Shown here: piece by piece, positions 1 through 64,000 of the stretch
Position numbering within the stretch: the first letter of the stretch is position 1
How the letters are laid out: each line of letters begins with the position of its first letter
Sequence record: NC_048205.1
From: Escherichia phage vB_Eco_mar004NP2
Strand: one strand, 5' to 3'
Length of the DNA stretch: 64,000 bases
Made by a program: the position numbers and the translations under genes
Notes under the pieces: model-generated
What the model was told of the DNA's origin: nothing
The model's database searches: none
What the model saw: the letters and a program-made list of their open reading frames with translations, nothing else

Positions 1-240
1 ATATTTATATAAATTGATGAGGATTTCTCCTCATCATAGTTCACTAAGGTATTAGCTCGACCTAGGACTGGCTGCCAAAAAGCACGATCCCTACGATTCG
101 GGAGGAGTTCTAGATTAGTCCACTAGATTCAGCGGCAACTGAATAGTGTATTGGGTTTGCGAGATGACGCGGTTCCTTCCGCTCGAAGCGAAGGTGCTGT
201 AGTTACGCCGAGCTAATAGCCTTAGTAAACTAAAGAATTT

Positions 241-319
241 GGGGGATGGGTCTGCTAGGGGTGGACACCTCGCTTGCACCGAGGACATCAGAACGATTCG
301 AATTCGTTATCCTCCACCA
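241..319 (+). tRNA. tRNA, probable Ala (anticodon UGC)
   Basis: 7-bp acceptor stem GGGGGAT/ATCCTCC, anticodon stem-loop CCTCG-CTTGCAC-CGAGG, T-arm AACGA-TTCGAAT-TCGTT, encoded CCA; hand-folded. Confidence 0.5.
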
Positions 320-324
320 AATAC

Positions 325-401
325 GCGTGATTGATGGAATTGGCATACATACCGTCCTTAGAAGTCGGGTTTTGAGGGTTCGAATCCCTTGTCACGCACC
401 A
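325..401 (+). tRNA. tRNA, anticodon uncertain (best fold gives UAG); non-canonical D-arm
   Basis: acceptor GCGTGAT/GTCACGC, T-arm GAGGG-TTCGAAT-CCCTT, CCA end; anticodon stem has one mismatch. Confidence 0.4.
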
Positions 402-526
402 AATTTGATGGTCAGAGTAAATTAAACCTACTATCTCGGTTGAGCTGTTTTAATGGGTTCGAATCCCAGCGAGGCGTAACTGCCTGGTGTGATAGAGGCA
501 TCATTCCACTAACATTGGAAAAACTA

Positions 527-757
527 ATGAAACGAAAATTAAAAAAGTCTTATATAATTAAGATAAATAAGCTACGAAGTAGGGCAAAAGGATGGCCACT
601 TCGAATATTAATTGCGGATAACCATACTAGATACCATGCGGAACAACGTCATTACAAACAGTGGGAGTCATACTGCCGCTCAAAAGCAGGTCGTTTAGAT
701 GGATCTTATGAGTTTCTATTTGGTAAGAAGCCTACTAGAGTAGCTTTAGGTAATTAA
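527..757 (+). CDS. hypothetical small basic protein (76 aa)
   Basis: ATG after GGAAAAACTA; the longer track ORF 389..757 would overlap the tRNA at 325-401. Confidence 0.3.
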   Translation: MKRKLKKSYIIKINKLRSRAKGWPLRILIADNHTRYHAEQRHYKQWESYCRSKAGRLDGSYEFLFGKKPTRVALGN

Positions 758-762
758 TACTT

Positions 763-853
763 GGAAGAGCAAATCGAATTGGCGACGAAAACCGCTTGGA
801 AAGTGGCTGACTGGTAAAACGGCTTGAGAGTTCAAATCTCTCCTCTTCCGCCA
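763..853 (+). tRNA. type II tRNA, probable Ser (anticodon GGA)
   Basis: perfect acceptor GGAAGAG/CTCTTCC, anticodon loop TTGGAAA, long variable arm, T-arm GAGAG-TTCAAAT-CTCTC, CCA. Confidence 0.5.
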
Positions 854-865
854 AACAATTTATAT

Positions 866-960
866 GGTAGGTCAATCCAACGGCTGGCGCTGGACTCCGA
901 CTTGAAATCGGTTGATCGTAGTGATACGGTGTAAGGGTTCGATCCCCTTACCTACCTCCA
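866..960 (+). tRNA. type II tRNA, probable Ser (anticodon UGA)
   Basis: acceptor GGTAGGT/ACCTACC, anticodon stem-loop CCGA-CTTGAAA-TCGG, long variable arm, T-arm AAGGG-TTCGATC-CCCTT, CCA. Confidence 0.5.
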
Positions 961-1011
961 AATCTTGGAATATGCCGGAATTGGTAGACGGGACTGCCGA
1001 ATAGGTTTACT

Positions 1012-1096
1012 AGGAACATCCACTCCTAGAAATATACCTTAAAAGCGGTTGAGTTAAATGGTCTAACTCATGAAGGTTCAAGCCCTTCTATTCCTT
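1012..1096 (+). ncRNA. tRNA-like element (canonical T-arm, variable-arm hairpin; anticodon arm not resolved)
   Basis: T-arm GAAGG-TTCAAGC-CCTTC at 1072-1088 preceded by hairpin GAGTTA-AATGGTC-TAACTC; acceptor pairing imperfect. Confidence 0.25.
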
Positions 1097-1325
1097 GATA
1101 CATCAATGGCTCAAAGTGTAACGGTGCTATTTGATGCTCTTGGAAAGACTTTCCCGACATGCGTTCGGGGGTAAGCTTCTGAGGCTAGAATAGAAGAGTT
1201 TCTGAGAGCCGCCACAATTGAAAATTCGTACTCGTCTTGAGCTGCGTGCAATAGGAGATAACTTGATTAGTATTCTAGAACATGCTAATTGAGGATGGTT
1301 TCGCTAACCCTGCGAGTTTTCAATT

Positions 1326-1402
1326 GTGGCTATATCATAATTGGTTAATGATCCTGATTGTGAATCAGGCCTATGTGGATTCGAATTCCACTAGCCACCC
1401 CC
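1326..1402 (+). tRNA. tRNA, probable His (anticodon GUG)
   Basis: acceptor GTGGCTA/TAGCCAC, D-loop AATTGG, anticodon stem-loop CCTGA-TTGTGAA-TCAGG, T-arm GTGGA-TTCGAAT-TCCAC. Confidence 0.5.
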
Positions 1403-1428
1403 AAATTAACTTAAATAGGAAATAAAAT

Positions 1429-1623
1429 ATGGCTGATTTCTGCAAACAATGCTCCATTGATATGTGGGGCAGAGATACTGGTGATCTTTCTGGGCTGATT
1501 ACAGAAGCCGAAGTCAAAGAAGGTTATGGTGCAGTTGTGGTTTGTGAAGGATGCGGAGTCATTCGAGTAGATCATGAGGGTAAGCGCCTTGAAGAACCTG
1601 AGCCAGTTACCCTATTTCCCTAA
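1429..1623 (+). CDS. small zinc-ribbon protein (CxxC...CxxC), 64 aa
   Basis: ATG preceded by AATAGGAAATAAAAT; two CxxC pairs (CKQC, CEGC). Confidence 0.5.
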   Translation: MADFCKQCSIDMWGRDTGDLSGLITEAEVKEGYGAVVVCEGCGVIRVDHEGKRLEEPEPVTLFP

Positions 1624-1636
1624 AGTAAAGAATTAT

Positions 1637-1712
1637 TGGGATGTAGATCAATTGGCAGATCGTCGGCCTCTGACTCCGAAGGTTCCACGTTCGATCCGTG
1701 GCATCCCAGCCA
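1637..1712 (+). tRNA. tRNA, probable Gln (anticodon CUG)
   Basis: acceptor TGGGATG/CATCCCA, D-stem GATC/GATC, anticodon loop CTCTGAC, T-arm CCACG-TTCGATC-CGTGG, CCA. Confidence 0.5.
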
Positions 1713-1718
1713 AATACT

Positions 1719-1794
1719 TGGAGAGTAGTGTAACGGTTAGCACAACGGCCTTTGACTCCGTTAATGGTAGGTTCGATTCCTCCTTCTCCAGCCA
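1719..1794 (+). tRNA. tRNA, probable Gln (anticodon UUG)
   Basis: acceptor TGGAGAG/TTCTCCA, D-stem GTGT/GCAC, anticodon loop CTTTGAC, TTCGATT T-loop, CCA. Confidence 0.5.
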
Positions 1795-1801
1795 AATTAA
1801 T

Positions 1802-1876
1802 GCGTGATTAGTTCAGTGGCTAGAATAACTGGCTTCCAACCAGTAGACACGAGTTCGACTCTCGTATCCCGCACCA
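1802..1876 (+). tRNA. tRNA, probable Gly (anticodon UCC)
   Basis: anticodon stem-loop ACTGG-CTTCCAA-CCAGT, T-arm ACGAG-TTCGACT-CTCGT, CCA; one U-C mismatch in acceptor stem. Confidence 0.45.
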
Positions 1877-1890
1877 AATAAGGAAACACT

Positions 1891-2142
1891 ATGCACGTTT
1901 TTGAGTTTCGTAATAAAAGTACTGATAAGCGAGTTATCATTATTGGAGAAACATATCGAGCATATGAACAAACTGATGGCTCTGTTATCTTGAATGATGA
2001 GAAAGGAGGTTTTAGCTTTTATCCAGAAGAACCTTATGAAGAGTTTCGAAAACAATTTAACCTAGACTGGAGAAAGCATTTAAACACTGTTGCTTCATCT
2101 GTAGTATTGCCAACTACCAGTACTGTACTCTCTAATGGCTGA
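1891..2142 (+). CDS. hypothetical protein, 83 aa
   Basis: ORF with AAGGAAAC RBS directly after the tRNA. Confidence 0.5.
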   Translation: MHVFEFRNKSTDKRVIIIGETYRAYEQTDGSVILNDEKGGFSFYPEEPYEEFRKQFNLDWRKHLNTVASSVVLPTTSTVLSNG

Positions 2143-2298
2143 CAACCTAAAAGTAAAGATTGATAAACAAAAGAAACGTGTAGAAGTAGAGATTGGTGAA
2201 GAACGTGTTGGCTTTACTTTTGAATTTCTACAGCAAATGGCAATGGCAGTTATGACTGATAAGTCTCCTGTTATTGAAAAAGAAATCCCGTTGAAATA
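2136..2298 (+). CDS. hypothetical small protein, 54 aa (not in ORF track)
   Basis: ATG overlapping upstream stop; followed by hairpin CCCGTTGAAATAACGGG. Confidence 0.3.
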
Positions 2299-2309
2299 AC
2301 GGGATCATC

Positions 2310-2384
2310 GCTCCTAAAGCATTGCTGGCGATGCAGTTGCCTTGTAAGCATCTGAACCGGGTTCGATTCCTGGTGGGAGCACCA
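2310..2384 (+). tRNA. tRNA, probable Thr (anticodon UGU)
   Basis: acceptor GCTCCTA/TGGGAGC, D-stem GCAT/ATGC, anticodon loop CTTGTAA, T-arm TTCGATT, CCA. Confidence 0.5.
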
Positions 2385-2399
2385 AATTTAAAAATTCAT

Positions 2400-2428
2400 T
2401 TGCCTTCTCTCTTATTTATTGTTATAAT
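2400..2428 (+). promoter_or_regulatory. sigma70 early promoter (-35 TTGCCT, 17 bp, -10 TATAAT) with conserved leader TATAAATTAATGAGAGG
   Basis: consensus hexamers and spacing; leader shared with other promoters in window. Confidence 0.6.
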
Positions 2429-2458
2429 ATTTATATAAATTAATGAGAGGGAAACCAA

Positions 2459-2749
2459 ATGAAACGTTATCTTTCTATTGTATTCCAAACTGGTGGTCAA
2501 AGATATACCTATGAATTTCCATCTTCTTGGAAAATCAAAGAAGGTGATCAAGTAGTAGTGTTAACACCGCGTGAAGGGTATAAAGTAGTAATGGTTAAAC
2601 AAGTATTCCCAAAAGATCATGAACCAGCTAAAGGCATTCGCTATAAGATGATTCATGGTGTGGTCCGTCAAGTACCACGAACTGAGGTAGAAGTAGATAA
2701 GACTGGAGAAACTAAATTCCATTATACTTCTTACTTAGATAGTGTGTGA
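2459..2749 (+). CDS. hypothetical protein, 96 aa
   Basis: ATG 8 nt after GAGAGGG in promoter leader. Confidence 0.6.
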   Translation: MKRYLSIVFQTGGQRYTYEFPSSWKIKEGDQVVVLTPREGYKVVMVKQVFPKDHEPAKGIRYKMIHGVVRQVPRTEVEVDKTGETKFHYTSYLDSV

Positions 2750-2764
2750 TGTAAATATTCTAAT

Positions 2765-2841
2765 ACTTCGGTAGCTTAGCGATCTAAAGCACCCGGCTGA
2801 TAACCGAGAGATCGGGGGTTTAAATCCCTCCCGGAGTACCA
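2765..2841 (+). tRNA. tRNA, probable Ile (anticodon GAU)
   Basis: acceptor ACTTCGG/CCGGAGT, D-stem GCTT/AAGC, anticodon loop CTGATAA, T-loop TTTAAAT, CCA. Confidence 0.45.
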
Positions 2842-2936
2842 AATTTAGGAATTAAGACTATGCGTCCAGGAAAGTTTAAAAAAGCTAATTGGTCTAAAGA
2901 GTATAAAGAATACTTACTTAGTCTAGTAAAACATAA

Positions 2937-3013
2937 CAGTTAGTTGGCAGAGTGGTTATGCACCTCCTTCATACGGAGCGACTACAGTGGTTCAAATCCA
3001 CTACTAACTACCA
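2937..3013 (+). tRNA. tRNA with CAU anticodon (Met or Ile2)
   Basis: perfect acceptor AGTTAGT/ACTAACT, anticodon loop TTCATAC, T-arm AGTGG-TTCAAAT-CCACT, CCA. Confidence 0.5.
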
Positions 3014-3050
3014 TTAAAATAGCTAGAGATAGCTAAATTTAGGAGCAGCT

Positions 3051-3245
3051 ATGTTAACAATTAAAATAATGTCAGCCAAGAATGGTGAACATATCCATAC
3101 AGGCAAAAGCGTAAGCTTTAATCCTAGAAATAAGAGATTGGCTATAGTTGGAGTAGATCAAGCCATCTTTTTAAAAGAAGATGAAGTAGCATACGTCATG
3201 AACCAAACTGGTAAGACAGTTTCCGTATACTATGGAAAAGTATAA
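3051..3245 (+). CDS. hypothetical protein, 64 aa
   Basis: ATG after TAGGAGCAGCT RBS. Confidence 0.5.
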   Translation: MLTIKIMSAKNGEHIHTGKSVSFNPRNKRLAIVGVDQAIFLKEDEVAYVMNQTGKTVSVYYGKV

Positions 3246-3287
3246 AGAATAAAGAGCTGAGCCAAATTCTAGCATCGTGGAGATCTA

Positions 3288-3656
3288 ATGAAAGCATATC
3301 AAAATCTTAAGTCTGGCGTAATTAATCTTGTTCATGATAATCAGATTATTCAACTGTACTCTAAAAATGGCGAACTTAAACAAAAAGTTCTGGTTGAGGA
3401 TCTAGAGGGTATTACACCCCATTTTGACCCCGAGTCCTTTCGTGAAGTCAAGGTGGAAGTCGCCCCTCAAATTGAAGGTGGTCAGCACCTAAATGTCAAT
3501 GTGTTAAGTCGTGATCAGCTTTTGGATGCACAGAAACATCCTGAAAAATACCCTCAATTAACTATCCGTGTTTCAGGGTACGCTGTGCGTTTTAACGCAC
3601 TGACGCGTGAACAGCAGAACGACGTTATTAGTCGTACATTTACTCAGGCGATGTAA
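3288..3656 (+). CDS. autonomous glycyl-radical cofactor (GrcA/YfiD-like spare-part protein)
   Basis: C-terminal [31 protein letters not shown] matches the glycyl-radical signature RVSGYAV of pyruvate formate-lyase C-terminus and GrcA. Confidence 0.6.
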
Positions 3657-3737
3657 TGGGGCTTGGATACGGTTTCTACGAACTACGTAAGGTAGTCGAG
3701 CAAACTCCATTTATCTCCCAAGTTTTAGGAGAAATGT

Positions 3738-4052
3738 GTGGATCGAGCATTAAGACGTCATCACCGGCAACGTGTAAAGAACAACCGCAAGAAGTATTGG
3801 ACAGTCTTCCCACATGAAGAAAGCCCTAAACGGTTAGGTATTATCACTACTACTCCTTGTATCTGTTCTTGTTGGATGTGCGGGAATCCTCGCAAATACT
3901 TTAAGAATAGTAAAGCAGGGATGAAAACCTCGGAGATTAGGAAAATGGAAGCAATGATTACGGATATTTCAAATGATGAATTTGATGGCTTTGTAGGATT
4001 CGGAGAAGGAATTAGCTCAGGCTGTTTCGAAGATGTACGCCCCGATTTGTAA
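3738..4052 (+). CDS. hypothetical Cys-rich basic protein, 104 aa (GTG start)
   Basis: GTG start 6 nt after TAGGAGAAAT; followed by terminator. Confidence 0.45.
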   Translation: MDRALRRHHRQRVKNNRKKYWTVFPHEESPKRLGIITTTPCICSCWMCGNPRKYFKNSKAGMKTSEIRKMEAMITDISNDEFDGFVGFGEGISSGCFEDVRPDL

Positions 4053-4061
4053 TTAATAACA

Positions 4062-4097
4062 AACCCCAGCTATTGAATAGGTAGTCTGGGGTTTTTC
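4062..4097 (+). terminator. rho-independent terminator
   Basis: hairpin AACCCCAG...CTGGGGTT followed by TTTTT. Confidence 0.6.
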
Positions 4098-4173
4098 TGT
4101 ATACAGGTAGATAATTTATGTATAATAAAATTCATCCACATTAGGTTAATTTAAAAAACTTAATGGAGGTAAT

Positions 4174-4521
4174 ATGAGCCGTACTTATCGTAAACAATCT
4201 GGTGATCAGTGGTGGAAGTCTAAAGAACAATTCTCTCAAGAATATTCTTTCATCAAAGAAAATGGCTACTGGATTCGTGTTATTTATGCCAAATCTTGGG
4301 ACGACATCAAAAAAGAAATGAAGGAAGCAACCATTCGTAATGAGAAAAAGGATGGTTATAACTGGAATTCTGTTAGTAAGAATGTTAAGTGGCATTCTAA
4401 TAAAATGGTTCGTCAAGGGAATCGTCAAGAACTCCACCGCGTGATGAAAGATCCAGAAAATTACGACTATAATCGCGATCATGACATGCGTAAGCGTGGA
4501 TTATGGTGGTGCTACGACTAA
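4174..4521 (+). CDS. hypothetical protein, 115 aa
   Basis: ATG after GGAGGTAAT RBS. Confidence 0.55.
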   Translation: MSRTYRKQSGDQWWKSKEQFSQEYSFIKENGYWIRVIYAKSWDDIKKEMKEATIRNEKKDGYNWNSVSKNVKWHSNKMVRQGNRQELHRVMKDPENYDYNRDHDMRKRGLWWCYD

Positions 4522-4538
4522 TTTCTGAAATAATTCAT

Positions 4539-4568
4539 TTGCTAAACCTCTCTTTTCTTGTTATAATA
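4539..4568 (+). promoter_or_regulatory. sigma70 early promoter (-35 TTGCTA, -10 TATAAT) plus conserved leader
   Basis: hexamers with 18-bp spacer; leader TTTATAAATTGATGGGAGAGG. Confidence 0.6.
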
Positions 4569-4597
4569 TATTTATAAATTGATGGGAGAGGTTTGAA

Positions 4598-4879
4598 ATG
4601 AAAACTCGTCTAGACTGTGCTATCCACGTTGTCGAGCATAGTGTTGTTGGAACCTGTATGTCTTACCATGAGGCAGGTCGCTTAATTAAAGAACGTGTGG
4701 CAGATGTATGTGGATTGAAGATTACTGCTGAGGAAGCTGATGATCTTTTAGGCCAAGCACTTGAGAAAACCGAAATATTCCTCTGTGATTCTTGTTCTTG
4801 GTGGTGTGAAGCTCACGAACATTCCTTCAATGATTATGATGTATGCCGTGACTGTAATGAGGAAGATACTGATGAATAA
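4598..4879 (+). CDS. hypothetical Cys-rich protein, 93 aa
   Basis: ATG after promoter leader RBS. Confidence 0.55.
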   Translation: MKTRLDCAIHVVEHSVVGTCMSYHEAGRLIKERVADVCGLKITAEEADDLLGQALEKTEIFLCDSCSWWCEAHEHSFNDYDVCRDCNEEDTDE

Positions 4880-5171
4880 GTTTATTATTGCATTGATGGT
4901 TTCGGCAGTTAGTTTCGGTTCTCTAGCATCTACCAAAGTTTTTATGAAAAATGGCAATGTTAAAGTACAACAGAACGGCATTATTACCGAGTATGGTAAA
5001 GTTCGTGATGTTAAGGAACGTAACGGCAAAGTAGAAATATATACTAATAAAAACTTCTCTACTCCGGCTGTTACTGTTAGCAAACGTGGTGAGATAACTA
5101 CTCAACGTACTAATAGCTCTAGTTCTTTTACTTGTCGTTATGATTGCGACTTTGAAGGTGAAGATGAATAA
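4872..5171 (+). CDS. secreted/periplasmic small protein with N-terminal signal peptide, 100 aa
   Basis: start chosen at internal ATG (MNKFIIALMVSAVSFGSLAST...) overlapping upstream stop; track ORF 4761..5171 extends into the upstream gene. Confidence 0.45.
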   Translation: MNKFIIALMVSAVSFGSLASTKVFMKNGNVKVQQNGIITEYGKVRDVKERNGKVEIYTNKNFSTPAVTVSKRGEITTQRTNSSSSFTCRYDCDFEGEDE

Positions 5172-5559
5172 TTTAGACCCTAGAATTAAATTTGCAATTA
5201 CAGAAATCCAAGATCAAATTGATGAGGACTTCACTGTTTGGTCAAGGTCTGGTAATGGAGAATATTGCCAGCTTTATAGCATGAAAATGGGTATCTCAAT
5301 TGAGCTTAATATCAACTCTGAAGGTAGAGTAGAAGCCCAACCTATGTTTAGTATTCCAGGCTTCTCTGGATTTGTTGCAGGTATGAAATTGTGTCTACCA
5401 AATAACCATCTTCATCGAGTTATTTGTCAACTAGAGACTATTAAACACTTCTTACCAGAAGATAACATTAATGACCACTACCATGAAGTAGTAGCAGCTC
5501 ATATGATGAAAGAATGCAAACGTCGGAGAGAAGAACGTGAAAAAGCTAAACATCAATAG
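5164..5559 (+). CDS. hypothetical protein, 131 aa
   Basis: ATG after GAAGGTGAAG; start trimmed from track ORF 5140. Confidence 0.5.
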   Translation: MNNLDPRIKFAITEIQDQIDEDFTVWSRSGNGEYCQLYSMKMGISIELNINSEGRVEAQPMFSIPGFSGFVAGMKLCLPNNHLHRVICQLETIKHFLPEDNINDHYHEVVAAHMMKECKRRREEREKAKHQ

Positions 5560-5833
5560 CACAGTGCAGATTCCAGCAACTAAGGATATTTTAACATTCC
5601 TACGTAGTGAAAACACTCAGTTTTGGCACGACTATATTCAGGAAAATAAAAATAATCCAGATATAGTGGCTTTTGCCAAAACCCGTATTGGGGAATACAA
5701 AGATCCAGAAATTAAAGATGGCATGATTACTATGCAGTTATGGATAGCTATGAAAACATTTGGACCTACTATGAGTTTAGGATTTGCCCCTCTGTTTACT
5801 GATATTCTAATTAAGGAAAAGGATCTGAAATGA
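5537..5833 (+). CDS. hypothetical protein, 98 aa (GTG start)
   Basis: ORF with GGAGAGAAG upstream. Confidence 0.4.
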   Translation: MKKLNINSTVQIPATKDILTFLRSENTQFWHDYIQENKNNPDIVAFAKTRIGEYKDPEIKDGMITMQLWIAMKTFGPTMSLGFAPLFTDILIKEKDLK

Positions 5834-6114
5834 TTATCTCTCCATTTGCTCTTTGGTTCGTCATTGGGTCTATAGTTGCTATTTACAGCTTGATTGATGA
5901 TCTGTATATCTCTAAGAACAAAGATGTACTTTTATATGTTATACATAAAACACGTCCACTAGATCTAGCACCTCTTGACGATAAAACACTATTAAGATGT
6001 GGTATGTCTGTGCTATTTATTATGGATATTCTGCTAGGACCAGCATCTGTATTTTTCTATTACCGAAAAACTCGTAATATGAAAAAATTTAAAGCAGAAA
6101 TGCAGAATAATTAA
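5830..6114 (+). CDS. small membrane protein, 94 aa
   Basis: two hydrophobic segments; AAGGAAAAGG RBS. Confidence 0.5.
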   Translation: MIISPFALWFVIGSIVAIYSLIDDLYISKNKDVLLYVIHKTRPLDLAPLDDKTLLRCGMSVLFIMDILLGPASVFFYYRKTRNMKKFKAEMQNN

Positions 6115-6224
6115 AGAACTCGCGTAGGACCGAGTTGCGTCACCTGCAACTGTTACGGATAAGGGAGTCGTGCCCCTTAGTGCGGTAAGTGGTGAGTTGG
6201 TCGCTGACCTTAACTGGAGATGAT

Positions 6225-6569
6225 ATGACTATAGTATTAATTCTTGTTACCACTTGGTTTTTAATTGGTGCTGGGTATGCAGTAGCTGTACTTAGACATT
6301 TGGACGAATATTCTGCTGAATGGTTCATCAAATACCTTCGTATCGACAACAAGGAACATGAATTTAAAGATGAAAAGCAGAAAAAGGCAGTAGAGAAAAT
6401 GACAGCCAAAGAATGTTTATTCTACATGCGTATTATAGGATTCTTTGGGTTATTAATTGCTGGCCCAATTGGTTCTACTATTGCTCCGTACAAAGAAACA
6501 GTTGCTGACATCAAATTATGGAGAAATGCAGGGGTACTACGCAAAGCTAGAGAAACTAATATTACATAA
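6225..6569 (+). CDS. small membrane protein, 114 aa
   Basis: start at ATG after GGAG (track start 6189 lacks RBS); hydrophobic helices. Confidence 0.45.
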   Translation: MTIVLILVTTWFLIGAGYAVAVLRHLDEYSAEWFIKYLRIDNKEHEFKDEKQKKAVEKMTAKECLFYMRIIGFFGLLIAGPIGSTIAPYKETVADIKLWRNAGVLRKARETNIT

Positions 6570-6613
6570 GATTGACACTAAGTCAACTTACTAGCAAAAG
6601 CAAATAATGACAA

Positions 6614-6650
6614 AGCCCAGCCTGCACTTTTGCGACTGGGCTATTTTTGT
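6614..6650 (+). terminator. rho-independent terminator
   Basis: hairpin GCCCAGC...CTGGGC followed by TATTTTTGT. Confidence 0.6.
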
Positions 6651-6663
6651 AATAAAATTTTAG

Positions 6664-6692
6664 TTGCATAGATGCCCAAACTTTTGTATAAT
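6664..6692 (+). promoter_or_regulatory. sigma70 early promoter (-35 TTGCAT, 17 bp, -10 TATAAT)
   Basis: consensus hexamers immediately after terminator. Confidence 0.55.
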
Positions 6693-6723
6693 ATACTCAT
6701 AGATTGAGGCAATAGGATTAAAT

Positions 6724-7422
6724 ATGAGAATCATTTCTAAATTCGCAGATGTGTATGATTTGCAGAACAGTTTGTTTGATCCCGATCGTGTTTGGGAGCG
6801 TAAAACTGAAGAGTTACTAGTTAAGGTAACTGATGATGCAGAAAAGAACATTGTGCATACTCGCCAAGTATTTCGTGAGGGTTCACTATCTTTCCGTGGT
6901 GACTTCGAATACTTCGTAAACCCACTGTTTATTGCAGGTGAAGTTTACTGGCTACACGAGCTGTACTGCTGGCACCCAGCATTTAGTTTCAAAACGTTCA
7001 ACCTCGACACTATGTTCGATAAAATGGAAGAGATGGGATTGCATGCTCGCTCCTACTTAATGGATAAGAGTCGTGGAGATGTTCGTGAAACAATGCGTGA
7101 TTTGCTCGTTGAAGCAAAACCTAAAGCAGAACGTATCTTGTCCGAACTGCGTGTACCGATTGCATATGTGAAAGGTATTAAGAAGAACGATAACGATGAT
7201 GTTCGTAACTTCGTGATTCAGACTAACATTCGTTTCCATCAGTCAGGTATTCCGTGGCAGGAAATTGAAAGTAACTTATACCGTTTACACCAGATGATCG
7301 AGCAATATATCTGGGGCGTATTAGGAACCGGTGAACCAGATACTATTACCACTTCCGATAAGGATCGCTTAGCTGCATATGGATTTGATATTGTTACTTC
7401 TTTTAGGAATATGAAAAGATGA
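6724..7422 (+). CDS. hypothetical protein, 232 aa
   Basis: long ORF after promoter, RBS AATAGGATTAAAT. Confidence 0.6.
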   Translation: MRIISKFADVYDLQNSLFDPDRVWERKTEELLVKVTDDAEKNIVHTRQVFREGSLSFRGDFEYFVNPLFIAGEVYWLHELYCWHPAFSFKTFNLDTMFDKMEEMGLHARSYLMDKSRGDVRETMRDLLVEAKPKAERILSELRVPIAYVKGIKKNDNDDVRNFVIQTNIRFHQSGIPWQEIESNLYRLHQMIEQYIWGVLGTGEPDTITTSDKDRLAAYGFDIVTSFRNMKR

Positions 7423-7916
7423 TCAGTAAGGAAGAGCTAAGAAGGATGTTCGATTACCGAGATGATGGTAATCTTATCTGGAAACCCAGGGAAGGGGACG
7501 AACACTTTAATAAGATATTCGCCGGAACAGTAGCAGGATCTAGACAAAGTACAGGACATAGAGTAGTTGAGCTGTATAATGGTTCCCTAGCTATAGGTAC
7601 ACATAGATTAATCTATGCATGGCATACTGGAGAATGGCCAGAAATAGTTGACCATAAGGATAAAGACTCAACTAATGATAGGTTTGAGAACCTAAGACCT
7701 GCTACAAGATCTGATAACGCTTGTAATCAAAAAGTAAGAAGCGACAACCATTTAGGCGTTAAAAATATTCATAGAAAAACAAATGGGACTTACCAAGTAA
7801 GAATCACTAAACATGGTAAGCAAGTTTCGAAAACACTTAAGAGTTTGGAAGAGGCCATAGAATGGAGAGACGCCAAACTTAAAGAACTCCACGGTGAGTT
7901 TGCGAGTACAGGCTGA
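7419..7916 (+). CDS. HNH homing endonuclease with AP2-type DNA-binding domain
   Basis: HNH motif region HRLIYAWHTGEWPEIVDHKDKDSTNDRFENLRPATRSDNACN followed by AP2-like GVKNIHRKTNGTYQVRITKHGK. Confidence 0.65.
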   Translation: MISKEELRRMFDYRDDGNLIWKPREGDEHFNKIFAGTVAGSRQSTGHRVVELYNGSLAIGTHRLIYAWHTGEWPEIVDHKDKDSTNDRFENLRPATRSDNACNQKVRSDNHLGVKNIHRKTNGTYQVRITKHGKQVSKTLKSLEEAIEWRDAKLKELHGEFASTG

Positions 7917-8359
7917 TGTGGAAATGGTTTGTAGACTTAGTTTGGGATAATAAGATGTATATCCTGGGAGCAGGTCTAGCGATAGGCATCGGATTCGGTG
8001 CTTATCACTTAGTTAATAAGGTTGAGACTCTAGCAGGTGATCTTGCAGCAGCTACTAAAAAGATCTCTTCTCTAGAAACCTCCCTTAATAATGTGAGGGC
8101 TGAGAGTGAACTTCGTGAGACTCGAATGAATCAGTATTTCACAATGAATAATGTTTCGCAAGCAGATCTAGACAAGAAAATTAATCAGCTTGATAAAGCA
8201 CTTAGTCGTCAAGATATTATAGCTGCAAAGCCTGGATTGGTTACATTAATTGCTAAAAAGCAGAGTAAGGAGTTCGAGGAAAGATTAGCATGTTTAACTG
8301 GAAACTTGGAATACTGCTCGCAGCCGCAATCACAATCACAGGCTGTGCACAAGAAATAA
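7916..8359 (+). CDS. membrane-anchored coiled-coil protein (possible i-spanin-like)
   Basis: N-terminal TM helix then coiled-coil-like region; 3' end overlapped by a lipoprotein gene. Confidence 0.4.
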   Translation: MWKWFVDLVWDNKMYILGAGLAIGIGFGAYHLVNKVETLAGDLAAATKKISSLETSLNNVRAESELRETRMNQYFTMNNVSQADLDKKINQLDKALSRQDIIAAKPGLVTLIAKKQSKEFEERLACLTGNLEYCSQPQSQSQAVHKK

Positions 8360-8643
8360 AGCCAGAACCTACCCATGAACTACCAACAGCTCATGTGGAC
8401 TGGCCTAAAGGACTTCAACCTTGTAGCTTTGATTTCAAATTTGAAAAGAAATTAGCTACAAACGGTGAAGATGGTGTAGTAGTAGTCGTACCATATAAAG
8501 ATTGGAATATGTTGGCAAAATGCCGCGAGGCAGAATATTCATATATCTCACGACTGACAAGTATGGTTTGCTTCTACCGCCAAGATTTGCAAGAAAAACG
8601 TTGTTTAGTATATTATCCACCAATTAACAATAGGAAAGATTAA
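8290..8643 (+). CDS. lipoprotein (possible o-spanin-like), 117 aa
   Basis: signal peptide with lipobox ITGC; gene starts inside upstream ORF in another frame. Confidence 0.4.
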   Translation: MFNWKLGILLAAAITITGCAQEIKPEPTHELPTAHVDWPKGLQPCSFDFKFEKKLATNGEDGVVVVVPYKDWNMLAKCREAEYSYISRLTSMVCFYRQDLQEKRCLVYYPPINNRKD

Positions 8644-9395
8644 TGTCAGTATTAGTCGGTTTACATGGTGAAGCTGGTTCGGGAAAAGATACCGTTGCAA
8701 AATTAATTATCGATTGGTGTAATGACACGTATCCAACGTGTTTACCCCGTCGTTACAGTTTTGCCAAGCCCGTTTATGAACTTGCATCTGTAATCCTCGG
8801 TGTAACTCCAGAGTTTCTAGGAGAGCGCAGGGGAAAAGAGATTGACCAATGGTTTACGGTCACACAATCTCAATTGGAGCGAGCTAGAGACGTATGGTTT
8901 AAATACGGTATCGATAAGTTTGAAGACTTCTCGTACGTTTGGCCGATTTTTGAGGAAAAATATCTTAATCCTCAACAACTTATCTCAGAGAATAAAGAAG
9001 ACGGACTTTATAGTTTATTTATTTCTCCGAGAAAAATGTTACAGCTCGTAGGGACAGAGCTAGGAAGGCAGCTGGTACATGAACGCATTTGGCTCATAAT
9101 TCTGGAGCAATCCATCGCTAAAGACGACCCAGATGTCGCCGTAATAACAGATGTGAGATTCCCCAATGAAGGAGAGCTACTCAGAGAAACAAACCATTTA
9201 GATATGGATTCTTTGATAGTAAATGTAGTACCAGCTGAGCAGAAGTTCACTATTAAATCAGATCATCCATCTGAAAGTGGTATTCCTGCAAAATATATTA
9301 CTCACGAATTAGTTAATAAATTCGATGGTATCAATAACCTTAAACTAGAAGTTTATAACTTCTGTGACTTAGAGCTAGAACCACTAGTTGGATAA
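8643..9395 (+). CDS. deoxynucleoside monophosphate kinase (P-loop)
   Basis: N-terminal P-loop GLHGEAGSGKDT; size 250 aa matches T5-type dNMP kinase. Confidence 0.55.
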   Translation: MSVLVGLHGEAGSGKDTVAKLIIDWCNDTYPTCLPRRYSFAKPVYELASVILGVTPEFLGERRGKEIDQWFTVTQSQLERARDVWFKYGIDKFEDFSYVWPIFEEKYLNPQQLISENKEDGLYSLFISPRKMLQLVGTELGRQLVHERIWLIILEQSIAKDDPDVAVITDVRFPNEGELLRETNHLDMDSLIVNVVPAEQKFTIKSDHPSESGIPAKYITHELVNKFDGINNLKLEVYNFCDLELEPLVG

Positions 9396-9407
9396 TCAAG
9401 GATCGCT

Positions 9408-10007
9408 ATGACTAATAAAAAAGAAGAAAAGACTAACCTGTTTCACTCCATTCGCCAATCTAATGAGTATACCTTTTTCTTTGATGAAGAACTCGGTCCG
9501 CCGGATGAATACCGTGATTTATCAATGGTACTTATGCAAGCAAATGAGGACGACGAAATTAATCTGATGATTAATGGTCCAGGTGGTTATGTTGATACTG
9601 CTGCACAGTTATCTAACTTAATTGCTAATTGCCGTGGAACAGTTATAGGACATCTGGTTGGTCCTAGTGCTTCTGCTTACTGCACAATTTTCCTATCCTG
9701 TCATGGATGGGTAGTACATCCACATGCTACGCTAATGGGACACACGTTCTCTGGCGGATTCTGTGAGAAAGGTCAAGAAATCAAGAAAGCCTATGAATCT
9801 TACAACAAGTTCGTAGAAGATATGATGCTAGATGTCTACTATCCGTTCTTCTCAATAGATGAAATAGACGAGATGGTAAAAGACAACAAAAATATCTATC
9901 TAGATAGCAAGGAAATCCATAAGCGTATTGAAATCTTGGCGAAATATAGATCTGAGCAATATAATAAAATGCAGTTAACTCAATCTGAGGAGCACAACGA
10001 AGAGTAA
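9408..10007 (+). CDS. ClpP-like serine protease
   Basis: LMINGPGGYV motif resembling ClpP INSPGG; 199 aa. Confidence 0.45.
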   Translation: MTNKKEEKTNLFHSIRQSNEYTFFFDEELGPPDEYRDLSMVLMQANEDDEINLMINGPGGYVDTAAQLSNLIANCRGTVIGHLVGPSASAYCTIFLSCHGWVVHPHATLMGHTFSGGFCEKGQEIKKAYESYNKFVEDMMLDVYYPFFSIDEIDEMVKDNKNIYLDSKEIHKRIEILAKYRSEQYNKMQLTQSEEHNEE

Positions 10008-10017
10008 GTAATTTTAA

Positions 10018-10047
10018 GCCAGGGTTAAGTACCCTGGCTTTTCTTTT
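10018..10047 (+). terminator. rho-independent terminator
   Basis: hairpin GCCAGGGT-TAAGT-ACCCTGGC plus TTTTCTTTT. Confidence 0.65.
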
Positions 10048-10109
10048 ATCTAAAATTCTTCTTGACAACGACATAATTTTATGCTCCAAGTGTAACATTT
10101 AAAAACCCA

Positions 10110-10138
10110 TTGAAATTTTCCTCCAAAATTAGTATAAT
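10110..10138 (+). promoter_or_regulatory. sigma70 promoter (-35 TTGAAA, 17 bp, -10 TATAAT) for the lysis cassette
   Basis: hexamers and spacing; followed by GAGGAGG RBS. Confidence 0.5.
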
Positions 10139-10163
10139 GGTACTGGTTAGAGGAGGTTACAAA

Positions 10164-10820
10164 TTGGAAAAGTTCTTACAATTATTAACAGTACTGCTCC
10201 AAGAAGCGAAAGACCCAGCATCGCTTCTTAAACGTCTGCTAACTATCTTAGTTGCTGTCATTATTTTCTTATTTGTTAGTAATACTAGTGAAGTAATGTC
10301 ATTCTTAAAGACTTTTTCCACGTCTGCAGTTTTACAGGATTTACAAACCCAGAGGATAGATAACTTCCCTAATGTGGCGAGGGAAAAGAGCATGGTTCTC
10401 TTCTCTCAGACGGGTGCAGATGCTGTTTTTGTAGTCAAGTATAAACCAGATGCTATCAATGATTATTCCAATATTATTGCATGGGAAAGTAATGCGCAAT
10501 TAGATAGGGCTGACTTGGCCGATAAAGCGGTAAATAAAACGTCTGAATTATACAGACGTCATTTAGAGGGCTTTAACTACGCATCGGATTTAAGTGTAAG
10601 AGTAAATAAATATATGGGGTTAAATATACCTGCGTTTAAAAACGTTACTTTTAATTACATATACACTTGTCCATACTTCAATCTAAAAAATATCTATGCT
10701 GGGTACATTGGTATTGCTTGGAAAGATAATCCGGTAGATACAGCTGATTCTGAACAGTTCAAGGAATATTTAGCAAAGCTCTGTTCCCCACAACAGAGAT
10801 CTTTAGGTAGGTCAATATGA
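10164..10820 (+). CDS. holin (218 aa, TTG start inferred)
   Basis: TTG 7 nt after GAGGAGG; single TM helix (LLTILVAVIIFLFV); immediately upstream of endolysin; the track ATG at 10110 lies inside the promoter. Confidence 0.5.
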   Translation: MEKFLQLLTVLLQEAKDPASLLKRLLTILVAVIIFLFVSNTSEVMSFLKTFSTSAVLQDLQTQRIDNFPNVAREKSMVLFSQTGADAVFVVKYKPDAINDYSNIIAWESNAQLDRADLADKAVNKTSELYRRHLEGFNYASDLSVRVNKYMGLNIPAFKNVTFNYIYTCPYFNLKNIYAGYIGIAWKDNPVDTADSEQFKEYLAKLCSPQQRSLGRSI

Positions 10821-11230
10821 GTTTTAAATTTGGTAAAAATAGCGAAAAACAATTAGCTACCGTTAAGCCCGAGCTACAAAAAGTAGCTCGTAGGGCTTTA
10901 GAATTATCTCCGTATGATTTCACAATCGTGCAAGGTATTCGTACAGTAGCACAAAGTGCCCAGAACATTGCTAATGGTACTTCATTTCTAAAAGATCCTA
11001 GTAAAAGCAAACATATTACTGGGGATGCTATTGATTTTGCTCCATATATTAATGGCAAAATTGATTGGAATGACTTAGAAGCATTTTGGGCGGTTAAAAA
11101 GGCTTTTGAACAAGCTGGTAAAGAACTAGGCATTAAACTTCGTTTTGGTGCTGATTGGAATGCTTCAGGAGACTATCACGATGAAATAAAACGTGGTACC
11201 TATGATGGCGGTCATGTCGAACTAGTTTAA
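10817..11230 (+). CDS. endolysin, L-alanyl-D-glutamate peptidase type
   Basis: 137 aa with conserved His/Asp metal ligands (HITGDAIDF ... DGGHVE); matches size of T5 endolysin. Confidence 0.7.
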   Translation: MSFKFGKNSEKQLATVKPELQKVARRALELSPYDFTIVQGIRTVAQSAQNIANGTSFLKDPSKSKHITGDAIDFAPYINGKIDWNDLEAFWAVKKAFEQAGKELGIKLRFGADWNASGDYHDEIKRGTYDGGHVELV

Positions 11231-11241
11231 TTAATAACTGA

Positions 11242-11265
11242 GGCGGGAATATTCCCGCCTTTTTA
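11242..11265 (+). terminator. rho-independent terminator
   Basis: hairpin GGCGGGAATATTCCCGCC plus TTTTT. Confidence 0.7.
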
Positions 11266-11307
11266 GGCAAAGGGGGCTTTAATAATTTTTGAAGATAGGA
11301 GAAAGCC

Positions 11308-11724
11308 ATGTTTGCAGAACTATTCACTATGATGCTGCTAGGTATCTGGAAAATAAGTCTAGTAGTATTCGTTTTAATGATAGTCTTTACTATCATTGCA
11401 TTAACTACCCGAAATAGCTTATTAATAAAGGTTATTCACGGACTAGAGTATATAATTATGGGTTCATTCGGCGTTTGTAAATGCAATTGCCATAGAGATA
11501 CGAAATATTGTTGGTTATGGATGGAACTAGAGAATCCCATATCCATAGCTTTGGCTGTTTCATTCGGTATGATTCTTATGGCCCTTACTCTAGCATTAAT
11601 ACCTTTAATGTTAGCTGGGGGAGTTACAGCGTATTTCACCCTTTTCTCCCCGATACTTATGTACTCAATTTACCCAATAACTATGTATCTAGTTAGGAAA
11701 AGATTTATACATGCAGTAGATTAA
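11308..11724 (+). CDS. multi-pass membrane protein, 138 aa
   Basis: several hydrophobic helices; RBS GATAGGAGAAAG. Confidence 0.5.
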   Translation: MFAELFTMMLLGIWKISLVVFVLMIVFTIIALTTRNSLLIKVIHGLEYIIMGSFGVCKCNCHRDTKYCWLWMELENPISIALAVSFGMILMALTLALIPLMLAGGVTAYFTLFSPILMYSIYPITMYLVRKRFIHAVD

Positions 11725-11737
11725 GATAAAAAAGTAG

Positions 11738-11766
11738 TTGACTTTTAGCCCTAGTTATTATATAAT
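11738..11766 (+). promoter_or_regulatory. sigma70 early promoter (-35 TTGACT, 17 bp, -10 TATAAT) with conserved leader
   Basis: hexamers; leader ACATAAATTAGTTAAGAGAGG. Confidence 0.6.
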
Positions 11767-11799
11767 ATATACATAAATTAGTTAAGAGAGGTATATATT

Positions 11800-12231
11800 A
11801 TGTCTGATCGTTTCTACACTCAAATGGCGGAACATTTTCGTATACCACATTACGAGCTAAACATTGCACTCCGTGATCATGACTCTCCTGAGTACAAAAA
11901 GCTCGAAAAGAAAGCGGAAAAATCTATTGATACAAAGGTAGGTGCATCTATGTCTAAGGGCAAAAAGTTAACTCGTCTTGATCTTAATAAAATTTTAACT
12001 GAACTTTTGGGTACTGATATTGAAGGTGCTAAATTACCACTTCTTGTACTAGAGACTATGATTAAAAAGGTCAAAAATAAAGAATATAAGAAGGTAGAAG
12101 TCCCAGAGGGCAGATTAAAGGCTCCTTATCAGGAAGCATTAACCGAGTGTTTGGGTGTAAATCTTGATCTGAGCACCGCAACCGTAAAAACTATGAAAAA
12201 CTTCTTAGAGGCCATTAATAACTATGAGTAA
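11800..12231 (+). CDS. hypothetical protein, 143 aa
   Basis: ATG after AAGAGAGG. Confidence 0.55.
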   Translation: MSDRFYTQMAEHFRIPHYELNIALRDHDSPEYKKLEKKAEKSIDTKVGASMSKGKKLTRLDLNKILTELLGTDIEGAKLPLLVLETMIKKVKNKEYKKVEVPEGRLKAPYQEALTECLGVNLDLSTATVKTMKNFLEAINNYE

Positions 12232-12514
12232 ATTAGTCTATCTATTAAAAGGTTCCACCTGTAACCCGTGTAAACTTTTCGAGCCAGTATTTGATAAAGT
12301 AGTCAGTGACTATAATTTGGAAATCCATAAAGAGACTGATAATACAGAATTAATGCAGAAATTTGGTGTGCGCCAAGTTCCTGTAGTAGTTCTGGCGGAT
12401 CGCTTACCTAATGGTCGAGTAGAAGCTAATCATATTCTGATTGGACGTCAGCTTCGTAAAGAAACTATGCACGAAGCTATTAAAAATTTCCTGGATGATA
12501 ATCCAGAGGACTAA
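12224..12514 (+). CDS. thioredoxin/glutaredoxin-like protein (CxxC)
   Basis: CNPC motif near N-terminus, 96 aa. Confidence 0.45.
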   Translation: MSKLVYLLKGSTCNPCKLFEPVFDKVVSDYNLEIHKETDNTELMQKFGVRQVPVVVLADRLPNGRVEANHILIGRQLRKETMHEAIKNFLDDNPED

Positions 12515-12521
12515 TAAACAA

Positions 12522-12554
12522 AGCCTGATCTTAGCTGATCAGGCTTTTATTTTA
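12522..12554 (+). terminator. rho-independent terminator
   Basis: hairpin AGCCTGATC-TTAG-CTGATCAGGCT plus TTTTATTTT. Confidence 0.7.
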
Positions 12555-12556
12555 CT

Positions 12557-12584
12557 TGCTTTTTGCTAAAAATTTTGGTATAAT
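12557..12584 (+). promoter_or_regulatory. sigma70 early promoter (-35 TTGCTT, 16 bp, -10 TATAAT) with conserved leader
   Basis: hexamers; leader TTATATAAATTGATGAAAAGG. Confidence 0.55.
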
Positions 12585-12641
12585 ACTTATATAAATTGAT
12601 GAAAAGGCTATCTACACACTACAAGAAATAGGGGTATTCCA

Positions 12642-13019
12642 ATGAACTATGCATATCTAATTATTAATAATAACGTAGTTTGTGGTACTCGCGCCGTTGA
12701 GATGGGTATTACAGAAGAAAAGTATAAGTCACTTCCAGAAAAGGAACAACAATATTATGTTGAAGAAGCTGCTTGGGAATATGCTGATGTTTATCCCGAA
12801 CAGCGTGAAGATCGCGTTACTATTGTTGTCTCTTTGGGGCTGGTTGGCTGTGATACCGAAGTTGATACAGACCTAGAGACTTTAGAAGAGTGGGGAGAAT
12901 TAGACATTTCAGCTAAAAACTCTTTAATCCGTGAGGCTTTTTGGGAAGCAGTTGACTGCCATGTTGTCTTTGAGCCTAACGATGAGGAAGCTGAGAAGCA
13001 TACTAACCACTGGGGATAA
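12642..13019 (+). CDS. hypothetical acidic protein, 125 aa
   Basis: ORF after promoter. Confidence 0.55.
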   Translation: MNYAYLIINNNVVCGTRAVEMGITEEKYKSLPEKEQQYYVEEAAWEYADVYPEQREDRVTIVVSLGLVGCDTEVDTDLETLEEWGELDISAKNSLIREAFWEAVDCHVVFEPNDEEAEKHTNHWG

Positions 13020-13023
13020 TTAA

Positions 13024-13269
13024 ATGTTAGCGGAACAAGCAAAACGTTTAGCTAGGATAAATAGAGCTGCAATTCTTAAGAGCAGAAAGAAACCATATAA
13101 GTATGTTAAAAAGAGAATAGTTTCTTCTGTGGAGATTGGAGGTTCTTTTGTACAGTTTAATCGTGATGAAATTAGTTATGAAGCTATAAAAGCCCTCTAT
13201 AAAGAGGGTTATACTCTCCAACTATCTAATGAGTATGGCACAACTATTTTAACTGTTATTTGGGAATAA
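13024..13269 (+). CDS. hypothetical protein, 81 aa
   Basis: ORF track; tightly packed with neighbours. Confidence 0.45.
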   Translation: MLAEQAKRLARINRAAILKSRKKPYKYVKKRIVSSVEIGGSFVQFNRDEISYEAIKALYKEGYTLQLSNEYGTTILTVIWE

Positions 13270-13271
13270 TT

Positions 13272-14135
13272 ATGAAAAAAGAATTTAATGTACATAAAAC
13301 TCTAGTAGTGCCAGATGATGCCAACTTGTTTTTCGTTGGTGATATTCATGGATGCAATGATTTGCTGGAAGATGCGTTGAAATTAGCTGGGTATAATAGC
13401 AAGAAAGATTGCGTAGTATGTGTTGGTGACTTAATTGACCGGGGCACACAAAACTTACAAGTTTTAGCTAAATTCTTATATAATCCACGTTTTTGTAGCG
13501 TTCGTGGAAATCATGACCAGTTTATGATTGTAGGAGATTGGGCTAACTGGATGTATAATGGAGGTATGTGGGCTATGAATGAGCTGGACGCAGATACCAT
13601 TAAAAATATTGCCGAAGACATGGCTGAAAAACTTCCAGTATTTATGACTGTGCTGCATCGTGGCAAGAAGTATGGTGTTGTTCATGGTGGTGTACCTTTT
13701 ACATACAAAGAATGTGGTAACGAAGTAGAAACTCCAGTATGGGATAACCTTATTGCACAAGTAGAAGCAGCTAAGGAAGACCCACATGACCATCCTGGAT
13801 ACCATGTTGAACCATATTTATGGGATCGAGATGTAATACAAGAAATAGGCTTCCATTTGTCCAAAAATGGTGAGGAACACCCGTATTTCCAGCGTTATTC
13901 TGGGTTTAAAGAAAAATACATGGTAGAAATACCTCCAGTTAGTGGGGTAGACTTTGTGTTTCATGGGCATACTGGAGTACCTTACCCTATTTTACACCAA
14001 AATCGTGTTTACTTAGATACTGGCGGTGTTTTCAACGGGCAGTTGACGGTTGCGCAAGTTAATGATGAAACTGGCAAAATCACAACATTTACCACGCTTC
14101 GCGAAGATAGCTGTGGCATACAGAGGATTCTTTAA
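13272..14135 (+). CDS. Ser/Thr protein phosphatase (calcineurin-like metallophosphatase)
   Basis: motifs GDIHG, GDLIDRG, GNHD; ATG chosen instead of the track TTG at 13260. Confidence 0.7.
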   Translation: MKKEFNVHKTLVVPDDANLFFVGDIHGCNDLLEDALKLAGYNSKKDCVVCVGDLIDRGTQNLQVLAKFLYNPRFCSVRGNHDQFMIVGDWANWMYNGGMWAMNELDADTIKNIAEDMAEKLPVFMTVLHRGKKYGVVHGGVPFTYKECGNEVETPVWDNLIAQVEAAKEDPHDHPGYHVEPYLWDRDVIQEIGFHLSKNGEEHPYFQRYSGFKEKYMVEIPPVSGVDFVFHGHTGVPYPILHQNRVYLDTGGVFNGQLTVAQVNDETGKITTFTTLREDSCGIQRIL

Positions 14136-14656
14136 TGAAAGTCTGCTTTTGGAGCGATCTACACTTAGGACATGCAAATATTACTAAATTCAGACCAATC
14201 TTCTCTACTATGGAAGAGCATGATGAATTTATTATGGATACTATTACATCCATGAAAGATAAGCGTACAGTATTTTATATTTTAGGGGATGCATTTGTAT
14301 CTAGAAATGGTTTGGAGAAATTCGAAAAACTCTTTAGTAATGTTAGAACTACATTAGTTTTGGGGAACCACGACTTAGAACGAGAAGGGTTATCTTTCAA
14401 AGACTTAGTGGGAGTTGTAGATAACGTACAATCCCTAGTTAAGTATAAAAACTTTTGGCTTTCCCATGCTCCAGTACATCCAGAAGAGTTAAGGGGCAAG
14501 AAGAACTTACATGGGCATACTCACTTTGAGTTAATGGGGGACCCTCGTTATATTAACGTTTGTGTAGAGTATGCAAAATCACCAGTACGCCTGGAAGACA
14601 TCATGAATGGTAAGTACACTTCTCATGATAAAACTAGCTGGATGTTAAATGTCTAA
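14135..14656 (+). CDS. second metallophosphoesterase, 173 aa
   Basis: DLHLGH and GNHD motifs; TAATG start/stop overlap with upstream phosphatase. Confidence 0.55.
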   Translation: MKVCFWSDLHLGHANITKFRPIFSTMEEHDEFIMDTITSMKDKRTVFYILGDAFVSRNGLEKFEKLFSNVRTTLVLGNHDLEREGLSFKDLVGVVDNVQSLVKYKNFWLSHAPVHPEELRGKKNLHGHTHFELMGDPRYINVCVEYAKSPVRLEDIMNGKYTSHDKTSWMLNV

Positions 14657-14764
14657 GTATATAGCTGAGGTTATTATTAAACGAATTATACAGGCGATAG
14701 CAATACTTATAATCATTTGTATTGCTATTGGCACAGGATTAGGCATTTTAATTGAAAGTTTTAT

Positions 14765-14793
14765 TTGCTAAAATGCCTAAGTTTCTGTATAAT
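14765..14793 (+). promoter_or_regulatory. sigma70 early promoter (-35 TTGCTA, 17 bp, -10 TATAAT) with conserved leader
   Basis: hexamers; leader TTTATAAATTGATGAGAAGG. Confidence 0.6.
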
Positions 14794-14823
14794 TACTTTA
14801 TAAATTGATGAGAAGGAATCAAA

Positions 14824-15255
14824 ATGAACAAAGTTGATAAAGCTCTAGTTTTCACAGCAGCAGATAAGTTTGAACAAGTTAAGGCAACTTTCCGAACCTT
14901 GTTCCAGTCTTACGTTCAGGATAAGTCTAATCCTATCTCTGAACGTTTGATGGTCTGGGAATGTCATGCATGCAATGCCTTATTAATTGCTGATTATCGT
15001 AGCGATATAGATAAAGATCTGTGCGAAATTCTTATCGCTGAGGAGGCAGAACGTTATCAGTTAATCTCTTTCCAAGATTTGGCAGAGCATATCATTCCCG
15101 ATGATCTTTGGGATAAATACTATGGTGATCCTGAAGATGAAGGAATGACTCCAGAAGCATGCATTGAGCTGATCTGCAAAGATCATCCTGAAATTGCAGA
15201 GAAATTTGAAAAAGTTTTTGCTTCTGAGTTCTCCGGCGTTGTTAACGATTGGTAA
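14824..15255 (+). CDS. hypothetical acidic protein, 143 aa
   Basis: ATG after GAGAAGG. Confidence 0.55.
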   Translation: MNKVDKALVFTAADKFEQVKATFRTLFQSYVQDKSNPISERLMVWECHACNALLIADYRSDIDKDLCEILIAEEAERYQLISFQDLAEHIIPDDLWDKYYGDPEDEGMTPEACIELICKDHPEIAEKFEKVFASEFSGVVNDW

Positions 15256-15272
15256 GTAATTAAAAAATTCAG

Positions 15273-15301
15273 TTGCTTTAAGCCTTAAAATTCTGTATAA
15301 T
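15273..15301 (+). promoter_or_regulatory. sigma70 early promoter (-35 TTGCTT, 17 bp, -10 TATAAT) with conserved leader
   Basis: hexamers; leader TTCATAAATTAATGAGAGAGG. Confidence 0.6.
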
Positions 15302-15333
15302 AAGTTCATAAATTAATGAGAGAGGAAATTCTA

Positions 15334-15585
15334 ATGGAAAACATGACTAAAAATGAAATGGCTAACGTTCTGGCAATTCTCCTCGACATGCAGGGTTTTG
15401 AAGGCCAGCTCATGAAGATGTCTATTCCGGCAATGAAAAAGATGTACGATTCCCTGAATAAGAATGCTATGGCGTTCAACCTTGCAAAACAAGAAGCACG
15501 TTTTGCTAAAGAGCATCAGGCAACTGCCGAACGTCGTGCAGCATCTTTTGAGCGTGAAGTTAAGCAACTGAAAGGTAAGAAATAA
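15334..15585 (+). CDS. hypothetical protein, 83 aa
   Basis: start at ATG 8 nt after GAGAGG; the track start at 15316 is the ATG inside the conserved leader. Confidence 0.5.
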   Translation: MENMTKNEMANVLAILLDMQGFEGQLMKMSIPAMKKMYDSLNKNAMAFNLAKQEARFAKEHQATAERRAASFEREVKQLKGKK

Positions 15586-15750
15586 TGGAAAGAATATCCA
15601 TTTTTATGCTATCACTCCTTTTAGGAGTGTTAATATATAGTATAGTTTCTCTTCACACACGTTTAGCAGAACTAGACAATTCTATCCACGAGTTAAATGT
15701 GGAGTTGTGTAAACTAGTTCCAAACAATGAAAAATGTAAGGATATTTAAT
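15586..15750 (+). CDS. small TM/coiled-coil protein, 54 aa (not in ORF track)
   Basis: TAATGG overlap with upstream stop; hydrophobic N-terminus. Confidence 0.3.
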
Positions 15751-16030
15751 GTTGATTGAAATTCTTATTGGGTTACTAGTTCTTACTACACTAGTAGCGA
15801 TTGGTGGAGTTATTGGGATTGTGAATGCACGAAAAAACATGGAAAGTATGCTTAGTACTAATGATGGACTACACCACCGTTTGCTAGAGCAAGAGCAAGA
15901 TATTGAATTAGCACAAAGACGCTCGGATATTCTTAAGGAAAAACTAAATAGTATAGAAGCAATAGTTGGGAATAATAAATTACCGGCTAAAGTAATGCGT
16001 ACACAGATAATCACGGAGATTAAAAAATGA
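15749..16030 (+). CDS. small TM + coiled-coil protein, 93 aa
   Basis: N-terminal TM helix; translationally coupled. Confidence 0.45.
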   Translation: MLIEILIGLLVLTTLVAIGGVIGIVNARKNMESMLSTNDGLHHRLLEQEQDIELAQRRSDILKEKLNSIEAIVGNNKLPAKVMRTQIITEIKK

Positions 16031-16272
16031 TGATGTTTATTCTAGCATTTTATCTAATCGTGGTGGGAGTTCTAGTTACTAAGTACCATACATGGGCACC
16101 AAAGAATGTAGTTAAGGTAGCACTATTTGTTATTCCAGTCCCACTTATTATACTTTCTATGTTACTGGTGATGTTAATTGGTAAAGTGACGAAGACCGAT
16201 ATTAAACGCATTGCTGATGAATTGCAACAGTCTTGTGATATGGTAGAGGATATTCTTAAAGATGAAGCTTAA
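16027..16272 (+). CDS. small membrane protein, 81 aa
   Basis: two hydrophobic segments; ATGA overlap. Confidence 0.45.
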   Translation: MMMFILAFYLIVVGVLVTKYHTWAPKNVVKVALFVIPVPLIILSMLLVMLIGKVTKTDIKRIADELQQSCDMVEDILKDEA

Positions 16273-16588
16273 TTTTAATGAATTAAATACCTTACATGAG
16301 ATACTACAGTTTGTGAATAATAATATTAGCATTCCAGATGACACGCTAGAAGTTCTCATGTTAATCGAGAAAAAGGTAGGAATTGAAATTGAGGATTCTT
16401 GGAAACCACTTTCTGTATTAACACCACTTAATATGAAAGTGATAGTTAAAAATATTGATACTGGTGAAGAGTGTGAAATGATTCGTAAAGAACTAGCTGA
16501 TAGCTATTCACCAAAGTCTGTAGTAATGTACCATGATGATACCGCTAAGACTCTACAGACAGCTAATTATGTATGGCGTCTCCCATGA
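16262..16588 (+). CDS. hypothetical protein, 108 aa
   Basis: ORF track. Confidence 0.45.
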   Translation: MKLNFNELNTLHEILQFVNNNISIPDDTLEVLMLIEKKVGIEIEDSWKPLSVLTPLNMKVIVKNIDTGEECEMIRKELADSYSPKSVVMYHDDTAKTLQTANYVWRLP

Positions 16589-16687
16589 TTGATTTAGTAC
16601 CAATTACTGCGGGGCTAATAGCACTATTAGTGCTCGCAGTTTTCATTATTGTGGAGCAGGCCAAAGTAATAAGGAGACTTAAAAACA

Positions 16688-16888
16688 ATGGTAAAACGTC
16701 TTGTTTATCAGGCACCAAAGATTGTAACTGAGTATTTTGTATTACTGCCTCAGATTGTATTTCTAACAGCATTATTTAATATACTTTTTCGACATCTAGG
16801 AATAACGGAAAATATCTTCTACACTTCTGGGCTACTTCCTTTTATGTACGAAGGCATCATCGTGGCAATTAACGGAGTTCGTAAATGA
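16688..16888 (+). CDS. small membrane protein, 66 aa
   Basis: ATG after TAAGGAGA. Confidence 0.4.
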   Translation: MVKRLVYQAPKIVTEYFVLLPQIVFLTALFNILFRHLGITENIFYTSGLLPFMYEGIIVAINGVRK

Positions 16889-17346
16889 CAGCACTACAAC
16901 AACTACAGAATTACTGGTTTGATAACCAATTTAACGATCTCTTCATCCAGTTGTTTGTCGAAACGAACGGACGCTTCAACTACCGATTCTTTAATAAGTT
17001 TCACGAAACAAAATTCTCGCATACAGAAATTAATGCAGCAATCCAAGACCTAACTGGTTCTAAAGTAATTCAGTATCGTGAAGTAGACTTCACACCAGAT
17101 TGTTTTGGGTTTGAATTGTTTAAGAAAGCGTATAAATTTGGTAAGTTTGAGGATGCTCGTCAATGGGTTCATGATTTCTGGTACAACACCGATATTGTCC
17201 CTAGTCGCGTGCTGATTCTTAACTGGATTGCTAAGCAACATCCACCTAAAACGCAATCATCCTTCTTACCGACTGACACAGGAAACCTCTACCATGACAG
17301 AAAAGAAAAACCCATTATTGGAGCAGATGAAGGAGTGGGAGAGTAA
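16885..17346 (+). CDS. hypothetical protein, 153 aa
   Basis: ATGA overlap with upstream gene. Confidence 0.5.
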   Translation: MTALQQLQNYWFDNQFNDLFIQLFVETNGRFNYRFFNKFHETKFSHTEINAAIQDLTGSKVIQYREVDFTPDCFGFELFKKAYKFGKFEDARQWVHDFWYNTDIVPSRVLILNWIAKQHPPKTQSSFLPTDTGNLYHDRKEKPIIGADEGVGE

Positions 17347-17665
17347 TATTGAAACTGGTCTAATAGACGGTGAAGATATTGTCAACTCCATGCTAGAAGT
17401 AACAGTAGATAATATTAATCCTATTTTGGCTGGAGAAACCTCAGATCTTATAGGACTCTCTAGCACATTTGATTCTTTGGCTAAATTAGCTTTAGACGAT
17501 GAAGATATAACCAAAGAAGATCTCGCTACAGCTATGAATATGGCTATTAATGCTTACATCGGTAAACGTACTGATGAACTTGGTAAACAGATCAATAAGC
17601 GTGATGCTACGCTAGGTCTTATGGAAACGGCCACTATGTTAAGAAGTGGTAAACAACTTCATTAA
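17294..17665 (+). CDS. hypothetical acidic protein, 123 aa
   Basis: start at ATG after AGGAAACC; track start 17228 would overlap the upstream gene by >100 nt. Confidence 0.45.
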   Translation: MTEKKNPLLEQMKEWESNIETGLIDGEDIVNSMLEVTVDNINPILAGETSDLIGLSSTFDSLAKLALDDEDITKEDLATAMNMAINAYIGKRTDELGKQINKRDATLGLMETATMLRSGKQLH

Positions 17666-17670
17666 TTTTA

Positions 17671-17708
17671 GGAGGCCAGGACTTAGTTGTTCTGGCCTTT
17701 TATGTTTT
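17671..17708 (+). terminator. rho-independent terminator
   Basis: hairpin GGCCAGGA...TCTGGCC followed by T-rich run. Confidence 0.6.
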
Positions 17709-17721
17709 CAAGGAACTTCAA

Positions 17722-17925
17722 ATGCAAGTATATGTCCTTACTAGAGATATAAATGAGTATAATCAGGATGGTGAGTATTTTGTAAAAGTATTCGCTGAAA
17801 AGCCAAGTAAACAACAATTATTAGATGCGGGGGTACCCGAAGACCAGGCTAAGTGTATACTACAAGATAAAGAGTTTACCGGGGATGCTTACGAATGTTT
17901 CTACCTTAACTGTGAGACTATTTAA
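17722..17925 (+). CDS. hypothetical protein, 67 aa
   Basis: ATG after AAGGAACTTCA. Confidence 0.45.
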   Translation: MQVYVLTRDINEYNQDGEYFVKVFAEKPSKQQLLDAGVPEDQAKCILQDKEFTGDAYECFYLNCETI

Positions 17926-17926
17926 T

Positions 17927-18373
17927 ATGAGAGAGAAAGTAAATGAATTATTAATCGAGGAAGCTAACAACTTTCCAATAAATAGGTTCATCAAATCGGA
18001 TGGATCTATTAATAGAACTAAAATTAAGCAGCTACATCCCGACTTCCAACAAGAAGCACTAAACCTTATATTTATCAAGAAAGCTGTTGCAGCTCATGGA
18101 GCTTTCTTCGGGTATGAGCGTGTAAATTATAAGACAATGCAACAGCAAGTTGAGATCTATTGTCCAGATCACGATGGTTATTACTGGCAAACTGCTAGAT
18201 CTCATTTAGAAGGTCATGGATGTCGACTGTGCGCACACAAGGTTGTGCAGCGTGTCACGGATTATGGAACTTATACCGTACCAGCATGTTACCATAAATT
18301 TGTAATTGACGATAATCATATAGTTTGGTATAATAAGTTTTCAAAGCTAAGAATGGAGATAAGTAGTGAGTAG
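17927..18373 (+). CDS. hypothetical Cys/His-rich protein, 148 aa
   Basis: ATG right after upstream stop; track start 17825 overlaps upstream gene. Confidence 0.45.
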   Translation: MREKVNELLIEEANNFPINRFIKSDGSINRTKIKQLHPDFQQEALNLIFIKKAVAAHGAFFGYERVNYKTMQQQVEIYCPDHDGYYWQTARSHLEGHGCRLCAHKVVQRVTDYGTYTVPACYHKFVIDDNHIVWYNKFSKLRMEISSE

Positions 18374-18656
18374 CTATATTGTATGGTCAAACCCACTAGC
18401 AGCACTTAGTAACAAACTATTTAAAACAACGTGGGGGTATAATGAAATAGACTTAGGTAGTCGCCCAATACCAAACAAACACCCCTTAGTTCCAGAGCTG
18501 TATAAGGTAGTGATAAATGGCACGGAGTATTTGGTTGATAAATTTGACAGAAAACGTTTACTAGAGGGTATCTACGATAATTCTACATCGATAAATGAAT
18601 TAGTAGAACATGCCCAAATATACGATAAGAGCTGGATGTTAATATGGAGATCATAG
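18366..18656 (+). CDS. hypothetical protein, 96 aa (GTG start)
   Basis: GGAG 8 nt upstream. Confidence 0.4.
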   Translation: MSSYIVWSNPLAALSNKLFKTTWGYNEIDLGSRPIPNKHPLVPELYKVVINGTEYLVDKFDRKRLLEGIYDNSTSINELVEHAQIYDKSWMLIWRS

Positions 18657-18877
18657 TAATTATTTTAGCAGTTATGTTATTTATTGTAACATTTGTATCG
18701 TTTGCTATTATGCGCAGAGCTATAGAACTAGCGGAAGATATAACAAAATTACGCGGTGAGTTGGCTGCTCTTAAACTACAACGTGAAGCCCTCAAGCTAT
18801 TTGTAGCTCAAGGTAGCGTAGAGCATACAGCAGAAGACTTCATCATATATCTCAAACGTTACATGGGAGTTAAATAA
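18644..18877 (+). CDS. small TM + coiled-coil protein, 77 aa
   Basis: hydrophobic N-terminus. Confidence 0.4.
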   Translation: MEIIVIILAVMLFIVTFVSFAIMRRAIELAEDITKLRGELAALKLQREALKLFVAQGSVEHTAEDFIIYLKRYMGVK

Positions 18878-19062
18878 TGGAAACTCTTTTTCTTTTAATG
18901 CTCGTAGGTTCCTTGCTAGTTATATTAGCACTTCTACTGATCTGCAATATTCTTAATAATAAGAATCTAGAGCTAAAGTGTGAGAACCAAATCCTTAACC
19001 GTGAACTTAAACAATATAATCTAGCAGCCCATAAACTGTTAGACAAACTGGAGAATAAATAA
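18877..19062 (+). CDS. small TM + coiled-coil protein, 61 aa
   Basis: hydrophobic N-terminus, ATGA overlaps both sides. Confidence 0.4.
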   Translation: METLFLLMLVGSLLVILALLLICNILNNKNLELKCENQILNRELKQYNLAAHKLLDKLENK

Positions 19063-19664
19063 TGTTTACACAACAACCTATTCAAGTAGTACCAGACCAT
19101 GAACTGAACACATGGGATTATAGCCTTAAAGATTTAACTGCTACTGTACAATTCAAATCTATGAAGCTAACATTTGCACACACTGACCTTAGAGCCTGTA
19201 AAGATCTTGAAGGTAAGCTCGAAGATGCTCGTAGGATTTTTGGCACGGCTCGCATCCCGGCTGATAACCTGATTAATGCACTAATCGATGCGGGATACAA
19301 ACTCGTGAAGACTGAGGTGAACCGCCCCAATACTCCAGTGACTATTAGAGACCCGTGGCAGTCAGGGCCAAATACAATGTGGAACAGCCCTAAAATAACG
19401 TCGGATTTGCACAATGTTCCTTGTGGGGGTGTGGTAAGTAGTACGAAGTCATATAAGTTTGGTGAAGATTATGGGCCTTCTGTACAGTTAAAGCATACCC
19501 AAGAAGCTCTTGAATCTGACATGAAAAGCGTAGCGCCTGCGGATACTGAAGGTTTTAGAAGTCCCATCTATGTTACTCACTTTAATAATCTTAGACCTGG
19601 GAGTATAAATGATACTATCCTTGAGGCGTTGGGAGCTGCTCTTAATGAGAGTAAAAAGGATTAA
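19062..19664 (+). CDS. hypothetical protein, 200 aa
   Basis: ORF track. Confidence 0.55.
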   Translation: MFTQQPIQVVPDHELNTWDYSLKDLTATVQFKSMKLTFAHTDLRACKDLEGKLEDARRIFGTARIPADNLINALIDAGYKLVKTEVNRPNTPVTIRDPWQSGPNTMWNSPKITSDLHNVPCGGVVSSTKSYKFGEDYGPSVQLKHTQEALESDMKSVAPADTEGFRSPIYVTHFNNLRPGSINDTILEALGAALNESKKD

Positions 19665-19744
19665 TAATTTCCTAATACATGAGCCTCTACGGAGGCTCTA
19701 AAATAAAAAGAAGGTCATCCAGACCTTAAAAACGGGAGATAATA

Positions 19745-20629
19745 ATGTATAACTTTAAAGATAAACTAAGACAAAATGCTGGTAAAACAAAACCTAAAGA
19801 GAATAATAATGTTCCTAATGCCAAAGTATTACCATTTCCAGAACTGTCTCAAGAAGAAAAAGATAAGTTAGCATTTATGTTTGATGCTCTTCTAGGGCTA
19901 AGTGGACGTTTATATTCCTCACTCAATATTAATGAGAAACGTCTAGTAGAGATGTTCTGTAAACGTTACCAAGTTACTTCAAAGGGCAATTCTTATAAAG
20001 AAGGTGAAAAAGCATTTACAGTCTTAAAGATTAGCGCATATGCACATCGTTTCTTAGTTTATGGATTGCAAATGGAATACTTCACCATCCCATCATTTAG
20101 CTCTTTCCATATCTTTGAAGATGAACGAATGAATATTGATGATCTCTATGGGGATACGTACAAATACTCAGGAAGTCCATTCCACGATGCATTAAGGAGC
20201 TACCCTACTAGTTACTTACCAGTTAGGGCATCTCAAGGTAAAGCTAGCGTTTTTGCTGTTTACTCAGGATCTAAAGCATCGGATCTAGAAACTTATATAT
20301 TTAAAGAGCGTAAATCTGTACTTCCAGATGAAGCATTGTATAGCAATCCATTGCTTCCAGAAAAAGAACCAGAGAAAATTGATGTAACCCCACCAATCCC
20401 ATCTGATTCTCAATATTTAATTTATGAGAAACAAGTTAAGTTATCCCTAGAAATTGGGTTAGTTACACCGCTTGCTGCAGCGTTCATAAATAGATACCTA
20501 GAAATCCCAGATGAGTTCCACCAACGTTATAATACGAATATTCAGATAACGGATGAATTAATTGCGTTAGCAAAAGATACACCTACTGACACTGAGGCGT
20601 ATCAAAAAGCATACCAAGAGTTATTATAA
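19745..20629 (+). CDS. hypothetical protein, 294 aa; last gene before the higher-GC island
   Basis: ORF with RBS AACGGGAGATAATA. Confidence 0.6.
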   Translation: MYNFKDKLRQNAGKTKPKENNNVPNAKVLPFPELSQEEKDKLAFMFDALLGLSGRLYSSLNINEKRLVEMFCKRYQVTSKGNSYKEGEKAFTVLKISAYAHRFLVYGLQMEYFTIPSFSSFHIFEDERMNIDDLYGDTYKYSGSPFHDALRSYPTSYLPVRASQGKASVFAVYSGSKASDLETYIFKERKSVLPDEALYSNPLLPEKEPEKIDVTPPIPSDSQYLIYEKQVKLSLEIGLVTPLAAAFINRYLEIPDEFHQRYNTNIQITDELIALAKDTPTDTEAYQKAYQELL

Positions 20630-20685
20630 TATTCTGCATGTCTCGGTGCACAATACCTGTACCGAGACTCAAATACAAACTCTCG

Positions 20686-20714
20686 TTGACAGATAGCTAA
20701 ATGTATGTTATCAT
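20686..20714 (+). promoter_or_regulatory. strong sigma70-like promoter (-35 TTGACA, 17 bp, -10 TATCAT) firing into a non-coding repeat field
   Basis: perfect -35 and 5/6 -10 with ideal spacing; no ORF with an RBS downstream for 1.6 kb. Confidence 0.45.
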
Positions 20715-21162
20715 AACTCTATGAGTTAATAGAATTAACCATTTAGAGTTGCCACACAGAAGGTGTGGTGGTTCAGTAATTTAAAATTACTAACTTGTAG
20801 CGGAGGATACGGAGCGACAGGACAAGTTAATAAGTAATTTAATATAAATTGCTAGAAACATCACGAGACCTTCTGGCGGGGGCAAAGCTCTATATGAGAA
20901 CCCTGGGGGATCTTATATTTAAAATAAAAGTAAAACTTTTGACCATATAATTTACATTCAAGATGATACACCTGTTGCCGCTCATCTGCTAGGATGGCAC
21001 AACACTTTCTTCTAGACTCCTAAGTTTCTAGGAAAACTCTTACACTCTAGGGCAGTTTCTCTCCAACGTTACATATCCTAGGCCGGTTTAATACAGGGCG
21101 GTTATTGGGAGGGCGGTTATTTCTAGAAGACATTTTTCCAAAACACATTTCCAGAAATTACT

Positions 21163-21764
21163 GTCGGATTCGCACATTGTGTTTCTAGAAATTTATGGTC
21201 GGATTTGCACAATTGCCTAAGTTTTCATGGACACATAATCTCCTGAAAATGGCAGCATTATTTCGGGCCGAAGGCCCATGATTGCCTGAGTTTTTAGAGC
21301 CACAAGAATTTTCACTTGTCAAGCTATTTTGCCACCTTTAGCAAATAAAATTTTACTTTATCTCCACTAATCTCAAATTAACCCAAATCTTCTCAACTCT
21401 TCCCCCAAAAACGCAGCAAATCAGGCGTTGCACGCCACCCATGCTGCTCCTCCAGTTTCTCCACTTATTTTCTCTCGCTCTCTCATCTTCTCCTCAAACC
21501 TATACAATCACACACCCTCCAATCGAAGTCACAAAAATCTTGTCGGATTCGCACATCTTAATCCTAGAAAAACCGTGTCGGATTTGCACATATCCCACAG
21601 GATTCGAACGCAGTTCGAGATTGCTGGAGTTTTTGGGAAAATTCATTGTCGGATTTGCACACTATAAAAATTTTTGGGGTCGGATTTGCACACTACCAAA
21701 AATTGTCGGATTCGCACATACACGCCCGCGCGTAATCCATGGTGGCAAATGTCGGATTTGCACA
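21163..21764 (+). repeat. array of 8 direct repeats GTCGGATT(T/C)GCACA
   Basis: copies at 21163, 21198, 21542, 21577, 21648, 21679, 21705, 21751, all same orientation; candidate injection-stop or protein-binding array. Confidence 0.8.
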
Positions 21765-21796
21765 AAAGCGCAGGGCAATTGCCCTGCGCTAAATAC

Positions 21797-21991
21797 GAAT
21801 GATAATGAGAATCATTCGTATTTAAAAAGCGGAATAAGAATGATAATAGTTCTCATTTAGAAAGTGAAATGAGAATCAATCTCATTTAAGAAAGGGAATG
21901 AGAACTATTCAAAAAATGAAATGATTCTCATTTAAAAAATGGAATGATTATCGGTTAGATAGTGAAATGCGAATGATAATGATTCTCATTT
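21797..21991. promoter_or_regulatory. cluster of about 6 imperfect palindromes AATGAGAAT-N-ATTCTCATT (operator-like; resemble Fur-box halves)
   Basis: copies near 21804, 21845, 21866, 21897, 21918, 21971; further copies at 22328-22348 and 31322-31339. Confidence 0.6.
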
Positions 21992-22096
21992 AAGAATGGA
22001 AGCGAGAAACACTATTATTTAAGTTACCCACAGACTTATTAACAGCACGATTTGATTTGACAGAATCCTAGCCATTTTGAGGCGTTATCAACAGAC

Positions 22097-22105
22097 TTAT
22101 CCACA
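22097..22105 (+). promoter_or_regulatory. DnaA box TTATCCACA
   Basis: exact 9-mer consensus inside left IR arm. Confidence 0.6.
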
Positions 22106-22113
22106 GCTTATCC

Positions 22114-22133
22114 TACTGTATAAATATACAGTA
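22114..22133. promoter_or_regulatory. LexA (SOS) box-like palindrome TACTGTATAAATATACAGTA
   Basis: CTGT-N8-ACAG with AT-rich spacer, 19/20 match to E. coli consensus TACTGTATATATATACAGTA. Confidence 0.55.
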
Positions 22134-22389
22134 TTCCTACGCAGTGAATAATTCTAATATAGCGTTAAAACGTCCTAAATCGCATTCTAACGCGCTTAAT
22201 TTTGATGGGGATACTAAAACAAGGGCAAAATTGGAGGAGGCTTAAAAATTAGTTAGCTTGCTAACGATCACACAAGGCGACACGTAACACCCTAATCATT
22301 AGCAGGCTAACCATCACGGGCGCGGTTAAATGAGAATCACTCTCATTTGAGAATTGGGGGCACTCCCTGGTAGTTGCGCCCCGTTATTA

Positions 22390-22584
22390 TTAGTCTGGTA
22401 GTCGATGCGTGATCTTTTCCTCCTCCCCGTAGGAATCCACCAAATGCTGATAATAACCATCGTGATCATAAATCACTTTATCATACTCGCCACGCTCGAC
22501 CGCTTGTCGGTTTTCCGGCGTATCGGGCACGTAAAAAACATCAACCATTGTACTGATTTTGGTTACAACAATTTTATTGCTCAT
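22390..22584 (-). CDS. cassette gene 7, hypothetical acidic protein (64 aa from internal ATG)
   Basis: ORF track 22390..22614 uses TTG; ATG at 22584 has AGGGG RBS. Confidence 0.4.
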   Translation of the reverse strand: MSNKIVVTKISTMVDVFYVPDTPENRQAVERGEYDKVIYDHDGYYQHLVDSYGEEEKITHRLPD

Positions 22585-22686
22585 AATAACCCCTAGTAAA
22601 TATATTTTTGCCAATAGTGGCGAACGTTATCGCCACCAGCGGAATCATTTGCAGCCTCAACATTACCCGCGAAAATATATATAATC

Positions 22687-23031
22687 TCATTGCGCCACCT
22701 TTCGAAACGCTGTTTCAATACTATCCGCAGTGGATTGAATATACGCGCCTTTCATTATCAGGCGCTCGGTGCATATCTTGCGAAAAATATTAATAAAATC
22801 ATCTTCATTTTCTGCAATTAACGCCTCACCCATGACCTGAACGTCGCAAGATGCAAAGGTCAAAAATTGAAACGCTAGTTCACGGGCAACGACCGCATTG
22901 ATTTTATAATGCGCCTTGCCTTCATAAATATTAATAACGCCCTTATAAGCTGGGGAAAGCTGATTTAAGTAGTTTGCTAGTAATGCCGGACGGCAATTAG
23001 CAACAAAACGATTGCCTTCATAAATTACCAT
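22687..23031 (-). CDS. cassette gene 6, hypothetical protein, 114 aa
   Basis: ATG at 23031 with GGGGAG RBS, 1 nt after upstream stop; the track start 23070 is a TTG that would overlap the upstream gene. Confidence 0.45.
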   Translation of the reverse strand: MVIYEGNRFVANCRPALLANYLNQLSPAYKGVINIYEGKAHYKINAVVARELAFQFLTFASCDVQVMGEALIAENEDDFINIFRKICTERLIMKGAYIQSTADSIETAFRKVAQ

Positions 23032-23032
23032 T

Positions 23033-23245
23033 TTATAGCACTCCCCGAAACGCAGCGTAAAAGGTGGCAAAATGTTTAACTGTTTCAGCTATCACGTTGC
23101 CCCGTTTATCGAATTTTTTCTCGGTAACACGGAAGGCGTTTTTATTTCGCGCTACATATTCAATTTTACAATCTTCCCGCTCGAACGTGTTAACGTCCAC
23201 CAGCTTAAAGCCTTTTGAACGTGCAAGGGAAACGTTACGAATCAT
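23033..23245 (-). CDS. cassette gene 5, hypothetical basic protein, 70 aa
   Basis: ORF directly after small TM ORF. Confidence 0.45.
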   Translation of the reverse strand: MIRNVSLARSKGFKLVDVNTFEREDCKIEYVARNKNAFRVTEKKFDKRGNVIAETVKHFATFYAAFRGVL

Positions 23246-23247
23246 TT

Positions 23248-23397
23248 TTATTCTCCTTTACTAGTCATGCAGCCCAGCAGATAAGAAAATACAGCGATAC
23301 CCGCACCAATAATAACCGCGTGAACGCCGAAAGCTATTGCAAAAAGTGATAAAATAGCGCCCAAGATACCTGCTAGAATAGCTCGAAAAATAACCAT
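23248..23397 (-). CDS. cassette gene 4, small hydrophobic protein, 49 aa (not in ORF track)
   Basis: ATG after AGGAGG RBS; MVIFRAILAGILGAILSLFAIAFGVHAVIIGAGIAVFSYLLGCMTSKGE, two predicted TM helices. Confidence 0.35.
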   Translation of the reverse strand: MVIFRAILAGILGAILSLFAIAFGVHAVIIGAGIAVFSYLLGCMTSKGE

Positions 23398-23446
23398 TTG
23401 TGATAGCCTCCTAGTTATCGGGGGATATTATATCCCCCGTTATTAA

Positions 23447-23677
23447 TTACATTAAAACAATTTTTGCAGCTTGTTTTTTGGTGCAATGTTCCGCCTTCAG
23501 GGTATCCAGCAAAAAGCCAGCCGTTTGCTGATCGATTTTATCGGCGTTATATAGTTCCTGAATGGTATTATAGGTTTTAGCAATACCGAACTCCTGCACC
23601 ATTTCATAGATGACAGCACGATTAGATACCCAGCCTTGCGCGGTAAACAGATGACTAGCAGAAGAATAAGCAACCAT
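23447..23677 (-). CDS. cassette gene 3, hypothetical protein, 76 aa
   Basis: internal ATG at 23677 with GGAGG RBS preferred over track start 23710. Confidence 0.45.
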   Translation of the reverse strand: MVAYSSASHLFTAQGWVSNRAVIYEMVQEFGIAKTYNTIQELYNADKIDQQTAGFLLDTLKAEHCTKKQAAKIVLM

Positions 23678-23783
23678 TTTAAGCCTCCAAATTTTTGGGA
23701 AAATTTTCAACCGTCCTTAAACGGTGTAAAGGCATTATAACAAAAAAGGCCACCAATTATGGCGACCTTTACAAAACTTTACA

Positions 23784-24278
23784 TTAAACTACTTGTAATG
23801 TTTCAATATTGAAACATCGTTTCAATTCGTCATGCAAAACAGCGTATTCATCCCATCGGGTACTATCAGGGATATAAACAAGCTGTTTTAGTCGGTTTGC
23901 GTATATTACCGCTTTATTTCCGATTATTTCAGCGCCACCATATTTAATAATTAATTTCATGACGGAATTAATAGGATCGCCGCCGTTTACATATGTGCCG
24001 GATTTACTTAATTGATAATGATAAAGGCTTGCATATACATTATCATTCTCATACCATTCGCCCGTTTCCTCATCTTCATAGCCATCGCTACCAAAACGAG
24101 AAGCATTATCAACAGCCATTTCATGAGCGAAAGCGTCGAGATCCGTACCAGCAGGAACAAAATATTCCTCAGTATTCCCTTCACCGCAATAGCCAGTATG
24201 ACAATCGACCAAAATGATCATATCATGTTTAGCCTTGCTCACTTCCCCTAGCGAAAACCCATATTTTTCCTCAGCCAT
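23784..24278 (-). CDS. cassette gene 2, hypothetical acidic protein, 164 aa
   Basis: ATG with AGGAGG RBS; no recognisable motif. Confidence 0.55.
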   Translation of the reverse strand: MAEEKYGFSLGEVSKAKHDMIILVDCHTGYCGEGNTEEYFVPAGTDLDAFAHEMAVDNASRFGSDGYEDEETGEWYENDNVYASLYHYQLSKSGTYVNGGDPINSVMKLIIKYGGAEIIGNKAVIYANRLKQLVYIPDSTRWDEYAVLHDELKRCFNIETLQVV

Positions 24279-24343
24279 TTATTAGCCTCCTATTAATTAA
24301 TAAGGGAATAGTAAAGCGGGGAAACAATCCCCGCTAAATATTA

Positions 24344-25336
24344 TTACTCGCTTTCGGTGCTAGTGGTAAAAGTAGAAATATCGATACCTTTCACCATTTC
24401 ATCAATCATTTCAGCGATGTTAAAACTTTGCACCATTTCTAGCATTGCCGCTTCCATAGCTGCGCCTGCTACCGCTTTCGCTTTCTGGTTATTCGGGGCG
24501 TACTGGTCAACCGCTACGCTCAGCAGGTTAGCAATAACTACCCGACCAATCGGCGTATCAATATAACCTTTAATCATAAACGGCGCTTTTTTAGCCGCTA
24601 CTTTCGTGATTTGAGTCAATGCAATTTTGCCAGCTTCCAGTTTTGCAGCATTTACAACAGCGGATTTATTAGCGGCAACGATATTAGCGATCTTGGTCAT
24701 GGTATTATTTCCTTTGTTTTCAGTAGTTTGAGTGTTAACGCTTTGAGTGTTAGAATTTACAGCATGTTTTTCCGTGTTGTCAATAGGCTGATCTTCCTCC
24801 TTCCAGAAAGAAAAGCCCGCGCTTTCAATATCCCCATCATATACATAAGGGTACACTTCCGACGGTAACAAAAAATTACCGTTATCATCAAAGGCCATTA
24901 CAGCCGCGAAACGATACCCGTCACAATCCGACCGATTCCAGCCAACTGATAAATAACGCCAAAATGAATCAAGAAAATTTTCAATATCATAAAGATCATT
25001 GGGGTTGGCTTCATAATTTTCTATTGAAAAAACTTCTAAGCCTGCCCCAGTATCATAGGCTTTTACTGTGCTACCTTTTACGATTATGAAATCAGTATCC
25101 GGCCCTCGACTAGTGAGCAATTGATAATCTTGATTATATAAAACAAGCGTTGCCCCTTGTTTATATAACGGTAGAAAACTATTCATATCATAGGCATCGA
25201 AATCACCAAAAAAGTTTTGGTGAATAGTTTCAGCCTTGTTAATAAAATGTTTAATGCTGGTTGTTCTGCTACCGTCCAGCAGGTTACGCAGCGCACCTTT
25301 TAAGACGGTTGCGTTATCTGGTTTATATAGCCTCAT
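24344..25336 (-). CDS. cassette gene 1, hypothetical two-domain protein, 330 aa (Ala/Lys-rich C-terminal third)
   Basis: ATG with GAGGGAGG RBS; preceded by own promoter. Confidence 0.6.
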   Translation of the reverse strand: MRLYKPDNATVLKGALRNLLDGSRTTSIKHFINKAETIHQNFFGDFDAYDMNSFLPLYKQGATLVLYNQDYQLLTSRGPDTDFIIVKGSTVKAYDTGAGLEVFSIENYEANPNDLYDIENFLDSFWRYLSVGWNRSDCDGYRFAAVMAFDDNGNFLLPSEVYPYVYDGDIESAGFSFWKEEDQPIDNTEKHAVNSNTQSVNTQTTENKGNNTMTKIANIVAANKSAVVNAAKLEAGKIALTQITKVAAKKAPFMIKGYIDTPIGRVVIANLLSVAVDQYAPNNQKAKAVAGAAMEAAMLEMVQSFNIAEMIDEMVKGIDISTFTTSTESE

Positions 25337-25367
25337 TTGTTGGCCTCCCTCGTTAATCGGTGAGTGA

Positions 25368-25397
25368 ATGATAAAGGCAATTTTCTAGCATAGGCAA
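25368..25397 (-). promoter_or_regulatory. sigma70 promoter of antisense cassette (-35 TTGCCT, 18 bp, -10 TATCAT on - strand)
   Basis: hexamers read on reverse complement, AT-rich upstream element, about 30 nt upstream of gene 1 start. Confidence 0.5.
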
Positions 25398-25472
25398 ATA
25401 TTATTTTACCTTTTTATTTTCCTTGCCTAGCGCCTAGTTTTATGCTAACCGCGCAGCGGTACAGTAAAGAGC

Positions 25473-25510
25473 AAAACACGGTGAAGCCACCAGGGCGACG
25501 GGTGAAGGCT
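25473..25510. terminator. hairpin GTGAAGCC...GGCTTCAC, terminator-like on both strands
   Basis: stem with T-rich flank on either strand, between right IR and cassette promoter. Confidence 0.4.
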
Positions 25511-25601
25511 TCACTTTAATATTACCCCACCGCATTTAGCTCGTTAGAAAGCGTTTTAGGCCGCCTAAAATTGATTGCAGTTGTTAACACTACCTTTTTA
25601 C

Positions 25602-25712
25602 CCTGTATATTTATACAGTAGGATAACATGTGGATAAGTCTGTGGATAAGTCCTTATATCGTCGCCTATCGTGTCAAATCATTTTGTGCTGTTAATAAAC
25701 TTGTGGATAACT
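25602..25712. repeat. right arm of inverted repeat; contains LexA-like box CTGTATATTTATACAG (25603-25618) and three DnaA boxes
   Basis: TGTGGATAA at 25629, 25641, 25702 (reverse complement of TTATCCACA). Confidence 0.8.
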
Positions 25713-25994
25713 TAAATGATAGTGGTTCTCACTTAGGACGATAGTTTCTTATAGTTATTATTTCTATCGGTTACGATTTCTTATAATTATTATTTCTCAT
25801 TAATTTATAAGTATATTATATATCATGAAATAGTTAGTTGGCTAATGAGATTTTCCGTGATTAATAGTCTGCTAACAGTTCCGGCTGTTACAATCCACCA
25901 GCATGATTATCATCCTAGCAACTATTAGTCTGCTATCTTTCCGATGCATACTAACAAATAAAAGTCAATTAATTTATTTCATAAAATAAGTAGT

Positions 25995-26027
25995 TATCCA
26001 CTGGAAAATAAAAGTCAAGTGGATAAC
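25995..26027. promoter_or_regulatory. pair of DnaA-box-like sites (TTATCCACT / AGTGGATAA) in inverted orientation
   Basis: 8/9 matches to TTATCCACA; TTATCAACA also at 26061. Confidence 0.45.
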
Positions 26028-26482
26028 TAGGAAAATTTCATTTTTGCTTTTGGGGATAAGTTATCAACAAGGCTAGAATGCGCCTAAAACGCCCTATAAC
26101 GCGATGAAGTTTTTAGCCATGCCATTGCATTGCCTACCCTCGTTTATCGCTACCACGAGCTTTTTAGTTTTTGTCAAGTAGGGCAAGGCAAATATAAATG
26201 AAAAAATTACTTGCCAACCTGCTGGGTTTTATGGTATTCGCGCGCCCGTTTCCTTTAATTTTAGTGCGCCGCGCCCAGGTCGCCGCACGGTGTCCGGTGG
26301 CATTTTGTCTTTACGTTTCTTTACAAAAATAAGGTTGCGCCATTTTTACTATTTGCTATTATTTATCTCGTAGGGCGGCAATGACGAACTACACGGCGGG
26401 AAGTTTACCGCCGCGCTCTTTAAAAATTGGGTACATCTTAAAGTCTATCGGCGGTAAACTTATATTATAAGGAATCGCAGAT

Positions 26483-26686
26483 ATGAAACAAACTTTATTG
26501 ATCACTGGTAAACCAGCTAAAAAATTAGATGGTACTACTAAAAAATTGTTGACAATAGCCCAGCAATCCGTAAAATACCGATTTGCTCAGTACAAGAAAG
26601 GCCGCCAGCAGGGTTTAGAAATGATCTGGCGTAATATTATGATCGACCTGAAAGAAAATCATAAAAAACTGCAAAAAACAGTTTGA
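26483..26686 (+). CDS. pre-early small basic protein, 67 aa
   Basis: ATG after TAAGGAATCGCAG; host-like codon usage. Confidence 0.45.
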   Translation: MKQTLLITGKPAKKLDGTTKKLLTIAQQSVKYRFAQYKKGRQQGLEMIWRNIMIDLKENHKKLQKTV

Positions 26687-26916
26687 CACCCTAGCCGATA
26701 GGCTTTAAGATGTACCCAGTTCGATGAGAGCGATAACTTGATACAATTTGACGGTTAGGTGATTCCCCATAAATCATCCTGCCCCCTAACTGGGATATAG
26801 CAGCCTGCGTGGAGTTCCTTAAATTGATTATAGCGGTGAGCGGATTGTTGCTTATTACCTGCTACTTTCTAGCAGGTAATGCGGAACAATCCCCTAAATA
26901 ACTTGGAGTTTATACT

Positions 26917-27168
26917 ATGCAAAACGTTATTACCGCGCCTAAAATTGGTCAATCCGTTTTTATTCCTTTCGTTACTAAAACGGATGAACTAACCGGAAAA
27001 GCCGAACGTATTAAAGGTGCGGCGCTTATGCCGTTTGATACAATCGACGCGGTATACGCTGAAAATGAACGTAGTAACAACGGCAAAACCGTTTTTAGCG
27101 TTCGCGTTAAATCCGGCGACGTTGTAAAGGTTGTACAGCGTAACGAAAAATGGGAAGCTGTAGCGTAA
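26917..27168 (+). CDS. pre-early hypothetical protein, 83 aa
   Basis: conserved TIR TTGGAGTTTATACT-ATG; followed by hairpin. Confidence 0.5.
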   Translation: MQNVITAPKIGQSVFIPFVTKTDELTGKAERIKGAALMPFDTIDAVYAENERSNNGKTVFSVRVKSGDVVKVVQRNEKWEAVA

Positions 27169-27264
27169 TAGTGTTACTTTTATATCCCCCAGTAGTTCGG
27201 GGGATATAACGATTAACATTATGTTAATCTTATCCCTTAAATTAAACTAATAGGAGTTTTTACC

Positions 27265-27672
27265 ATGACTAACGTTAAAACCGCAAAATTTGCTTGGAAT
27301 GAAGAAAACACTCAAAAAGCTGTTTCTATGTACCAGCAGTTAATTAATGAAAACGGTTTAGATTTCGCAAATAGCGACGGTTTAAAAGAGATTGCAAAAG
27401 CAGTGGGCGCGTCTTCTCCCGTGTCTGTTCGCTCAAAATTGACCAGCGCAAAAGCGTATCAGAAAAGCGATAAGCCTCGCAAAGTTGGCGGCGGTAGCTC
27501 AATCCGCAAAGCTCACTATGTACGCGTTATCGCTAAACATGCTATTGATTCCGGCATTATTAAAGACGCCGACGATCTGGCAAGTCTGGAAAGTGCAAAA
27601 CTTGAAACGCTGGACGCCGTAGCGCAACTGTTAGGCGTTGCCGATGAAGTAAAACAGGCCGCAGGTGAATAA
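27265..27672 (+). CDS. A2: pre-early protein, 135 aa; candidate A2-like DNA-binding protein
   Basis: size and position next to A1-like gene as in T5; assignment by synteny only. Confidence 0.35.
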   Translation: MTNVKTAKFAWNEENTQKAVSMYQQLINENGLDFANSDGLKEIAKAVGASSPVSVRSKLTSAKAYQKSDKPRKVGGGSSIRKAHYVRVIAKHAIDSGIIKDADDLASLESAKLETLDAVAQLLGVADEVKQAAGE

Positions 27673-27728
27673 ATTTAATTAGTGGGGAATATTCCCCACT
27701 ATAATTTCCCTTTGACTGGAGTTTTAAA

Positions 27729-27926
27729 ATGATCTTTTACCCCACTGAATCGTTAATTTTAGGCTTATTTATTATGGCGGCCTCGTTATTATTCGCTTAT
27801 TTTCAAAATGATTTAGACTCATATTATTTTAAACGTAAGTCTAAATTGGCAAAGCGTTTAGGTCTGATTTGTTTTATTGCCGCCATTGCTTGTGGTGTTA
27901 GTTCTAGCCTTATGCCTTTAAATTAA
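27729..27926 (+). CDS. pre-early small membrane protein, 65 aa
   Basis: two hydrophobic helices; TIR CTGGAGTTTTAAA-ATG. Confidence 0.45.
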   Translation: MIFYPTESLILGLFIMAASLLFAYFQNDLDSYYFKRKSKLAKRLGLICFIAAIACGVSSSLMPLN

Positions 27927-28023
27927 TGTTGCAAATTATAACGCCTATTATTCAAGGCGTTATATTTGGCAATATTTGCCAATAACAAACGTTTTTTAAT
28001 CCCTTTAATGGAGTTTTATTAAT

Positions 28024-29688
28024 ATGATTATTTCCGCAGAAAAACAAACCGTTATCCTGAAAATGGCCGCTGACTTTAATTTCTATGGTAAACGTCTGCG
28101 CGCTACTAAACTGGAGGTCTGCGACGATATATCAAAAGCGGTCTACGATACAACAAAACACTCGACCGCTATCTGCGACTGGTTGGAAGCAAATAAACCA
28201 GCTAAACCGAAAGCGGCGAAAGTAGCAAAAGCCATTAAAAACGATGAGCGTCCAGAAGCGGCGGGGATTGTTTCTAGCACGGTTGAGCAATGGGAAGTAA
28301 AGCAGGGTAAACGCTTTATTATTACGTCGATTCAGAATAATACTTTCCCGCATAAAAACTTTTTAGCCTCATTGGAGCAATTTGCTAAATATATCGGCGC
28401 TGATTTGCTGGTTAGCAAGTTTATTTATAACAAAAACGGTTTTCAAAATGGCGAGGGTGCAGAAGGAATAAAATATGATTCCGCATTTGACAAATATATC
28501 TGCAATAAAAACGTGTTTTTAAATAACCGCCGTTTTGCTTTCATGGCTGAAATTAACGTTTTGCCAACCGCAGATTATCCGCTTTCTGGATTCGCTGAAA
28601 CTGCAACGGCGCTTAATCTGGAAGGTCTGGCAATTGGTCACGCTAAAATTACCGCTGAAAGCGTGCCAGCTTTAAAAGGTGAAGTAGTGCGCCGTATGTA
28701 CTCAACCGGAACGGCAACGCTCAAAAACTACATTCAGCAGAAAGCAGGACAAAAGGCCGAGGCGCTGCATAACTTCGGTGCGCTAATTGTCGAGTTCGAC
28801 GAGGACGGGGAATTTTTTGTACGCCAGCTCGAAACGATGGACGAAAGCGGGGTATTTTATGATCTGAATGTGTGCGCTACTCCTGCCGGATGCTATGAGA
28901 CATCGGGGCATGTTTTAGGCTTGCAATACGGCGATATTCACGCAGAAAAACTAGATGATGATTGTGCCGTTGCGTCATGGGCTGGCGAAAATAGCTTGCT
29001 TGATATTCTCAAGCCTAAATATCAGTTTATCCATGACGTGCATGATTTTACATCACGCAACCATCACAACCGCGCATCCGGTGTATTCCTAGCAAAACAA
29101 TACGCCGCCGGACGTGATAAGGTATTAGATGATCTTATCGATACGGGGCGCGTGCTGGAATCAATGGAACGTGATTTCTCGCAAACAATCATTGTTGAAT
29201 CTAATCACGATTTGGCGCTATCCCGTTGGCTTGATGATCGTAATGCTAACATTAAAGACGATCCAGCAAACGCGGAACTATATCACCGCCTAAATGCCGC
29301 GATTTATGGAGCTATTGCAGAAAAAGACGATACTTTCAACGTGCTAGATTATGCGCTGCGCAAGGTTGCAGGTTGTGAGTTTAACGCCATTTTTCTAACT
29401 ACTGACCAATCTTTCAAGATTGCAGGCATTGAATGCGGCGTACACGGTCACAACGGCATTAACGGCAGCCGTGGCAATCCTAAACAATTTAAGAAATTGG
29501 GCAAATTAAACACCGGACACACTCACACCGCCAGCATTTATGGCGGCGTGTATACCGCTGGCGTAGCTGGTAGTCTGGACATGGGTTACAACGTTGGCGC
29601 GTCAAGCTGGACGCAAACGCATTTAATTACCTATGCAAACGGTCAGCGCACTTTGATTGACTTTAAAAACGGTAAATTCTTTGCGTAA
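28024..29688 (+). CDS. A1: A1-like pre-early protein (554 aa, metallophosphoesterase-type motifs)
   Basis: size close to T5 A1; motifs GDIHAEK, HDFTSRNHH, ESNHD, GHTHT; TIR ATGGAGTTTTATTA. Confidence 0.55.
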   Translation: MIISAEKQTVILKMAADFNFYGKRLRATKLEVCDDISKAVYDTTKHSTAICDWLEANKPAKPKAAKVAKAIKNDERPEAAGIVSSTVEQWEVKQGKRFIITSIQNNTFPHKNFLASLEQFAKYIGADLLVSKFIYNKNGFQNGEGAEGIKYDSAFDKYICNKNVFLNNRRFAFMAEINVLPTADYPLSGFAETATALNLEGLAIGHAKITAESVPALKGEVVRRMYSTGTATLKNYIQQKAGQKAEALHNFGALIVEFDEDGEFFVRQLETMDESGVFYDLNVCATPAGCYETSGHVLGLQYGDIHAEKLDDDCAVASWAGENSLLDILKPKYQFIHDVHDFTSRNHHNRASGVFLAKQYAAGRDKVLDDLIDTGRVLESMERDFSQTIIVESNHDLALSRWLDDRNANIKDDPANAELYHRLNAAIYGAIAEKDDTFNVLDYALRKVAGCEFNAIFLTTDQSFKIAGIECGVHGHNGINGSRGNPKQFKKLGKLNTGHTHTASIYGGVYTAGVAGSLDMGYNVGASSWTQTHLITYANGQRTLIDFKNGKFFA

Positions 29689-29744
29689 ATAATTAATCCC
29701 CTAGCGGCTTGAAATATAGCCGCTATTACAGGAGCTAAATTAGA

Positions 29745-30002
29745 ATGAAAGTTACATTACCCAAAACGCTAGACGAAAAAGCATTTATTTCACCGGATGA
29801 AATGGAATCCGATAAAGTTTACAGCTTCGGGCCTATTCTAGCCGCCAAAACTAATACTGATGGGATTATTACGGTCGATTATCGTGATAATGATATTGTA
29901 CCCTTTGACGATGATGGTGCTTTTTATGAGTGGCTAAGCGATAATAATTTACCCGTAAACGGTGAATTAACGCCGTACCAGATGCAGATTATTATCAAAT
30001 AA
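29745..30002 (+). CDS. pre-early acidic protein, 85 aa
   Basis: ORF with CAGGAGCTAAATTAGA RBS. Confidence 0.5.
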   Translation: MKVTLPKTLDEKAFISPDEMESDKVYSFGPILAAKTNTDGIITVDYRDNDIVPFDDDGAFYEWLSDNNLPVNGELTPYQMQIIIK

Positions 30003-30040
30003 ATTAAATCCATTATTAAACTAATTGGAGTTTTATAAAC

Positions 30041-30433
30041 ATGAAAAAGCAAAATATTCCATTTGACCGCGCTCAATCCTCAATTGTTCTGGTTTATTCT
30101 AATGGTGAGCGTTACCACGTCGAGGCGGGGCACGTTATTGATGAATTGCTAGATTTCAATGACGCTTTGCAGGTTACAACATTTGCATATATGCAAGGCA
30201 AACTAACTAGCCATATTAAAGCAAAAGGCGTTTATGTTGACACGGTGAAACAAGAAACGATTATCATCGACGCAGTAAAATCCGGTCTAACCTTTGCAGT
30301 TGTCGCGCCTTGCCCCGCTTGCCTTGATGATCAATTGATTTCTGCAAAAGTATATACTTGTGCGGGGATTCGTTCCCATGTATCAGGTGAGGATGTTAGT
30401 TTTATCGCCGATGCGTTGGCTTATGGTCTTTAA
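30041..30433 (+). CDS. pre-early hypothetical protein, 130 aa
   Basis: TIR TTGGAGTTTTATAAAC-ATG. Confidence 0.5.
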   Translation: MKKQNIPFDRAQSSIVLVYSNGERYHVEAGHVIDELLDFNDALQVTTFAYMQGKLTSHIKAKGVYVDTVKQETIIIDAVKSGLTFAVVAPCPACLDDQLISAKVYTCAGIRSHVSGEDVSFIADALAYGL

Positions 30434-30512
30434 TAGTTAATTTATTATTACCCGCTTATAAATAGCGGGTAATGCTGAATTAATCTAATCCCTTAAATGG
30501 AGAACGTAACAA

Positions 30513-31247
30513 ATGAATAAAGCTATCATGAATCTTTCCCGCAGCTTCCCGCATATTTCCCGCGTCATGATTTGGGATTTAGACGGCACTATCATTAATT
30601 CTTTCCATCGTGTAGCACCCTGCTTTGATAGCGAGGGCAATTTAGATTTAAATAAGTATAAAAATGAAGCGTGTAAACACCATTTAATAATGCAAGATAC
30701 TTTATTGCCATTGGTTGAATATATGCGCCAGTGCATGAATGACGCAAATACTTTAAACATTATTTGCACCGCTCGACTGATGAGTAAGTCGGACTATTAT
30801 TTCTTGCGTAAACAAGGGTTGCGCGGTCGTGGTAATAGTAATATCCGCGTATTTTCCCGCGATACACTACACAAATATTTTAAAGCTGATAAGGTTAGCG
30901 AAATATACCACAGCAAAGACGCAGTATATAAATCTTATTATTTTGAATTATTTAAACAGTTATATCCTAACGCTGATTTTACAATGATTGATGATCATAA
31001 AGGCGTGCTATCAGCGGCAGCGTCATACGGATTTAAAACGCTGGACGCACAAGCCGTTAATGATATTCTATCAATCGGCGTGGCATTGATAGGTGAAACC
31101 TTTATTGATGAATCTCTCGACGATGATAATGATTATCAATTCCTAGCTGACCGTTTAAAATTATGCTGGGAAGGTATGACCGAGGAAGAACGCGCAGAAT
31201 ATAGTTGCAGTCCTCAACAATATATTGAGAAATTAAAAGTTGCCTAA
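30513..31247 (+). CDS. dmp: 5'-deoxyribonucleotidase (HAD-like), Dmp-like
   Basis: 244 aa as in T5 Dmp; HAD motif I in VMIWDLDGTIIN; last gene of the island. Confidence 0.55.
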   Translation: MNKAIMNLSRSFPHISRVMIWDLDGTIINSFHRVAPCFDSEGNLDLNKYKNEACKHHLIMQDTLLPLVEYMRQCMNDANTLNIICTARLMSKSDYYFLRKQGLRGRGNSNIRVFSRDTLHKYFKADKVSEIYHSKDAVYKSYYFELFKQLYPNADFTMIDDHKGVLSAAASYGFKTLDAQAVNDILSIGVALIGETFIDESLDDDNDYQFLADRLKLCWEGMTEEERAEYSCSPQQYIEKLKVA

Positions 31248-31399
31248 CAATTAAAGTTGAAATAGTCACGGTGTGTAATGATACCATGCCGTGACTATTA
31301 GCCTGCTAAGTACCGGGCGGTAATGAGACTCATTCTCATCTGGGGGGCCACTGGACACACCCACGCGTACGTAATCCAAAGAAATTGGCAAAAGTCAAA

Positions 31400-31645
31400 T
31401 TAGCGCATAGAAGGGTCATCAAACCTGTATTCTGGTCTGAACTCACGGAATCTCTTCCGCGACGCCCGAGATCCATCCGACCACTCCCGCTCAAACTCCG
31501 CACGTTTCTCGTCAAACTTCCGCTCCCTTTCCGCAATCTCCCGCGTCACTCCCGCAATATATTTACGATGCTTATTGATTGCCGCAGTCGTCCCGAAAAC
31601 TCCCGTGAGTATCCCGATAATAAAAGCAATTACAATACTAAACAT
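31400..31645 (-). CDS. small TM protein with highly charged tail, 81 aa
   Basis: ORF track; N-terminal TM helix. Confidence 0.4.
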   Translation of the reverse strand: MFSIVIAFIIGILTGVFGTTAAINKHRKYIAGVTREIAERERKFDEKRAEFEREWSDGSRASRKRFREFRPEYRFDDPSMR

Positions 31646-31832
31646 CTAATTCCCTCTCAATTTGCAGAATACGGGTACTATCACAGCGTTGAAGCTCTAC
31701 TAATTTTTCTAGTGCAAATTGTTGCTGCTTTACCTGGGCCTCTAGAGTTTTTAGGCGAACATACGCGGTATAAGAAACAATGAAAATTGCCCAGATTAAT
31801 ATTACTATTAATGTAGCTGCCACTTCCATCAT
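31638..31832 (-). CDS. small TM + coiled-coil protein, 64 aa
   Basis: ORF track; ATGATGG overlap. Confidence 0.4.
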   Translation of the reverse strand: MMEVAATLIVILIWAIFIVSYTAYVRLKTLEAQVKQQQFALEKLVELQRCDSTRILQIERELDV

Positions 31833-31936
31833 TTACGTTTCTCCAGCAATAAAGTTTCAATTCTAGCTAAGTGATTATCTAAAATACATTGCCCAATAAT
31901 CACAATCCCTAATAGTGCAATAATTACCCATTCCAT
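31829..31936 (-). CDS. micro membrane protein, 35 aa (not in ORF track)
   Basis: MEWVIIALLGIVIIGQCILDNHLARIETLLLEKRK; coupled TAATGG/ATGATGG junctions. Confidence 0.3.
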   Translation of the reverse strand: MEWVIIALLGIVIIGQCILDNHLARIETLLLEKRK

Positions 31937-32064
31937 TAAATCCACCCCGCCATAGCTGCTAACCAAAAACCTACGAAAATAAAGAATAGGAGAGTTCCGA
32001 ACCCAAAACTATTTATCCAACTCTCATACACCTCTCCGCGTCTATTATTTCTTTTGTTTGACAT
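31936..32064 (-). CDS. micro membrane protein, 42 aa (not in ORF track)
   Basis: GGGAG RBS; MSNKRNNRRGEVYESWINSFGFGTLLFFIFVGFWLAAMAGWI. Confidence 0.3.
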   Translation of the reverse strand: MSNKRNNRRGEVYESWINSFGFGTLLFFIFVGFWLAAMAGWI

Positions 32065-32231
32065 ATCTTTCGTGCTCCCATAAATGTGATATTTTAAAAT
32101 ATGTGCATAACCAACCGTGCTTGTGGACTCCTAGAAGGACTTCTACTTTTCTTACATAGTGGTTTCTGCCAATATACCATCCAAGAAATAAAAAATTTAG
32201 TTTACTTGGATGTCTTTTTGTTTTATACTAA

Positions 32232-32498
32232 TTACAGGTAATTAGATTGCTCTAGTTTAAATTTACAATCACCATATTTAAGGTCAAACTGACTGAGATC
32301 CCACCACCCAAATTTAGTACGGAGCTGTACTACTGGAAAGCGATCTCCCTTAATACGAACTTTTTGAACCTTGAGACCGTAATATTCTTCTCCCGCACCA
32401 CCAAAAGATTTTACAAATCCCGTACAAAATGGTTTGGGAGCAGGTACACAACCAGATAATATAACTGTGGCAACTAGTGCAATTACAAACTTTTTCAT
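32232..32498 (-). CDS. llp: Llp-like lipoprotein (receptor-blocking superinfection-exclusion type)
   Basis: signal peptide with lipobox LSGC; small size; adjacent and antisense to the receptor-binding protein gene as in T5. Confidence 0.5.
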   Translation of the reverse strand: MKKFVIALVATVILSGCVPAPKPFCTGFVKSFGGAGEEYYGLKVQKVRIKGDRFPVVQLRTKFGWWDLSQFDLKYGDCKFKLEQSNYL

Positions 32499-32583
32499 AT
32501 TTATCTCTCCATTTCTAATTTATGAATTTATTATAGCAAAATAGAGGGATGAAAGCAAATACATTTTTATAATAGGAGATTAT

Positions 32584-34341
32584 ATGGGTTTTTTCGCTGG
32601 AAAGTATAGCGATGGTAAGACCGTACTATCTTTAAATACTGAATCTGGGGGTGACATTAATCGTCACTATAGTCCAAGTAATAATAGTATTTTTCATAGT
32701 GATATGCCATTTGTTCTAGTTGAGGGTACTTATGAGGCAGGATTAGGTGATGCCGGGAATGGGTTTTTCGTATGTCAGATGCCTCCTGATATAGTAAATA
32801 TTAAATCTAATGATCCTGGTAGAGTTATACTAACTGCTATTGAGATTAATGGTACTCACAGAGCTTTTCTTAATGGTACTCAGAGTAAAGTTGGTCAAAC
32901 TATAGTTGCCACTCAAGCAGACCCCTTTAGATCTTTTGCTAGTGTTTCTCAAACCAGTGGATTTGCATTTGGTAATAGTCTAGCATCTGGAACTTATAAT
33001 TATAACCCATCGATAGGGCACGAAGAATCTATCTCTAGGAGTGGTACAGGTGGTACTACGTTACATAGTACCTACCATGGGATAGTTAGGCCTGGTGCGG
33101 GAGCTCCTGTAGGTGTTACTGTTGCAGAAGCCTTTGCACAATTAGGTTTTCCTACTAATAGTAGCACAGTACCTGTAGATGGGAATAACCCGTACTATTG
33201 GGATCCTGGATGGATGTCGCCTCTAGGAGCAGCACATAGAGGGCATGATTGGTTTTATGTTTGCAACTCTAATATACGTGGATACGGTGGGGTTAGACAA
33301 GGGCTCCCAGGTAATGTAAATACTATGTACCACGACGGTGGGAACAGATTTGTTTGTAGGGGATCTACTACTAATTTAGCTAACCAGTCGGGTGACTCTA
33401 CAATACTACAGGATTGGTATAATATAACCCCTACTAAGGTTATTTGGTATGTTCTTAATTTAAGGTACTCTAATGGTGGAATGAGTATTTCAGGCAACCC
33501 CTTTACTGGTTCTGATATTCTTATATCTCCTTCTAATTTCATAATTAAAGGGGTAAGTCTCCCTAATACCGGGTATAAATTTATAAATCAGAATGCTTTT
33601 GGTAACCTAGGTTACCGTCCTGATATGGAGTATATAGGAAATAACGCAGCGTATACCGGGGTTTTTGGGGATACCACGGCAAGGTGTGAACTTGTAGGGT
33701 CTAGTAATGGAGGATTATGGTCTCCTGTAGACTATGGTGGAGCTAAATCCCAAATTAGCATTTACAAATTCGGAGCTGGTAAGCAATGGTATGTAAACTC
33801 TAGGGATAATACTATCGGTAATGAACACGGGGTTGTTTGGGGACCATCAGCAGTTCCATTACGACTTTTTGGTGGAAATGTAGGTAGCTCTTACATGGGG
33901 GATGATATTACTCCCAGCTACCCGGGAACAGGGGATAGATACGTTGGTTTATCAACTATTGGGCTAGGTATACCGGGTGGCAATGCTACAGTAATTCTTA
34001 CCACTGAAGTTATATCAGGTAACCTTAACTGTGCAGGTGTTCCTGCTAATACATGGAATAACGGTGTGTTTCAAGTGCAAGGAAGAAGAGCATATAGCTA
34101 TAGTAATGGAGATGCAATATTCCACCAGATTTTAACATTACCAGTAGGGTATTTAGTACCTTTTCATACTACATCTGCTTTTAGGTACACACCTAACAAT
34201 GCCCTAAGTAGAAATAGTTTTATATATACTGCTAAAAATCTGGGGAATGGAAATGTAGAGTTAGGGGTAGTTATGCACGTAAGTTTAGGTAGTGCAGTTT
34301 TCCTACCGAGATTAAGAGTAACAGTTCAACGCCTTACCTAA
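32584..34341 (+). CDS. receptor-binding tail protein (pb5-like), 585 aa
   Basis: position between llp and terminase as in T5; Gly/Asn/Ser-rich. Confidence 0.5.
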
Positions 34342-34351
34342 AGGAGGAAAT

Positions 34352-34834
34352 ATGGCAAATGATGTATTAGTACCAGATCTTATGTCCCCTGAAGGGATGG
34401 ATGTAATTGAAGCATATTTACAGTGTGGCAGCGATGTGCCTTCTGCCGCACGTAGTCTTGGGATGTCCGAAATTGCTTTTCGAGATATTATGAATCGTAG
34501 TGAAGTTAAGAACTACTTAAATGATATTTTTATGGAGAGTGGTTTCCGTAACAGAGATCGTTTATTTGGTGTTCTGGATGAAGTTATCAAGCGTAAACTA
34601 GAGGAACTAGAAGAAACTGGCATGGGTTCTGACCAAGATATTATGGATATTCTCTGGAAAGCACATAAAATGAAAATGGAAGAAATGAAAATGATGGTAG
34701 AACTGGAGAAAGTGAAGGCAGCAGCCCGTACTCCAGCTAACCAGACCAACATCCAGAATAATATTATTGCTGGAGCTGGGGATCAAAACTACATGGACTT
34801 AATTACTTCCCTAGCTACTGGAGGTAAGAAGTAA
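34352..34834 (+). CDS. terS: terminase small subunit (putative)
   Basis: 160 aa, immediately upstream of and coupled to terminase large subunit. Confidence 0.45.
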
Positions 34835-36150
34835 TGGAAGTATCAAGACCTTACGTTAATACAGTAGATGTTATTGATTTCGGAATAGATAAACGTTTCT
34901 TTCGTCTACCTGTTTCGGGAATACTAGCACAAGAAGGTATTACACCTAATGGTCCTCAAATAGCGATTATTAATGCTCTAGAGGATCCTAGACATCGTTT
35001 TGTAACGGCGTGTGTATCACGCCGTGTAGGTAAATCCTTCATCGCATATACTCTTGGGTTCCTAAAATTGCTGGAACCTAATGTGAAGGTGTTAGTAGTT
35101 GCTCCTAACTATTCACTGGCCAACATCGGATGGTCTCAGATTCGTGGTCTTATTAAAAAATATGGCCTACAAACTGAACGTGAGAACGCTAAAGATAAGG
35201 AAATTGAGTTAGCTAATGGTTCTCTGTTTAAACTAGCTTCCGCTGCTCAGGCTGACTCCGCGGTTGGACGTTCATATGATTTTATCATCTTTGACGAGGC
35301 GGCAATTTCCGATGTGGGTGGTGATGCCTTCAGGGTTCAGCTGCGTCCTACTCTAGATAAACCTAATTCTAAGGCTCTATTTATTTCCACACCTCGTGGA
35401 GGTAACTGGTTTAAAGAGTTTTACGCCTACGGATTTGATGATACGTTGCCTAACTGGGTATCTATTCATGGTACATATCGTGATAACCCTCGTGCTGACC
35501 TGAATGATATAGAAGAAGCACGTCGTACGGTTAGTAAAAACTACTTCCGCCAGGAATATGAAGCTGACTTCTCTGTATTTGAAGGTCAGATTTTTGATAC
35601 TTTCAATGCTATTGACCATGTTAAAGACCTTAAGGGTATGCGTCATTTCTTTAAAGATGATGAAGCATTCGAAACGTTGCTTGGTATCGACGTTGGTTAT
35701 CGTGATCCTACAGCAGTTCTTACTATTAAGTATCATTACGATACGGATACTTACTATGTATTAGAAGAGTATCAGCAGGCGGAGAAAACTACAGCTCAGC
35801 ATGCTGCTTACATTCAGCACTGTATAGATCGTTATAAAGTTGATCGTATTTTTGTTGACTCCGCGGCAGCTCAGTTCCGTCAAGACTTAGCTTATGAGCA
35901 TGAAATTGCATCAGCTCCAGCTAAAAAATCTGTCCTAGATGGCCTAGCATGCCTGCAAGCACTGTTCCAACAGGGTAAGATTATTGTAGATGCCTCATGC
36001 TCCTCCTTAATTCATGCACTGCAGAACTATAAGTGGGACTTCCAAGAAGGTGAAGAGAAATTATCACGTGAAAAACCACGTCATGATGCTAATTCTCACC
36101 TTTGTGATGCGCTGCGCTATGGAATTTACTCTATTTCCCGTGGTAAATAA
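34834..36150 (+). CDS. terL: terminase large subunit
   Basis: Walker A-like VSRRVGKS, Walker B IIFDEAA, C-terminal nuclease region; 438 aa. Confidence 0.8.
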   Translation: MEVSRPYVNTVDVIDFGIDKRFFRLPVSGILAQEGITPNGPQIAIINALEDPRHRFVTACVSRRVGKSFIAYTLGFLKLLEPNVKVLVVAPNYSLANIGWSQIRGLIKKYGLQTERENAKDKEIELANGSLFKLASAAQADSAVGRSYDFIIFDEAAISDVGGDAFRVQLRPTLDKPNSKALFISTPRGGNWFKEFYAYGFDDTLPNWVSIHGTYRDNPRADLNDIEEARRTVSKNYFRQEYEADFSVFEGQIFDTFNAIDHVKDLKGMRHFFKDDEAFETLLGIDVGYRDPTAVLTIKYHYDTDTYYVLEEYQQAEKTTAQHAAYIQHCIDRYKVDRIFVDSAAAQFRQDLAYEHEIASAPAKKSVLDGLACLQALFQQGKIIVDASCSSLIHALQNYKWDFQEGEEKLSREKPRHDANSHLCDALRYGIYSISRGK

Positions 36151-36321
36151 ATAAGTATAGGATGGGATACTACTCAGTTGGTATCCCATTCCTGCATTTT
36201 AAAATCCCCTTTACAAATTCGATACGATTATGTATACTATATTCATTGATCGGGAGAACTTCTCCCATAATAGAACGTAAACAAGAAAAATTAATGCTCT
36301 ACATGGGGTGTAGGAGATTCT

Positions 36322-36995
36322 ATGGGTCGACAAAAGCTAACAATAAAAGATATAAATATTAGATTAGCTGATCGTGGAATCCAAATTGTCGGTGAGTATG
36401 TAAACCAACGTACAAAAACAGTATTTAAATGCCAGAGAGCACATGTTTGGGAAGCAACACACATTCTATACTCCATATGGGGAGAGGTTGTCCACACTGC
36501 TCCAATAATACAATATCGTTAGATGAAGTTAATAACAGAATATCTAATATAGGGTATACTCTGTTAAGCAGCTATACTAATGCTAAAACAAAACTACATC
36601 TACGCTGCAATAAGGGGCATGACTGTTTACTTACCTTAGATGGATTGACTCAAGGTAAGAGATGTCCTTATTGTTCTCTTAAGTGGGAGAATGGCGGATT
36701 CCTCTATATCATGTCCTCCTCTAGTGGTACTAAAGTAGGCATAAGCTTATACCCTGAGAAACGGCTGAATGAAGTTAAAAGAGAATCTGGATTTTCTGAC
36801 CTATACTTGTTCACCATGTATCATCTGCCAGATAGAGAGACTGCTTTAGATTTAGAAAAGGAAGTTCACAGAGAATATTATAATAAAAACTGTGGGTTTT
36901 CTAATTTTACAGGAAGCACGGAATTTTTTAATGTTGCTCCTGAGGATATAGTAATCTTTCTAAGTAGCTTTGGATTGGAGGATTATGGCCACTAA
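36322..36995 (+). pseudogene. homing-endonuclease-like gene split by a -1 frameshift at TGGGG (36478-36482)
   Basis: frame-1 ORF 36322..36522 and frame-3 ORF 36429..36995 join into a tandem repeat K..KC...H....T......G..CP.C only if ribosome slips -1 at the G-run. Confidence 0.45.
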
Positions 36996-37422
36996 TACTA
37001 AGTACAAACGTGATGCCATTTCCATAATGAGGGATGGTATAAAATCTAGGTATAGTAAGGATGGTTGCTGTGCTATATGTGGTAGTAGTGAAGACCTAGA
37101 ACTTCACCATTATCATACTATATCTCAGCTAATAAAAAAATTTGCTAAAGAACTCCAGCTGGATTTCACTGATGAGAATATCGTCCTTTCAAATAGGGAA
37201 GCATTCTACAAGAAATATGAGCATGAGTTAGTTAGGGACGTGGTAACATTGTGCCAGCACCATCACCAATTATTACATAAGGTTTACACAAAAGAACCTC
37301 CTTTATTTTCTGCTAATAAGCAAAAAGCGTGGGTTCAAAAGCAGAAAGACAAATTACAGAATCCTCAAGAAAAGACACAAGTCAAGACTGAAACAAAATC
37401 AGGATTCGCAAGGTTCTTATAA
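36970..37422 (+). CDS. HNH endonuclease
   Basis: CAICGSSEDLELHHYH ... LCQHHHQLLH motif; between terminase and portal. Confidence 0.6.
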   Translation: MDWRIMATNTKYKRDAISIMRDGIKSRYSKDGCCAICGSSEDLELHHYHTISQLIKKFAKELQLDFTDENIVLSNREAFYKKYEHELVRDVVTLCQHHHQLLHKVYTKEPPLFSANKQKAWVQKQKDKLQNPQEKTQVKTETKSGFARFL

Positions 37423-38633
37423 TGGGTTTAAAAAGCTGGATTACTGAAAAGTTAAATCCGGGTCAACGTATTATAAGAGACATGGAACCAGTTAGTCATC
37501 GCACTAACCGTAAGCCTTTTACCACTGGACAAGCCTACAGTAAAATTGAGATTCTCAATAGAACTGCTAATATGGTTATAGATAGTGCGGCGGAGTGTTC
37601 TTATACTGTCGGAGATAAATATAATATTGTTACGTACGCTAATGGCGTCAAAACAAAGACTCTAGACACTCTCTTAAATGTACGACCTAATCCATTCATG
37701 GATATAAGCACATTCCGTAGACTTGTAGTCACTGACCTACTTTTTGAAGGTTGTGCATACATCTATTGGGATGGCACATCGCTTTACCATGTCCCGGCTG
37801 CTCTTATGCAGGTCGAGGCAGATGCCAATAAGTTTATCAAAAAGTTTATATTTAATAATCAGATAGACTATCGCGTAGATGAGATTATCTTTATAAAGGA
37901 TAACAGTTACGTGTGTGGCACAAATTCTCAAATTTCTGGACAATCTCGTGTTGCTACTGTTATTGATTCTCTTGAAAAGCGTTCTAAGATGCTTAACTTT
38001 AAAGAGAAATTCCTAGATAACGGAACCGTGATTGGTCTTATTCTTGAGACGGATGAAATCCTGAACAAGAAATTGCGTGAGCGTAAACAAGAAGAATTAC
38101 AACTCGATTATAATCCTAGTACTGGTCAGTCTTCTGTCCTGATTCTAGATGGTGGTATGAAAGCTAAACCGTACTCCCAAATATCCTCTTTTAAAGATCT
38201 AGACTTTAAGGAAGACATTGAAGGATTTAATAAATCTATCTGTCTAGCCTTTGGTGTTCCGCAAGTGTTGCTTGATGGGGGTAATAATGCGAACATTCGA
38301 CCAAACATCGAACTGTTCTATTATATGACTATCATTCCTATGCTGAACAAACTGACTAGTTCTCTTACTTTCTTTTTTGGTTATAAGATCACTCCGAATA
38401 CTAAGGAAGTCGCAGCATTAACACCAGATAAAGAAGCAGAGGCTAAACATTTAACCTCATTGGTTAATAATGGTATTATAACCGGTAACGAAGCTCGTTC
38501 AGAGCTGAACCTTGAACCTTTAGATGATGAGCAGATGAATAAGATCCGTATTCCTGCTAACGTCGCTGGTTCTGCAACAGGTGTATCTGGTCAAGAAGGT
38601 GGTAGACCCAAGAGTTCCACCGAGGGAGATTAA
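37422..38633 (+). CDS. portal protein
   Basis: 403 aa, position after terminase, ATGA coupling; size matches T5 portal. Confidence 0.65.
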   Translation: MGLKSWITEKLNPGQRIIRDMEPVSHRTNRKPFTTGQAYSKIEILNRTANMVIDSAAECSYTVGDKYNIVTYANGVKTKTLDTLLNVRPNPFMDISTFRRLVVTDLLFEGCAYIYWDGTSLYHVPAALMQVEADANKFIKKFIFNNQIDYRVDEIIFIKDNSYVCGTNSQISGQSRVATVIDSLEKRSKMLNFKEKFLDNGTVIGLILETDEILNKKLRERKQEELQLDYNPSTGQSSVLILDGGMKAKPYSQISSFKDLDFKEDIEGFNKSICLAFGVPQVLLDGGNNANIRPNIELFYYMTIIPMLNKLTSSLTFFFGYKITPNTKEVAALTPDKEAEAKHLTSLVNNGIITGNEARSELNLEPLDDEQMNKIRIPANVAGSATGVSGQEGGRPKSSTEGD

Positions 38634-38635
38634 GA

Positions 38636-39121
38636 ATGATTGATTATAGTGGTCTGAGGACCATTTTTGGTGAAAAACTGCCAGAATCTCATATCTTCTT
38701 TGCTACGGTTGCTGCGCATAAATATGTTCCTAGCTATGCTTTTCTGCGTAGAGAACTAGGGCTTTCATCTGCGCATACTAATCGTAAAGTATGGAAGAAA
38801 TTTGTAGAGGCTTATGGTAAAGCAATTCCTCCGGCTCCACCATTAACTCTTTCTAAAGATTTAACTGCGAGCATGTCAGTTGAAGAGGGAGCAGCATTAA
38901 CACTTTCTGTTACTGCAACTGGGGGTACTGGTCCATATACTTATGCATGGACTAAAGATGGTTCTCCTATTCCTGGTGCTTCAGGAGCTACCTATACTAA
39001 GCCTACAGCAGCAGCTGAGGATGCCGGCTCTTATAAAGTAACTGTAACAGATAGTAAGCAAGTAAGTAAGGATTCTACTGCATGTGCTGTAACAGTTAAT
39101 CCTACTGTTCCTGGAGGCTAA
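38636..39121 (+). CDS. capsid decoration protein with Ig-like domain (pb10-like)
   Basis: C-terminal Ig-like segment LTLSVTATGGTGPYTYAWTKDGSPIPGA...YKVTVTD. Confidence 0.5.
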   Translation: MIDYSGLRTIFGEKLPESHIFFATVAAHKYVPSYAFLRRELGLSSAHTNRKVWKKFVEAYGKAIPPAPPLTLSKDLTASMSVEEGAALTLSVTATGGTGPYTYAWTKDGSPIPGASGATYTKPTAAAEDAGSYKVTVTDSKQVSKDSTACAVTVNPTVPGG

Positions 39122-39124
39122 TAA

Positions 39125-39757
39125 ATGACACAAGCTGCTATTGACTATAACAAGTTAAAATCAGCACCGGTTCATTTAGATGCTTATATTAAATCTATTG
39201 ATAGCGAATCCAAAGAGGGTGTTGTAAAAATACGTGGATTCGCTAATACAATTAGTAAAGATCGCGCTGGTGATGTAATTCCTGCTTCTGCATGGAAAAC
39301 ATCTAATGCACTTACTAACTACATGAAAAACCCGATTATTCTTTTCGGACACGATCATCGTCGTCCAATCGGTAAGTGTATTGATCTTAACCCCACTGAA
39401 ATGGGTCTCGAAATCGAATGCGAGATCTATGAAAGTTCTGACCCGGCTATCTTTTCACTAATTAAAAACGGTGTACTGAAAACTTTTAGTATCGGATTCC
39501 GCTGCCTAGATGCAGAGTGGGATGAAGCTACTGATATATTTATTATTAAAGATTTAGAACTATACGAAGTTTCGGTAGTTTCTGTACCTTGTAATCAGGA
39601 CTCAACATTCAATCTCGCTAAGAGCATGAATGGTCATGATTATACTGAATGGCGTAAATCTTTTACTGCAATAAGTTCTAAAGCTGTCCCAGCTCAAGAA
39701 CGTAATCTTTCTGAACTAGAAAAACTTGCGATAGCTTTAGGCTACGTTAAAGAATAA
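39125..39757 (+). CDS. prohead protease
   Basis: 210 aa between portal/decoration and major capsid genes. Confidence 0.55.
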   Translation: MTQAAIDYNKLKSAPVHLDAYIKSIDSESKEGVVKIRGFANTISKDRAGDVIPASAWKTSNALTNYMKNPIILFGHDHRRPIGKCIDLNPTEMGLEIECEIYESSDPAIFSLIKNGVLKTFSIGFRCLDAEWDEATDIFIIKDLELYEVSVVSVPCNQDSTFNLAKSMNGHDYTEWRKSFTAISSKAVPAQERNLSELEKLAIALGYVKE

Positions 39758-39774
39758 CGGAGAATTATTTAAAA

Positions 39775-41151
39775 ATGACTATTGATATTAATAAGCTGAA
39801 AGAAGAACTTGGTCTGGGTGATCTGGCTAAATCTCTGGAAGGTCTGACCGCTGCTCAGAAAGCCCAGGAAGCTGAACGTATGCGTAAAGAGCAGGAAGAA
39901 AAAGAACTGGCTCGTATGAATGACCTGGTTTCTAAAGCAGTTGGCGAAGATCGTCAGAAACTGGAACAAGCTCTGGAACTGGTTAAGTCCCTGGATGAAA
40001 AATCTAAGAAGAGCGCAGAACTGTTCGCACAGACTGTAGAAAAGCAGCAGGAAACCATTGTTGGTCTTCAGGATGAAATTAAATCTCTGCTAGCAGCTCG
40101 TGAAGGTCGTTCCTTCGTCGGTGATAGCGTAGCTAAAGCACTGTATGGTACTCAGGAAGCTTTTGAAGATGAAGTTGAAAAACTAGTTCTCCTGTCTTAT
40201 ATGATGGAGAAGGACGTATTTGAAACTGAACATGGTAAAGCCCACGTTAAAGCTGTTAATACTTCTTCCTCTGTACAGGTTTCCAGTGAAAACTACGAAA
40301 CTATTTTCTCTACCCGTATCCTTCGTGACCTGCAGAAAGAGTTAGTAGTTGGTGCACTGTTCGATGAACTGCCAATGTCCAGCAAAATTCTTACTATGCT
40401 GGTTGAGCCTGAAGCTGGAAAAGCTACTTGGGTAGATGCTGGTTCCTACGGTACTGATGCTACTGTTGGTAACGAAGTTAAAGGTACTCTGACTGAAATT
40501 AGTTTTAAAACCTACAAACTGGCTGCTAAGTCCTTCATTACTGATGAAACTGAAGAAGATGCAATCTTCTCCCTGCTGCCGCTGCTGCGTAAGCGTCTGA
40601 TTGAAGCACATGCTGTTTCTATCGAAGAAGCTTTTATGACTGGTGATGGTACTGGTAAGCCGAAAGGTCTGTTGAAACTGGCTGAAGATGATGGTGCTAA
40701 AGTTACTACTGAAGCTAAAGCTGATGGTACTGTTCTGGTAACTGCTAAAACTATCTCTAAACTGCGTCGTAAACTGGGTCGTCATGGTCTGAAACTGAGC
40801 AAACTGGTACTGATAGTATCTATGGATGCTTACTACGATCTGCTGGAAGACGAAGAATGGCAGGATGTTGCACAGGTTGGTAACGATGCTGTTAAACTGC
40901 AAGGTCAGGTTGGTCGTATCTATGGTCTTCCGGTTGTAGTTTCTGAATACTTCCCAGCTAAAGCAGCAGATAAAGAGTTCGCAGTTATTGTTTATAAAGA
41001 TAACTTCGTAATGCCGCGTCAGCGTGCTGTTACTGTTGAACGTGAGCGCCAAGCTGGTAAACAGCGTGATGCGTACTACGTTACTCAGCGTGTTAACCTG
41101 CAACGTTACTTCGAAAACGGCGTTGTATCTGGTGCTTACGCTGCATCTTAA
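39775..41151 (+). CDS. major capsid protein precursor (pb8-like)
   Basis: 458 aa as in T5; coiled-coil delta-domain-like N-terminus then capsid fold region; strongly biased codon usage. Confidence 0.7.
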   Translation: MTIDINKLKEELGLGDLAKSLEGLTAAQKAQEAERMRKEQEEKELARMNDLVSKAVGEDRQKLEQALELVKSLDEKSKKSAELFAQTVEKQQETIVGLQDEIKSLLAAREGRSFVGDSVAKALYGTQEAFEDEVEKLVLLSYMMEKDVFETEHGKAHVKAVNTSSSVQVSSENYETIFSTRILRDLQKELVVGALFDELPMSSKILTMLVEPEAGKATWVDAGSYGTDATVGNEVKGTLTEISFKTYKLAAKSFITDETEEDAIFSLLPLLRKRLIEAHAVSIEEAFMTGDGTGKPKGLLKLAEDDGAKVTTEAKADGTVLVTAKTISKLRRKLGRHGLKLSKLVLIVSMDAYYDLLEDEEWQDVAQVGNDAVKLQGQVGRIYGLPVVVSEYFPAKAADKEFAVIVYKDNFVMPRQRAVTVERERQAGKQRDAYYVTQRVNLQRYFENGVVSGAYAAS

Positions 41152-41172
41152 TACAGGCTTTTCAGCCGATAA

Positions 41173-41200
41173 GGAGAGCTTCGGCTCTCCTTTTTTATTG
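41173..41200 (+). terminator. rho-independent terminator after capsid gene
   Basis: hairpin GGAGAGC-TTCG-GCTCTCC plus TTTTTT. Confidence 0.7.
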
Positions 41201-41210
41201 GGAAAAATAA

Positions 41211-41723
41211 ATGCAAATCATCACAGCCGAAGATTATAGATTATATGGTGGTTTAAAACGACCTGAATTAGAATCTGGTGTAGAAATGATGATTACTGCT
41301 GCCAATGCGCTGATCACAAGCCTTCTAGGCATGGATGACGCTGATGCGGTAGACCAGTTAATCAATACAAAACCTACACGTAGGAAATATTTTCTGAGCT
41401 CACCATCTGCTACCTCCGTAACTAAAGTGACGATTAACGATAATGAGATTGACCCAGAGCAGTATAGGCTATACTCTGACGGTATTATCCTTCTCAAATT
41501 TAATCCTCCAGAAGGTTATATGGATGTAGCATATACACAAGGTGGATTCAATCCAATACCTGAAGATCTCAAACTTGCAGCATGTATGTTAGTAGATCAT
41601 TGGCACAAACAAGATTATCGCCAAGCTAAAACAATTGGTGGTGAAACAGTAACCTTCAATAGCACTAAGTCTGGTATTCCAGAGCATATTCGTACTATTA
41701 TTGAAGTATATAGGAGAGTATAA
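41211..41723 (+). CDS. head completion / connector protein (putative)
   Basis: 170 aa, directly downstream of capsid gene. Confidence 0.4.
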   Translation: MQIITAEDYRLYGGLKRPELESGVEMMITAANALITSLLGMDDADAVDQLINTKPTRRKYFLSSPSATSVTKVTINDNEIDPEQYRLYSDGIILLKFNPPEGYMDVAYTQGGFNPIPEDLKLAACMLVDHWHKQDYRQAKTIGGETVTFNSTKSGIPEHIRTIIEVYRRV

Positions 41724-42490
41724 TGTCTCTTTCCGATCTAGCTAAACAAATTATTAAAGAGCAGCTAGATACTGCAGGACGATCTGAAAATAATAAGAAT
41801 ACTGTTGTATACTCTGTTGAAACAGGGCTAAAAGATCCTACCAGAGATGGTACTGTTGCTCAAGTATCTTTTAAGTTTTCAAAGCCTGTATCCCAAGATC
41901 TTCTTGATGTTAGAACAGCCTCTATACTAAAAGCTGTATCCTCTAGTTTAGATCTTTCGGGAGATTTAGGTGCTTTAGAGAATTTAATACAAGCAACCGC
42001 TGGTAAAAAATCTGCTGTAGGTAAAAAACGTTCTACAGGCAGAGTACAGGTAAACTTTGGGGATCCTAGAGACGTAGAGGATGGATACTCAGGTGCAATA
42101 ACAGGTGCTTCCGGACGTTTTGTATCAAATAGCAATATGAAGGTTATATTAGAGATAGTTGCTAAAGAGTACTTAATAAAGGATATGAAAAAGACAGGAG
42201 CGCCATTAAAATTTAGAACCGGTCGCTTTGCAAATTCTCTGAAAATTAAGGATGTTATACTTAGAGATGCAGAGACTAGTAAAGGCTCTCCTGAATTGAA
42301 CGTAACATATAATTATATGACTCGTCCATATTCTGTATTCAACCCTGCAGTATCTACGTATAGAAGATTATCTCTAAGACCTTATCCTGGCGCTAGAAAT
42401 CCACAAAAACTTATTGGTGAGGCTATAGCAAAAGCTGCAAGAGACCTGATTCACTCTAGATATAAAATCAAGGTTAATCAAGGAACCTAA
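41723..42490 (+). CDS. structural protein (putative head-tail joining), 255 aa
   Basis: synteny. Confidence 0.4.
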   Translation: MSLSDLAKQIIKEQLDTAGRSENNKNTVVYSVETGLKDPTRDGTVAQVSFKFSKPVSQDLLDVRTASILKAVSSSLDLSGDLGALENLIQATAGKKSAVGKKRSTGRVQVNFGDPRDVEDGYSGAITGASGRFVSNSNMKVILEIVAKEYLIKDMKKTGAPLKFRTGRFANSLKIKDVILRDAETSKGSPELNVTYNYMTRPYSVFNPAVSTYRRLSLRPYPGARNPQKLIGEAIAKAARDLIHSRYKIKVNQGT

Positions 42491-42493
42491 TAA

Positions 42494-42979
42494 ATGGACC
42501 ATAGAACAAGTATTGCACAAGCTCTGGTTGACCGTATATCTAAACAGTTGGACGGTTCTCAACCTGACGAATATTTTAATAACCTATATGGAAACGTTTC
42601 TCGTCAAACTTATAAATTTGAGGAAATACGAGAGTTTCCTTATGTGGCAGTTCATATCGGAACTGAAACTGGGCAGTATCTTCCTTCAGGCCAACAGTGG
42701 ATGTTTTTAGAACTTCCAATCCTGGTGTATGATAAAGAGAAAACAGACATTCAAGAGCAACTTGAAAAACTCGTAGCGGATATAAAAACCGTTATTGACA
42801 CAGGTGGAAATTTAGAATATACTGTTAGTAAACCTAATGGATCGACCTTCCCATGTGAGGCAACTGATATGATCATTACATCAGTTAGTACAGATGAGGG
42901 TCTACTGGCCCCATATGGTTTAGCAGAAATAAATGTAACAGTGAGGTATCAGCCTCCACGTAGGTCACTTCGCAGATAA
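42494..42979 (+). CDS. tail completion protein (putative), 161 aa
   Basis: synteny. Confidence 0.4.
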   Translation: MDHRTSIAQALVDRISKQLDGSQPDEYFNNLYGNVSRQTYKFEEIREFPYVAVHIGTETGQYLPSGQQWMFLELPILVYDKEKTDIQEQLEKLVADIKTVIDTGGNLEYTVSKPNGSTFPCEATDMIITSVSTDEGLLAPYGLAEINVTVRYQPPRRSLRR

Positions 42980-43005
42980 GTTACAGATTAGGAGAAAATA
43001 ATTAA

Positions 43006-44415
43006 ATGTCTTTACAACTATTACGTAATACTCGAATCTTCGTGTCTACGGTTAAGACTGGTCATAATAAGACCAACACGCAAGAGATTCTAGTTCAGGA
43101 TGATATTTCTTGGGGTCAGGACAGTAACTCAACAGATATTACTGTTAATGAAGCTGGTCCGCGTCCAACTCGTGGTTCTAAACGTTTTAATGACTCTTTA
43201 AACGCGGCTGAGTGGAGTTTCTCTACTTATATCCTGCCATATAAAGATAAAACTACTAACAAACAGATTGTCCCTGACTATATGTTATGGCATGCTCTTT
43301 CTAGCGGTAAAGCTCTTAACCTAGAAGGTGATACAGGAGCACATAATAACGAAACCAATTTTATGGTTAACTTTAAAGATAACGCGTACCACGAACTGGC
43401 AATGCTGCATATCTACATCCTGACTGACAAAGCATGGAGTTACATCGACTCTTGCCAGATCAACCAGGCAGAAGTTAACGTTGATATTGAGGATATTGGT
43501 CGTGTAACTTGGTCAGGTAATGGTAACCAGCTTATTCCTTTGGATGAGCAACCATTTGATCCTGATACTGTAGGTATTGATGATGAAACTTATATGACTA
43601 TTCAGAGTTCTTATATCAAGAACAAATTGACTATCCTGAAAATTAAGGATATGGATTCTGATAAGGCATATGATATCCCTATTACTGGAGGTACTTTCAC
43701 CATTAATAACAATATTACGTACCTAACCCCCAATATTATGTCCCGTGTAAATATTCCGATCGGTTCATTTACTGGTGCGTTTGAACTAACTGGTTCTCTG
43801 ACAGCTTACCTTAATGATAAAGCTCTAGGATCTATGGAGCTATATAAAGATCTAATTAAAACTCTTAAGGTAGTTAACAAGTTTGAAGTTGCACTTATCC
43901 TTGGTGGTGAATATGATGATGAACGTCCGGCAGCTGTGTTAGTTGCTAAACAGGCGCATGTTAATATTCCTACTATTGAGACTGATGATGTACTTGGTAC
44001 TTCAGTAGAGTTTAAAGCTATCCCTACAGATCTGGATACTGGTGATGAAGGTTATCTTGGTTTTTCTAACAAGTATACTAAAACCACTGTGGCTAATCTG
44101 ATTGCTACAGGAGATGGCGCTAAAACTCCACCAAAACTAGTTGAATCAATCACAGTTAAATCAGCTGGTAATGTCACTTCAGTGGAGAATAGCAATACTC
44201 TACAGATGTCTGTTGAAGTAACTCCGCCAGATGCTACTAATAGTGCTGTAACTTGGTCTATTTCTAGCGGTGATGCAGCTACAATTGATCCAGAATCTGG
44301 TCTATTAACTGCGGATACTACTAAGACTGGAGAAGTTACTGTGAAAGCTGTAGCTAAAGACGGTTCTGGTGTAGAAGGTACTAAGAGCATTACAGTTACT
44401 GGTTCTGGTGGCTAA
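43006..44415 (+). CDS. tail tube protein (pb6-like) with C-terminal Ig-like domain
   Basis: 469 aa; C-terminal Ig-like segment NTLQMSVEVTPPDATNSAVTWSISSGDAATI...VTVKAVAKDGSG. Confidence 0.6.
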   Translation: MSLQLLRNTRIFVSTVKTGHNKTNTQEILVQDDISWGQDSNSTDITVNEAGPRPTRGSKRFNDSLNAAEWSFSTYILPYKDKTTNKQIVPDYMLWHALSSGKALNLEGDTGAHNNETNFMVNFKDNAYHELAMLHIYILTDKAWSYIDSCQINQAEVNVDIEDIGRVTWSGNGNQLIPLDEQPFDPDTVGIDDETYMTIQSSYIKNKLTILKIKDMDSDKAYDIPITGGTFTINNNITYLTPNIMSRVNIPIGSFTGAFELTGSLTAYLNDKALGSMELYKDLIKTLKVVNKFEVALILGGEYDDERPAAVLVAKQAHVNIPTIETDDVLGTSVEFKAIPTDLDTGDEGYLGFSNKYTKTTVANLIATGDGAKTPPKLVESITVKSAGNVTSVENSNTLQMSVEVTPPDATNSAVTWSISSGDAATIDPESGLLTADTTKTGEVTVKAVAKDGSGVEGTKSITVTGSGG

Positions 44416-44419
44416 TTAA

Positions 44420-45322
44420 ATGTACTACTCTCTAATGAGAGAGTCAAAAGTTATAGTTGAGTATGATGGTAGGGCATTTCATTTTGATGCCCTATCAAAC
44501 TATGATATACAGACTTCCTACGAGGAATTCAAGACTCTTCGTAGGACTGTTCATCGTAGAACTAACTATGCAGACTCTATTATAAATGCTCAAACCCCCT
44601 CTTCTATCTCTCTAGCAGTAAATTTCAGTAATACTCTTACGGAGGCTAACTTCTTTGAATGGTTAGGTTTTGATAGAAAAGGTAATACTTTCTTACTCCC
44701 ACTATATAGTAATAATATTGAACCTATTATGTTTAATATCTATATAGTAAATAAAGATAATAACTGTGTATATTTTGAAAACTGCTATGTATCTACAGTA
44801 GATTTTTCTTTAGATAAGAACATACCAATTCTTAATGTTGGTATTGAGTCTGGGAAATTCTCAGAAGTATCTACCTATAGAGAAGCAGCTTCTATTATAC
44901 AGGGTGAAGTAATGTCTTACAGCCCAGTAATAGCTTCTACTAATGGCAGCATCTTACCCGGTCTTATTTCTGCCTCTTTATCTTTCCAGCAGCAGTGCTC
45001 TTGGAGAGAGGATAAGAGTGTTTTTGATATAAATAAAATTTATAATAATAAAAGAGCCTATGTAACTGAAATGAATGCTTCGGCAACCCTTTCTTTGTAT
45101 TACTTAAAACGTTTTGCAGGGGATATGGTTTATAATATAGAACCGGAGACAGATGTACCTTTAAATATAAGAAATAATAATATTTCTATAGATTTTCCTT
45201 CAGCACGTATTACAAAACGCCTAGATTTCTCAGATGTGTATAGAGTTGAGTGGGATATTATACCTACTGCTTCCTCAGACCCAGTGAGAATAGATTTCTT
45301 TGGAGAAATTAAAAATGATTAA
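44420..45322 (+). CDS. tail-associated structural protein, 300 aa
   Basis: synteny between tube and chaperone genes. Confidence 0.4.
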   Translation: MYYSLMRESKVIVEYDGRAFHFDALSNYDIQTSYEEFKTLRRTVHRRTNYADSIINAQTPSSISLAVNFSNTLTEANFFEWLGFDRKGNTFLLPLYSNNIEPIMFNIYIVNKDNNCVYFENCYVSTVDFSLDKNIPILNVGIESGKFSEVSTYREAASIIQGEVMSYSPVIASTNGSILPGLISASLSFQQQCSWREDKSVFDINKIYNNKRAYVTEMNASATLSLYYLKRFAGDMVYNIEPETDVPLNIRNNNISIDFPSARITKRLDFSDVYRVEWDIIPTASSDPVRIDFFGEIKND

Positions 45323-45719
45323 TTTAAAAGATATTACTCTTGATACTCGTACTATTACTCTTTCCTACCCAGGTATGCCGAACTTTAAACTAGAACTTAA
45401 CTATATGTCTCGTGCTACCTCTAAACGTGTTATTTCTTCTGCTAAACGCGATGAATGGGTTAATGGTACTTTGATTCAGGTACAGGATGATGATAAGTTC
45501 ATTGAAGCCTTCGTTGACGCAGCTATTAAAGGTTGGACCGGTTTGACTGTAGGTGACGTTGAAAAACTGATGCTGATTGAAACAGATGCTGATCCTGCTA
45601 CTGAAGTTCCTTTTAGCCGCGATAATGCTGTAATGCTCATGCAGAACTCTGCTGCGTTTGACTCTTGGATCAACCAGACAGTGTTCCACTTAGACACTTT
45701 TCGTAGCCCAAAAGCGTAA
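45300..45719 (+). CDS. tail assembly chaperone (putative)
   Basis: small acidic protein upstream of tape measure gene. Confidence 0.4.
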   Translation: MEKLKMINLKDITLDTRTITLSYPGMPNFKLELNYMSRATSKRVISSAKRDEWVNGTLIQVQDDDKFIEAFVDAAIKGWTGLTVGDVEKLMLIETDADPATEVPFSRDNAVMLMQNSAAFDSWINQTVFHLDTFRSPKA

Positions 45720-45780
45720 AGAACTCCTAGATGCTGTTGCTGATTTTGCAGATAAATGTATTAAAAGCTCAGCATCTAAA

Positions 45781-46149
45781 ATGACCAAACAACAATATTT
45801 AATACTTTGTGAGTCAATGGGTATAGAACCTGATCCTAAGGCTATGCCTGTTGAGCTTGAAGATTTTCCACCTATTGTAGCTATTAGTATGAATATTTAT
45901 AATAGTCTAGTTGACTGTTTCATACCTGGTGACTTTCCTATCTTTATAGGTAAAGATAAAGCTGCTCTAGGTGTTTTATTTGATATTTATGGGATTACCG
46001 ATCCTATAGAAAAAGAATTTGTTCTACACATTATCAATATATTTGATGCTAAAGCTGTAGACGCTGCACGTAAACGTGCCGAGAAGCATAAACCGCAAAA
46101 CGGAAGAATACCTAACGTTAAGCCACATGCTAGATCTCGGGCGCGATAA
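45781..46149 (+). CDS. tail assembly protein (putative), 122 aa
   Basis: position immediately upstream of tape measure gene. Confidence 0.4.
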   Translation: MTKQQYLILCESMGIEPDPKAMPVELEDFPPIVAISMNIYNSLVDCFIPGDFPIFIGKDKAALGVLFDIYGITDPIEKEFVLHIINIFDAKAVDAARKRAEKHKPQNGRIPNVKPHARSRAR

Positions 46150-46181
46150 AAGTTTCCTCCAATGGGCGTTCCACGATGAGG

Positions 46182-46215
46182 CTTGGCTCTGGGTGATTTG
46201 CCCAGAGCCTTTTTT
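46182..46215 (+). terminator. rho-independent terminator-like hairpin before tape measure gene
   Basis: GGCTCTGGG-TGATTTG-CCCAGAGCC plus TTTTTT. Confidence 0.6.
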
Positions 46216-46232
46216 ATTGGGAAAAATAAAAT

Positions 46233-49200
46233 ATGACTGATAAGCTAATACGAGAATTACTGATAGACGTTAAACAGAAGGGGGCAACTCGTACTGCAAA
46301 GTCTATTGAAAACGTATCTGATGCATTAGAGAATGCTGCTGCGGCTTCTGAGCTAACGAATGAACAGTTAGGTAAAATGCCCAAAACTCTATACTCCATT
46401 GAGAGAGCAGCAGACAGGGCAGCAAAAAGTCTTACTAAAATGCAAGCTAGTAGGGGTATGGCTGGTATCACTAAATCCATTGATGGTATTGGTGATAAGC
46501 TAGATTACCTGGCTATCCAACTTATTGAAGTAACAGATAAGCTAGAAATTGGATTCGACGGAGTTTCTAGATCTGTTAAAACAATGGGCAATGATGTTGC
46601 AGCTGCAACAGAGAAAGTTCAAGATAGATTGTATGACACCAATAGAGTTTTAGGCGGTACAACTAGAGGTTTTAATGACACTGCAGGTGCCGCTGGTAGA
46701 GCTTCTAGAGCTATTGGTAATACTTCTGGTTCGGCACGTGGGGCTACCCGTGATTTTGCAGCAATGGCTAAGATCGGTGGTAGTTTACCTATTATGTATG
46801 CAGCTCTTGCTTCCAACATCTTCGTTTTGCAATCTGCATTCGAACAACTTAAGTTAGGTGATCAGCTAAATCGTCTAGAAAAATTTGGTGTTATAGTAGG
46901 TACTCAGACAGGTACTCCTGTTCAGTCTCTTGCTAGATCACTACAAGAAGCTGCCGGATATGCTATCTCCTTTGAAGAAGCAATGAGACAAGCATCCTCT
47001 GCTTCTGCGTACGGATTTGATGCTGAACAACTTAATAAATTTGGTCTAGTAGCTCGTCGTGCTGCTGCTGTTCTTGGCGTTGATATGACTGATGCACTTA
47101 ACCGTGTAATTAAGGGTGTATCTAAACAAGAAATCGAACTTCTGGATGAACTTGGTGTTACTATTCGTCTTAATGACGCATATGCTGATTACGTTAAACA
47201 GTTGAATGCTGCAAACACAGGTATAACATATAATATTAATAGCCTTACTACCTTCCAGAAACAGCAAGCGTATGCTAATGCTGTTATAGCAGAGTCTACT
47301 AAACGTTTTGGTTACTTAGATGAAGTTTTACGTGCTACTCCGTGGGAGCAGTTTGCCGCTAATGCTGATGCCGCACTGAGAAAGATTCAGCAGGCTGCTG
47401 CTAAGTATTTAGGGCCGGTAATTGATGCTATCAACACAGTATTTTATACTTCTCAGGCTTCTATATCTGCTGAAGCAGCTAGAGCTCAAGAAAAAACCAA
47501 TAGACAGATAGATCCTACCAACGTTGGTGCTGTTGCTTTAAGTTTGGCCGCTTCTGAAGAAGGCTATAATAAAGCTCTAGATATGTACAAGGAATCTCTT
47601 GATAAGCGTAATAAGCTAAAATCCGAATTCGATAAACGAATGGAGCAAGCGGATTTCTATACAAGATTAGCCATACGTCAAGTTGGTGAAGGTATTCCTG
47701 TTGGTCTTGCTGCTGCTGGTGCTTCCGAAGCTAATAAAAAGTTCGTAGAAGAAACTGCGGCTATGGGTCTACAAGTAACCAGACTAGGTAAGGAAGTAGA
47801 AGATTCTACTGAAAACCTTAATGCTTGGAAGTCAGCCTATCAAGCTGCGGGTGCTGCTGCTGCAAAAGCTAATCCAGAGTTTCAGAAACAGATTAATCTA
47901 CAGAGAGATACTACTGATCCTGGTGCTGTATATGACTTTAACTCCACAGTATTAAAAGGACTAACTGAACAACAGAAAGCATATAATCAAACTAAGAAAA
48001 CTGCTAGTGACTTAGCTAATGATATACAGAACGTTGCTCAGAATACAGATACTGCTGCTAAAACTAGTGCTACTTTAGCAGATGCTATAAAAAACATAGA
48101 ATCTCTATCCTTAGGCACTGGTAAGAGTGCCGATGAGTATGTTAAAAACCTTAACCTGGGCTATAACACACTGTCTGAAATGAAAACTGCATCTCAGGCT
48201 CTATCTGAGTATGTTAAACTAACTGGTAATGAAACTAAAAATCAGTTAGCAGTTCAACAGAAAATAGCTGATGTGTACAACCAAACTAAGGATAAGGAAA
48301 AGGCTCAGGAAGCGGGTAGACGTTTAGAGTTGCAACAGTTAGAAGAGCAAGAAGCTGCTTTACGCCGTGTTCTTCAAACAAACCAGGGAAATAAAGCTGT
48401 TGAGAAAGAAATTGAAAAAATTCAGCTGGAGAAACTTAGACTTACCAATCAGGGTATGGAAGCCCAGAAGAAGGTCAAGGATTACACAGATAAAATTCTT
48501 GGTGTAGATCGTGAGATAGCTCTCCTGAATGACCGTACTATGACTACTACTCAATATAGATTAGCTCAGCTAAAACTAGAACTAACTGTAGAGAAAGAGA
48601 AGTACGAATGGTATACAAAACAAGCGGACAAACAGAAAGAGGCGGAACAGTCTAGACGTGCGCAAGCACAAATAAGCCGGGAGTTATGGGAAGCGGAGAA
48701 GCAGGCAACTGCCTCACATGTATCAGCTCTCATGGATGCACTAGAAGTCAGCCAAACACAAAGAAATGTTACTGGCCAAGCTCAGATTCTTACGGAAAGA
48801 TTATCTGTTTTGCAAGAACAGCTAGAACTATCTAAGGGCAATACCGAAGAAGAGATCAAGTATCGTAATGAGATCTATAAAACTGCTGCTGCTCTAGAGC
48901 AACTTAGAAAGCAAAGAGAAGGCCAAATGCAGCAACAGGTAGGATCTTCTGTGGGTGCTGTGTACACTCCTACAACTGGACTATCTGGGGAAGACAAAGA
49001 TTTTGCAGATATGCAAAATAGAATGGCTTCTTATGATCAGGCAATCTCTAAGCTATCTGAATTAAATTCTGAAGCAACCGCTGTGGCTCAAAGTATGGGT
49101 AACTTAACTAACGCTATGATTCAGTTCTCTCAGGGATCCTTAGATACTACCTCCTTGATTGCTTCTGGCATGCAAACTGTATCTTCTATGATTCAGTATA

Positions 49201-49913
49201 GTACTAGTCAACAGGTTAGTGCTATTGATGCAGCTATCGCAGCGGAGCAGAAACGTGATGGTAAATCAGAAGCATCTAAAGCTAAATTGAAGAAGCTAGA
49301 AGCTGAAAAGCTGAAGATTCAACAAGACGCAGCTAAGAAGCAGATTATCATCCAAACTGCGGTAGCAGTAATGCAAGCGGCAACAGCTGTACCGTACCCG
49401 TTCTCTATTCCTTTGATGGTGGCGGCAGGTTTAGCAGGTGCCTTAGCTCTTGCTCAAGCATCTTCTGCTTCTGGTATGTCAAGTATTGCTGATTCTGGAG
49501 CGGATACAACTAGTTACTTAACCTTAGGAGAGCGTCAGAAGAATATAGATGTGTCTATGTCTGCTAATGCTGGTGAATTATCTTATATCCGTGGTGATAA
49601 AGGCATAGGCGGTGCTAACTCTTTCGTTCCTCGTGCTGAGGGTGGTAATATGTACCCTGGGGTTAGCTATCAAATGGGTGAGCATGGTACAGAAGTAGTT
49701 ACCCCTATGGTTCCTATGAAAGCTACGCCTAATGATGAGCTAAAAACCTCATCTAACTCAACTTCAGGAAGACCTATCATCCTGAATATTAGTGCTATGG
49801 ATGCTGCAAGTTTTAGAGAGTTTGCTTCTAGTAATAGTAGTGCTCTAAGAGACGCAGTGGAATTAGCTCTGAATGAGAACGGTGCTAGTCTGAAAACATT
49901 AGGAAATTCTTAA
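46233..49913 (+). CDS. tail tape measure protein (pb2-like), 1226 aa
   Basis: very long coiled-coil, Ala/Gln-rich protein with hydrophobic segment near C-terminus. Confidence 0.8.
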   Translation: MTDKLIRELLIDVKQKGATRTAKSIENVSDALENAAAASELTNEQLGKMPKTLYSIERAADRAAKSLTKMQASRGMAGITKSIDGIGDKLDYLAIQLIEVTDKLEIGFDGVSRSVKTMGNDVAAATEKVQDRLYDTNRVLGGTTRGFNDTAGAAGRASRAIGNTSGSARGATRDFAAMAKIGGSLPIMYAALASNIFVLQSAFEQLKLGDQLNRLEKFGVIVGTQTGTPVQSLARSLQEAAGYAISFEEAMRQASSASAYGFDAEQLNKFGLVARRAAAVLGVDMTDALNRVIKGVSKQEIELLDELGVTIRLNDAYADYVKQLNAANTGITYNINSLTTFQKQQAYANAVIAESTKRFGYLDEVLRATPWEQFAANADAALRKIQQAAAKYLGPVIDAINTVFYTSQASISAEAARAQEKTNRQIDPTNVGAVALSLAASEEGYNKALDMYKESLDKRNKLKSEFDKRMEQADFYTRLAIRQVGEGIPVGLAAAGASEANKKFVEETAAMGLQVTRLGKEVEDSTENLNAWKSAYQAAGAAAAKANPEFQKQINLQRDTTDPGAVYDFNSTVLKGLTEQQKAYNQTKKTASDLANDIQNVAQNTDTAAKTSATLADAIKNIESLSLGTGKSADEYVKNLNLGYNTLSEMKTASQALSEYVKLTGNETKNQLAVQQKIADVYNQTKDKEKAQEAGRRLELQQLEEQEAALRRVLQTNQGNKAVEKEIEKIQLEKLRLTNQGMEAQKKVKDYTDKILGVDREIALLNDRTMTTTQYRLAQLKLELTVEKEKYEWYTKQADKQKEAEQSRRAQAQISRELWEAEKQATASHVSALMDALEVSQTQRNVTGQAQILTERLSVLQEQLELSKGNTEEEIKYRNEIYKTAAALEQLRKQREGQMQQQVGSSVGAVYTPTTGLSGEDKDFADMQNRMASYDQAISKLSELNSEATAVAQSMGNLTNAMIQFSQGSLDTTSLIASGMQTVSSMIQYSTSQQVSAIDAAIAAEQKRDGKSEASKAKLKKLEAEKLKIQQDAAKKQIIIQTAVAVMQAATAVPYPFSIPLMVAAGLAGALALAQASSASGMSSIADSGADTTSYLTLGERQKNIDVSMSANAGELSYIRGDKGIGGANSFVPRAEGGNMYPGVSYQMGEHGTEVVTPMVPMKATPNDELKTSSNSTSGRPIILNISAMDAASFREFASSNSSALRDAVELALNENGASLKTLGNS

Positions 49914-49917
49914 AACT

Positions 49918-49947
49918 GGAGGAGGACTTTGAGTCCTCCTTTTCTTT
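49918..49947 (+). terminator. rho-independent terminator
   Basis: GGAGGACT-TTG-AGTCCTCC plus TTTTCTTT. Confidence 0.7.
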
Positions 49948-49956
49948 ATGGAAAAA

Positions 49957-49985
49957 TAAAAATTTCTTGATAAAATTTTCTAATA
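49957..49985 (+). promoter_or_regulatory. sigma70-like promoter (-35 TTGATA, 17 bp, -10 TATAAT) upstream of baseplate genes
   Basis: hexamers and spacing; followed by AAAGAGGAG RBS. Confidence 0.5.
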
Positions 49986-50022
49986 CTATTATAATATTGT
50001 TATTAAAGAGGAGAAATTAACT

Positions 50023-50637
50023 ATGAGATTACCAGACCCATACACGAATCCAGAACTTTCAGGCTTAGGATTCGAAAGTGTTAACCTGATTGATAATGAC
50101 CCAGTAATTCGTGATGAGTTACCAAATGGTAAAGTTAACGAAGTTAAGGTATCTGCTCAATACTGGGGTATAAATATTTCTTATCCAGAATTATTTCCAG
50201 ATGAATATAGTGTTCTAGATGCATTTATTCTAGAATACAAAAGGACTGGTGGTTATATAGATGTTATATTACCACAATACGAAGCTTTTAGAGTTAGAGG
50301 TAATACTAGCCTAGTAAATATACCTGCTGGACAGAAGGGTTCTAATATAACTATGGATACAAAAGGACTTCTCACAGGTATTCCAAAACCAGGGGATCTA
50401 TTTAAGCTATCTAACCATCCAAAAGTATATAAAATAACATCATTCAATAAATCAGGCAATACGTGGTCTATAAACTTATACCCTGATTTATTTATAACTA
50501 CTACTGGGGCTGAGAAACCAGTGTTTAACGGAATACTATTTAGAACAAAACTCATGAATGGTGATGCTTTCGGATCTACATTAAATAATAACGGAACATA
50601 TTCCGGCATCTCATTAAATTTACGGGAAAGTTTATGA
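50023..50637 (+). CDS. distal tail protein (Dit, pb9-like)
   Basis: 204 aa as in T5 pb9; follows tape measure gene. Confidence 0.6.
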   Translation: MRLPDPYTNPELSGLGFESVNLIDNDPVIRDELPNGKVNEVKVSAQYWGINISYPELFPDEYSVLDAFILEYKRTGGYIDVILPQYEAFRVRGNTSLVNIPAGQKGSNITMDTKGLLTGIPKPGDLFKLSNHPKVYKITSFNKSGNTWSINLYPDLFITTTGAEKPVFNGILFRTKLMNGDAFGSTLNNNGTYSGISLNLRESL

Positions 50638-53483
50638 AGAAAATACTAGATAGTGCTAGAAACTACTTAAAAAATAATAGCAGAATAAAAACTGCTAGTC
50701 TAATTTCCCTAGAATTACCTGGCTCTACTGGTACTAGTACTGCTTTTATTTATTTAACTGATTATTTTAGAGATGTACTATATAATGGTATTTTGTACCA
50801 GGCCGGTAAGGTTAAGTCCATTAGCACACATAAACAAAATAGAGATTTATCTATTGGCAGTCTATCTTTTACTATTACGGGTACAGCGCAGGATGAAGTA
50901 CTGAAATTAGTGCAGAATGGTGTGTCCTTTTTAGATAGAATAGTAACAATCCACCAAGCAATTATTACAGAGGATGGTTCTATTTTACCTGTAGACCCAG
51001 ACACAAATGGCCCTTTATTATACTTTAGAGGGAGAATTACCGGTGGGGGTATTAAGGACAACATTAGTACTTCTGGGGTTGGAACCTCCACAATTACTTG
51101 GAATTGTTCTAACCAATTCTATGACTTTGATAGGGTTAACGGTAGATTTACTGATGATGCTTCTCATAGAGGGCTTGAGGTTGTAGCAGGGCAATTAGTT
51201 CCATCTAACGGGGCTAAAAGACTTGAGTACCAAGAAGATTATGGGTTCTTTCATGCTAATAAAAGTATCTCTATTTTAGCAAAATATCAGGTACAGGAAG
51301 AGAGATACAAGCTAAAGTCTAAGAAAAAGCTATTTGGCCTATCTAGAAGCTATAGTCTTAAAAAGTATTATGAGACTGTTACTAAAGAAGTAGATATAGA
51401 TTTTAACCTTGCTGCTAAGTATATACCAGTAGTTTATGGTGTACAGAAAATACCAGGAATACCTATTTTTGCGGATACGGAACTACACAATCCTAATATA
51501 GTTTATGTAGTATACGCCTTTGCTGAAGGGGAGATAGACGGTTTTCTTGACTTTTCCTTCGGGGATAACCCTATGATTTGTATGGACTCTAATGATAGCT
51601 CTGCTAGAACCTGTTTCGGTGTTAAAAAAGTAGCAGGAGACACCATGCAAAGAATAGCATCAGGAATATCTTCTAGTAGTCCTTCTGTGCATGGTCAGGA
51701 ATATAAGTATAATGATGGTAATGGTGATATAAGGATTTGGACTTATCATGGAAAAGCTGATCAAACGGCTTCTGAAGTATTAGTAGACATAGCGAAAGAA
51801 CGTGGGTTCTACCTTCAGAATATGAATGGCAATGGACCGGAGTACTGGGATGCTAGGTATAAACTACTAGATACTGCATACGCAGTGGTGCGCTTCACTA
51901 TTAATGAAAATAGGACTGAGATTCCTGAAGTTAGTGCTGAAATTCAAGGTAAAAAAGTAAAAGTCTATCATTCTGATGGTAGAGTAACTGCTAATAGTAC
52001 TAGTTTAAATGGTATTTGGCAAACACTTGACTACTTAACCTCCGATAGATACGGTGCTAATATTACCATTGATCAGTTCCCTCTTCAGCAATTAATACAG
52101 GAAGCAGCTATTTTAGATATTATAGATGAATCCTATCAGGTATCTTGGCAGCCATATTGGAGATACGTTGGGTGGACTGATCCACTAGCAGAAAATAGAC
52201 AAATAGTACAAATGAATACTATTCTGGATACATCTGAATCAGTATTTAAAAATGTGCAAGGTTTATTAGAGTCCTACGGTGGGGCTATTAACAACTTATC
52301 TGGCCAGTACAGGATTACTGTAGAAAAATACTCTAATACTCCATTAGAGATTAATTTTCTAGATACTTACGGTGATTTGGAGCTATCAGATACTACTGGT
52401 AGAAATAAATTCAACTCAGTTCAAGCATCTATCGTAGATCCAGCCCTTAGCTGGAAAACTAATTCCATTACATTCTATAACTCCAAGTATAAGGAACAGG
52501 ACAAGAACCTAGACAAAAAATTACAATTATCTTTTGCAAATATAACTAACTACTATACTGCTAGAAGTTTTGCAGACAGAGAACTTAAGAAATCTAGGTA
52601 TTCTAGAACCCTCTCATTTTCTTTACCATATCAATTCATTGGTATTGAGCCTAATGATGCTATTGCATTTACATACGACCGTTACGGATGGGATAAGAAG
52701 TACTTTTTAGTAGATGAAGTCGAAAACTCTAGGGAAGGAAAGATAAATGTTACTCTACAGGAGTATGGAAAAGATGTATTCATCAACTCTGATCAAGTAG
52801 ATAATAGTGGTAATGATATACCAGATATTAGTAACAACGTTCTTCCTCCTAGAGATTTTAAGTATACTCCTACACCCGGTGGCTTAGTTGGTTCTATAGG
52901 TAAAAATGGTGAGTTATCCTGGCTTCCGAGTCTAACCAATAATGTAGTTTATTACTCTATTGTGCACTCAGGCCATGCCGAACCTTACATAGTACAACAG
53001 TTAGAGACCAATCCTAACGAACGTATGATCCAAGAAATAATTGGGGAACCAGCAGGTCTGGCTATATTTGAGATAAGAGCAGTAGATATTAATGGTAGAA
53101 GAAGTTCCCCGGTGACTCTGTCTATAGAACTTAACTCTGCTAAAAACCTTAGTGTAGTATCTAATTTTAGGGTAACTAATACTGCTTCTGGAGATGTAAC
53201 TGAGTTTGTTGGCCCAGATGTAAAACTAGCTTGGGATAGAATACCTGAAGAAGATATAATAGAGAGTATATTTTATACACTTGAAATACACGATTCGCAA
53301 AATAGGATGTTAAGAAGTGTACGTATTGAAAATCAGTATACTTATGACTATTTATTAACATATAATAAGGCAGACTTTGCTCTCCAGAACAGCGGTGCTC
53401 TAGGTATAAATAGAAAATTGTATTTTCGTATTAGGGCTGAAGGGGATGATGGAGAACAGTCTGTGGAGTGGGCATCCATTTAA
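50634..53483 (+). CDS. baseplate hub / tail tip protein (pb3-like)
   Basis: 949 aa as in T5 pb3; ATGA coupling to Dit. Confidence 0.6.
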   Translation: MKKILDSARNYLKNNSRIKTASLISLELPGSTGTSTAFIYLTDYFRDVLYNGILYQAGKVKSISTHKQNRDLSIGSLSFTITGTAQDEVLKLVQNGVSFLDRIVTIHQAIITEDGSILPVDPDTNGPLLYFRGRITGGGIKDNISTSGVGTSTITWNCSNQFYDFDRVNGRFTDDASHRGLEVVAGQLVPSNGAKRLEYQEDYGFFHANKSISILAKYQVQEERYKLKSKKKLFGLSRSYSLKKYYETVTKEVDIDFNLAAKYIPVVYGVQKIPGIPIFADTELHNPNIVYVVYAFAEGEIDGFLDFSFGDNPMICMDSNDSSARTCFGVKKVAGDTMQRIASGISSSSPSVHGQEYKYNDGNGDIRIWTYHGKADQTASEVLVDIAKERGFYLQNMNGNGPEYWDARYKLLDTAYAVVRFTINENRTEIPEVSAEIQGKKVKVYHSDGRVTANSTSLNGIWQTLDYLTSDRYGANITIDQFPLQQLIQEAAILDIIDESYQVSWQPYWRYVGWTDPLAENRQIVQMNTILDTSESVFKNVQGLLESYGGAINNLSGQYRITVEKYSNTPLEINFLDTYGDLELSDTTGRNKFNSVQASIVDPALSWKTNSITFYNSKYKEQDKNLDKKLQLSFANITNYYTARSFADRELKKSRYSRTLSFSLPYQFIGIEPNDAIAFTYDRYGWDKKYFLVDEVENSREGKINVTLQEYGKDVFINSDQVDNSGNDIPDISNNVLPPRDFKYTPTPGGLVGSIGKNGELSWLPSLTNNVVYYSIVHSGHAEPYIVQQLETNPNERMIQEIIGEPAGLAIFEIRAVDINGRRSSPVTLSIELNSAKNLSVVSNFRVTNTASGDVTEFVGPDVKLAWDRIPEEDIIESIFYTLEIHDSQNRMLRSVRIENQYTYDYLLTYNKADFALQNSGALGINRKLYFRIRAEGDDGEQSVEWASI

Positions 53484-55540
53484 TGATTTCAAATAATGCA
53501 CCAGCCAAAATGGTCTTAAATAGTATAATGACTGGATATACTTTGGCTTATGTCCAGCACTCCATTTATACTGATTATGATGTTATTGGTAGATCTTTTT
53601 GGTTAAAAATAGGAGAAAGTATAGATAGACGTGATTACACCGGTATAGATACTTTCTTCGTAATGATTAATAATTTAACCCCCTCTACCTCCTATGAGAT
53701 TCAGGGGGCTTTCTATGACTCAATTATTGACTCAGAGTTACTAGAAGCTAAGATTGGTATCAACCTCTCTAATGAAACTAACTTTAGAACAAAGGAAAAG
53801 CCAATAATTACTGCAGCAAGATCTGAATCAGAACCCGTTGACGTTGGTGTTGGTGCTCCAATAGTTGTTGTAGAGACTGCTGGTGAGGCTAGTTACTGCA
53901 CTATTGAATTAAAAAGTACTGCATCAGAAGATAGTGAATGGGTTAAATATTACATAGGAGCACTGGGACCTACTATCAAATTTGGTGGTGTTCCTGTTGG
54001 CAACTATAAGATCAGAATATCTGGTCAAGTTACTATGCCAGATGGTGTTACAGTTGACTCATCTGGCTATTATGAATATCCTAGCGTTTTCACTGTAGCT
54101 TATAATTTCGTACCACCTACTGCACCTACTAACATTGACTTTAAAGCTGCACGAATCGCAGACGGTAAGGAACGATATGATGTTAGAATAGAGTGGGACT
54201 GGGAACGTGGTGCTGGTGCTAATGTCCGTGAATTTCTGGTTACTTATATAAACTCTGAAGAATATTCTAAGACTGGCTGGGCTAAAGCTCAAAAGATAAA
54301 CGTTGGTGCTGCCAGAGCCGCAACGATTATATCATTCCCATGGAAAGTTGAGCATACTTTTAAGGTATCATCAATTGCCTGGGGACCAAATAAGCAAGAT
54401 ATAGCAGAATCAGCTCCTGTAACGTTTATACTTAATGAAGATACTCCTCTAGACAACAGCTTTGTCAATGAGACTGGTATTGATGTTAACTATGCCTTTA
54501 TTAAGGGCAGCATGAAAGATGGAGAAATCTGGAGACAGACATTCTTAATCGACGCAGCTACTGGTGCTATTAACATTGGTCTGCTAGATGAAGAAGGAAA
54601 AGCACCTATTTCTTTTGACCCTATAAACCGTGTTGTTAACGTTGATGGTAAAGTAATTACTAGAGATATTAATGCTGCGAACTTTATCATGACTAACTTA
54701 TCTGGTAAGGATAATCCAGCAATTTACACTCAAGGTAAATCTTGGGGTGATAATAACTCCGGTATTTGGATGGGTATGGATAATACTTCTGCCAAAGCTA
54801 AACTAGACATTGGTAACGCCACACAATGGATACGTTATGATGGTGATGTGCTACGTATTTCTAGTGGAGTAGTTATTGGAACTCCTAATGGCGATGTAGA
54901 TCTGGGTACTGGTATGCAAGGTAAGCAAACAGTATTTGTTTATAAGTTAGCAACATCTCTACCTGCTAAACCACTAGAACAAGATTATCCGCCTCCTGGT
55001 TGGTCAAAAACTCCACCTAACCGTACAGATATGACACAAAATATCTATACCACTACAGGTACGCTTGATCCAGTTACTAATAGGTTATTAGAGGGTACTA
55101 GCTGGTCGGATGTAGTTCAGTGGAGTGGTACTGAAGGTACTATAGGGCATGATGGACAACGTGGTCCTGGGATGTATTCTGTAGGTATAGCAGGTTTAGG
55201 TGGTTGGGATGATGGACAAGCTAATTCCTTCTTTCAAAGTAACTTCGGTTCTCCACCAGTTAAATACGATGTATTAACTGAATTTAATAGTAATGCCCCC
55301 CAATCAGCATTTACAAGGCAATGGAATGGGTCTGGTTGGGTTAACCCTGCAATGGTTCTCCATGGAAACATGATTGTTAATGGGACGGTGACGGCAGATA
55401 AAATTGTAGCAGGAAATGCTTTCTTATCTCAGATCGGTGTTAACATCATTTATGATAGGAATGCTGCATTATCGGGAAACCCTGAGGCATACTACAAGAT
55501 GAAGATAGACCTAAATAGTGGGTATATCCATATAAGGTAA
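53468..55540 (+). CDS. central tail fibre / tip protein (pb4-like)
   Basis: 690 aa, downstream of hub gene. Confidence 0.55.
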   Translation: MGIHLMISNNAPAKMVLNSIMTGYTLAYVQHSIYTDYDVIGRSFWLKIGESIDRRDYTGIDTFFVMINNLTPSTSYEIQGAFYDSIIDSELLEAKIGINLSNETNFRTKEKPIITAARSESEPVDVGVGAPIVVVETAGEASYCTIELKSTASEDSEWVKYYIGALGPTIKFGGVPVGNYKIRISGQVTMPDGVTVDSSGYYEYPSVFTVAYNFVPPTAPTNIDFKAARIADGKERYDVRIEWDWERGAGANVREFLVTYINSEEYSKTGWAKAQKINVGAARAATIISFPWKVEHTFKVSSIAWGPNKQDIAESAPVTFILNEDTPLDNSFVNETGIDVNYAFIKGSMKDGEIWRQTFLIDAATGAINIGLLDEEGKAPISFDPINRVVNVDGKVITRDINAANFIMTNLSGKDNPAIYTQGKSWGDNNSGIWMGMDNTSAKAKLDIGNATQWIRYDGDVLRISSGVVIGTPNGDVDLGTGMQGKQTVFVYKLATSLPAKPLEQDYPPPGWSKTPPNRTDMTQNIYTTTGTLDPVTNRLLEGTSWSDVVQWSGTEGTIGHDGQRGPGMYSVGIAGLGGWDDGQANSFFQSNFGSPPVKYDVLTEFNSNAPQSAFTRQWNGSGWVNPAMVLHGNMIVNGTVTADKIVAGNAFLSQIGVNIIYDRNAALSGNPEAYYKMKIDLNSGYIHIR

Positions 55541-55546
55541 TAAATA

Positions 55547-55969
55547 ATGAGTACTGAAAATAGAGTTATAGACTTAGTAATAGATGAAAAAGTACCTTAT
55601 GGTCTAATGATGCAATTCTTAGATGTTGATGATAGTACTTATCCACCTACAAATACCCCTGTTAACTTAACAGGGTATTCCCTAAGGGGTACTATAAAGG
55701 CGGGGCTTGATGAGAACGCGGAAACTTTGGCATCTTTTACTACTAAAATTATTGATGCTGCTCAAGGTGCTATAGCTATAAGTTTACCTGTAGAGGCGGT
55801 AGATAATATTGGTGAAAAAGCTACCAAAGAGAGAGATAAGTATAACCCTCGCCAACGTTTTGCAGGATACTATGATATAATTATGACACGAGATGTCATA
55901 GGATCAGCTATTAGCTCTTTTCGTATAATGGAGGGTAAAGTATTTATCAGTGATGGGGTAACTAGATAA
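55547..55969 (+). CDS. collar / fibre-attachment protein (p132-like)
   Basis: 140 aa immediately upstream of L-shaped fibre gene. Confidence 0.45.
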
Positions 55970-58359
55970 TGGCAATAACTACTAAGATTATTGTACAACA
56001 AATATTAAATATTGATGATACTAAAGCTACTGCTAGTAAATTTCCTAGATACACAGTAACTCTTGGAAATTCTATTAGCTCTATTACTGCTAATGAGTTA
56101 GTATCTTCTATAGAGGCTGCTGCTAAATCTGCTGCGGCTGCAAAAGATTCTGAAATAGCTGCTAAAACCTCAGAACTTAATGCTAAGAACTCTGAACAGA
56201 AAGCTGCTATTTCTGCTGGAGCTTCTGAAGCTTCTGCTACTCAGTCTGCTACCTCTGCTACTCAGTCTGCCACTTCTGCTACTAAATCCGCAGAATCAGC
56301 TGCAGCTGCAAAAACCTCTGAAACCAATGCTAAGTCTAGTGAAACAAAAGCTAAAACTAGCGAAACTAATGCAAAAGCTAGTGAAACAAAAGCTAAAACT
56401 AGCGAAACTAATGCAAAAGCTAGTGAGGATAAGGCAAAGGCTAGTGAAACCAACGCTGCTGCTTCCGCTGCTGCTGCAAAAATTAGCGAAACTAACGCTA
56501 AAATTAGTGAGACTAATGCTGCTGCGTCTGCTGCCGATTCTAAAGGTTTTAGGGATGAAGCAGAAACATTCGCTAGACAAGCTGCAACATCTGCATCCGC
56601 TGCTAAAGTATCCGAGACTAATGCAAAAGCTAGTGAGACTAAAGCCAAAGCTAGTGAGACTAAAGCCAAAGCTAGTGAGACTAACGCAGCTAGTTCCGCA
56701 ACTTCAGCTAGTCAGTCAGTAACTACTATTCAAGGCTTAAAATCAGATGTTGAGCAGCTAAAATCAGATACTCAGGCCATTAAAAACAGTGCTGTAACAG
56801 AGACAACAGCTATAAAGGCAGATGTTGCGCAGTTAAAAACAGACACACAAGGCATTAAGAATAGCGCGATAACAGAAACTACCACGCTAAAAAACCAAGC
56901 TGCTAATTCTGCAACTAGTGCTGCTAATTCTGCTACTGAAGCAGGAAAACAAGCTACTAATGCTGCTAATAGTGCTAATACTGCTAAAACTGAAGCCGAT
57001 CGTTCAAAAACTGAGGCTGATAGATCAGAAGCTGCTGCTAATTCTACCCCCGACATTCAACCTCTTCCAGATGTATGGATACCGTTTAACGATTCTCTAG
57101 ATATGATCACCGGCTTTGCGCCAGGCTATAAAAAAATAACAGTCGGTGATGAGGAAATAACACTGCCCAGTGACAAGATTGTTAGCTTTACACGTGCATC
57201 AACTGCGACATATATTAATAAATCAGGTGTATTAACTGTTGCGGGGATTGATGAACCTAGATTTGAAAAGGATGGTTTGCTCATTGAGGGGCAAAGAACT
57301 AACTATCATCTTAACTCACTTACGCCATCTAAGTGGGGAGCTACAACAAGTGTAACTATAACAGAAAGTGGTGTTGATGAGTTTGGATTTACTTATGGGC
57401 GGTTTCAAATAAAGGACGAAAAAATTGGGACAAATACGGCAATGAATATCGCTGCGATTTCAGGAGGAAGAGGTGTCGATGTTACCGGAACTGAAAAGTA
57501 TGTTACAACATCATGTCGTGTAAAAAGCGATAGTGCTAATATACAATGTCGTATAAGATTTGAAAGATATGACGGATCCGCATATTTTTATCTAGCAGAT
57601 GCATATCTTAATATAACAGATATGTCCATTAGAAAAACGGGAGTAGGGGCTGCAAGAATAACCGCCCGAGCGGAGAAAGAATCTAATGGATGGATTTATT
57701 TCGAGGTTACATATCAATCTGAAGCTATTGATAATATGGTTGGCTCTCAGATCCAAATTGCTCCACCTGTTTCACCTGGCACTTATTCTGGTGGAGAGTA
57801 CTTACAGGTAGCTACCCCTCAAGTTGAAGGCGGGGCGTGCGCTTCATCGTTTATTATTACAGAAGCGACTCCAGTAACACGGGCAAGCGATATGGTCACA
57901 TTACCAATAAAAAACAACCTTTACAATTTGCCGTTTACAGTACTTGTGGAAGCTCATAAAAACTGGAGTATAACGCCAAATGCAGCGCCACGTGTTTTTG
58001 ATACCAGCGGTCATCAAACCGGAGCGGCTATTATTCTTGCTTTCGGATCTGCCGAAGGCGATAATGATGGTTTCCCTTATTGCGATATAGGTAAATCAAA
58101 CAGAAGGGTTTACGAGAATGCAAAACTAAAAAAGATGATCATGGGAATGAGAGTAAAGAGTGATTACAATACTTGCTGTGTAAGTAATGCCAGAATATCA
58201 AGCGAAACAAAAACGGAATGGAGATACATACAATCAACGGCTACTATAAGGATTGGAGGACAAACAACTACGGGCGAACGTCATCTTTTCGGGCACGTTA
58301 GAAACTTTAGAATCTGGCATAAGGAACTAACTGATAGACAAATGAAGGAGTATGTATGA
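55969..58359 (+). CDS. L-shaped tail fibre protein A: tandem KxSETNAK repeats, C-terminal lectin-like domain
   Basis: about 300 aa of (K/A)(A/T)SETNAKASETKAK repeats; C-terminal part resembles concanavalin-type lectin fold; no C-terminal chaperone domain. Confidence 0.6.
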   Translation: MAITTKIIVQQILNIDDTKATASKFPRYTVTLGNSISSITANELVSSIEAAAKSAAAAKDSEIAAKTSELNAKNSEQKAAISAGASEASATQSATSATQSATSATKSAESAAAAKTSETNAKSSETKAKTSETNAKASETKAKTSETNAKASEDKAKASETNAAASAAAAKISETNAKISETNAAASAADSKGFRDEAETFARQAATSASAAKVSETNAKASETKAKASETKAKASETNAASSATSASQSVTTIQGLKSDVEQLKSDTQAIKNSAVTETTAIKADVAQLKTDTQGIKNSAITETTTLKNQAANSATSAANSATEAGKQATNAANSANTAKTEADRSKTEADRSEAAANSTPDIQPLPDVWIPFNDSLDMITGFAPGYKKITVGDEEITLPSDKIVSFTRASTATYINKSGVLTVAGIDEPRFEKDGLLIEGQRTNYHLNSLTPSKWGATTSVTITESGVDEFGFTYGRFQIKDEKIGTNTAMNIAAISGGRGVDVTGTEKYVTTSCRVKSDSANIQCRIRFERYDGSAYFYLADAYLNITDMSIRKTGVGAARITARAEKESNGWIYFEVTYQSEAIDNMVGSQIQIAPPVSPGTYSGGEYLQVATPQVEGGACASSFIITEATPVTRASDMVTLPIKNNLYNLPFTVLVEAHKNWSITPNAAPRVFDTSGHQTGAAIILAFGSAEGDNDGFPYCDIGKSNRRVYENAKLKKMIMGMRVKSDYNTCCVSNARISSETKTEWRYIQSTATIRIGGQTTTGERHLFGHVRNFRIWHKELTDRQMKEYV

Positions 58360-58634
58360 GAGATATAATCCTAAAATTCACGGATAAATCAGCATATAAA
58401 GATTTTCTCTTAAAAATAGAGTGGGATACTAATGAAAATTTGCAAAACCAAATAATGCTTGACGAAATTGGATATACTTATACTGAAATCTCTCCGCTAG
58501 GTGATGAGGAACCTAGATGCATCCGTAATGAAGGGTATTATATTAATGTAAGGATTCTTGATGAATCCTTTACTTACGAATCCTTCGAGCCTTTTATAGT
58601 TCAGCTAGAACAGCCTCTTAGAGTATGGGCATAA
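58356..58634 (+). CDS. small acidic protein between fibre genes (possible adaptor or chaperone), 92 aa
   Basis: ATGA overlap with upstream fibre gene. Confidence 0.4.
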   Translation: MRDIILKFTDKSAYKDFLLKIEWDTNENLQNQIMLDEIGYTYTEISPLGDEEPRCIRNEGYYINVRILDESFTYESFEPFIVQLEQPLRVWA

Positions 58635-58643
58635 GGTTTTATA

Positions 58644-60413
58644 ATGGTAACTAAAACAGTAATTCCTACGGATATTACAAAACTTAAAAATGAGTCACTT
58701 AATAAAAATAATAACCTGAGTGACTTAGCAGACCGTGCAGCAGCATGGCTAAATGTGCGTCCTATTGGATCTACCCCTCTTGCTGGAGATCCTGTTAGTG
58801 ACTATGATGCCGCAACTAAGCGTTGGGTGGAGAACAAACTTAATACTGGCACAGTAGGACCCACAATGAATGGTGTTATGAACTACGGGGTGGGGGATTT
58901 TCATCTTCGAGATAGCCGTGCGTATATTCAACCTTATGAGGTAGTTTCTGATGGGCAGCTTCTTAACAGGGCTGACTGGCCTGAACTTTGGGCGTATGCA
59001 CAAATGGTTGGAGCTATAGATGATTCAGTTTGGTTAGCAGATGTAGGACAACGTGGGAAATATTCTACGGGAGATGGTACCACTACTTTCCGCGTCCCAG
59101 ATCGTAATGGTGTGCAACTAAATTCAATCAAAGGGTTATTCGCTCGTGGTGACGGTGGGGGGGATGCTGGTCAAGCTGGTTCAATATCAGAAGCTGCAGC
59201 ACCCAATATTACTGGTAGTTTTCCTGGCGCTATTGCTGGTGCATATGAAGAAGCGCTTAATAGATATTCATCTAGATTTGGTCTTATTGGGGCGATTGGT
59301 GGTGAAAACGGCTTAGGTGCCGCTCCTGGAGGTGCATCTAAATCATTCGCCGTAGTTAATCCTGATAACCAATACGGATTTAGTTTTGATGCAAACTTAG
59401 CGGACCCTGTTTATGGGCGTTATGGAATAAAAGGTACTATTATTCCAAACAGCTTTATAGGTGTCTGGGTAATCCGTGCTTCTGGTGGGTTCGTGGCTGC
59501 AAAGACTTCGTGGAGTGTTATTAGTGGTGATGCTGTCAAACCTAATACTGGTACTACTGTTTATGGCGGGAGTGTACTATCTGAGTATAAAGTAGGTACT
59601 AGTAGTGAGGCTGTAAGTACACTACGAGCTAAAGCTACTATTGGTGGCACCTACTCTACTGAACTACTAATAGACAATAAATCTACCGGTAAATCGAATT
59701 CCGCCCAGCTTGTAGATAATGGGGATTTTGTAACGGATCGTTTTAAAGCTAGATTAGTTACTGGCATGGCGTGGTCTCAGACTGGCTGGGTACAAGGTAC
59801 TCTTTCTCAGAACGAGGTCAATATAGGTAGTACATTTAACTTTAATAGTATATTGAGCGGTTCCCAGTCTTCTTCCGCAGGGTATAAGACATCTGCACAT
59901 TTTGGATTAATTCATAATGACTTAGGCTCATTTGCAGATTCTTGTTGGCAGGTAGCGGGAGATGATGATAATAAATTTGGTGTGCGTTTAAAAATTCAGC
60001 CGAATAATAATAGTATTTATTTTTATTCTTGGTGGCCAGGTGCTTCAGCAACCTATACTTTGCAATTAAATGCTGTATCTGATTCTCGCTTAAAGCATGA
60101 TATTAAGGCTATAGACGCAACTAAGTCCATCGAGGTATTAAAAGGATTAGAATTCCAATCCTTTGTATATAATAACGATGAAAAATCTCGTGTCCGACGT
60201 GGGGTTATTGCTCAGCAAGTAGAGACTATAGAACCACTTTATGTAAAAACTAGAAAATTTTATAATGATGACGGAATAGAGCAGGAGCAAAAGGAATTAG
60301 ATACAACTCCAATGCTTCTTGACACTATGCATGTTGTGCAAGATCTTATTAAACGGATTGAAGATCTAGAGAAAGAGCTTGAGCAATTAAAGGTACAATT
60401 AGTATCACAATAA
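58644..60413 (+). CDS. L-shaped tail fibre protein B with C-terminal intramolecular chaperone (S74-like autoproteolytic) domain
   Basis: C-terminal LQLNAVSDSRLKHDIKAID...LEFQSFVYN motif typical of self-cleaving fibre chaperone domains, followed by coiled coil. Confidence 0.6.
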   Translation: MVTKTVIPTDITKLKNESLNKNNNLSDLADRAAAWLNVRPIGSTPLAGDPVSDYDAATKRWVENKLNTGTVGPTMNGVMNYGVGDFHLRDSRAYIQPYEVVSDGQLLNRADWPELWAYAQMVGAIDDSVWLADVGQRGKYSTGDGTTTFRVPDRNGVQLNSIKGLFARGDGGGDAGQAGSISEAAAPNITGSFPGAIAGAYEEALNRYSSRFGLIGAIGGENGLGAAPGGASKSFAVVNPDNQYGFSFDANLADPVYGRYGIKGTIIPNSFIGVWVIRASGGFVAAKTSWSVISGDAVKPNTGTTVYGGSVLSEYKVGTSSEAVSTLRAKATIGGTYSTELLIDNKSTGKSNSAQLVDNGDFVTDRFKARLVTGMAWSQTGWVQGTLSQNEVNIGSTFNFNSILSGSQSSSAGYKTSAHFGLIHNDLGSFADSCWQVAGDDDNKFGVRLKIQPNNNSIYFYSWWPGASATYTLQLNAVSDSRLKHDIKAIDATKSIEVLKGLEFQSFVYNNDEKSRVRRGVIAQQVETIEPLYVKTRKFYNDDGIEQEQKELDTTPMLLDTMHVVQDLIKRIEDLEKELEQLKVQLVSQ

Positions 60414-60416
60414 AAG

Positions 60417-60460
60417 AAAACCCCAGTGGACAAAATCCACTGGGGTTTATTATTTATTTT
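60417..60460. terminator. bidirectional terminator between convergent fibre and dut genes
   Basis: hairpin AAACCCCAGTGGA-CAAAA-TCCACTGGGGTTT, T-rich on + and A-rich upstream. Confidence 0.7.
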
Positions 60461-60469
60461 ATATGTAGA

Positions 60470-60916
60470 TTACTTACTTCCTGAACTTCCAAATCCTCCT
60501 TCTCCACGTACAGTCTCTTCTAACTCATCAACGATTTCAAAATTATGAGTTGAGTAATGTGGCAATACCACTAGCTGACAAAGTCTCTCGAAATTCTCCA
60601 GAGTTTGCATTTCAGAACCGTAATTATAGAGGTTCATCTTAATAGTACCACGATAGTCCGAGTCGATCACCCCTGCGGTGTTTGCAATCATCAAATAGCG
60701 CTTACCTAAAGAGCTACGAGGAACCACCAAACCGAACCAACCTCGCGGAATTTCTACCGCGACACCGGTGTCAATCATTAGGGATTTGCCTGGCGCAATA
60801 GCACGTAAATCTGCGGCAGGGTTTGTACCAAAGAATGCTCGCAGATCCATACCTGCGGCATCTTCGGAACCAATCTTAGGCATACAATCTGGATGAGTTA
60901 ATTTAATTTTAATCAT
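60470..60916 (-). CDS. dut: dUTPase
   Basis: motifs AAGMDLRA, GLVVPRSSLGKRY, DSDYRG; 148 aa. Confidence 0.8.
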   Translation of the reverse strand: MIKIKLTHPDCMPKIGSEDAAGMDLRAFFGTNPAADLRAIAPGKSLMIDTGVAVEIPRGWFGLVVPRSSLGKRYLMIANTAGVIDSDYRGTIKMNLYNYGSEMQTLENFERLCQLVVLPHYSTHNFEIVDELEETVRGEGGFGSSGSK

Positions 60917-61788
60917 TGTTCTGCAATCTCCAAAATATCTTTTGTAAACTTATCTAATACATCTTGACCTACAGCAGCAATAGCGTCCACACAGTAGGTA
61001 GGTAAATCAACTAAAATTAGGTTTCGATAAAGCAATTCTTCCGAAGCATTTAAATTCTGTATATATTTCTGTTTTCCAGGTAGTGGAAGCTGATCAATAA
61101 TATCCAGAACGTTACCAAATTCACGAATAATATTATACCCGCGTTTTGCCCCAATACCTTCAACACCACGGATATTATCCCCTAAATCACCCATAATTGC
61201 TTTCAGAGAGATAAACTGCTCTACATCGTCAACATTATGGTGCTCATACATATCACGAAGATGATATTCACGACGTGTTGTAAAAGAGAAGCGAGAAACT
61301 TTATCAGTTAATAAAGTATCCCAGTCACCATCGGTAGAAATTAGCCAAACATGATCATATAGATGCCCAATCAGCTTAACAATATAAGCTGCCATATCAT
61401 CTGCTTCTACACCACGAATAGTGAAGGTTGGGAATGTAGTTTCACATAGTTCGAAAGCATCTTTCAAATACTCGAAAAACTGCTCATCTAACGCTTTTTC
61501 CTCTTCCGTACGCTGAGAGTATTTCTCATCTCGATTCCCTTTATACTCTGGAAGATGCTCTAGGCGGAATGCAGACTTTCCTTTATCCCCTAAAACTATT
61601 GTAGTTCTAGCAGAATAAGATTTTGCTAGAGACTGAATAGTGGAAACATAACTTGAGGCAAATGGTTTTTTACTATTGTTATGTTTGAAGCGGAAGCCTA
61701 AGTTAGTTCCATCAACAATCATTAGGTTACGACGGGAAGCCATTTCAGCTTCCTCTTCTTCAATAAATTTTCCCCAGGATTTACTCAT
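60913..61788 (-). CDS. D15: flap endonuclease / 5'-3' exonuclease (T5 D15-like)
   Basis: 291 aa; N-terminal LMIVDGTNLGFRF and acidic-cluster motifs of the FEN family. Confidence 0.75.
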   Translation of the reverse strand: MSKSWGKFIEEEEAEMASRRNLMIVDGTNLGFRFKHNNSKKPFASSYVSTIQSLAKSYSARTTIVLGDKGKSAFRLEHLPEYKGNRDEKYSQRTEEEKALDEQFFEYLKDAFELCETTFPTFTIRGVEADDMAAYIVKLIGHLYDHVWLISTDGDWDTLLTDKVSRFSFTTRREYHLRDMYEHHNVDDVEQFISLKAIMGDLGDNIRGVEGIGAKRGYNIIREFGNVLDIIDQLPLPGKQKYIQNLNASEELLYRNLILVDLPTYCVDAIAAVGQDVLDKFTKDILEIAEQ

Positions 61789-62270
61789 TATTTAATTAAG
61801 TCCTCAACAGATGCATGATGTAGCCACGGTTCAAATAAACCAATTACGATTTCCATGTCTTTCTTATTTAACACCATATGGGTACGACTCATTAAGTTGT
61901 CAACCATCGGGTCTGCGCTATCCAAAGCTATTAACCACTGTCCTCTGTCTTTTTTGAATATTAATGCAGACTTGGAGTTCATCTGCTCACCTTCACGTGA
62001 GCATTGCTGCCACCACTTCTCTAGAGTGGATTCACCGACATTAAATAAATTACTTGATATATTATCATCTTTATACCACTTAACTTCGAAGCAGTATTTA
62101 CTAATGTGTCCGCTTTGTGGTGGAAGGTAGATGTCACCTTTCAGTCCGTGGCTCTGGCCAAAAGCACCAGAGCCAGGAACACGTTCCCACTCAAGACCTG
62201 TACGCTCGCGTAGAATATCTCTTACCTGATATTCACCACGTTTACCTTTCTCTCTACTATCTACAGCCAT
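61788..62270 (-). CDS. D14-like protein, 160 aa
   Basis: position between FEN and SbcC-like gene as in T5. Confidence 0.45.
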   Translation of the reverse strand: MAVDSREKGKRGEYQVRDILRERTGLEWERVPGSGAFGQSHGLKGDIYLPPQSGHISKYCFEVKWYKDDNISSNLFNVGESTLEKWWQQCSREGEQMNSKSALIFKKDRGQWLIALDSADPMVDNLMSRTHMVLNKKDMEIVIGLFEPWLHHASVEDLIK

Positions 62271-62273
62271 GTT

Positions 62274-64000
62274 TTATTCTAAGTAGGAAAATCCTTCTGC
62301 ATCTTTTTTGACAGTAATCTTATGGGCCAATGGATGCGTATGCCCATGAGAAACAATGATAGAGTTTAGACTTTCTTCCTCATTTAATAATTCAACAAGG
62401 GTGTCAAGTCCTTTCGTATCAATAAAGCTAATTACTTCATCAAGGAATAGAAGATTAATATTAACTTTACTAATAGATGTTAGTAGCATTCGAATAGCTA
62501 ACAGAGTTGCTAGGTTGATTCGACTTTGCTGACCAGTAGAGCAGTTCTCCATACTGGTACGGTTTCCATCATTGAAGATTACTACTTGTAATTTTGTTTC
62601 ATCAAGTTCAAATCCAAGTGCGAACTTACCACCAGTCATAATGGAAAGGTATTTATTAATTAGTTCTTCAAATACTTTCACACTATGCTCTAGCTTATAC
62701 CCTACCAGATTTTTCAATGCGGCGATCAGAATATCGAGATCAGCAACAGCTTCTGATACTTCATCCAGTTTGGAAGTAATCTCAGACATTTCTGCCTCAG
62801 CTTTCTCAATCTGTTCTAGTTTCGCTTTATATTTTGCATTGGCTAATTCAACATTTGCATTATGCTCTTTGGCAATTGCAACCTTAGAACGTCCATCAGC
62901 AATTTCCTGTTCTAATTGTCGTATTTGCACCTGTAGGTTTTGCACATTGAGTTCTTCAAAAGAAGCATCACTCATTGAATTTTTGAACTCGTCTCTAGCT
63001 GCTACTGCTTTATCCAAAGCATCCTTTGCTCTAATATACGTAGTGTACTCAAGTTGTTCTTTCTTCAGCTGTTCTAGCTTGGTTTCAAGAGATTGCTTCT
63101 CTTTGAACAGAGGATCATATTCTGTTCTAGCCATATCCATTGCTTTTTGAGCAGCAGTTGTATCCAGGTGAGTACCACAAGTAGGACATTCAGTATTTGA
63201 AGCCTCTTGCTTGAACTTCTGATAACGTTTCTTGACTTCGCCCGCACGTGAGGTCACAATCGTTAGGTCACGCGTAACACTCGAGATCTCTTCATTTTGG
63301 TCGGTGGGCGCAGGCAAATTTTTGAAAGGCTCGAAAGATTGTTCGGCAACTTGTACAGCTTTGTCCAAATTACGCAATTTAGTAATATTAGCCTCTTGAG
63401 ACTTGGCTAATGCCGCCTTAATTTTCGATTCTGTAAGTTCTTGTGCTAATGGTTCTTCATCAAATTCTGGTACTTCGACTGGTTCTTGTAAGGTTCCCAA
63501 GTTATTCTTTCCATTAAGGATTTTTGTAATTACAGCCATTTGGCCCTGCAAATTATTTAAGGTATTTGCTATTTCTTTACGGTCAGCCTTAATAGTTTCT
63601 GACATTTCTTTATACTGTTCTTGATTGAACAAGTTAACAAGAAAAGCCTTACGTGTTGCATCTGTTGCTTTGAGGAAGTCTAGATTGGAACCAACAGATT
63701 GATAGATTAGTTTAGTGAATGTTTGGAAGTCACCACCCATAATCTCTTCAATCATCTTGTACGTTTGAGTTGCTGTGTGTCCACTGATATCTTCTCCATT
63801 CTTAATCAGTGTAACCTTAGCAGTTGATTTAACTACTTTATGCAATTCATACTCATCTTCATCTTTCGAGAAGTAAGCATGCATATCATACTCTTTCTTC
63901 GGAGAACCCCAAGAGAATAGGGCGTCCTTCTTGATACCACGTGAGTTCTTGTTATAAAACAATTCCTCAATAACAGTAGCAATAGTGGACTTCCCTAGAC
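62274..64000 (-). CDS. SbcC/Rad50-like ATPase (D13-like), 5' end beyond window
   Basis: long coiled coil, C-terminal signature/Walker B region (LLFLDEVISFID); the reading frame continues upstream past the window end. Confidence 0.6.
   Translation of the reverse strand, partial: LGKSTIATVIEELFYNKNSRGIKKDALFSWGSPKKEYDMHAYFSKDEDEYELHKVVKSTAKVTLIKNGEDISGHTATQTYKMIEEIMGGDFQTFTKLIYQSVGSNLDFLKATDATRKAFLVNLFNQEQYKEMSETIKADRKEIANTLNNLQGQMAVITKILNGKNNLGTLQEPVEVPEFDEEPLAQELTESKIKAALAKSQEANITKLRNLDKAVQVAEQSFEPFKNLPAPTDQNEEISSVTRDLTIVTSRAGEVKKRYQKFKQEASNTECPTCGTHLDTTAAQKAMDMARTEYDPLFKEKQSLETKLEQLKKEQLEYTTYIRAKDALDKAVAARDEFKNSMSDASFEELNVQNLQVQIRQLEQEIADGRSKVAIAKEHNANVELANAKYKAKLEQIEKAEAEMSEITSKLDEVSEAVADLDILIAALKNLVGYKLEHSVKVFEELINKYLSIMTGGKFALGFELDETKLQVVIFNDGNRTSMENCSTGQQSRINLATLLAIRMLLTSISKVNINLLFLDEVISFIDTKGLDTLVELLNEEESLNSIIVSHGHTHPLAHKITVKKDAEGFSYLE

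Follow-up and report, generated by a model that had tools for sequence, protein, structure and literature searches.

A near-identical element repeated at three late-operon junctions of a T5-like phage is probably a composite of standard expression signals

Results

A near-identical element recurs behind three late-operon hairpins

The window, a 64,000-nt stretch of Escherichia phage vB_Eco_mar004NP2 (NC_048205.1), comes from a T5-like phage, and Salmonella phage SPLA5b is 100% identical to it across the tested stretch. Three junctions in its late region are the subject of this analysis (Table 1): site 1 lies between the genes for the major capsid protein and the head-tail adaptor, site 2 between those for the second tail chaperone and the tape-measure protein, and site 3 between the tape-measure gene and that of the distal tail protein. 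The start codons at sites 1 and 2 both open real genes, encoding an adaptor of 170 aa and a tape-measure protein of 1226 aa, with homologues family-wide.

Table 1. Features at the three junctions and the late promoters (coordinates are those of the window)
Feature	Position	Strand	Basis or detail
Major capsid protein gene, 5' of site 1	39775-41151	+	ORF; 'major head protein' in the 100%-identical OR413584.1
Small hairpin GGCTTTTCAGCC, 5' of the site-1 terminator	41154-41165	+	Sequence; cross-genus comparison
Site-1 terminator hairpin, AAGGAGAGC-TTCG-GCTCTCCTT	41171-41192	+	Terminator scan; -16 to -19 kcal/mol
Site-1 U-tract TTTTTTATT, 5' half of the motif	41191-41199	+	Sequence
Site-1 predicted weak RBS of the head-tail adaptor gene: GGGA (41200-41203), A-rich 7-nt spacer, ATG (41211)	41200-41213	+	
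Promoter TTGACA-17-TATACT within the tail-terminator gene, T5 P-J5 homologue	42795-42823	+	Promoter scan, 11/12
Non-coding block TTTCCTCCAATGGGCGTTCCACGATGAGGCTT, 32 nt, between the chaperone stop and the site-2 hairpin	46153-46184	+	Conserved in five genera
Site-2 terminator hairpin, GGCTCTGGG-TGATTTG-CCCAGAGCC	46185-46209	+	Terminator scan; -22 kcal/mol
Site-2 U-tract TTTTTTATT	46210-46218	+	Sequence
Site-2 predicted weak RBS: GGGA (46219-46222), A-rich 10-nt spacer, ATG (46233) of the tape-measure gene	46219-46235	+	
Site-3 terminator hairpin, 3' of the tape-measure gene	49918-49942	+	Terminator scan; -17 kcal/mol
Site-3 end of the T-tract and A-rich stretch, with GGAAAAATAAA at 49950-49960	49943-49966	+	UP-element position, about -59 to -36
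Sigma-70 promoter TTGATA-17-TATAAT, T5 P-G25 homologue	49967-49995	+	Promoter scan, 11/12; T5 annotation
Start of the distal tail protein gene: strong SD GAGGAG, spacer, ATG (50023)	50008-50025	+	Anti-SD duplex -9.1 kcal/mol
Motif segments outside GGGA: TTATT, AAAAATAAA			
A-rich sequence AAAAATAA, part of the adaptor and tape-measure leaders			

An earlier note, made from the sequence alone, had described a near-identical element occurring three times here, each time directly after a strong hairpin, and on both counts our analysis agrees with it. Sites 1 and 2 share an identical 17-mer, TTATTGGGAAAAATAAA (41195-41211 and 46214-46230), for which 2 matches with at most two mismatches were found against 0.09 expected; the full identity between them extends to the 23-mer CCTTTTTTATTGGGAAAAATAAA (41189-41211 and 46208-46230). 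The site-3 copy (CCTTTTCTTTATGGAAAAATAAA, 49938-49960) agrees with this 23-mer at 19 of 23 positions; the span given for it previously, 49934-49948, lies about 10 nt too far 5' and covers a hairpin arm and the T-tract without the GGAAAAATAAA core. That core, an exact 11-mer, is present three times in the window against 0.11 expected, a count reached in 0 of 100 shuffles. The genome-wide motif search that the note had proposed finds no further copy on either strand of the reconstructed 107.5-kb genome. Each copy lies directly 3' of one of the three strong late-operon terminator hairpins, whose folding energies range from about -16 to -22 kcal/mol. The element was also correctly said to abut the next ATG in two cases: at site 1 the ATG overlaps the end of the motif, and at site 2 it comes 2 nt past it. 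At site 3 the motif is separated from the next start codon by 62 nt, in which a promoter lies.

The 5' half of the motif is a predicted terminator U-tract

The TTTT(T/C)T(T)ATT portion of all three copies forms the U-tract of a predicted intrinsic terminator: all three stems have 9-11 pairs and run into TTTTTTATT or TTTTCTTTAT. The hairpins start 20, 36 and 5 nt past the stop codons of the capsid, chaperone and tape-measure genes, respectively, and are co-directional with them. In good agreement with this assignment, the T5 reference (NC_005859) has a rho-independent terminator annotated behind each of the three corresponding genes, D20-21 (capsid), T5.142 (chaperone) and D18-19 (tape measure), and the hairpins and T-tracts there are nearly the same as ours; the site-2 terminator is also annotated in the PR1 and Slocum records. 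The T5 annotation ends at the T-tract and does not mention the shared sequence downstream. We rejected a bidirectional terminator, as the minus-strand sequence beyond the hairpins is of the TTATCGGC type and has no T-run.

The three hairpins differ in how they are conserved. At site 2, RNAalifold across seven genera finds four pairs with compensatory double changes. The core of the site-1 hairpin, GGAGAGCTTCGGCTCTCC, is identical in T5, PR1, RP7, KPN4 and Slocum; this hairpin is sequence-invariant among enterobacterial genera, without compensatory changes, which is unusual for a plain terminator. Distant lineages carry other hairpin sequences at the places homologous to sites 1 and 3. The small hairpin 5' of the site-1 terminator keeps its GGC/GCC stem in other genera, while its loops differ.

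The block between the chaperone stop and the site-2 hairpin, whose relatives were gathered with a DNA pattern of the conserved block, is partly kept in Vibrio phage phi 3 as well. We rejected the possibility that it is coding, either by stop read-through or as a frameshift extension of the chaperone: on inspection of the sequences its frame relative to the stop differs by genus and in-frame stops are present, and these inconsistent reading frames indicate that the block is non-coding. RNAalifold across the seven genera supports no conserved helix in it. A known RNA family was likewise rejected, as the Rfam search of 39500-50500 returned only sub-threshold chance matches (E > 1).

Sites 1 and 2 continue into a predicted weak ribosome-binding site

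Judged from its sequence, the 3' half of the motif would form a weak translation-initiation region at both of these sites, made up of an SD-like GGGA and an A-rich spacer. The absence of a canonical Shine-Dalgarno sequence, remarked upon in the earlier note, holds for both sites: GGGA is placed 7 and 10 nt from the ATG, and its duplex with the anti-SD (-4.2 kcal/mol, with one of the pairs a G-U wobble) is among the weakest of 31 genes, the two sites ranking 27th and 28th. By comparison, the GAGGAG of the distal tail protein gene is a strong SD. The opening energies of the initiation regions, 6.0 and 8.2 kcal/mol for sites 1 and 2, are mid-range; those of the capsid and major tail genes are 2.9 and 4.2 kcal/mol. 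Since SD strength is low-ranking and accessibility mid-range, both sites look like weak starts rather than enhancers. The distance from the end of the hairpin to the ATG, 18-23 nt, is unusually tight.

Comparison with relatives is consistent with this assignment. Other Demerecviridae carry GGAGG, AGGAG or GAGG where GGGA stands here; in Vibrio phage phi 3 this G-rich element is GGAGG or, at site 2, AGGAG. The annotation of Serratia phage Slocum gives the RBS as GGA at site 1 and GGGT at site 2. The distance from the motif to the ATG at site 2 shifts by 0-3 nt among close relatives, which is compatible with an RBS that tolerates changes in length.

At site 3 the A-rich half lies in the UP-element position of a predicted late promoter

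The site-3 promoter has an annotated orthologue. From the GGAAAAATAAA core through the TTGATA-17-TATAAT hexamers, the SD and the ATG, the sequence is nearly identical to that of T5 P-G25, with no substantial difference between the two; the T5 feature 'promoter P-G 25' begins right at the third terminator, and the A-rich stretch of site 3 falls within the homologous part. The second promoter in Table 1 corresponds to T5 P-J5, which is annotated inside the homologous gene T5.146 and feeds the major tail gene. PG25 and PJ5 both gave late-class primer-extension products in T5-infected cells, and the late promoters known from T5 are of the ordinary sigma-70 type (PMC7472727). At site 3 the UP-element position is filled by the A/T-rich TCTTTATGGAAAAATAAAAATT, from about -59 to -38. 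On the strength of this position, and of the UP element that the promoter alignment in PMC7472727 marks according to its Figure S5 legend, we infer that the A-rich half of site 3 is a putative UP-element part of the P-G25-homologous late promoter.

Across the family the order at site 3 is the same: terminator, A/T-rich stretch, -35 element, 17 bp, TATAAT and strong SD. The GGAAAAATAAA core itself is found at this site only in T5-like (Tequintavirus-type) sequences, other genera having different A-rich, AATAAAAAAAT-type runs in its place.

Our promoter scan found no -35/-10 hexamers at usable spacing within ~60 nt of sites 1 and 2 on either strand, and we therefore rejected a promoter at both. 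When the site-3 spacing is applied to site 1, it yields TCATCA...TTATAT, with 3/6 matches to each consensus hexamer; applied to site 2 it yields CTGATA...CTGATA, with a 1/6 match at the -10 position. The missing hexamers leave a common late-promoter element unsupported.

The arrangement is conserved in the family and recurs in unrelated phages

For sites 1 and 2 we compared seven genomes, each representing a distinct lineage of the Demerecviridae, and all seven have the hairpin, T5-6 followed by AT(T/A), a G-rich element, an A-rich spacer and the ATG. In a wider site-1 set of 80 loci from IMG/VR, whose capsid proteins are as little as 37% identical, the T-tract is followed by GGAG, GAGG, GGAGG or AAGGAG, 5-9 nt 5' of the adaptor ATG. 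Conservation of the intergenic region at site 1 is on a par with that of codon positions 1 and 2 (mean 0.985, 78% of columns invariant; compare codon third positions at 0.89/29% and 0.79/11%). The hairpin and motif of this region form a cassette that is identical at 47/47 nt in Providencia phage PR1, the adaptor protein of which is only ~29% identical. Site 2 has been disrupted in T5, where the endonuclease gene T5.141 separates the terminator from the tape-measure gene and there is no GGGAAAAATAAA half.

The syntax is not confined to this family. Among the 92 non-T5 IMG/VR matches to TTTTTTATTGGNNAAAATNNATG, 80 have a stable hairpin on the 5' side and 83 lead into an ORF of 60 codons or more; the genes behind these matches, all from unrelated phages, encode terminase, capsid, adaptor, tail and tape-measure proteins. 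The order of hairpin, TTTTTTATTGG..AAAAT..ATG and long ORF recurs in many unrelated phage contigs, in which a degenerate version of the motif is common. Exclusivity to T5-like phages was accordingly rejected: the 21-mer is found 35 times in diverse bacterial genomes, about one third of these after hairpins. Common descent of the cassette together with the tape-measure gene was rejected for one unrelated contig (L012), as the tape-measure proteins have no detectable homology.

Discussion

The repeated element is, in our assessment, likely to be a junction of standard expression signals in a T5-like late operon, a composite and not one new element. The single element of the earlier note comes apart by site, and a third component, the terminator U-tract, is present at all three. 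Its two proposals, a late promoter or an enhancer of initiation, fare differently by site: the promoter part stands at site 3 only, while at sites 1 and 2 an initiation region is predicted, one that looks like a weak start rather than an enhancer.

The composite suggests how these junctions might work. With terminators placed after the capsid, second tail-chaperone and tape-measure genes, and with the RBS of the next gene directly abutting the U-tract at sites 1 and 2, RBS-bearing mRNA would come only from RNA polymerases that read through the terminator. Read-through combined with a weak RBS would hold the head-tail adaptor and the tape-measure protein low: at site 1 a scarce adaptor would follow the abundant capsid gene, and at site 2 a scarce tape-measure protein would stand at the end of a transcription unit that opens with the abundant tail-tube gene. 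At site 3 the strong sigma-70 P-G25 homologue would restart transcription for the distal tail genes. This resembles operons in which attenuating terminators set the ratios of products; here one terminator follows the high-copy capsid gene and another precedes the low-copy tape-measure gene, no promoter separates either from the next gene, and partial read-through, a low rate of translation and a stoichiometric purpose would be the corresponding functions. No usable T5-like transcript map turned up in the literature searched.

Leaders rich in U or in A and U are known as enhancers that depend on ribosomal protein S1, and the leaders at sites 1 and 2 are like S1-assisted weak-SD leaders in having an SD-like core of 3-4 nt, with a U-rich tract immediately 5' of it and 7-10 nt of A-rich spacer behind it. 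They differ in that the U-rich tract doubles as a terminator tail, and S1 dependence is putative. A dedicated binding site or translational enhancer going beyond a weak RBS is nevertheless unlikely. It could take the form of a U-tract and A-rich spacer that recruit S1 on read-through mRNA and so offset the weak SD, or of a phage or host factor that binds TTATTGGGAAAAATAAA and couples read-through with initiation. The exact identity of sites 1 and 2 over 23 nt, the deep conservation of TTTTTTATTGG at both across genera, the codon-like constancy of the intergenic region and the unchanged site-1 cassette in T5-like phages and PR1 would all fit such a signal, as would the known S1-dependent action of such leaders. 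Yet the spacing to the site-2 ATG drifts among close relatives, the G-rich core is freely swapped for canonical SDs in other lineages, T5 lost the 3' half of site 2 upon insertion of the endonuclease gene, and SD strength and accessibility indicate a weak start. The same syntax stands before many unrelated genes in unrelated phages, and this recurrence argues against a T5-specific factor.

An RNA switch, in which AUUGG(GA) pairs with CCGAU (site 1) or UCCACGAUGAG (site 2) 5' of the hairpin, or the U-tract pairs with the A-rich spacer, and the pairing on read-through mRNA would hide the SD or AUG until opened, we judge very unlikely. RNAfold centroid structures do show extended helices at sites 1 and 2 of this phage, and the block that supplies the site-2 pairing partner is strongly conserved; however, RNAalifold across seven genera supports the terminator hairpin only, inspection shows that KPN4, RP7 and Vibrio phi 3 lack an intact extended pairing, and the co-occurrence of GCCGA and UUGG at site 1 is inconsistent. 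The extended helix, as an SD-sequestering switch, was rejected as not conserved; the mini-hairpin of U-tract and A-tract was rejected because it folds at only -1.5 kcal/mol and is matched by 17 of 200 shuffles. It is hardly credible, finally, that all three sites are late-promoter elements recognised by the host's RNA polymerase, perhaps in a form altered by T5 late proteins, and that mRNAs of the adaptor, tape-measure and distal tail genes begin there. All three copies do lie in the late region, and the A-rich half of site 3 is placed like the UP element of a mapped late promoter, but sites 1 and 2 have no -35/-10 pair in range on either strand, the T5 record annotates terminators only at these two sites, and the known late promoters are of the ordinary sigma-70 kind. 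Moreover, their start codons overlap the motif or follow within 2 nt, so that a transcript started downstream would lack the start of the gene.

If the composite reading is right, the outcome is a clean negative, in that a statistically striking repeat resolves into known signal types; the terminators and P-G25 are already annotated in phage T5. What emerges is a design rule apparently common to many phages, by which the RBS of a low-copy structural gene is set against the terminator U-tract of a high-copy gene. Such a rule would be useful for late-operon annotation and for expression ratios in engineered phages.

Some observations sit uneasily with a composite. The identity exceeds what generic signals need: sites 1 and 2 agree at 23/23 nt, and the 11-mer is exact at site 3 despite the different signal there. 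The 47-nt site-1 cassette is invariant in PR1 despite the diverged adaptor. Separately, the pairing of AUUGG(GA) with sequence 5' of the hairpins that RNAfold predicts in this phage could add a regulatory layer, one that is not kept elsewhere. We think it improbable that the invariant cassette and the 32-nt site-2 block reflect sequence-specific recognition by a phage or host factor; such a factor might act in late antitermination, in mRNA processing or stabilisation, or as an S1-type enhancer re-using the U-tract, and would then tune read-through and translation of low-copy virion proteins. As residual oddities, the site-1 cassette and the block before the tape-measure terminator are cheap leads for the mapping of T5 late transcripts.

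A repeated element at three late terminators

The late region of the phage carries a near-identical element in triplicate, which the earlier note, made from the sequence alone, had proposed to be either a late-promoter element or a translation-initiation enhancer. The repetition is real: the window has exactly three copies of the core GGAAAAATAAA (0.11 expected), a count reached in 0 of 100 shuffles, and a genome-wide search of both strands found no further copy in a 107.5-kb genome rebuilt from the window and the remainder of the SPLA5b record. Sites 1 and 2 (~41195 and ~46214) have the exact 17-mer TTATTGGGAAAAATAAA in common (2 matches in the window at ≤2 mismatches against 0.09 expected), and their full shared identity is the 23-mer CCTTTTTTATTGGGAAAAATAAA. 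The match at site 3 (49938-49960), which agrees with the 23-mer at 19 of 23 positions, lies about 10 nt downstream of where it had been placed; the rebuilt genome holds no other place within 4 mismatches of the 23-mer. As had been claimed, all three copies directly follow a strong hairpin (-16 to -22 kcal/mol). Other strong hairpins with a T-run in the window (e.g. at 4092, 6642, 10039, 12545, 17698 and 60446) are followed by different sequence past the T-run.

Over the segment 40500-47000 the phage matches Salmonella phage SPLA5b (OR413584.1, Demerecviridae, Tequintavirus) at 100% identity and hundreds of T5-like phages at 84-96%. Genes around the three sites were placed using the OR413584.1 annotation and the ORF list.

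Features around the three copies of the repeated element (window coordinates)
Feature	Position	Relation to the sites	Remarks
Major capsid gene	39775-41151	5' neighbour of site 1	
Head-tail adaptor gene	41211-41723	3' neighbour of site 1	
TTGACA-17-TATACT	42795	nearest internal promoter to sites 1 and 2	in homologue of T5 gene carrying annotated late promoter P-J5
Second tail-assembly-chaperone gene	45781-46149	5' neighbour of site 2	
Tape-measure gene	46233-49913	between site 2 and site 3	
TTGATA-17-TATAAT	49967-49995	begins six bases past GGAAAAATAAA at site 3	11/12, top promoter match in its 19-kb scan region
GAGGAG, strong Shine-Dalgarno (SD)	between promoter and ATG 50023		anti-SD -9.1 kcal/mol
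Distal tail protein gene	50023-50637	3' neighbour of site 3	

The repeated element is a junction of known signals, largely annotated in T5 already. Its 5' half (TTTTTTATT at sites 1 and 2, TTTTCTTTAT at site 3) consists of the T-runs that make the three hairpins intrinsic terminators. Putative rho-independent terminators are annotated at all three homologous places in the T5 reference genome record, as are terminators at the homologues of all three sites in Serratia phage Slocum and of sites 2 and 3 in Providencia phage PR1. Pairing of the site-2 stem is kept across genera via compensatory changes, with both sides altered in 4 pairs, and the site-1 and site-3 hairpins of more distant relatives have an entirely different sequence at the same position.

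Sites 1 and 2 lead into probable weak ribosome-binding sites

At sites 1 and 2 the 3' half of the element is most probably a weak ribosome-binding site. Comparing the window with T5, Klebsiella phage KPN4, Slocum, PR1, Proteus phage RP7 and Vibrio phage phi 3, we found the same order at both sites in every genome: hairpin, T5-6, AT(T/A), a G-rich element, a 6-14 nt A-rich spacer and ATG. Enterobacterial genera have GGG or GG as the G-rich element, and Vibrio phage phi 3 has GGAGG at site 1 (TTTTTTATTGGAGGTAATAAAatg) and AGGAG at site 2. In the Slocum annotation, GGA and GGGT at these very places are labelled ribosome-binding sites, directly adjoining the terminators. The succession of capsid gene, terminator and adaptor gene is retained in 80 IMG/VR loci gathered via the capsid protein (down to 37% identity), where GGAG, GAGG, GGAGG, AAGGAG, GGGG, AGGA or GGAA follows the T-tract, 5-9 nt 5' of the adaptor ATG.

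A translation-initiation role thus fits these two sites, though probably not as an enhancer. In line with the reported lack of a canonical SD, there is only GGGA, whose anti-SD duplex, at -4.2 kcal/mol, places the two genes 27th and 28th among 31. The cost of opening the -15 to +12 region is in the middle of the range, with 6.0 and 8.2 kcal/mol at these sites compared with 2.9 for the capsid gene and 4.2 for the major tail gene. Both look like weak starts, not enhanced ones. Among close relatives the distance from the site-2 motif to the ATG varies (nothing, AC, AT or TT past AAATAAA) and the A-run shows one-base changes; such variation would be tolerable for a ribosome-binding site and would not be expected of a precisely positioned binding site.

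The promoter reading does not hold for sites 1 and 2: a consensus scan detected no -35/-10 pair near either on either strand, and alignment on GGAAAAATAAA with the site-3 spacing yields TCATCA...TTATAT at site 1 and CTGATA...CTGATA at site 2. Moreover, the start codons overlap the motif or come ≤2 nt after it, so a transcript starting downstream would lose the start of the gene.

Site 3 leads into the homologue of a T5 late promoter

It is at site 3 that the late-promoter idea stands, each of the two original proposals thus fitting a different site and the interpretation being partly right. Here the terminator is followed by the homologue of the known T5 late promoter P-G25. T5 is nearly identical at this place, and since the 'promoter P-G 25' feature in its record starts at the terminator's last base, the GGAAAAATAAA stretch falls inside it. 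Strong sigma-70 promoters upstream of T5 late genes are described by Klimuk et al. 2020 (PMC7472727), who report primer-extension products of late kinetics for PG25 and PJ5 and mark a UP element in the supplementary promoter alignment. Given the -35 hexamer at 49967, positions 49943-49964 correspond to about -59 to -38, the UP-element position. The layout of terminator, A/T-rich run, -35, 17 bp, TATAAT and strong SD recurs in 43/43 relatives examined, but the A-rich run differs outside the T5-like group (e.g. ATAAATAAAAAAATTATG, TATAATAAAAAATTTTC); GGAAAAATAAA at site 3 is therefore a lineage-specific version of the A-rich promoter-upstream region.

Discussion

The succession of terminator tail, GG-type ribosome site and A-rich spacer appears to be general rather than a regulatory word peculiar to T5, because the same syntax is found in unrelated phages and bacterial genomes. 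An IMG/VR scan with TTTTTTATTGGNNAAAATNNATG gave at least 120 loci; the pattern itself imposes a T-run and an ATG, so the hairpin and ORF fractions are informative and the match count is not. Among the matches listed, 92 lie outside the earlier T5-like loci (one T5-family site-1 cassette, L285, included); a stable hairpin stands directly 5' in 80 of the 92, and 83 open an ORF of ≥60 codons. The unrelated-phage genes behind the pattern, again among the matches listed, encode a P2-type tail protein, large terminase, major head protein, head-tail adaptor, tail assembly and tape-measure proteins. Bacterial genomes of very different kinds contain 35 copies of the exact 21-mer, about one in three preceded by a hairpin.

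Some of the sequence identity goes beyond generic constraints: the 23/23 match between sites 1 and 2, and the presence of the exact 11-mer at site 3, the A-rich part there belonging to another signal. This extra identity may reflect an old duplication of the terminator cassette or some shared preference, which may be for easily melted DNA just past the release point. The site-1 cassette of hairpin, U-tract, weak ribosome site and ATG (GGATAAGGAGAGCTTCGGCTCTCCTTTTTTATTGGGAAAAATAAATG, 41166-41213) is identical at 47/47 nt in PR1 (L126 10895-10943), with adaptor proteins about 29% identical; its UUCG-looped hairpin is invariant in five enterobacterial Demerecviridae lineages without compensatory change, in contrast to the covarying site-2 hairpin. 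Past the chaperone stop codon and 5' of the site-2 terminator, a 32-nt block (TTTCCTCCAATGGGCGTTCCACGATGAGGCTT, 46153-46184) containing an anti-SD-like CCUCC is kept in Tequintavirus, Sugarlandvirus, Slocum, Priunavirus and Novosibvirus, with partial conservation in Vibrio phage phi 3, even though chaperone protein identity is only 32-49%. Comparison across genera rejected a coding role for the block and revealed no conserved helix; it matches no Rfam family. Because of the extra motif identity, the invariant site-1 cassette and this conserved block, we allow a slim chance that some sequence-specific factor acts at these sites.

The analysis establishes the anatomy, along with its conservation and the homology to annotated features. 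From these we infer that three leaky terminators punctuate the late operon. Past the capsid gene and before the tape-measure gene, only read-through transcripts would carry the next gene, whose weak ribosome site is packed against the U-tract, the hairpin ending 18-23 nt 5' of the ATG; both the need for read-through and the weak site would lower output. Past the tape-measure gene, the terminator is followed at once by P-G25, which would restore transcription of the distal tail genes. In the T5 virion, adaptor and tape-measure proteins are of low copy number compared with capsid and tail-tube proteins, which the lowered output would fit. Across 28 distinct T5-like sequences, mean column conservation in the site-1 intergenic region is 0.985 (78% of columns invariant), similar to the 0.97 (78%) at capsid codon positions 1 and 2 and far above third positions, with 0.89 (29%) in the capsid gene and 0.79 (11%) in the adaptor gene; the whole intergenic region is under purifying selection.

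Additional observations

In an unrelated 42.6-kb viral contig of 44% G+C (L012, 9486-9545, minus strand; also L067), CTTTTTTATTGGGAAAAATAAATGAC stands after a different hairpin and shares 26 identical nt with the site-2 variant present in some T5-like phages. This copy again precedes a tape-measure gene (phrog_9483), with no detectable homology to the T5-type tape-measure; the match could be due to chance, convergence or cassette exchange.

Some relatives have extra genes inserted at the terminator junctions. In T5 (L131 15997-16772) the site-2 terminator is separated from the tape-measure gene by T5.141, annotated as an endonuclease gene, and in several other phages (L096, L102, L118, L154, L156 and L159) extra sequence with a new ORF start follows the capsid stop codon, ahead of the site-1 terminator.

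Within 45756-45783, the second chaperone gene begins at ATG 45781, 61 nt past the first and in the +1 frame; its SD is almost absent (-0.1 kcal/mol) and its start poorly accessible (11.3 kcal/mol to open). Independent initiation and recoding, as in other phage chaperone pairs, are both candidates for its expression.

Over the compared region 34351-39775, gene starts from 36985 onward match OR413584.1, and those of TerS, TerL, the endonuclease and further 5' genes are 1 nt off. As start codons are displaced only upstream of ~36.3 kb, the window and that record seem to differ by a single-nucleotide indel at around 36.3-37.0 kb.

Past the P-G25 homologue, the distal tail protein gene has a leader and start (ATTAAAGAGGAGAAATTAACTATGAGA, 50002-50028) that appear to match exactly the 'RBSII' ribosome-binding region in expression vectors of the pQE/pDS type. 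Finally, where plus-strand late genes meet minus-strand genes, a 13-14-bp hairpin (60418-60448) set between an A-rich and a T-rich run has the appearance of a bidirectional terminator; on the minus strand its tail, TTTTCTTTTATTG, is similar to the U-tracts at sites 1 to 3 but has no GGAAAAATAAA part.
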